This document shows, piece by piece, positions 1 to 25,308 of a DNA stretch of 25,308 bases. Source of the DNA: a virus. Taxonomy: Duplodnaviria > Caudoviricetes. The DNA lies in IMG/VR virus record IMGVR_UViG_3300025168_000607, positions 1 through 25,308 of that record, one strand, 5' to 3'. The notes beneath the pieces are model-generated. The model did not search any database, was not told the origin of the DNA, and saw only the letters and a program-made list of their open reading frames with translations. Every line of letters begins with the position of its first letter. The first letter of the stretch is position 1. A program made the translations under genes and the position numbers.

Positions 1-229
1 CTGATTTGTAATACACTCTGCGTTCAGTTATTGTTACGCTACGCATACCAAGATGCTTTACTTCGTTAGTTAGTAAGGCTCTGTTAAGTTCAGCCATATC
101 TTTGACGTGATCTTTTTCTAGTCTATTCTTATTATACTCCTTGATTAAGAACGCTTGATGTTCTTTACTTCTCATGTTAGATGGGTTACCTTTCTCCCAT
201 CCCCATTGAATTACATTTTCGTTTTCCAT
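1..229 (-). CDS. Hypothetical early protein, partial (runs off left edge)
   Basis: Not in ORF track. ATG at 229 after an A-rich leader; open frame MENENVIQWGWEKGNPSNMRSKEHQAFLIKEYNKNRLEKDHV...RRVYYKS continues to base 1. Confidence 0.75.
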   Translation of the reverse strand, partial: MENENVIQWGWEKGNPSNMRSKEHQAFLIKEYNKNRLEKDHVKDMAELNRALLTNEVKHLGMRSVTITERRVYYKS

Positions 230-246
230 TTTTATTTAATTTAAGG

Positions 247-630
247 TTAAGTTAATTCTACTTTCATATATACATTGAACACATCCCCATAGTCTCCTAT
301 ATCTGAGTGTACTACGTTATCTTCTCCAACACATACAATACACCTACCATCTTCCTCGCCCATTTCTATAAATGAATTTATCTCTTGTACATCTTTATAT
401 TCTTCGTACCACTTAAGACAACCTGCTTGATATAAAATAATATCTTTAGACTTATCTATGGTAACGCCATTACTAATTTCCTTCCACCTCTGTGTGTGGT
501 TACTTTTATAAAACCTATTGTCTCCACATTCATTCTCACTCTCTAACAAGTCGAGCCTATTCATGATGGCATCTAACTCTGCCTCATCTTTCTTTGGTAC
601 TGCTATGTGTACTTCGCTTATGTATCCCAT
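247..630 (-). CDS. Phage hypothetical protein (MGYxSEV...KWY...VGED type)
   Basis: 127 aa ORF co-oriented and tightly packed with neighbours; motif pattern recalled from phage hypothetical proteins; function unknown. Confidence 0.8.
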   Translation of the reverse strand: MGYISEVHIAVPKKDEAELDAIMNRLDLLESENECGDNRFYKSNHTQRWKEISNGVTIDKSKDIILYQAGCLKWYEEYKDVQEINSFIEMGEEDGRCIVCVGEDNVVHSDIGDYGDVFNVYMKVELT

Positions 631-650
631 AATTCATAATTGTTTTGGTT

Positions 651-983
651 TTATATTAAGTCTCCGTTCTCATTAAAAGAGCCAATAACTTCTGTGTTTT
701 GGTCTTTAATAAATTCTACTACTGCCTTATATGTATCTTCTATAGTCCATATGTTTTCGTACCCCTCTGTAAGGTGTGAGTATGTCTCATCAAATGGTGT
801 GTTAAGATATTCATCCCCTATCTTTTGGACTACTGGCATAAGCCAATCCCAAGATACATCATACCTTAAATCACTTAATTCAAACGTACCATGACTAACA
901 TTATATAAGGTAGCATCTGTTACATTATTAAAGGGATGAGTACACCCCATAAATTCTGCAATAAGTTTGTTGTTGTGTTCCAT
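651..983 (-). CDS. Phage protein, possibly phage ABA-sandwich/BC1872-like domain
   Basis: NKLIAEFMG...YDVSWDWLMPVVQKI...YKAVVEFI pattern; preceded by the conserved leader and a promoter. Family assignment is from memory. Confidence 0.7.
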   Translation of the reverse strand: MEHNNKLIAEFMGCTHPFNNVTDATLYNVSHGTFELSDLRYDVSWDWLMPVVQKIGDEYLNTPFDETYSHLTEGYENIWTIEDTYKAVVEFIKDQNTEVIGSFNENGDLI

Positions 984-988
984 AATAA

Positions 989-1007
989 ATTGGTTTAATT
1001 TGGTTAA
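989..1007 (-). repeat. Conserved early leader motif, copy 1 (TTAACCAAATTAAACCAAT)
   Basis: Near-identical to copies at 1504-1524, 2506-2526 and 3602-3622, each between a promoter and an ATG. Confidence 0.85.
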
Positions 1008-1016
1008 TTACTTCTG

Positions 1017-1048
1017 CAATGATATATAAAATAATTTAATCTCACAAA
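1017..1048 (-). promoter_or_regulatory. Bacteroidota sigma-A-type promoter for the leftward early operon
   Basis: Minus strand TTTG(1048-1045)-N20-TATCATTG(1024-1017), one mismatch to TAnnTTTG. Confidence 0.7.
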
Positions 1049-1072
1049 TAAATAAAAATAATTCTTTCCCTT

Positions 1073-1104
1073 GTTGATTATTAATATTATTTCTTATAAC
1101 TTTA
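1073..1104 (+). promoter_or_regulatory. Possible rightward promoter into the non-coding structured region
   Basis: GTTG-N20-TAACTTTA, same degenerate form as the promoter at 3565-3595. Confidence 0.4.
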
Positions 1105-1167
1105 CCCCTCTTTAAGTGATGTACTTCCACATGGCTTTTATTTCTAAATAAATTTAAAAAGAAAAAC

Positions 1168-1447
1168 CAATTTCGTACACGATAGTGTATTATATTGTTT
1201 GTGTACGAAGATTGAAAACCCTTTTTAATATACAATGTGGTGCAAAGTCACAATGTTATGCAGTAGCCCTAACTATATTCTGTCGATTCTCGCATGTAGC
1301 TTCACTCCTCACACGCACACACACATACGCACTCCCACGATCCTTTAGTGCTGGGGGTTTCAAGAGTTTTTGGAAACATAATAGGAGGAGGGAGTTATAG
1401 GTTTATAAGTTTAAGGGCATATATATACCCTTTTAAACCGATAAACC
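1168..1447 (+). ncRNA. Candidate structured non-coding RNA (or structured DNA element)
   Basis: Stems found by eye: 1168-1214, 1236-1252 (GCAA loop), 1295-1310/1385-1399, 1331-1358, 1400-1447; G-U pairs favour the + strand; no credible CDS. Confidence 0.4.
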
Positions 1448-1467
1448 GATAAATATATATTACAGGT

Positions 1468-1498
1468 ATTGTGGTTTCAAAAGAAAAGTGTATGTTTG
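1468..1498 (+). promoter_or_regulatory. Bacteroidota sigma-A-type promoter
   Basis: ATTG-N19-TATGTTTG (exact -7 consensus), followed by the leader motif and ATG at 1529. Confidence 0.8.
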
Positions 1499-1503
1499 TG
1501 AAA

Positions 1504-1524
1504 TATTAACCAATTAAACCAAAT
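1504..1524 (+). repeat. Conserved early leader motif, copy 2
   Basis: TATTAACCAATTAAACCAAAT, identical over 21 nt to 3602-3622. Confidence 0.9.
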
Positions 1525-1528
1525 CAAA

Positions 1529-2026
1529 ATGAAACAGAATCAAAAGTACATCGTAGTAGATACGTGGAATGGAGAAGGTTATTCTTCAGATAATGGTACA
1601 GAGATAAAGGTATTCGATACTAAACAGGAGGCTGATGCTTATTGTAAGACTGAGGCTTACAAGAATGAGGAAGAAGATGTTATGGAAGTAGAGAAGGTGG
1701 AGAATGGGTATGAGTTTTATGACATATCAGAGGATGGCCTTGATGATAGTGGAAGCTATCGGTATTATTCTTTATTCAAGGATGCTTACGCAGTAGAGAT
1801 ACTATGTAACGTAAACGAGGTACGCATACTTAATCAGATAGAGTTTGCTAAAGCGTTAGCTGATAGAGAATTGGAATTACAACATTATCTTACAGGGATG
1901 AATGGTCTGATAGAGGATAGAGATGATAAGGTAGATGCTACAGATGATGGTATATTCTACCATAGTACACACCTGTATGATTATCAGTACAGAAGATTAG
2001 AGAGTATTTATTGTAGTAGAACTTAA
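1529..2026 (+). CDS. Acidic hypothetical early protein
   Basis: 165 aa, about 37 D/E by hand count, Tyr-rich; has its own promoter and leader. Confidence 0.85.
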   Translation: MKQNQKYIVVDTWNGEGYSSDNGTEIKVFDTKQEADAYCKTEAYKNEEEDVMEVEKVENGYEFYDISEDGLDDSGSYRYYSLFKDAYAVEILCNVNEVRILNQIEFAKALADRELELQHYLTGMNGLIEDRDDKVDATDDGIFYHSTHLYDYQYRRLESIYCSRT

Positions 2027-2038
2027 AAGTAATCAGAT

Positions 2039-2404
2039 ATGAAGGTAGATTTTTCAGTTAAAGAACACGAGTTATTAGTTAGGTTAAAACTAATACAGAG
2101 GAGTATCAATAGAGTTCTCTCACATGTGGATAAGGGTACACTTGAATTACCCGAAATAGAAGGTTATAGCTTAATCACAGACCTTAACGACATACATGAG
2201 TTATGCGACAGGAATCAGAATTACTTTCAGATGTGGAAGGAAACAGAGGCAGTAACTATGGAAGTTATGAAGCAGATGATTAAGGATGGCGATGGTGGTA
2301 ATGATACCACGCACATATATACAGACCTGTGTACCAATTGTGATGATGTGGTGCAGTACACAGATGTGTTCTCCTGTTGTCCCAATTGCTTGACAAGTTT
2401 TTAG
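2039..2404 (+). CDS. Hypothetical protein with C-terminal Zn-ribbon-like motif
   Basis: 121 aa; ends CTNC-x10-CCPNC; followed by a terminator. Confidence 0.8.
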   Translation: MKVDFSVKEHELLVRLKLIQRSINRVLSHVDKGTLELPEIEGYSLITDLNDIHELCDRNQNYFQMWKETEAVTMEVMKQMIKDGDGGNDTTHIYTDLCTNCDDVVQYTDVFSCCPNCLTSF

Positions 2405-2420
2405 TTGGTGTTGATTGGTT

Positions 2421-2448
2421 AAGGGGGGAGGTAATACTCCCCTTTTTT
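2421..2448 (+). terminator. Intrinsic terminator
   Basis: GGGGAG-GTAATA-CTCCCC followed by T6. Confidence 0.9.
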
Positions 2449-2465
2449 ATTAGCTGAAAAAAAGT

Positions 2466-2496
2466 TTTGGTAGTCTAATATTAATTTATATCTTAG
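2466..2496 (+). promoter_or_regulatory. Bacteroidota sigma-A-type promoter
   Basis: TTTG-N19-TATCTTAG, directly after the terminator and before the leader motif. Confidence 0.75.
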
Positions 2497-2505
2497 CTGA
2501 AATTA

Positions 2506-2526
2506 TTAACCAATTAACCAATTAAA
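2506..2526 (+). repeat. Conserved early leader motif, copy 3
   Basis: TTAACCAATTAACCAATTAAA just before ATG 2529. Confidence 0.85.
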
Positions 2527-2528
2527 TT

Positions 2529-3515
2529 ATGAGTACGAACATCGTAGAGAATTTTTTAAACGAGATGCCTAACTTTTCAGAAGGCACAACAACCAATCCA
2601 ATTAAACCTTTAGTTATGACAAATGACAAGCAAATTAAAAGAGGCTTAAACATAGCCAACCTGTTATCTGATACAGGTAATGCGTGGAACGTTTTAGACC
2701 TTCCATTAACATCAACACATGAAGATGGTACAATCCTTACAACAACAAGTAGAGGATTATTTAGAAGTGATAACAATCTAAACCTTGGTGTTGTAGGCTC
2801 AAGATATGAAGTGATGCAGAATGATGTTTTAGCTGAAACTTTAGTAGACCTACAAGGGCAATATGGTGGAGATTTAAGAGGTGGTAACCTACAGGATAGT
2901 AAGAAGGTATACTTTCAGCTATCACTACCACAAGTTAATGTAGGTAACTATCAGAACAATGGTATCAAGAGATTTATCACTTGCCTTAACTCTCATGATG
3001 GTAGCTCAAGCATTGGCTTTGGTAGTACTAACGAAGTGGTGGTATGCTCTAATACTTTTCACCTTGCCCTTAAAGACATCAGTAAGTTTAGACATACTGC
3101 ATCTGCAAGTGATAGATTAGCACAGGCTATTAAAGGTTTTGAATCAGCTATGAATGGGGAGGCTAAGGTTATAGAGAATTACAACGCTATGGCATCTGCA
3201 GAGATTACACAGGATATTGTTACTAAGGTAATCAACAACATATTCAATCCACAGGGTAAAACAGAGATAGGTACACGCACCAAGAATAATGTGCAGATGT
3301 TTGCTAAGGCGTACAACATCGAGAAAGAGCAGAAAGGTGGGGAAAGCCTATGGACATTGTTTAACGCAGTTACTCGTTACACTAACCACATGGAGAAGAA
3401 AGATAAAGACCTTAATCACTTGATGGTAGGTGCAGGATACAAGAAGAATCTTGTTGCCTACAATACTATCGTTAGATGGTTACAAGAGCCTACCAAAACA
3501 TCGGTACTTGTGTAA
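2529..3515 (+). CDS. DUF932 (TIGR03299-like) phage/plasmid protein
   Basis: Motifs RSDNNLNLGVVGSRYEVMQN, LNSHDGSSS, VVCSNTF, FRHT, SLWTLFNAVTRYTNH. Confidence 0.88.
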   Translation: MSTNIVENFLNEMPNFSEGTTTNPIKPLVMTNDKQIKRGLNIANLLSDTGNAWNVLDLPLTSTHEDGTILTTTSRGLFRSDNNLNLGVVGSRYEVMQNDVLAETLVDLQGQYGGDLRGGNLQDSKKVYFQLSLPQVNVGNYQNNGIKRFITCLNSHDGSSSIGFGSTNEVVVCSNTFHLALKDISKFRHTASASDRLAQAIKGFESAMNGEAKVIENYNAMASAEITQDIVTKVINNIFNPQGKTEIGTRTKNNVQMFAKAYNIEKEQKGGESLWTLFNAVTRYTNHMEKKDKDLNHLMVGAGYKKNLVAYNTIVRWLQEPTKTSVLV

Positions 3516-3534
3516 CAGGTACACATATGAAAAC

Positions 3535-3561
3535 AGGGGAGCAGAGATGCTCCCTTTTTTT
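3535..3561 (+). terminator. Intrinsic terminator
   Basis: GGGAGCA-GAGA-TGCTCCC followed by T7. Confidence 0.92.
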
Positions 3562-3564
3562 GTT

Positions 3565-3595
3565 TTTGGATGTATCGTTTATTTAATTATCTTTA
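3565..3595 (+). promoter_or_regulatory. Bacteroidota sigma-A-type promoter
   Basis: TTTG-N19-TATCTTTA. Confidence 0.7.
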
Positions 3596-3601
3596 CACCA
3601 T

Positions 3602-3622
3602 TATTAACCAATTAAACCAAAT
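3602..3622 (+). repeat. Conserved early leader motif, copy 4
   Basis: Identical to 1504-1524. Confidence 0.9.
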
Positions 3623-3626
3623 TACA

Positions 3627-4178
3627 ATGAACAATTTTTCAAGAGAGATTATCTCAGACATTCACCAATTAGTTAGCAAGGCTAAAGCCTTTGAAAATCA
3701 GTTAGAGCCATTGGCTAACCTGTACAATGAAGTTAAGTCTATGACTGAGCAGTTAGAAGACCTTAACGCTAAGGTATTAGACATCGAAACTAACATTAAT
3801 AAAGGTGGTATCGAGGCTGATGACCTTAGACATATCTTAACTGATGCTTTCAACAGAGTAACAGAGAGAGAACTACTTAGTTTTAATCTTGATGCAGATA
3901 GTATTGGTGATTCATTTACAAGTAATGCAGAGAGTGATGTTGAAGTATGTGATGAGCAGTTTGAAATTAATCGTGGTAACGAAGTCTGCCTTAATGATTA
4001 TAACCTCAGCTATGAGGATGTAAATTGGGAAAGTGTAGCAGAGGATATTCAATTCGATGTAGACTTCGATGATGAGGCTTTAACAAGTCTTATGGATAGA
4101 ATCATTGATAAGGTATGCCCATCATCACAAGATGTACCATCTGAAATGTTACAGGAGGATGGTCATGAAGTTGATTAG
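3627..4178 (+). CDS. Very acidic protein with N-terminal coiled coil (start revised from 3570)
   Basis: ATG 3627 follows the promoter and leader, while 3570 lies inside the promoter; 183 aa, about 45 D/E vs about 12 K/R. Confidence 0.85.
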   Translation: MNNFSREIISDIHQLVSKAKAFENQLEPLANLYNEVKSMTEQLEDLNAKVLDIETNINKGGIEADDLRHILTDAFNRVTERELLSFNLDADSIGDSFTSNAESDVEVCDEQFEINRGNEVCLNDYNLSYEDVNWESVAEDIQFDVDFDDEALTSLMDRIIDKVCPSSQDVPSEMLQEDGHEVD

Positions 4179-4236
4179 CCTGTTACTATCCATCGTAGTC
4201 CTATGTGCTTTGTTTAAATCAATGTACGATGACTAA
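4165..4236 (+). CDS. Small hydrophobic peptide (23 aa), MKLISLLLSIVVLCALFKSMYDD
   Basis: Overlaps the end of the previous gene and fills the gap exactly up to the terminator; single TM-like stretch. Confidence 0.55.
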   Translation: MKLISLLLSIVVLCALFKSMYDD

Positions 4237-4238
4237 TC

Positions 4239-4264
4239 AAGGGGAGCGTTTGCTCCCTTTTTTT
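4239..4264 (+). terminator. Intrinsic terminator
   Basis: GGGAGC-GTTT-GCTCCC followed by T7. Confidence 0.9.
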
Positions 4265-4484
4265 ATGCCCAATAGTTACCTACAGGAGAGTGGTAAAATA
4301 ATTATACCACGTAATTAGTTAGAAGCCCTGTAACACACGATAATTATCCTGTGGTATGTTGATGCATTAAAGTGGATGATTTGATGGTAGGAGTTAGGTT
4401 TGGGGGGTTTACTCCCTATCTCTGTCCCTCTCACACACATTTAGACAGGATGATACCCCAAGTCATCGGATACAGTCCGTCTGG

Positions 4485-4527
4485 AAGCAGAGGGTAAAAT
4501 GATCATCAAGCAGAGGGTTGAATCATC
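4485..4527. repeat. Imperfect tandem direct repeat
   Basis: AAGCAGAGGGT at 4485 and 4508, each followed shortly by ATCATC. Confidence 0.75.
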
Positions 4528-4647
4528 GTTCATTGGATCAACTGCAGCTGCAACCATCTGACCTATTCCTGTACAAGAATTAAATATCCCTTCAGAGTAG
4601 ATAAATACTAGCCTAGTTATACTTTAGTTACAGCTGAACCTAATATA

Positions 4648-4675
4648 GTAATCGGTGTTTGTAATCGGTGGTTTG
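4648..4675. repeat. Tandem direct repeat
   Basis: GTAATCGGTG(G)TTTG twice. Confidence 0.75.
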
Positions 4676-4903
4676 GGTTTGACTTAAGGTACCCCCATGC
4701 AGAGATTCGGTTTCGGGTTTGGAATCGTGCACGTTACTATAATATATAACCCCCACCCTTTTTACATCTCAAAAAATTTTTATACCTTGGCAAAATGTAC
4801 GGTAGCACTTTAAATATAATATACAGTGTTTTTTGGGTTGACGACTTATGTGTTGTAGTCTGTCAAGACCCTATTGGTAATGTAATTAGTGTATCAACTG
4901 ACG

Positions 4904-5278
4904 ATGGGGATCAAGAAAGAGAAGACTAGGCAGCTGGGTATAGATCCTGGAACTGCTGCCAACAGACTTAAGAAGACCCTTCTATTTGAGTTTGCTAAAC
5001 AATTAGATTTACACTGGTGCTATCAATGTGCTGCAGAGATAAAAGACCCAGATAATTTTACTATAGAACACAAAACCCCTTGGCTTCACTCAGAAGATCC
5101 TAAGGGGTTATTTTTTGATATTGATAATATTGCTTTCTCGCACAAGAGTTGTAATTATAGTGCAGCTAGAAACAGGCAGGGTAAACCTTGCCCATCACTA
5201 ACAGCCTATAGAAAAGGCTGCCGATGTGATGATTGCAAGAAGTTAAAAAGTGATAATCAAAAAAAGTATAAGTCCTAA
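4904..5278 (+). CDS. HNH endonuclease-like protein with extra C-terminal Cys motif
   Basis: CYQC...IEHKTP...NIAFSHKSCN HNH pattern, then CPSLTAYRKGCRCDDC; ATG 4904 preferred over GTG 4889. Confidence 0.8.
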   Translation: MGIKKEKTRQLGIDPGTAANRLKKTLLFEFAKQLDLHWCYQCAAEIKDPDNFTIEHKTPWLHSEDPKGLFFDIDNIAFSHKSCNYSAARNRQGKPCPSLTAYRKGCRCDDCKKLKSDNQKKYKS

Positions 5279-5280
5279 TC

Positions 5281-5667
5281 CTATTGATCAGTACCAAATA
5301 CCATCCACTCTACTATAGACCCACTAGTAGTAGCGTAAGCCTTAAGAGTGTCATCAGCTATTAATGGTAGGAAAGCGAACTCTCCACCAGCTATCTTCAA
5401 CCAGTTATTAGAAGCAGTGTATACATAAATGTAATTTGTAGCTGTGCTATCTGTATTTTTTACATACAAGTAAGCTATTGCCGCAAAATCATCTGCTGTG
5501 TACAAGGTAACTTGTCCAGACGCTGTACCTATAGCTGTTGATGTAATAGGTGCACGAGCTAAACCACTTGTGTGAGATGCTGTTATAGATGTAGATACAG
5601 ATAAGTTTAAATTCTGAGATAACAGATCTGTACTCGTTAATGTTAATTTTGGTGTTACTGTTGCCAT
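5281..5667 (-). CDS. Small Thr/Ala-rich beta protein, likely virion component
   Basis: 128 aa, LYVKNTD motif, own promoter. Confidence 0.75.
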   Translation of the reverse strand: MATVTPKLTLTSTDLLSQNLNLSVSTSITASHTSGLARAPITSTAIGTASGQVTLYTADDFAAIAYLYVKNTDSTATNYIYVYTASNNWLKIAGGEFAFLPLIADDTLKAYATTSGSIVEWMVFGTDQ

Positions 5668-5691
5668 TTTATTTTAAATTATGTGTGTTTG

Positions 5692-5699
5692 CAAATATA
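5692..5699 (-). promoter_or_regulatory. -7 promoter element TATATTTG
   Basis: Exact TAnnTTTG on the minus strand, 25 nt upstream of ATG 5667. Confidence 0.7.
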
Positions 5700-5715
5700 T
5701 GAAAATTATTTATTA

Positions 5716-6132
5716 TTATGCTATTTTAACTATTCCTCTATCGTTATACAGTTTACCTTTAGACAAACCCCTACTACTTGTAGGTAAACTACTACCACTT
5801 AAACTTGTCATAGTGGGTGTTGTTCCATCTGCTCCATCACTTCCGTTATTACCTGCAGGTCCTTGTGGTCCTGTAGCACCAGTTGCACCTGTTTGACCTA
5901 CAACATCATTAACTAAGTGATCTCTTAAAGAGTCTAACTCGTCTTGCATTTTCTGCATTTGATATACTAATGGACCAAGGTTAGGATCGTTTAGTAAGTT
6001 TAAGTTACTACCACTAGCAACGTCTTTGTCCCACAAATCTTTTACTTCAGCAAGTTTAGATTCAGATACTTTATCTGCATCAGAACCTGTAGTTGAAAAA
6101 AATCTTTCGTGTTTTTTATCTGCTAATGCCAT
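5716..6132 (-). CDS. Short collagen-repeat / coiled-coil fibre protein
   Basis: Coiled coil then 8 G-X-Y triplets (5824-5898), C-terminal LPTS...GKLYNDRGIVKI. Confidence 0.85.
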   Translation of the reverse strand: MALADKKHERFFSTTGSDADKVSESKLAEVKDLWDKDVASGSNLNLLNDPNLGPLVYQMQKMQDELDSLRDHLVNDVVGQTGATGATGPQGPAGNNGSDGADGTTPTMTSLSGSSLPTSSRGLSKGKLYNDRGIVKIA

Positions 6133-6134
6133 AA

Positions 6135-8144
6135 TTATGAAATATCAAATACGTTATATGTTAAATAAATATCTATGCTAGTAAAACAATTAGTTGTAAA
6201 TGCTGAGTCAACAGAAATTTCTACAGCTTTATTTACATCATCGGTTAAATTTTGTGATACCTCATAATAAGGCATTGCTGGTATTATATGAAAAACTCTA
6301 TCTCCACTCTCGTTATACATAAACCTTCTGAAATGAGCTAGTGCAGTCTGATTAATAGCCCCTGGCTCTTTATCTTCGTAATGAATGTTTACATCTGCAG
6401 AAGAATTACTTTGAGTAGAGGCTCTATCAATTCTTATCATTCCACCCGTAGGTACTATAACTGTATTAGCACCTTGAGCTGCTACTAATTCTATTGGCGT
6501 AGTATGTAAAGCGTTACAATTTGCTGTACTTAAAGTTACCTTAACCTGTTTCGTTATTGCAATACTCGAATGAAGAGATGTTATATTAGGTTGCGCAGCA
6601 GCAGTTGTGGCAGTGTTAGGTGCTAGCCCTGCTATCGTAGCTACAGTAGCTGCTTGACCTGTGCACGAACCTGACGATCCTGAAGCGTTACCCGTTAGGT
6701 TACCTGAGAAAGTTCCTGAAGTAGTCCCAGCTATAGTTGTATTACCAGAGCTATCAAATGTTATACAAGTTGTACCATCATCATCTTTTATATCGTTTCC
6801 ATCAACCTGAAGGTCACCAACTATAGTTGTTAGTGATGAACTTCCCAGTCCAACAGTGACATCTATTTCATCATTAGTGCTACCACCTGTTAAAGTAAGC
6901 CCAGTTCCTAAGTCGTCATCGTGATTAGCAACTTGCAACTCTAATATACCAGACTCCTCACCGTCTGTTGCAACATCAACTTTACCTTGAATCTGAGCAT
7001 AAGTTTGTTGTGGCACATCTTGGTCAGCGTTATCACCAATAAAACGAACCCTACCTAATACATCACCACTTGCCCCAGCATTACCCTCATCTGTTATAAA
7101 ATCTAAAGAACCACCTATGTGAGCAAACCCACCCGTACTTTTTATTTGAAATATAGGTTTACTAGTATTACTATCTGATAATATAAGTGTTCCACTAGTA
7201 AAGGTTAGATCAGATTCAGCTTGTATAGCTGACGTTCCGTTACCTGTAAGTAAAGCATTAGATGTTAAGGTTGTAGCTCCTGTACCACCTTTAGCTACTG
7301 TTACTGTATCTGATAAAGTAGATCCAGCAGCTGTAATTGTTATAGGTGCAGTACCATCAAAATCAACTCCATTAATTGCTCTAGCTGTTGCTAATGCCGT
7401 AGCAGTTGCTGCATTTCCAGAACAAGAAGCTGCTGTTACATTTAAAGAGTTTATATCCGCTTGAGTTTGATCTGCTGTAGCACTAGCCTCAATACCATCA
7501 AGTTTATCATGGTGTGCAATAGACATAAGACCTTCTGCTGATCCTGTAGCCTCTGAGTAAGTAGTATTGGTATCTGTAGATGCTATGGTTATATTGTCAG
7601 CATCAGTATGAGTTAAGGTTACGTTAGATCCTGCAACAAACTTTATATCGTCTGTTCCTGATCCAGCCCCACCTGTTGTATTTCTTAATAAAATATCATC
7701 AGAGCTATCAACAAAAGAAAGAGTGGTTGTGTTTTGGGTGTTAGTATCTGCAGTCATGTCATCAACAACAAAGTCGATTCTACCGTTAGTGTCATCATAA
7801 GTAACTCCAATCCTTGTTTCAGTTCCTACAAGCATTCCTCCAACAATATCCTGAACTTGCTCTGAAGTTAATACTGTATCAGAAGCACTAAGCTCAACCT
7901 CTGCAACCTCGTTACTTTTATAGTATAATTTTCCGTCTGCAGATTTAGTGTATATAATACCACCATCACCATCAACAGGAGTTGTTGGGGCATTTACAGC
8001 TTCTCTTGTTCTAAGGTTATCAGCTTTTACGTCTCCGTAAAAATCAAAAAGGCTACGTTGTAGCCTTTTCTTCATTACTTTCATTACCTTAGTTCCGTAA
8101 TCAGTGACTACTTCTCCTATGGACCTCTTAAGGGATGATTTCAT
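6135..8144 (-). CDS. Tail fibre-like protein
   Basis: 669 aa T/G/S/D-rich; fibre motifs GLMS...KLDGIE, ATATALATARAINGVDFDGT, VAKGGTGATT, AAQPNITS. Confidence 0.8.
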   Translation of the reverse strand: MKSSLKRSIGEVVTDYGTKVMKVMKKRLQRSLFDFYGDVKADNLRTREAVNAPTTPVDGDGGIIYTKSADGKLYYKSNEVAEVELSASDTVLTSEQVQDIVGGMLVGTETRIGVTYDDTNGRIDFVVDDMTADTNTQNTTTLSFVDSSDDILLRNTTGGAGSGTDDIKFVAGSNVTLTHTDADNITIASTDTNTTYSEATGSAEGLMSIAHHDKLDGIEASATADQTQADINSLNVTAASCSGNAATATALATARAINGVDFDGTAPITITAAGSTLSDTVTVAKGGTGATTLTSNALLTGNGTSAIQAESDLTFTSGTLILSDSNTSKPIFQIKSTGGFAHIGGSLDFITDEGNAGASGDVLGRVRFIGDNADQDVPQQTYAQIQGKVDVATDGEESGILELQVANHDDDLGTGLTLTGGSTNDEIDVTVGLGSSSLTTIVGDLQVDGNDIKDDDGTTCITFDSSGNTTIAGTTSGTFSGNLTGNASGSSGSCTGQAATVATIAGLAPNTATTAAAQPNITSLHSSIAITKQVKVTLSTANCNALHTTPIELVAAQGANTVIVPTGGMIRIDRASTQSNSSADVNIHYEDKEPGAINQTALAHFRRFMYNESGDRVFHIIPAMPYYEVSQNLTDDVNKAVEISVDSAFTTNCFTSIDIYLTYNVFDIS

Positions 8145-8435
8145 TTATTTTCCTTTCATGTAGGCTCCTTTACCAGCCATCTTTACTTTAGATCCATGTT
8201 TAGCCATTTTTACTTTTGAACCATACATAGCCTTCATTTTTTTTAAAGCACCACCATTCTTCATTTTACCTTTCCCATCATTAGCATAGAATGGAACCAT
8301 TTTACCATCAGGACCTTTAACCATTTTTAATTTACCTCCATCTTTATACTTAGGCATTTTACCACCATCAGCATACATAGACATTGTTTTCTTTTTTATT
8401 GATGCACCGCCTGGTGCTTTTTTAATTGCTTTCAT
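8145..8435 (-). CDS. Lys/Met/Gly-rich basic protein with repeated xxGG motifs
   Basis: 96 aa; APGG, YADGG, YKDGG, MKNGG, GSKVKMA x2. Confidence 0.8.
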   Translation of the reverse strand: MKAIKKAPGGASIKKKTMSMYADGGKMPKYKDGGKLKMVKGPDGKMVPFYANDGKGKMKNGGALKKMKAMYGSKVKMAKHGSKVKMAGKGAYMKGK

Positions 8436-8436
8436 T

Positions 8437-8760
8437 TTAAAGTTCTTCTTTGCCTTCTAAGACGTTATAAAATTTATCTACCAACCTCCTGGTTTTACCT
8501 GTAACACGATACTGGTTGGGTTGGTTTGATTTCCAGGCTCGTTTTTCAAATACAAAAATGTAATCCCTTTTAACTAGTTCAGGAAACATCTTGTCATTAA
8601 ATATTTGACTAATGTACATGTTTTCTCTTACAAACCTTTTAGTAAAAGATTTCTTTTCATCATTTATAAAAAGAAGAAACCTTATTTGGTTATCTGTAAG
8701 ATTGTACTTTCTTTTGAAGGAGTACAAGGTATCGCTAAGATACTTCAGGTAATTCCTCAT
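8437..8760 (-). CDS. Winged-helix (MarR-like) DNA-binding protein
   Basis: LTDNQIRFLLFI...ELVKRDYI...YRVTGKTRRLV pattern typical of wHTH proteins. Confidence 0.65.
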   Translation of the reverse strand: MRNYLKYLSDTLYSFKRKYNLTDNQIRFLLFINDEKKSFTKRFVRENMYISQIFNDKMFPELVKRDYIFVFEKRAWKSNQPNQYRVTGKTRRLVDKFYNVLEGKEEL

Positions 8761-8780
8761 TGGCTTAGATTAAATTAGTT

Positions 8781-8826
8781 CAAAGATAATAATTTTATTA
8801 TAATTAAAAAATTATCATTACATTTG
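8781..8826. promoter_or_regulatory. Back-to-back promoters for the two late operons
   Basis: Minus strand TATCTTTG (8788-8781) and plus strand TACATTTG (8819-8826), both exact TAnnTTTG. Confidence 0.8.
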
Positions 8827-8857
8827 CGTATAAAATAAAAATTTAAAATAAAATATT

Positions 8858-9232
8858 ATGGCTTTATCAGGAGCAAAATTCCAAGAAGCAAGTTTAGGTC
8901 AGTATGGATCTAGTTATCTAGATAATGATGGAGATGTTTGTGACTTAAATGGATCTTCTGCAACAAGATATGTGTGTTCTATAACTTTTTTAGAGGATAC
9001 ACAATTTCAAGCTTTAGAAAACTTAGGAGGTGAAATAGGTTCCTTTAGTACTGTTACTGCAGAAAATAATCATGATGATGCAACAAATGGTTTTGGGGAA
9101 GCTGGCAACGCTACAGATTTAAGTGTAGGTGCTAGTGGTCAAATCTTTCCAAAAGGTATTACTGTTTTTGGTAGATGGGATTATGTCGAGCTTCACTCAG
9201 GAGCTTGTATTTGTTATTTCGCACCAGTATAG
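8858..9232 (+). CDS. Hypothetical protein, likely virion
   Basis: 124 aa; C-terminal FPKGITVFGRW...LHSG pattern. Confidence 0.8.
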   Translation: MALSGAKFQEASLGQYGSSYLDNDGDVCDLNGSSATRYVCSITFLEDTQFQALENLGGEIGSFSTVTAENNHDDATNGFGEAGNATDLSVGASGQIFPKGITVFGRWDYVELHSGACICYFAPV

Positions 9233-9235
9233 TAT

Positions 9236-10429
9236 ATGCTTAGTCTTGCAAGTAACATATCATCTACTCAAGCAGTAGAAGCTAAGTATAGTGCCGTATT
9301 TGATGGTACTGACGATTTTGTTGACTGTGGTTTAATAGACTTCAATACAAATGACTTTTCTGTTTCTTGCTGGATTAAAGTAAGAGAGTGGACTCAATAT
9401 AGTGTTATATGGGGTAATAGAAGTGATAGTAGTACAAATAATATAGGTGTAGCACTAAGAACTACAGGTGTTACTGGAGAGTTACAATTATTTTCTGATT
9501 GGGGTACTCCTACTGACTCATCTATTGTCACAGGTGTTCCAGCTGATACTTGGGTCCATGTAGTTTGCACAGGCGATAGAGATGGAAATCAAGTTATATA
9601 TTTAAATCATGATGATGCTACAACTACAACAGATATATCAGATCGTTCCTCTGTTGATTTTACAAGTAATTTAGAGTTTAGGATAGGTAGGAGTCATGGT
9701 ACTCTTTATCATAATATGTCTATTAGTCAACTAGGAATATGGAATGTAGTTCTATCAGCTAACGCTGTAGAAGCTTTATATAATAATGGTAAGCCTATAA
9801 ATTTAAGAATTAATCAAGGAAACTACACTAGTAGTTCTGCCTTGCAACAATACTATAAATTTGGTAATGGCTCATTTGATGATAAAGCAAATGGTATAAT
9901 TCACGATCAAGATAATCCTGGGTTTACATCAGAGTTGTTAAAGACTCCAGACTTTAGTAACTCTGGAACTTTATCTACTACTACTTTATCAAGTCTTGGT
10001 TACAACTTGCAAACTAGTGGTAGTGGAGCTACTACAGCTGTTGTGCAGAACGGAGAGTTAACTATTAACGTTACAACTCCTGATGGTAACGCTGGTAGAG
10101 TTTTTATGCAGTGTGCTGATGGAGTAACGTTGACAGAAGGTAATAGATATAAAGCAACCTACACTATTGTTTCTACCAGTGACTTTGATGGTTCAGATCA
10201 TTTTAGTATTTGGGATGGTAACTCTTATGAAACAGTATCTCATGCTGTTGGAACTAACGTGGTGTACTTTGCTTGGACTGGAGTTGATAGAACTAGTCTT
10301 CCTATGCAGTTAGCTGGACAAAATAGTGGTGCTGCTGGTATAGTTTTTAGTGATTTATCTTTAGTAAAATTAAATGGAAATCCAGGTATAACATCTGGTG
10401 GTATTACATTCTCATCTGATACTCCTTAA
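9236..10429 (+). CDS. LamG/concanavalin A-like domain protein (virion-associated)
   Basis: FDGTDDFV, FSVSCWIK, TWVHVVCT, IYLN, FRIG, IWNVVLS...LYN motifs; second beta-sandwich at the C-terminus. Confidence 0.85.
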   Translation: MLSLASNISSTQAVEAKYSAVFDGTDDFVDCGLIDFNTNDFSVSCWIKVREWTQYSVIWGNRSDSSTNNIGVALRTTGVTGELQLFSDWGTPTDSSIVTGVPADTWVHVVCTGDRDGNQVIYLNHDDATTTTDISDRSSVDFTSNLEFRIGRSHGTLYHNMSISQLGIWNVVLSANAVEALYNNGKPINLRINQGNYTSSSALQQYYKFGNGSFDDKANGIIHDQDNPGFTSELLKTPDFSNSGTLSTTTLSSLGYNLQTSGSGATTAVVQNGELTINVTTPDGNAGRVFMQCADGVTLTEGNRYKATYTIVSTSDFDGSDHFSIWDGNSYETVSHAVGTNVVYFAWTGVDRTSLPMQLAGQNSGAAGIVFSDLSLVKLNGNPGITSGGITFSSDTP

Positions 10430-10432
10430 ATT

Positions 10433-10672
10433 ATGGTTACATACGTTATAATAGATACAACAGAAATTACAGATGAAAACTCTGTTATAGATTTTTCTAA
10501 GCTTATAAATAGAAATGATGCTATGTTAAGATATAGTCTTGACGGGACTAAAGCTTTAGTAAAGTATAGTGGTGAGCAGCCATCTTTTTTAAGTGGTAAA
10601 ACAACATACACTCATGATCAGATAAAGGTTGAGATGGCTAGCTCAGAGTGGCATACAGATACAGAAGAATAA
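10433..10672 (+). CDS. Small hypothetical protein following LamG gene
   Basis: 79 aa, LRYSLDGTKALVKY...SEW; tightly packed. Confidence 0.8.
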   Translation: MVTYVIIDTTEITDENSVIDFSKLINRNDAMLRYSLDGTKALVKYSGEQPSFLSGKTTYTHDQIKVEMASSEWHTDTEE

Positions 10673-10673
10673 A

Positions 10674-10886
10674 ATGGAAATATTTAAAAACGATAACGCT
10701 TGGAATGAAAAGGCTATAGTTGGATTTATAGCTTTTGCAATAATGTGTTTGATAATGATAGCTGACCTTGTTACAGGGTGGGTTGGATCAGACCTAGTAA
10801 TAAACGAGTTTGTATACGATTCATTTGTTTGGGTTGTGTTAGGCTCGTTTGGTATTTCTGGGGTAGAGAAATTCGCTAATAAATAA
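10674..10886 (+). CDS. Two-TM membrane protein, holin-like (start revised from 10629)
   Basis: ATG 1 nt after the previous stop; two hydrophobic segments, ends GISGVEKFANK. Confidence 0.75.
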   Translation: MEIFKNDNAWNEKAIVGFIAFAIMCLIMIADLVTGWVGSDLVINEFVYDSFVWVVLGSFGISGVEKFANK

Positions 10887-10889
10887 GAT

Positions 10890-11063
10890 ATGGCTAAAGC
10901 AGTTAAGAAATCAAAAGGTCTAACAGATAGACAAAAGGCAACTATGAAGAAACATTCAGTTCATCATACTGCTAAACACATGGCTTCTATGAAAAAAGCT
11001 ATGCTGTCTGGAAAGTCTTTTACTGAAGCTCACAAATTAGCAATGAAACAAGTTGGAAAATAA
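10890..11063 (+). CDS. Basic His/Met-rich 57 aa protein (absent from ORF track)
   Basis: MAKAVKKSKGLTDRQKATMKKHSVHHTAKHMASMKKAMLSGKSFTEAHKLAMKQVGK; fills the gap exactly; TAATG overlap with next gene. Confidence 0.85.
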   Translation: MAKAVKKSKGLTDRQKATMKKHSVHHTAKHMASMKKAMLSGKSFTEAHKLAMKQVGK

Positions 11064-11269
11064 TGCATAAAGGTTGTACTTGTAAAGCTGTAAAGCGAAA
11101 GAAAAAAGTTAAAAGTATGAAGAAGGGTGGCTCTGTAAAAGATGCTTGCTATCACAAGGTAGTATCTAGATACGGACCTAAGACTTCAGCTTATAGAAGT
11201 GGTGCAATGGCTAAGTGTCGAAAAGTAGGTGCTGCTAACTGGGGTGAAGGTGGTAAGAAAAAGAAATAA
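11063..11269 (+). CDS. Small basic protein
   Basis: 68 aa; KDACYHKV...SAYRSGAMAKCRKVGAANWG; TAATG coupling on both sides. Confidence 0.85.
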   Translation: MHKGCTCKAVKRKKKVKSMKKGGSVKDACYHKVVSRYGPKTSAYRSGAMAKCRKVGAANWGEGGKKKK

Positions 11270-11535
11270 TGGCAGTTAGAAAGACGGCAGCAGGTTTACG
11301 ACTTAAACGCTGGTTCAAAGAAGACTGGCGTACACCCAAAGGTAAAAAAGATTATAAGGGCGGAGAAAATACTTTTCGCCCTACTAAAAGAATTAGTAAA
11401 AAAACACCTACAACCTGGAGTGAGCTTACACCTAGTGAGAAGCGTAGAGCTCAAAAAGAAAAAAACACAAAAGGTAGAGTGTCTAAGTATAAAAGAAAAA
11501 GAAAAGTTAAAGCTGTTCGTAAGAGTAAAAGATAA
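11269..11535 (+). CDS. Basic protein, DUF5872-like
   Basis: LKRWFKEDW...RPTKRISKKTPTTWSEL; family name from memory. Confidence 0.75.
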   Translation: MAVRKTAAGLRLKRWFKEDWRTPKGKKDYKGGENTFRPTKRISKKTPTTWSELTPSEKRRAQKEKNTKGRVSKYKRKRKVKAVRKSKR

Positions 11536-11843
11536 TGGCTAAGGTAATAAAAAAAGCAAAAAAAGGTATGGGTATAAAAACCAGTATTAAGTCTGGTAAT
11601 TTTAGACCTACTAAAAAAGGTGCTGGTATGACACAAAAAGGTGTCAAAGCTTATAGACGTGCAAATCCTGGTAGCAAACTTAAAACTGCTGTAACTGGTA
11701 AAGTTAAAAAAGGTAGTAAGGCAGCTAAAAGAAGAAAATCTTATTGTGCTAGATCTTTAGGTCAACTAAAGCGTAGTAGTGCAAAAACTAGAAATAACCC
11801 TAACTCAAGAATCCGACAAGCACGAAGACGATGGAAATGCTAA
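11535..11843 (+). CDS. Basic protein, DUF6321-like
   Basis: GMTQKGVKAYRRANPGSKLKTAV...RRKSYCARS...RQARRRWKC; family name from memory. Confidence 0.78.
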   Translation: MAKVIKKAKKGMGIKTSIKSGNFRPTKKGAGMTQKGVKAYRRANPGSKLKTAVTGKVKKGSKAAKRRKSYCARSLGQLKRSSAKTRNNPNSRIRQARRRWKC

Positions 11844-14320
11844 CCAGACTAATTATTTTATTTACGCTTATTTCCACAAGCGTTTACTCTCAAGACAGTA
11901 TATTTGTAGATTGCAATGGAACACCATCTCCAGACAACTGGTTAGGTGATGGTTTTTGCGATGACGGTTCTTACACGTGGAATGGAAATCCTATAAACTT
12001 TAACTGTGAAGAGTTTAATTATGACGCAGGAGATTGTCCTTTGCCTATAGATACAATTCAAGGTTGCATGAATATGTTGGCCTTAAATTACAATCCTGAA
12101 GCAAATGTTGAAGATTTTAGCTGTGAGTTTCCTGTGTTTGGATGTACAGACCCAGAAGCTCCTAACTTTAACCCTTGGGCTGAAGAAGACGACAACAGTT
12201 GTGTTGGTGTAAGCTGTTCTGACGGTGAAGCTAAAATAATTCTTGAAATTACTTTAGATCAGTATCCAGGTGAAACAGGATGGATATTAACAGATTTATC
12301 TAATGGACAATCTGTAGAAAGTGTAATAGCTGGTGAGTACTCTTACGAACAATCTAATCAAACTATTGTATACGATTTATGTGTACCTGAAACTGGTGTA
12401 GAGCTTATATTAAGTGACGTATACGGTGACGGGCTTGAAGGGTCTTTATACGGTGGTGGTACAGATGGAGATTTTATAATACTTGGTGACGCAGAGCCTT
12501 GTGGTAGTTTAGATACTTTATGGTCTTTAGATTCGGCTTCTTTTGGTAGCACTGCTTATTCAGGTCCTATATGGTTAGAGCAATGTGATTTACCTATTGT
12601 AGAGGGGTGCACAAATAACACGTATATAGATTTTAATCCTTTTGCTAACTTTGATGATGGTAGTTGTGAAACATTACACACGTTAGGGTGTTTAAATTTT
12701 AATTCATATAATTATAATCCTAACGCTACATTAAACGAAATCATACCTACATGTAACTACACTCTTATTATAGAGGATGACGGTGGTGACGGTTGGGGTG
12801 ATTGCTATATAGGTGTAGTACAAGAGGATAGTATTCTTGGTACATATACTATGGGACCTGGATCTTACTCGCAAGAGTTTGGTATAACTTTAGAAACAGA
12901 TAAGCCTGTTAAGGTTTATTACTTTGAGATAGCTAATCTACAAACCCCTCCTGCAGAAGTCGCTTTTCAGACTATGCACAACTCATTTAGACTTATTAAT
13001 TCAGATGATATTGTAACACTGCAAGGTGGTATGTACCCATTTGCAAACAATGGGGCAGGAGCTTTAAAAGCATACGCTCCACCTTTTTGGCAAGTATATA
13101 CTGGTCTTCCATTTTGTGGAGATTATTGTATACCTACAGTGTACGGGTGTTTGGATGAACAATCATTAAACTACAATCCTGAAGCTAATACTTCTGATGA
13201 TAGCTGTATAGAGATTGTAGAAGGTTGTACCTCACCCTTTGCGTTTAATTATAATGAAAGTGCTAATGTAGATGATGAAAGTTGTGAGGCTGTTGTTATT
13301 GGTTGTATGAATAATCAGGCTTGGAATTATAATCCTGAAGCTAATACAGCAGACGAGTCTTGTTTATACTTTGGTTGTACTGATCAGTTAGCTCTTAATT
13401 ACGATAGCACTGCTAACGTAAATAATGACAACTGTATATATCCTATTCCTGGTTGTATTGATCCAGAAGCTTTTAACTTTGAGGTTGAAGCTAACGTTAA
13501 TGACGGTAGTTGCATCCCCGTTATAATAGGATGTATGGATCCTACAATGTATAACTATAATGAAGAAGCGAACACAGCAAGCGATAATTGCATTCCTTTT
13601 ATATTTGGGTGCAGTGATTCTACTGCATTTAATTATGACCCTGTTGCTAACACCGATAATGGGTCGTGTATTCCAATAACTCCTGGTTGTACTGATCCAA
13701 ATGCCTTTAATTACGATTTAGAAGCCAATACAGAGGACTTTTCTTGTGTAGATGTAGTGTATGGATGTACAGATGAAAACGCTTTTAATTACGATATTTT
13801 AGCTAATACAGATAATAGTGGTTGTATAGATGTATTAGAAGGCTGTATGGATCCGTTTGGATATAATTATGACGCAGTATATAATACAGATGATGGTAGT
13901 TGTTTGTATGACGCAGGGTGCATAGGAGGACCTGGTATTCCCTATTGGTTAAACGACACATGTTATGCTTGGGTTATTACAATAGACCCTTATTGCTGTA
14001 ATAATGAGTGGGATGATAAGTGTCAGCAAATATATTGGAGCTGCTCTTGGGATAGCCCTCTAGATACGAGAGATTTACTTAGAGGACACAATATAGTTAT
14101 GTACCCTAATCCTATGGGTGGCGTATTAAATATATTAATAAATGATCCTGTATCAATAAAGGTGTATGATATATCAGGAAAACTTGTAATACGAGTTAAA
14201 GAAAGTCAAACACATAAAGGTTTAAATCAATTAGATGTAAGTTTATTACCTTCTGGAGTATATAATTTTAGCGTAACATATAATGGTAATACTAGTACAA
14301 CAAAAGTATTAAAGAGATGA
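11831..14320 (+). CDS. Secreted Cys-rich protein with LNR-like domain, GCxD repeats and T9SS type A C-terminal sorting domain
   Basis: Signal peptide ending VYS|Q; WLGDGFCD...NCEEFNYDAGDC; about 14 GCxD repeats; C-terminal MYPNP...VYDISGK...LDVSLLPSGVY...TKVLKR. Confidence 0.9.
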   Translation: MEMLTRLIILFTLISTSVYSQDSIFVDCNGTPSPDNWLGDGFCDDGSYTWNGNPINFNCEEFNYDAGDCPLPIDTIQGCMNMLALNYNPEANVEDFSCEFPVFGCTDPEAPNFNPWAEEDDNSCVGVSCSDGEAKIILEITLDQYPGETGWILTDLSNGQSVESVIAGEYSYEQSNQTIVYDLCVPETGVELILSDVYGDGLEGSLYGGGTDGDFIILGDAEPCGSLDTLWSLDSASFGSTAYSGPIWLEQCDLPIVEGCTNNTYIDFNPFANFDDGSCETLHTLGCLNFNSYNYNPNATLNEIIPTCNYTLIIEDDGGDGWGDCYIGVVQEDSILGTYTMGPGSYSQEFGITLETDKPVKVYYFEIANLQTPPAEVAFQTMHNSFRLINSDDIVTLQGGMYPFANNGAGALKAYAPPFWQVYTGLPFCGDYCIPTVYGCLDEQSLNYNPEANTSDDSCIEIVEGCTSPFAFNYNESANVDDESCEAVVIGCMNNQAWNYNPEANTADESCLYFGCTDQLALNYDSTANVNNDNCIYPIPGCIDPEAFNFEVEANVNDGSCIPVIIGCMDPTMYNYNEEANTASDNCIPFIFGCSDSTAFNYDPVANTDNGSCIPITPGCTDPNAFNYDLEANTEDFSCVDVVYGCTDENAFNYDILANTDNSGCIDVLEGCMDPFGYNYDAVYNTDDGSCLYDAGCIGGPGIPYWLNDTCYAWVITIDPYCCNNEWDDKCQQIYWSCSWDSPLDTRDLLRGHNIVMYPNPMGGVLNILINDPVSIKVYDISGKLVIRVKESQTHKGLNQLDVSLLPSGVYNFSVTYNGNTSTTKVLKR
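13145..13903 (+). repeat. Ten tandem ~26-aa GC[TML]DxxAxNYxxxANxDDxSC repeats
   Basis: Read directly from the translation. Confidence 0.9.
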
Positions 14321-15411
14321 AGAAATTAAAAGAATTTTTTAAACCTGACGTTGCGTATTTATCATTTTGGTTAGCCTTAGTTTTATTTTACACTATATTT
14401 TTTAGCATGGTGTCATCTTGTAACGCTCAAGGTTTAAATAAAATACTTAAATATTCTACTTTTTACGCAGCAGTTAATGGTGGCACATCACTAGGTGACA
14501 ATCAAATATGGTCTGTAACATCTGGGGCATTAGAAGAAGAAACTATTAAAACTCCTTTTGATTATAACATATCTGTTGGTATTAGAAAGATAAAAAGATT
14601 TGGATATGAAAATAGAGCGAATACATTCTACAACGGTACTGAGAACTCATACTCAGACGCAGCGACATTAGGTCGGTTAGATGGCTTTGAATATTTATTT
14701 GAAGCTGATCTTGTGAGACGGTTAGGCGTTAACTATGTAAACCAGAATCACTTTATAAGATATGTTGCAGATAGCTGGGTAGCCAAGGTGGCATACCTTG
14801 AGGATGGATTCGCTGATATTAAATACTTCGAGGCTTCTGAAAGATTTCGGTTAAAGGTAAGGGATGGCAAGCTTTCGTTGAACGGGGGTTTAGTACAAAG
14901 GCTTGCCGAACCTTACGGTTTTAATCCTTTAGCAGACTGGGTTCTTGATAACGGAACTTTACATTACACTTACCTAGCTCTACAAGAAGGGTACAACATC
15001 AACCTAGAGGGGGAGTATTTTTCTCCTAACGGAGCTCTTGTAGCAAACAGTCAAGAAGTATGGGAAGAAGTTGTTATACCACAAGTTATAAATAATTATG
15101 TAGAAAAACAAAGAAACTCTATATCTAATATAGTTGAGTATTCTTTTGTTATGGGTTTAGACTATTATCATTTTACAAAAGACTTCTGGTTTCACACTTG
15201 GGGTAATATTATGCCATATCACTTAGACACTAAGAATACTTACTCTTATCATAAGTTTAATGAAGGTCAGTGGGTTGACTATTCTTTAGGTTTAATTTAT
15301 GGTTATAGATTTAATAAAAGTTTTGGTATATTTGTGGAGGGAAGGTACAATAAGTATTGGAACAGACAGTGGCATAACTTTAGTGTTGGACTTAATTATG
15401 TAATATTTTAA
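14317..15411 (+). CDS. Probable outer-membrane beta-barrel protein
   Basis: N-terminal hydrophobic signal, aromatic-rich alternating strands, C-terminal beta-signal-like FSVGLNYVIF; ATGA overlap with upstream gene. Confidence 0.75.
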   Translation: MKKLKEFFKPDVAYLSFWLALVLFYTIFFSMVSSCNAQGLNKILKYSTFYAAVNGGTSLGDNQIWSVTSGALEEETIKTPFDYNISVGIRKIKRFGYENRANTFYNGTENSYSDAATLGRLDGFEYLFEADLVRRLGVNYVNQNHFIRYVADSWVAKVAYLEDGFADIKYFEASERFRLKVRDGKLSLNGGLVQRLAEPYGFNPLADWVLDNGTLHYTYLALQEGYNINLEGEYFSPNGALVANSQEVWEEVVIPQVINNYVEKQRNSISNIVEYSFVMGLDYYHFTKDFWFHTWGNIMPYHLDTKNTYSYHKFNEGQWVDYSLGLIYGYRFNKSFGIFVEGRYNKYWNRQWHNFSVGLNYVIF

Positions 15412-15413
15412 AA

Positions 15414-15698
15414 ATGGCAAAAGAATTAAACGAGGAAACATCATTTAACATAAGTCTAAAAACTTTAGCAGGCATAGGGTTTGCAATGGCTGCAGTTATT
15501 AGTGGTTGGTTTGTACTACAAGCAGATATAGCAGAAGCTAAAAAATTGCCTTTACCTGCAGATCCTGAAATTACTCGTATGGAATACGATATGAAAGATC
15601 AACTTATCCGACAAACTATTATGTCTACACAAGAAGACGTAACAGAAATTAAAACACAAATGCTGAGGATGGAGGACAAGATTGATAAACTAAGATAA
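15414..15698 (+). CDS. Single-TM protein with C-terminal coiled coil
   Basis: LAGIGFAMAAVISGWFVL then heptads QEDVTEIKTQMLRMEDKIDKL. Confidence 0.8.
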   Translation: MAKELNEETSFNISLKTLAGIGFAMAAVISGWFVLQADIAEAKKLPLPADPEITRMEYDMKDQLIRQTIMSTQEDVTEIKTQMLRMEDKIDKLR

Positions 15699-15702
15699 TC
15701 TT

Positions 15703-16038
15703 ATGAAAAAAATATTATTTTTATTATTAATTCCATTTACAAGTATAGCTCAAGATTTTCCTAACGGAATGGTTGCTGTTGAGTTTAATGCTAGTTTTAA
15801 TAAATCTAACGAGGTAGCTTGGCTATCAAAACTATCAGACTGCGAAATTCAAAGGGTTGATATAGCTGCAGACTCAAGATGGTCTAAAGAATATAAAATA
15901 GTGGTTGTTCCTACTATTGTTATATTCAACAATAACGAAGAGGTAAAAAGATTTCAAGCAAATATTATGATGACTATGGAAGCTACTAAGGGTGAAGTAC
16001 AAAACTCTATAGACGAAATAGTTATGGAAGCGTTTTAA
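15703..16038 (+). CDS. Exported thioredoxin-fold protein lacking CxxC
   Basis: Signal peptide SIA|Q; VAVEFNASFN, RVDI, YKIVVVPTIVIFNNNEEVKRF; only one Cys. Confidence 0.8.
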   Translation: MKKILFLLLIPFTSIAQDFPNGMVAVEFNASFNKSNEVAWLSKLSDCEIQRVDIAADSRWSKEYKIVVVPTIVIFNNNEEVKRFQANIMMTMEATKGEVQNSIDEIVMEAF

Positions 16039-16047
16039 ATTTAAATT

Positions 16048-16497
16048 ATGAAACTAAGTAAAAATTTCTCTCGTGCAGAGATAGAGCATAGTAACACAGC
16101 AAAAAGATTAGGTATAAGCAATGAGATGTCAGAGAAACACTTGGAAAACATGCAAAGGCTCATTGACAATCTTATACAGCTTCTTCGTGACTCTATTGGT
16201 CCTATTAGGATTAGTAGTGGTTATCGTTCCCCGTCACTTAATCGTGCAATTGGTGGGTCATCTCGCAGCCAGCATTGTAAAGCTGAAGCTTTGGATTTGC
16301 AGTTTTGGGAAAAAGGAAAAATGAATAACAAAGTTATTTATGATTGGATATTAGAGTCTGACTTAGAGTTTGATCAAATGATAAACGAGTTTAATTTTGC
16401 TTGGATTCACATATCTTTAAAAAAAAATAGTAATAGAAAGCAGGTACTAGAAGCGTATAAAGATGATGAAGGTGATACTGCTTACAAACTTGTCTAA
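16048..16497 (+). CDS. Peptidase M15 family endolysin
   Basis: LSKNFS, SSGYRS...N..IGG...SQH...A.D, WIHIS Zn-peptidase motifs. Confidence 0.9.
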   Translation: MKLSKNFSRAEIEHSNTAKRLGISNEMSEKHLENMQRLIDNLIQLLRDSIGPIRISSGYRSPSLNRAIGGSSRSQHCKAEALDLQFWEKGKMNNKVIYDWILESDLEFDQMINEFNFAWIHISLKKNSNRKQVLEAYKDDEGDTAYKLV

Positions 16498-16499
16498 TT

Positions 16500-16886
16500 A
16501 TGAGTAAATTATTAAGTTTTTTAGGTGGTGGAGTAATAGAGAAGGTAGGCAATGTAATAGACAACCTTAGTACATCTGACGAAGAAAGATTAGCTGCTAA
16601 ACAAGCGATGGAAGAAGTTCTTATGCAGGCTGAGGCTCAAGCTCAAGAGCAAGTTACTAGACGCTGGGAAGCTGACATGAAGTCTGATAATTGGCTTTCT
16701 AAAAACATTCGTCCTTTGATATGTATATTTTTAACTGCAATTTTTGTAGTTTTGTCAGTGTTTGATGGGAACGCAGGAGGATTTGAGATTCAAGAGAGTT
16801 ATATTCCTATATATCAAACGTTATTAATAACAGTATATGGAGCTTACTTTGCAGGTAGGTCTATAGAAAAAATAAAGAAAAAGTAA
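16500..16886 (+). CDS. Holin, GTA 3TM-holin-like family
   Basis: RWEADMKSDNWLSKNIRP, TM segments, AYFAGRSIEK; adjacent to endolysin. Confidence 0.85.
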   Translation: MSKLLSFLGGGVIEKVGNVIDNLSTSDEERLAAKQAMEEVLMQAEAQAQEQVTRRWEADMKSDNWLSKNIRPLICIFLTAIFVVLSVFDGNAGGFEIQESYIPIYQTLLITVYGAYFAGRSIEKIKKK

Positions 16887-16887
16887 A

Positions 16888-18429
16888 ATGTCAGATTTAA
16901 AAGGAAAATCAATAGCGTCTACATATAAAAATTTAATTCAATCTTCTAGTGAAATTTCTAACACTACTTTAAAACAAGTTCAAAGTGGTTCTGGAAATAA
17001 TGTTGCTATGAAGTTGTCTACAGATAAGGCTGTTTTCCCAAAGGTAGGTATTGGTAATACAGGTTCTACTCCTGATGGTTTACTGCATGTTTTGTCTACA
17101 TCTGCAGGCTCAGTTACAGCAAACTCTTTAGCTGATGAAGTTGTTTTAGAGTCTTCAACGAATACTGGTTTATCTATATTATCAGGTGCGTCACATAAAG
17201 GTAATATGTTTTTTGGTGATGCTAATGGCAATGATGTAGGTAAAATATCTTACAATCACGCTGATGACTCGTTTAGTTTTAGCACTAACGGATCTGTATC
17301 TATGACTTTAGATAAAAATTCTAATCTTAAAGTAAACGGTATAGTTTCTCAATCAGAGGATAGGTATTTTCTTGAAGAGTATTTTCATAAATTACCTTAT
17401 AAAGATATTCAGGATTGTGAAGTAACTCAATCTAGCAGTGCTACAACAGAAGTGCCAAGTTCTACTAAAAACACTAGAATTACTACAGTAGCTAATGACT
17501 TAGCTGCTAACGACTCTCAAGAGTTTACGTTTACAAACGTAATGATACATGATAAATCTTATGTTCACGCTGTTTTAGTTGATACTAGTGCAACTATAGC
17601 TGATAATGCTAGCGTTGTTGTAATGGCTTATGATATAGCAAATGGTAACTGTAAAATTAGAATATCAAATACAGGTGTTGACATTGCTAGTATGACTTTT
17701 ATAATTCAAGTTACAGTTGATCCTCATATAGATTCTAATGATCACTGGGTTATAGATGGAACTAATTCTGACGAAACAAAAGTAACATATGCTGGAGCTC
17801 AACCAGGATTAAGAGTTTATACTAATTCTGGTGATAACGATCAAGTAATACTTAATCCTAAAATAAGTAATCAAGGTAATAATACTGATTTAATAAACAC
17901 GTCTCCTTGGAGAAATGTAAACTTTTTCTCTGAGTATCAGACAGAGCTTAACATAGCAATATCAACTCATAGTACTATTACAAATAAAGCTATATGGGCT
18001 GGAATGAAATTATCTAATACAGGTGCTTATGCTACAGATGCAGATCAAGCTTATTTTTTATACGCTACTGATGATGATTTAGGAGCTTTAACAACAAATG
18101 GTAATCTTCACTTTGTGTATAGTATAGGTGGAGTAGATTACATAACAGATTTAGGTGTAGCAATTACTGCTAGCACTGTTTATAGGTTAAAGTTAGCTTT
18201 TGATGAAAATAGAAAACTTAGTGTTTTTGTAAACGATGTACAGTATGGTTTAACTTCTACTCCAACTACAACAACTGCAGGTGGTGTAACTGAGGCTGTT
18301 TCTACTACAAAATCTTTAGCAATGACAGCTAGTGCAAATTTATTTCCAGTTATAGCTTTACAAAACCTGTCAGCAGCATCTAGATTTCTTTATTGTCACT
18401 TTATAAAAATATCAAGAACATTAGCATAA
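16888..18429 (+). CDS. Virion structural / tail-associated protein
   Basis: 513 aa S/T-rich; VGIGNT..PDGLLHV fibre-type motif; beta-rich C-terminus. Confidence 0.7.
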   Translation: MSDLKGKSIASTYKNLIQSSSEISNTTLKQVQSGSGNNVAMKLSTDKAVFPKVGIGNTGSTPDGLLHVLSTSAGSVTANSLADEVVLESSTNTGLSILSGASHKGNMFFGDANGNDVGKISYNHADDSFSFSTNGSVSMTLDKNSNLKVNGIVSQSEDRYFLEEYFHKLPYKDIQDCEVTQSSSATTEVPSSTKNTRITTVANDLAANDSQEFTFTNVMIHDKSYVHAVLVDTSATIADNASVVVMAYDIANGNCKIRISNTGVDIASMTFIIQVTVDPHIDSNDHWVIDGTNSDETKVTYAGAQPGLRVYTNSGDNDQVILNPKISNQGNNTDLINTSPWRNVNFFSEYQTELNIAISTHSTITNKAIWAGMKLSNTGAYATDADQAYFLYATDDDLGALTTNGNLHFVYSIGGVDYITDLGVAITASTVYRLKLAFDENRKLSVFVNDVQYGLTSTPTTTTAGGVTEAVSTTKSLAMTASANLFPVIALQNLSAASRFLYCHFIKISRTLA

Positions 18430-18450
18430 TTAAATTTAAATTAAATATAT

Positions 18451-18729
18451 ATGGAAGCAATAAACCCTATTATAAGAAAAATAACTATAGGGGACTTAAA
18501 GCAAGGTTTGACTTATCAAGTAGGTCAAAAGATGCTTGGAGGTTCTCTAGAAGTCACAGCCATAATACAAGATGAGGCTGCGTGGTACAAGCATCAACAG
18601 GTTGTATACGATGTGTATATAAAAAAAGATGGTGAAGAGTTTTCAAGACCTTGGAAAAGGTTTTTTTCTCAACCAACAGCTATAGAGTACAACACTGCAG
18701 TACTGGAAGAAGAGTACGAAATTAAATAA
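18451..18729 (+). CDS. Conserved phage hypothetical protein
   Basis: IIRKITIG...YQVGQ...GG...WKRF...IEY; long A-rich leader. Confidence 0.8.
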   Translation: MEAINPIIRKITIGDLKQGLTYQVGQKMLGGSLEVTAIIQDEAAWYKHQQVVYDVYIKKDGEEFSRPWKRFFSQPTAIEYNTAVLEEEYEIK

Positions 18730-18754
18730 AAAGTAAACGTAAATATAAGCAAGA

Positions 18755-19324
18755 ATGAAGCCAATTAAAGATGTCTACTGGATAGAAGTAGTAAAGCAAA
18801 CTGAAGATACTATTATGTTAAACGGTAAGGAGTTGTATAGAGATACTTCTTATGACCCTATGAGGTTAGCAAGACAGTTTGGGGTTATTTATGAAACACC
18901 TATACATAATGATTTAAATATACAAAAAGGTGATAAAGTTTGGTTTCATCATTTTGTTGCAACAGATATTAATAAAGTAAAGTATATTGATGATAAAGAA
19001 ATTTATCAGGCTAATTTAAATCAAATATATTTAGTTGAAAGAGACGGTGAAATGATACCAATAGGTATTTGGAACTTTATAAAGCAAGAAATGAAAGAGC
19101 CAGAGCAATCTGAGTCTGGTATATTTTTAGAAACATCTGCTTCTAATGTAGAACTTCATGGTCATGCTGTATATATAAATGACTGGATGAAAGATCAAGG
19201 AGTTAAAAAAGGAGATAGAGTATTTTTTAGTGAAAACTCTGAGTACGACATAAATATAAATGGGGAGTCTCTTCTTAGAATGAGAAACTTTGACATATTA
19301 GGTGTTTATGAAGGAACAGAATAA
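18755..19324 (+). CDS. Tandem GroES/Cpn10-like co-chaperonin
   Basis: Second half: EQSESGIFL...VKKGDRVFF...INGESLLRMRNFDILGV; first half: KPIKD.YWIE...IQKGDKVWF. Confidence 0.75.
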   Translation: MKPIKDVYWIEVVKQTEDTIMLNGKELYRDTSYDPMRLARQFGVIYETPIHNDLNIQKGDKVWFHHFVATDINKVKYIDDKEIYQANLNQIYLVERDGEMIPIGIWNFIKQEMKEPEQSESGIFLETSASNVELHGHAVYINDWMKDQGVKKGDRVFFSENSEYDININGESLLRMRNFDILGVYEGTE

Positions 19325-19595
19325 AGATTATGCCCTTAAGACTTTAGAGAAGTTAATAGAGGCAAGTAAAGGAGCTGTAGACCTTCTTATAGAGGAGATA
19401 GGCAAACCTTTAATAGAGGAAGATGACGCTAAAAGAAGACAAGCTATAAAAGCAAAAAGAGAGTGCTTTGAGGATTGTCAAGAAATTCTTTTAGGAATAA
19501 AAAACCTTGAGGATAGAATCAAGGAAGGAGAATCCTTAATAGAAGAGAAAAAAGACTTTAAAGGGTCTTTTGCTGAACGGTATGCAAAAAAGTGA
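19308..19595 (+). CDS. Probable terminase small subunit
   Basis: Helical 95 aa protein overlapping the TerL start; called mainly by position. Confidence 0.55.
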   Translation: MKEQNKDYALKTLEKLIEASKGAVDLLIEEIGKPLIEEDDAKRRQAIKAKRECFEDCQEILLGIKNLEDRIKEGESLIEEKKDFKGSFAERYAKK

Positions 19596-21663
19596 TATGA
19601 TATATCTTACTGAAGGTAGTGAAGGAGATGTCTTAGAGTTTGATAACTTAAAGATAGTTCTACCTAAAAAGCCTAGATATAAAAAAGATATACTATATCA
19701 TAACCTTCCTAAGAAACAACAAAAGTGGACTAGAGAGGATATACCAAAGGGGTTAACAAGGGAGAACGCTACAGATTATGTAGACTATATAGAAGAGGAG
19801 TTTAGAAGAAGAAGAGACGGTTTATGGTTTTATAACAATGGTGTTCCTACGTATATTACTGGATCGCATTATATGTTTATTCAGTGGAGTAAAATAGATG
19901 TTGGTTATCCTGATTACAGAGATGCTAACAGGACGTTCTTTATTTTTTGGGAAGCGTGTAAAAACGACAAGAACTCTTACGGAATGTGTTTTCTTAAAAA
20001 CAGACGTAGTGGTTTTTCTTACATGGCAAGTAGTGAGATAGTTAATCTAGCTACTCAAGTTTACGATAGTAACTTTGGTTTACTTTCTAAAACAGGTGCA
20101 GATGCTAAAACAATGTTTACAGATAAGGTAGTTCGTATATATCGTAACTACCCTTTCTTTTTTCAGCCTATACAAGATGGTTCTAGTAACCCTCGTGTAG
20201 AGTTAGCATTTAGAGAGCCTGCTAAAAAAATAACAAGAAATCAAAAGCATATAGAGAAATCTGAAGCTTTAAATTCTATTATAGATTGGAAGAACACTGC
20301 TGATAACAGTTATGATGGTATGAAGCTAAAGCTTTTAGTTCATGATGAAGCTGGTAAGTGGACAGGTCAAAACTCTATAAAGAAAAACTGGGGTGTAACT
20401 CAAACCTGTTTACTTCTAGGTAGAAAAGTTGTAGGAAAATGCATGATGGGTTCTACTGCTAACAAGTTGCAAGATGGTGGTGCGGAGTTTAAAGATATAT
20501 TTCATGACTCTGACATGTCAGAAAAAGATCTTAATGGTAGGACAAAAAGTGGTTTGTATAAGTTGTTTATACCCGCATTTGACAACTTAGAAGGATTTAT
20601 AGATGAGTATGGTTATTCTGTTATAGACACCCCTGATAAACCTGTTATGGGTATTGATAATATGTTAATTGATACTGGTGCTAGAAATTATATACAAAAT
20701 AGAAGAGATGTACTAAAGGATGATACTACAGCTTTATCTGAATTTAAACGTCAGTTTCCATTTACTGTTGAAGAGGCTTTTAGAAACGATACACAAAGTT
20801 GTATATTTGATGTCGAAAGAATTTATCAGCAAATGGATTACAACGAAGTTAATAATACTCCTACAACAAGGGGTGAGTTTGTTTGGAAAAATGGCGTACA
20901 GGATAGCGAAGTTATGTGGATACCTCACAGAAAAGGCAAGTGGGAAATCACTTGGGTTCCAGAGGCTCAAAATCAAAATGTTATATCTTCTAGGTTTAAC
21001 AAAAAGTTTCCTGGAAAAGCAGACCAACTTGTTGCAGGTTGTGACCCTTACGATCATGATACGACTACCGATGGTAGAAGGTCTGATGCTGCTGCTCATG
21101 TATTTCATAAATTTAGTATGTCAAGCGATGCGTCTATGCAGTTTGTATGTGAGTACATTAATAGACCGCCTAAAGCAGAAATATTTTACGAAGACATGAT
21201 TAAGATGTGTGTGTTTTATGGCTGTCAAATATTGGTAGAGAATAACAAGGTAGGGATACTAAAATATTTTGAAAACAGAGGATATTATGAATATTTAATG
21301 GATAGACCAGATATGACTCACACAGAGTGGAGTAGGGGTAAGCAAAAAACAAAAGGTATACCTGGTTCAGGTGCTGCAGTAATAAATGCTCAAGCAGAGG
21401 CAATAGCTACTTATATATATGACCATGTTGGTTATAACGCAAGTACAGGAGAAATTGGACAATGTTTTTTTAATACACTTCTTGATGATTGGAGTAGGTT
21501 CGAGATAGATAACAGGACAAAATACGATGCTAGTATATCGTCATCATTAGCTTTATTAGCGTCACAAAAATATATAAAACCTAAAAAAGAATTAAAGATT
21601 TCATCTCCTTTAGTTAAAAAATACAACAATAAAGGAATGTTTAGTAAAAGATTAAGAGCATGA
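19582..21663 (+). CDS. terL: Terminase large subunit
   Basis: Walker A-like LKNRRSGFS, Walker B LLVHDEAGK, motif III GSTA, nuclease AGCDPYD, VENN; start could be 19570 or 19582. Confidence 0.93.
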   Translation: MQKSDMIYLTEGSEGDVLEFDNLKIVLPKKPRYKKDILYHNLPKKQQKWTREDIPKGLTRENATDYVDYIEEEFRRRRDGLWFYNNGVPTYITGSHYMFIQWSKIDVGYPDYRDANRTFFIFWEACKNDKNSYGMCFLKNRRSGFSYMASSEIVNLATQVYDSNFGLLSKTGADAKTMFTDKVVRIYRNYPFFFQPIQDGSSNPRVELAFREPAKKITRNQKHIEKSEALNSIIDWKNTADNSYDGMKLKLLVHDEAGKWTGQNSIKKNWGVTQTCLLLGRKVVGKCMMGSTANKLQDGGAEFKDIFHDSDMSEKDLNGRTKSGLYKLFIPAFDNLEGFIDEYGYSVIDTPDKPVMGIDNMLIDTGARNYIQNRRDVLKDDTTALSEFKRQFPFTVEEAFRNDTQSCIFDVERIYQQMDYNEVNNTPTTRGEFVWKNGVQDSEVMWIPHRKGKWEITWVPEAQNQNVISSRFNKKFPGKADQLVAGCDPYDHDTTTDGRRSDAAAHVFHKFSMSSDASMQFVCEYINRPPKAEIFYEDMIKMCVFYGCQILVENNKVGILKYFENRGYYEYLMDRPDMTHTEWSRGKQKTKGIPGSGAAVINAQAEAIATYIYDHVGYNASTGEIGQCFFNTLLDDWSRFEIDNRTKYDASISSSLALLASQKYIKPKKELKISSPLVKKYNNKGMFSKRLRA

Positions 21664-24062
21664 ATTATTTAAACGATAAGAAAAAATTAAACGGTTATCC
21701 ATCACCTTTAGCTAGCAATGAAGAAAAAGCTGCAAAAGAATATGGTCTTGAGTATTTTAAGACTATGTATTATGAGTGGCATAACAATGGCGATGTATAC
21801 TTTAGAGATCGTAAAATGCGATATAATCGTAATAGATCTTATGCTGAAGGTAATCAAGATGTAGGTAAATATAAAGATTTGCTTGATGTTCAAGGAGACT
21901 CATCTTATCTTAATATAGATTTTACTCCAGTATCAATAATACCAAAATTTGTTGATGTTATTGTTAATGGTATGGTAAATCAAGATTACGATGTTAAAGC
22001 TAAGTCTATAGATCCAGTTGCAACTAATGAAAGATATGAGCAGAAAAAGAAAATGTATGCTGATATGATGATGGGTTCTCTTATTGCAAAAATTGAGGAT
22101 AAATCTGGCATGAAAATGACAGATGAAAGTTTTGTTGCTGATACTCCTGAAGAAATAGAAATGTACATGGCTATGAATTACAAGCAATCTGTAGAAATAG
22201 CTTTAGAAAAATCTATAGAATACACAATGGATATAAATGATTACGATAACATTAAAAGGTATATGATTCGTGATCTTGTTGTGTTAGGTCTTTGTGCAAC
22301 TAAAACAGAAATATCAAAAACAGAAGGTGTTAAAATAAGACACGTAGACCCTGCTAATCTTATAACTTCTTTTTCTAATAAACCAGACTTTAAAAATATA
22401 CGTCACGCAGGTGAAATTTATTCTATGACTATAGCTGATTTAAAAATGCAAGCTGGTGACGAGTTTAGTGAAGATGATTACATTAAAATTGCTGCAGAGT
22501 ATGCTGGTAAAAATAATAACCCATCCAACTACGGTACTCAAGCTTATTATGAAAATGGCAACGAAACTTATGATTATGATAAGTTTAGTGTTAATATATT
22601 AGATGCTGAGTTTATTACAAGTCACTCTTTAAATTATGAAAAGAAAGAAAATAAATTTGGTGGTTATTCTGTAAATAAAAAATCTAGTAACTATAAGCCA
22701 CCTAAAAAATCTAAAACTAAAAGAGAAAGTATTGGTTCTACTGTAAAAGTTATTTATAGTGGTAAGTATATAGTTGGTACAGATTATATATTTAATTATG
22801 GCATGATGAAAGATATGCCTAGACCTAAATCTAATTTATCTGAAACAAGACTTTCGTATATAATTTACCAACCAAACTTATATAAAATGAAGAGTCGTTC
22901 TTTAGTAGATAGAATGATTCCTTTTGCTGATCAAATACAATTAGCTCACCTTAAGATACAACAGGTTCTTGCTAAGGCTAGACCTAAAGGTGCTGCTTTT
23001 GAAGTAGGTGCTTTAGAAAATGTATCAAAGGGTGATGGTGGTACTTTTACACCTTTAGAGCTTCAAGAGATATACGATCAAACTGGTAATGTTTATTATC
23101 GTAGAATGGATGATGAGGGTAACATGACTAACGCTATGCCTATTCAAGAGTTAGAAAATGGTATAGGTCGTGATTTTGCTACTCTTATAAATGTGTATCA
23201 GCATAATTTACAAATGCTTCGTGATGTAACTGGTGTTAACGAGGCGAGAGATGCTTCTAAGCCATCTAGTGAGGCACTTGTGGGCGTACAGAAATTAGCT
23301 TTACTAGCTTCTAATAATGCTACTAGAGATATTAATGATGCCTACCTTAGTGTTACAAGAAGTCTTTCTCAAAGTATAAGTATTAGAATGCAAGATTTAG
23401 TTAATTTTAAAAACTTGCATGGTATGTATGTTAACGTTATAGGTGGTGCCTCTATGAATAGTATAGATATGATGAAAAAATTATCTATACATGAGTTTGG
23501 TATTACTTTAGATATAGCACCTGACGAAGAGGAAAGACAAATGATGGAGCAAAATATTCAGGTATCTTTAGCTCAAAAAGAACTTAGATTAGAAGATGCC
23601 ATAGCTATAAGATCTATAAGAAATGTTAAGATGGCTAATCAAATGCTTGTTTTAAGAAGATCTAAATATCAAAAAGAACAAAGATCTATAGCTCAACAGG
23701 CTTCAGAACAAAATGCTCAATTGCAACAACAGTCAGCTCAACAAGCTGCACAGTTAAAGCAACAAGAAATGCAATCAGAAATGCAAATAGAGCAAGCTCG
23801 TGTTCAAGCAAAAGCTCAGGCAGATATGCAGTTAAAACAACTTGACTACCAGCTTAAAGAACAGTTTGAGCAGGCTCAACATCAAAGAAGGCTTAGGGAA
23901 ATAGAGTTAAGTAACTTAGGTAAAGAAGGCACTGCATCTGTGCAAGGTGGTGTTAGAAAAGAGGTTCAACAACAGTCTGCTATTAATCAATCTCAGATGA
24001 TAGAACAAAGAGAAGGACGCAGAGGTCCTTTAAATATTACTGAAAATAAACAGGAAGAATAA
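21660..24062 (+). CDS. Portal protein (crAss-like size)
   Basis: 800 aa directly after terL (ATGA overlap); IIPKFVDVIVNG, SLVDRMIPF, RDVTGVNEARD; Gln-rich coiled-coil C-terminus. Confidence 0.87.
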   Translation: MNYLNDKKKLNGYPSPLASNEEKAAKEYGLEYFKTMYYEWHNNGDVYFRDRKMRYNRNRSYAEGNQDVGKYKDLLDVQGDSSYLNIDFTPVSIIPKFVDVIVNGMVNQDYDVKAKSIDPVATNERYEQKKKMYADMMMGSLIAKIEDKSGMKMTDESFVADTPEEIEMYMAMNYKQSVEIALEKSIEYTMDINDYDNIKRYMIRDLVVLGLCATKTEISKTEGVKIRHVDPANLITSFSNKPDFKNIRHAGEIYSMTIADLKMQAGDEFSEDDYIKIAAEYAGKNNNPSNYGTQAYYENGNETYDYDKFSVNILDAEFITSHSLNYEKKENKFGGYSVNKKSSNYKPPKKSKTKRESIGSTVKVIYSGKYIVGTDYIFNYGMMKDMPRPKSNLSETRLSYIIYQPNLYKMKSRSLVDRMIPFADQIQLAHLKIQQVLAKARPKGAAFEVGALENVSKGDGGTFTPLELQEIYDQTGNVYYRRMDDEGNMTNAMPIQELENGIGRDFATLINVYQHNLQMLRDVTGVNEARDASKPSSEALVGVQKLALLASNNATRDINDAYLSVTRSLSQSISIRMQDLVNFKNLHGMYVNVIGGASMNSIDMMKKLSIHEFGITLDIAPDEEERQMMEQNIQVSLAQKELRLEDAIAIRSIRNVKMANQMLVLRRSKYQKEQRSIAQQASEQNAQLQQQSAQQAAQLKQQEMQSEMQIEQARVQAKAQADMQLKQLDYQLKEQFEQAQHQRRLREIELSNLGKEGTASVQGGVRKEVQQQSAINQSQMIEQREGRRGPLNITENKQEE

Positions 24063-24093
24063 TTTGATTATAATTATAAAAAAATTATATTTG
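24063..24093 (+). promoter_or_regulatory. Consensus Bacteroidota promoter for scaffold/capsid genes
   Basis: TTTG-N19-TATATTTG exact. Confidence 0.85.
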
Positions 24094-24121
24094 CGAAAAC
24101 AACTAAGTTAAATTTAAGACA

Positions 24122-25201
24122 ATGGATGTAAGAGATGAATTAGTAAAACAGTTTGGAGGAGAGGTTGTACAACCTGAATCTAAGCAAAATATCGTTGACT
24201 TGACTGGTGATGAAAACCAAGCAGTCGAGTCAGAGCAACCTGTAACGCAGGAGCAATCTAACGTTATAGACTTGACAGGTGATAGTTCTTTAAATAATGA
24301 GGAGACTACCAATGTTGATGAATCTCAAAGTGATCAACAAGTAGAGGGTGAAGAAATCAGTGATGACGAAGTTGTCTTACAATACCTTAGCGAGAAGCTT
24401 GGGCGAGACCTAACATCATTTGATGATCTTAACACAACTAGTGCACAAACAGAAAGTAATGACTTTGCAAGCGAGCAGCTTAAGGTTATTAATGATTATG
24501 TAAAAAACACTGGTCGTACAGTTCAAGATTATCTGAACACTCAAACAGTTGATTTATCTAATGTATCTGATGACGCAGTAATGAAAGAATATCTAAGATT
24601 AGATAATCCTAATTTAACTGAAGCTGAGTTAAGCGATTATATGGCTGCGACATATAAGATGGATAAAGATGAGTACACTTCAAGAGACATGAATGCTGGT
24701 AAGGTTCAATTAATGAAAGACGCTAAAACTGCTAGAGAATACTTTGATAAGGTTAAGCAAGATTATGCTATGCCTACTGAAAGTAATTCTCCTGAAGTAT
24801 CTGAACAAGAAAGAACTGAGTGGTTAGGTCAAATGGAGTCTGAGGTCAACGACCTTGAAGGTTTATCATTTGAGATGAATGACCAAGGTGAAGAGTTTGT
24901 TTATAATCTAGATGACGATGCTCGTCAAGAGATTAAAGGCTATAACTCTAACTTAGAAAACTTTTTTGATAAGTATATTGATAAAGGTGGTAACTGGAAC
25001 TTTGACGCTTTAAATACTGATATGTATATCTTAAACAATATGGATAAGATTGTTAGAGGTGTCGCTAATCAGTATAGAAGTAAAGGAACAGAAAGCGTAA
25101 TTAATGAGATTAAGAACCCTTCGTTTACACAAGATAAACAAAGTGCTCCTCAGAAACAAGAGTCAACTCTCGATATGTTGAGACGACAAATACTTGGTTA
25201 A
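24122..25201 (+). CDS. Acidic scaffolding-like protein
   Basis: 359 aa with acidic disordered N-terminus (repeated NxxDLTGD); lies between portal and probable capsid gene. Confidence 0.7.
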   Translation: MDVRDELVKQFGGEVVQPESKQNIVDLTGDENQAVESEQPVTQEQSNVIDLTGDSSLNNEETTNVDESQSDQQVEGEEISDDEVVLQYLSEKLGRDLTSFDDLNTTSAQTESNDFASEQLKVINDYVKNTGRTVQDYLNTQTVDLSNVSDDAVMKEYLRLDNPNLTEAELSDYMAATYKMDKDEYTSRDMNAGKVQLMKDAKTAREYFDKVKQDYAMPTESNSPEVSEQERTEWLGQMESEVNDLEGLSFEMNDQGEEFVYNLDDDARQEIKGYNSNLENFFDKYIDKGGNWNFDALNTDMYILNNMDKIVRGVANQYRSKGTESVINEIKNPSFTQDKQSAPQKQESTLDMLRRQILG

Positions 25202-25236
25202 AAAATTAATTATTATTTATTTAAAAATATAAAAAA

Positions 25237-25308
25237 ATGGCAACAGTAAATATACCTTCGGGTTTAATAGCTACACCTTCCAATGTAGCGGTTGCAACAA
25301 CATCTAAT
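25237..25308 (+). CDS. Probable major capsid protein, N-terminal fragment
   Basis: ATG after A-rich leader, open to the edge (MATVNIPSGLIATPSNVAVATTSN); identity inferred from gene order only. Confidence 0.55.
   Translation, partial: MATVNIPSGLIATPSNVAVATTSN

Follow-up and report, generated by a model that had tools for sequence, protein, structure and literature searches.

Four adjacent genes in a phage contig form a real, mobile module, the products of which are predicted to lie at the inner membrane (a coiled-coil protein, TMCC), in the periplasm (a thioredoxin fold, TRX), in the outer membrane (a beta-barrel) and at the cell surface (a protein bearing the tag of the T9SS, or type IX secretion system, hereafter the cargo). 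The module likely helps break the host cell or time that breaking. Somewhat short of calling it probable, we tentatively favor a lipoprotein-free envelope bridge that would replace the spanin at the outer-membrane step of lysis and be extended by a host-exported surface stalk.

The stretch of 25,308 nucleotides analyzed here (referred to as the window in the rest of the text) is a phage contig coding for a terminase (phrog_6681, E 4e-167) and a portal protein (phrog_6547, E 6e-143). Where the first-pass annotation had described four tightly coupled genes, we found four ORFs on the plus strand, coding for cargo A (11831..14320, 829 aa), the barrel (14317..15411, 364 aa), TMCC (15414..15698, 94 aa) and TRX (15703..16038, 111 aa); the first two overlap by 4 nt and the next two junctions are gaps of 2 and 4 nt. 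As also proposed, the set directly precedes lysis genes, with an M15 peptidase endolysin (16048..16497, plus strand; PF08291, 60.6 bits, cut-off 23.2) 9 nt after TRX, followed by a GTA-type 3-TM holin (16500..16886, plus strand; PF11351, 32.7, cut-off 24.8). Other endolysin types occupy the slot of the M15 endolysin at other loci. The 70-aa product of p85 (10674..10886, plus strand), which has two hydrophobic stretches and no family match, is encoded near the module in 43/70 loci and is possibly, as judged by eye, a second holin-like protein. Assignment of the four genes to a late operon was not borne out, as promoter scans gave chance level at most. A chimeric assembly of the window was ruled out by L088 (99.9% identity over 13742-23934, possibly from the same sample as the window) and the collinear L089 (88.7% over 12133-15753) and L092 (82.6% over 11057-15735), together with run X2 contigs covering positions 11658-12820, 14009-15523 and 15751-16534. 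From the T9SS CTD, the Gln sites, the sequons and the relatives of the terminase, we infer a host in the Bacteroidota, and the uncultured ocean phages bearing the module likely infect flavobacteria.

The four genes constitute a conserved module that is almost wholly phage-borne. Of 70 dereplicated phage loci, 68 contain barrel, TMCC, TRX and cargo together (42/43 in clade A and 26/27 in clade B); the genes occur in five orders, in phages spanning crAss-related, T4-like and small (~29 kb) types. TMCC and TRX are at most 450 nt apart in 67 of the 69 loci that contain both. A reverse search anchored on TMCC recovered TRX in 80/80 loci and the barrel in 76/80, the four exceptions being three loci cut by contig ends and one with the barrel just beyond the flank. 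When the cargo served as anchor, all three partners were present in 44/52 loci and the remaining 8 ended inside cargo or barrel. The module is present in at least 594 IMG/VR stretches, and the barrel alone forms 3,440 clusters at 90% identity in ocean viral DNA. Searches of 50,697 deposited phage records did not recover it; culture collections therefore overlook a module that is frequent in the ocean.

Two reduced forms occur naturally, and TMCC is the sole gene present in all versions. HK97-type siphoviruses carry TMCC and TRX directly 5' of endolysin and holin, and a complete 35.5-kb siphovirus genome with this pair contains neither barrel nor type A CTD. In the clade C lineage, TRX is absent and the barrel is accompanied by a TMCC that is longer and has a c-di-GMP-binding motif fused to it, the two genes being adjacent in 2/3 loci with no cargo beside them in the flanks. 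Both forms weaken the earlier proposal that the small genes serve display of the cargo: TMCC and TRX persist in a complete siphovirus cassette that lacks the barrel and type A cargo, and clade C retains barrel and TMCC in cargo-free flanks that also lack TRX. The phage-borne module, the barrel, the topology of the anchor and the CTD of the cargo all stood, while the folding helper did not (see below).

The signal peptides followed by Gln that had been noted in three of the proteins are present in the translations (VYS|Q in cargo A, CNA|Q in the barrel and SIA|Q in TRX), and a regular expression found this pattern in 183/190 barrels and 175/185 TRX homologues. The N-terminus of cargo A, judged by eye and by the same approach, is basic-hydrophobic up to VYS|Q. 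Its C-terminus is, as first annotated, a type A T9SS CTD (residues 757-829), matching TIGR04183 with 46.2 bits (cut-off 23) and PF18962 with 48.4 (cut-off 27); the CHU_C match reached just 14.6 bits (cut-off 27), indicating that the CTD is not type B. Cargo A is rich in cysteine (45 Cys) and acidic (125 Asp and Glu versus 17 Lys and Arg), with a ~26-aa repeat (GC..N(Y/F)...A....C) that occurs 12 or more times, 7 D(S/T)x sequons and a small Cys-rich domain besides repeats and CTD. By eye, its Cys-rich head resembles LNR modules, with no Pfam hit, and two probable beta-sandwich domains span residues ~127-253 and ~307-433.

A CTD-type protein fills the cargo slot in 69/70 loci. In clade B the slot is taken by an unrelated protein, the tail of which resembles a short CTD, and the cargo is thus swappable, two unrelated families occupying one slot. 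The clade B tails contain a motif B-like segment (72/72), motif E (72/72), a cleavage-like site (70/72) and GxYI (47/72 in strict form, 72/72 when relaxed). Weak matches to this tail occurred in 5/121 genomes of the class of G002 compared to 1/121 control genomes, one of them being C-terminal, and the C-terminal matches in the PDB (4kca and 7jvi) were not significant. The heads of 2/3 clade B cargos tested weakly matched LDL-receptor class A, below cut-off (E 0.004).

The second protein, put forward earlier as an outer-membrane partner of the cargo, is indeed predicted to be an outer-membrane beta-barrel, of a new family. The structure model (pLDDT 84.7, pTM 0.76) comprises 12 long strands and one hairpin; the protein combines a signal peptide, an even number of strands, a C-terminal aromatic residue (Phe in the window) and a predicted barrel fold. 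A conserved loop of ~30 aa between strands 2 and 3 probably faces the periplasm or the lumen, while a helical loop of ~75 aa between strands 7 and 8 would lie outside. Pfam, PHROG, NCBIfam and PDB sequence searches with the window barrel returned no match, and 22 distant members had no relevant Pfam hit. A BFVD protein resembles the barrel (TM 0.85, 21% identity). A lipobox-like leader occurs on 12/190 barrels, and rare cellular orphan barrels exist without module partners.

Top matches in fold searches were nearly all membrane barrels, the best in Foldseek being the porins NanC and KdgM (E 3e-5, TM 0.34 by query). Such matches would suit a monomeric porin or an uptake channel that the phage encodes, accompanied by a ligand-catching surface cargo, with TMCC and TRX as an unrelated lysis accessory sharing the operon because all four genes need late expression and export. 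Barrel and cargo can indeed be separated from TMCC and TRX, and lone cellular homologues of the barrel are known. However, the fold matches are generic and none stands out (best Z 11.1, rmsd 4.0, 186 aligned), and across 73 phage loci, those of clade C among them, no barrel was found without TMCC. We consider a porin very unlikely.

The barrel could instead act as a shuttle or anchor for the cargo in the manner of PorP/SprF, the module serving, as the first-pass annotation had suggested, surface display (exclusion, masking or adhesion) with TMCC and TRX tethering or assembling the complex in an incidental lysis neighborhood. Supporting such a role, the cargo gene lies within 60 nt of the barrel gene in 57/70 loci and stays beside it where TMCC-TRX shift to the opposite strand, none of the cargo-anchored loci with room downstream lacks a barrel, and the one slot hosts two unrelated cargo families. 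Exactly one type A CTD match occurs in each of 5 large records, and host O-glycosylation sequons are enriched in the cargo. The PorP/SprF or PorV fold has 14 strands and the model predicts 12 long ones, with fold searches leading to generic barrels only; Pfam, NCBIfam and PDB sequence searches did not place the barrel in the PorP/SprF or PorV families. Moreover, TRX is incapable of disulfide formation by the usual chemistry, clade C has a barrel with no cargo in its flanks, and siphoviruses have TMCC and TRX without barrel or cargo. While type B CTDs as a rule have cargo-shuttle gene pairs (PMC12618676), type A CTDs are described there as handled by the host PorV, and type A or short CTDs as PorV clients (PMC12618676, PMC11969387). 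Display as the main function is thus unlikely.

The third protein is predicted to be the single-pass inner-membrane anchor that had been proposed, with an N-in/C-out topology. TMCC consists of a cytoplasmic tail of ~16 aa, a transmembrane helix, a short helix, a Pro linker and a C-terminal coiled coil assigned by eye, and carries the conserved motif RxE(Y/F)xMKDxxIR. The topology was derived from the hydropathy of 169 TMCC proteins and the charges on either side of their helix, with a mean of 1.18 Lys or Arg among the 5 residues that precede the helix versus 0.02 after it. The periplasmic part has a median length of 59 aa in the presence of TRX versus 121 aa without it; long and short forms are homologous (hhalign 97.6%). 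All 3 clade C proteins tested contain the MshE-related c-di-GMP motif NF053729 (40.9-45.9 bits, cut-off 38).

TRX has a thioredoxin fold. In the window protein, which has one Cys and ends in MEAF, FNKSN replaces WCxxC while the cis-Pro motif (VVPT) is retained; it matched PF00085 below cut-off (E 2e-4), and 3/3 clade B homologues matched above it. Among homologues, the Pro of the cis-Pro motif is invariant and the active-site position reads (W/F)NxxN, with both Asn at least 90% conserved and any CxxC present in just 2/173. Because NxxN stands in place of the catalytic CxxC, TRX is not a disulfide helper, contrary to the periplasmic folding role first assigned to it, and is instead predicted from its sequence to be a redox-inactive periplasmic adaptor. 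Phe is within the last two residues of 184/185 barrel-linked TRX proteins; siphovirus TRX proteins end in basic tails. A lipobox-like leader occurs on 1/185, and rare cellular TRX orphans without module partners exist.

An endolysin, of three types, or a 3-TM holin lies within 9 kb in 53/70 loci (59 when DUF5675 is counted), and 11/70 have no endolysin, 3-TM holin or DUF5675 within that distance. In 13 siphovirus loci (~four distinct types), TMCC-TRX precede M15 (6) or an amidase (5), and a holin (9); loci without those downstream genes are cut by contig ends. The linkage to holin and endolysin known from spanins thus holds for the window, the 53 loci and the siphovirus cassette. As judged from sequence, TMCC has the hallmarks of an i-spanin (a type II inner-membrane protein with a periplasmic coiled coil), while the module proteins fail to qualify as o-spanins, which are outer-membrane lipoproteins with a lipobox. 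Our regular-expression screen, which flagged 3 lipoprotein candidates across 7 stretches of cellular DNA, detected no o-spanin-type lipoprotein with a lipobox in the window and no credible lipobox ORF in the complete genomes G641, G651 and G653, which hence have no recognizable lipoprotein spanin. Hardly any ORFs of G651 and G653 other than the module genes have an N-terminal hydrophobic stretch. No spanins were identified in 91 of the 677 genomes surveyed by Kongari et al. 2018 (PMC6139136).

Placement in a lysis cassette would also fit a sensor of lysis timing akin to T4 lysis inhibition, in which TMCC and soluble TRX would form a T/RI-type pair restraining or releasing the holin, cues from outside (superinfecting virions, neighboring cells, particles) would be relayed by stalk and barrel, and c-di-GMP would signal from inside in clade C. 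The T4 protein RI, which binds the holin T, is soluble in the periplasm and has a cleavable signal peptide (PMC8385771), an export type shared by TRX; the clade C c-di-GMP motif above its curated cut-off and the weak LDL-receptor class A match of the clade B heads point the same way. However, T itself is a holin whereas module phages have a separate 3-TM holin, and no sequence link joins TMCC to T-like holins, 115 TMCC proteins giving scattered weak matches only to PHROG holins. We know of no route by which an LPS-anchored cargo could signal through the barrel, and the missing spanin would be left unexplained. We therefore give a timing sensor a low probability.

In the envelope bridge that we favor, TMCC would be the i-spanin-like subunit, with its helix-linker-coiled coil, and TRX a non-catalytic adaptor bound to that coiled coil and reaching the outer membrane via the barrel through its conserved C-terminal Phe. 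The basic TRX tail may serve instead of the barrel link in barrel-less siphoviruses, and the twice-as-long coiled coil may compensate in the lineage lacking TRX. Once the endolysin has removed the peptidoglycan, the bridge would draw both membranes together. The host T9SS would export the cargo by way of PorV; O-glycosylated, it would remain attached next to or on the large outer loop of the barrel as an acidic Cys-rich stalk. There it might protect the infected cell or make it clump until lysis, or pass a signal to the bridge; this role of the cargo is the weakest step of the proposal.

Several observations speak against this bridge. Most members lack an o-spanin-type lipoprotein, and by our own estimate a 59-aa periplasmic part plus a thioredoxin domain is on the short side for crossing an intact periplasm. 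Surface cargo is dispensable for a spanin but occurs in 69/70 clade A and B loci versus 53/70 for lysis genes, than which the complete four-gene set (68/70) is likewise commoner. Barrel similarity correlates with that of TMCC and TRX (rho 0.77-0.78) no more closely than with that of holin and M15 (0.75-0.76), and barrel and TRX have their rare partnerless cellular orphans. The clade C c-di-GMP motif and the large outer loop of the barrel would suit regulation better than fusion. A four-layer device, in which a glycosylated, host-secreted decoy or sensor stalk, the barrel, a catalytically dead thioredoxin adaptor and the coiled coil would both replace the spanin and couple the last step of lysis to outside cues or, in one lineage, to c-di-GMP, is unlikely; if true, it would define a novel type of regulated machine for outer-membrane lysis, exchanged as a unit among unrelated phage families.

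For the question of how spanin-less phages get through the outer membrane, the module offers small, clonable candidate genes, and its natural forms (TMCC and TRX, TMCC and barrel, or all four) render that question testable. Should the cargo be displayed, infected flavobacteria would bear a phage-made, host-glycosylated surface stalk, with possible effects on superinfection, on aggregation and on what becomes of lysed cells in blooms.

Our searches turned up no counterpart of the four-gene set, in agreement with the first-pass annotation, although T9SS cargo in a phage has been described. "Cryophage" (Bellas et al. 2020, PMC7468147) likewise codes for type A sorting domains, presumably recognized by the host T9SS, on variable cargo (an endoglucanase, a GH39 protein and a PA14 protein); its description in that source mentions no barrel, membrane anchor or thioredoxin, whereas here one Cys-rich stalked cargo per genome is fixed in a four-gene module. 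The cargo gene adjoins an outer-membrane barrel gene as type B cargo adjoins the PorP/SprF shuttle (PMC12618676), but its CTD, of type A or short, is not that of TIGR04131, and the barrel is of another family. It also differs from NanC and KdgM (9-12% identity, TM 0.31-0.34 by query length) by large extra loops. Clade B tails recall the short CTDs of Prevotella intermedia, the sole source of such CTDs in the account of Ye et al. 2025 (PMC11969387), in their cleavage-like site and short-spaced motifs B, D and E, but are ~40 aa long versus 43-55 predicted there, with canonical GxYI in just 47/72. Like T4 T/RI, the module pairs a membrane protein with a soluble periplasmic partner that has a cleavable signal peptide and is tied to lysis (PMC8385771); unlike it, the module shows no sequence similarity, accompanies a separate holin and has outer-membrane and surface parts. 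Unlike two-component spanins, the module has as predicted partner a soluble thioredoxin fold released by signal peptidase I and/or an integral beta-barrel rather than an outer-membrane lipoprotein, adds a T9SS cargo and in some forms bears a c-di-GMP motif. As in these spanins (lambda Rz/Rz1, or T4 PseT.3/PseT.2 of the separated type; PMC6139136), TMCC is a predicted type II protein with a helix-linker-coiled coil, three complete genomes yielded no other spanin, and the genes lie in the lysis cassette, most clearly in siphoviruses.

The four ORFs of the module were found on the plus strand of the window as previously annotated: the cargo (11831-14320), a predicted outer-membrane β-barrel (14317-15411), a single-pass inner-membrane coiled coil (TMCC; 15414-15698) and an exported thioredoxin-fold protein (TRX; 15703-16038), joined by a 4-nt overlap followed by gaps of 2 and 4 nt. 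Genes coding for an M15 endolysin and then a holin with three transmembrane helices follow the module, and the profile score of the type A sorting domain (CTD; TIGR04183/PF18962) of the first protein exceeded the cut-off, both in agreement with the first-pass annotation. Searches of Pfam, PHROG and NCBIfam gave no match at cut-off for the barrel or TMCC, and a weak thioredoxin match for TRX. The terminase and portal of the window, a phage record of 25.3 kb, match phrog_6681 and phrog_6547 (PHROG search), and the closest cultured terminases, from Elemovirus and Maribacter phage Panino, are 36-37% identical. A chimeric assembly was ruled out: we consider the assembly sound because collinear contigs and sequencing-run contigs cross the junctions. 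Scans for promoters and terminators, and for a Bacteroidota −7 motif, returned hits at chance level. The RNA runs X19 and X20 yielded only short contigs, mostly 85-95% alike, and no evidence of module expression.

Directly 5′ of the cargo gene, at 10890-11843, comes a series of four short genes with very basic products (57, 68, 88 and 102 aa); two of them match DUF5872 and DUF6321, and among relatives they are fused, split or lost. The neighboring p85 (10674-10886) codes for a membrane protein of 70 aa with two helices and no family assignment, possibly a holin; 43 of the 70 loci have p85 close to the module, T4-like members included. Elsewhere, about 1.1 kb separating convergent gene blocks (4180-5280) contains a single 129-aa ORF with a GTG start, coding for a Cys/His-rich product that looks HNH-like by eye. 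A gene for a GroES-like co-chaperonin (18755-19324) sits just 5′ of the terminase genes, an order identical to that of Elemovirus. The cultured relative Elemovirus elemoF carries no module in the 10-59.8 kb stretch. Its gp32 (L479:20392-20937, NC_055853), a 181-aa protein encoded between the endolysin and GroES-terminase genes, starts, as judged by eye, with a hydrophobic helix that terminates in Cys and finishes in alternating strands with a final Phe, and may be a one-gene envelope bridge; it has no homologue among the 479 other sequences compared.

The 286 loci with a full barrel reduced to 119 at less than 90% identity; removal of 46 with flanks shorter than 5 kb left 43 of clade A (type A CTD cargo, as in the window), 27 of clade B (another cargo, with a short-CTD-like tail) and 3 of clade C (barrel and long TMCC). 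The suspected co-occurrence of the four genes was borne out, the complete set being present in 42/43 clade A and 26/27 clade B loci. The two incomplete loci are probably technical misses, as L142 has a 1134-aa cargo homologue and L195 a TMCC at its edge. Reverse searches, which reached mainly clade A, recovered all three partners in 44 of 52 cargo-anchored loci, the remaining 8 ending within the cargo or barrel, while TMCC-anchored loci contained TRX in 80/80 and the barrel in 76/80 cases. For clades A and B, these counts led us to reject a cargo gene that is independent of the other three. Five gene orders were found; the TMCC-TRX pair is kept together, and the cargo stays beside the barrel when the pair switches strand. 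Within 9 kb of the module lie an M15 gene (32/70), any annotated endolysin (41/70), an endolysin or holin (53/70) and a terminase (16/70). Correlations of similarity patterns did not distinguish the module genes from holin or endolysin. A DUF5675 gene (L082:10987-11454 and relatives), possibly an unrecognized endolysin, lies near the module in 13/70 loci, none with M15 nearby. Since crAss-related phages, T4-like myoviruses and phages of ~29 kb whose portal is of another type all carry the full module, we infer that it was transferred between phage families as one unit.

The module is real and widespread. Its barrel forms 3,440 clusters at 90% identity and occurs in at least 594 IMG/VR stretches, and barrel neighbors in the atlas are viral in all cases with a recorded taxon. 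Searches of 50,697 phage records found neither barrel nor TMCC, and for TRX nothing beyond weak matches to ordinary thioredoxins. Among 185,579 GTDB genomes, a pattern scan designed for close relatives picked out seven loci in six MAGs of unrelated taxa: five have the module among phage genes, and the other two are short contig ends that adjoin giant ORFs. The contigs look viral, with a terminase on two and a tail sheath on one. In the 401 genomes of the order to which genome G002 belongs, the barrel profile had two matches, on a viral contig of G002 and in G062, where the homologue is solitary among housekeeping genes; the TRX profile had three, on the G002 viral contig, another phage contig and a cellular-looking contig. 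One further cellular-type barrel was found in metagenomes. These GTDB, order-level and metagenome matches indicate a phage-borne module with rare cellular orphans, and a common host operon was rejected on the genome scans and the viral-looking contigs. Solitary barrel homologues on cellular-looking contigs (L251:9379-10593, from G062:C35; L468:2983-4194; L252, ~10680-10940) could be the source of the module or captured copies. G062 has an additional broken barrel fragment adjoining genes with the Cys repeat of the cargo.

The cargo of the window is strongly acidic, with 45 Cys and at least 12 short Cys-bounded repeats; its homologues span 654-1353 aa and 3-20 repeats (a set of 87, of which two or three are non-cargo repeat proteins). 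The head and β-sandwich regions have no Pfam match, the head being LNR-like by eye. The ~26-aa Cys repeat (~13145-13900) weakly matches residues 328-354 of macrophage-expressed gene 1 protein in the PDB (E 0.017), and also occurs in host proteins and in large phage proteins that lack a signal peptide. A single type A CTD match was found in each of five large clade A records. Clade B barrels are ~30% identical to that of the window and are followed by an unrelated protein of 148-310 aa in 76/80 loci, the remaining 4 ending at contig ends. In one clade B locus (L177, ~8001-9016), the barrel gene is in pieces and a gene that looks glycoside-hydrolase-like by eye is inserted ahead of the cargo. 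Cargo B consists of a signal peptide followed by Gln, a Cys-rich head weakly resembling LDL-receptor class A, a stalk and a tail. On sequence grounds, the cargo slot is swappable between two unrelated proteins. Cargo B tails have motifs B and E in 72/72, a cleavage-like site in 70 and a strict GxYI in 47. Their profile matches long CTDs poorly (hhalign, 9.5%), with 4/86 long CTDs above 8 bits versus 0/860 shuffles; a genome-wide test was underpowered, and independent support for the tail is weak. D(S/T)x sequons numbered 803 in cargo A (297±17 in shuffles) and 463 in cargo B (67±8), and were depleted in barrels (41 observed versus 131 shuffled) and TRX (26 versus 62), with 117 versus 93 in terminases; these counts come from related sequences and are not independent. 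The motif is described as a Bacteroidota O-glycosylation motif by Ye et al. 2025 (PMC11969387), whose short CTDs the cargo B tail fits.

An AlphaFold2 model of the barrel (110-row alignment, pLDDT 84.7) comprises 12 long strands together with a hairpin and an extended helical loop; the side that each loop faces, deduced from strand order, is putative. Fold searches returned generic membrane barrels with no standout (NanC, E 3e-5, TM 0.34; best Z 11.1, rmsd 4.0, 186 aligned), along with one unnamed viral protein (TM 0.85, 21% identity); PorV, PorP and SprF are not among the matches listed. A β-signal regular expression missed even the module barrel and was left out of the analysis. Twelve barrels and one TRX (L049:7989-9038, L060-L067, L146, L148, L149, L154, L175 and L081:2915-3253) carry a lipobox-like leader and after it a Cys-Cys pair, which suggests lipidated variants.

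Across 169 sequences, TMCC has one helix from about residue 16, flanked by basic residues on its N-terminal side and by hardly any on the other, and a C-terminal part with a median length of 59 aa. TRX has (W/F)NxxN in place of WCxxC. Any CxxC occurs in only 2/173 homologues, and the two Asn residues and the cis-Pro are conserved, from which a binding function, not disulfide catalysis, is predicted for TRX; its proposed role as a periplasmic folding or disulfide helper was rejected. TRX ends in Phe in 184/185 barrel-linked homologues, whereas clade D homologues have a basic tail. Clade D comprises 13 loci in HK97-type siphoviruses of about four distinct types, where TMCC-TRX is immediately followed by an M15 or amidase endolysin and a holin; in five records, one of them 100% complete, neither a barrel nor a type A CTD was found. 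In the 10 clade C loci, whose portal and terminase are of another type, a TMCC homologue of 223-233 aa (hhalign, 97.6%) lies just 5′ of the barrel in 8/10. Its C-terminal part measures ~121 aa, and in 3/3 tested an MshE-related c-di-GMP motif scored above the curated cut-off. No cargo was found in the flanks, nor any TRX in five records except for one match at E 0.004. The reading of the 228-233 aa protein of clade C as a TMCC-TRX fusion was rejected, the extra length of that protein being the N-terminal MshE-related motif and a longer coiled coil. Inner-membrane phage proteins with this motif beside a barrel (L238:7300-7998, L242:7205-7891, L243:5040-5711) are possibly sensors of host c-di-GMP. 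TMCC is kept in clades A to D, which makes it the one part that appears constant among the forms of the module.

We tentatively favor a spanin substitute that contains no lipoprotein and is extended by a stalk secreted by the host, because TMCC shares the topology of i-spanins (PMC6139136) and in clade D also their cassette position, because our lipobox screen, of uncertain sensitivity, detected no credible lipoprotein in any of three complete genomes, and because length and tail changes are spacer-like. The module would act as a bridge with interchangeable spacers, a longer coiled coil replacing TRX and the TRX tail being altered where the barrel is absent. However, the cargo is linked to the module more tightly than the lysis genes are, 11/70 loci have no nearby lysis gene, and the clade C c-di-GMP motif suggests regulation. 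A T4-like device that times lysis, which we regard as unlikely, would have a precedent in T4 RI, likewise a soluble periplasmic partner (PMC8385771). Cargo display or exclusion seems similarly improbable to us; the first-pass annotation had the anatomy right, but the display-only purpose that it proposed is doubtful.

That annotation knew of no described phage system of this kind. This stands for the module, no description of which appeared in the literature searched (phage T9SS cargo, Bacteroidota and marine spanins, main texts), but fails for phage-encoded T9SS cargo, reported for Cryophage (PMC7468147). Bartlau et al. 2021 (PMC8776804) annotated unimolecular spanins in two cultured flavophages. 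Having no lipoprotein, the module lies outside the spanins as a class. TRX, without CxxC, likewise falls outside the Dsb oxidoreductases, and the module outside the PorP/SprF shuttles, as its barrel has no family match and its CTD is of the wrong type. For type B CTDs, pairs of a cargo and a barrel gene are known, while PorV serves CTDs of type A (PMC12618676).
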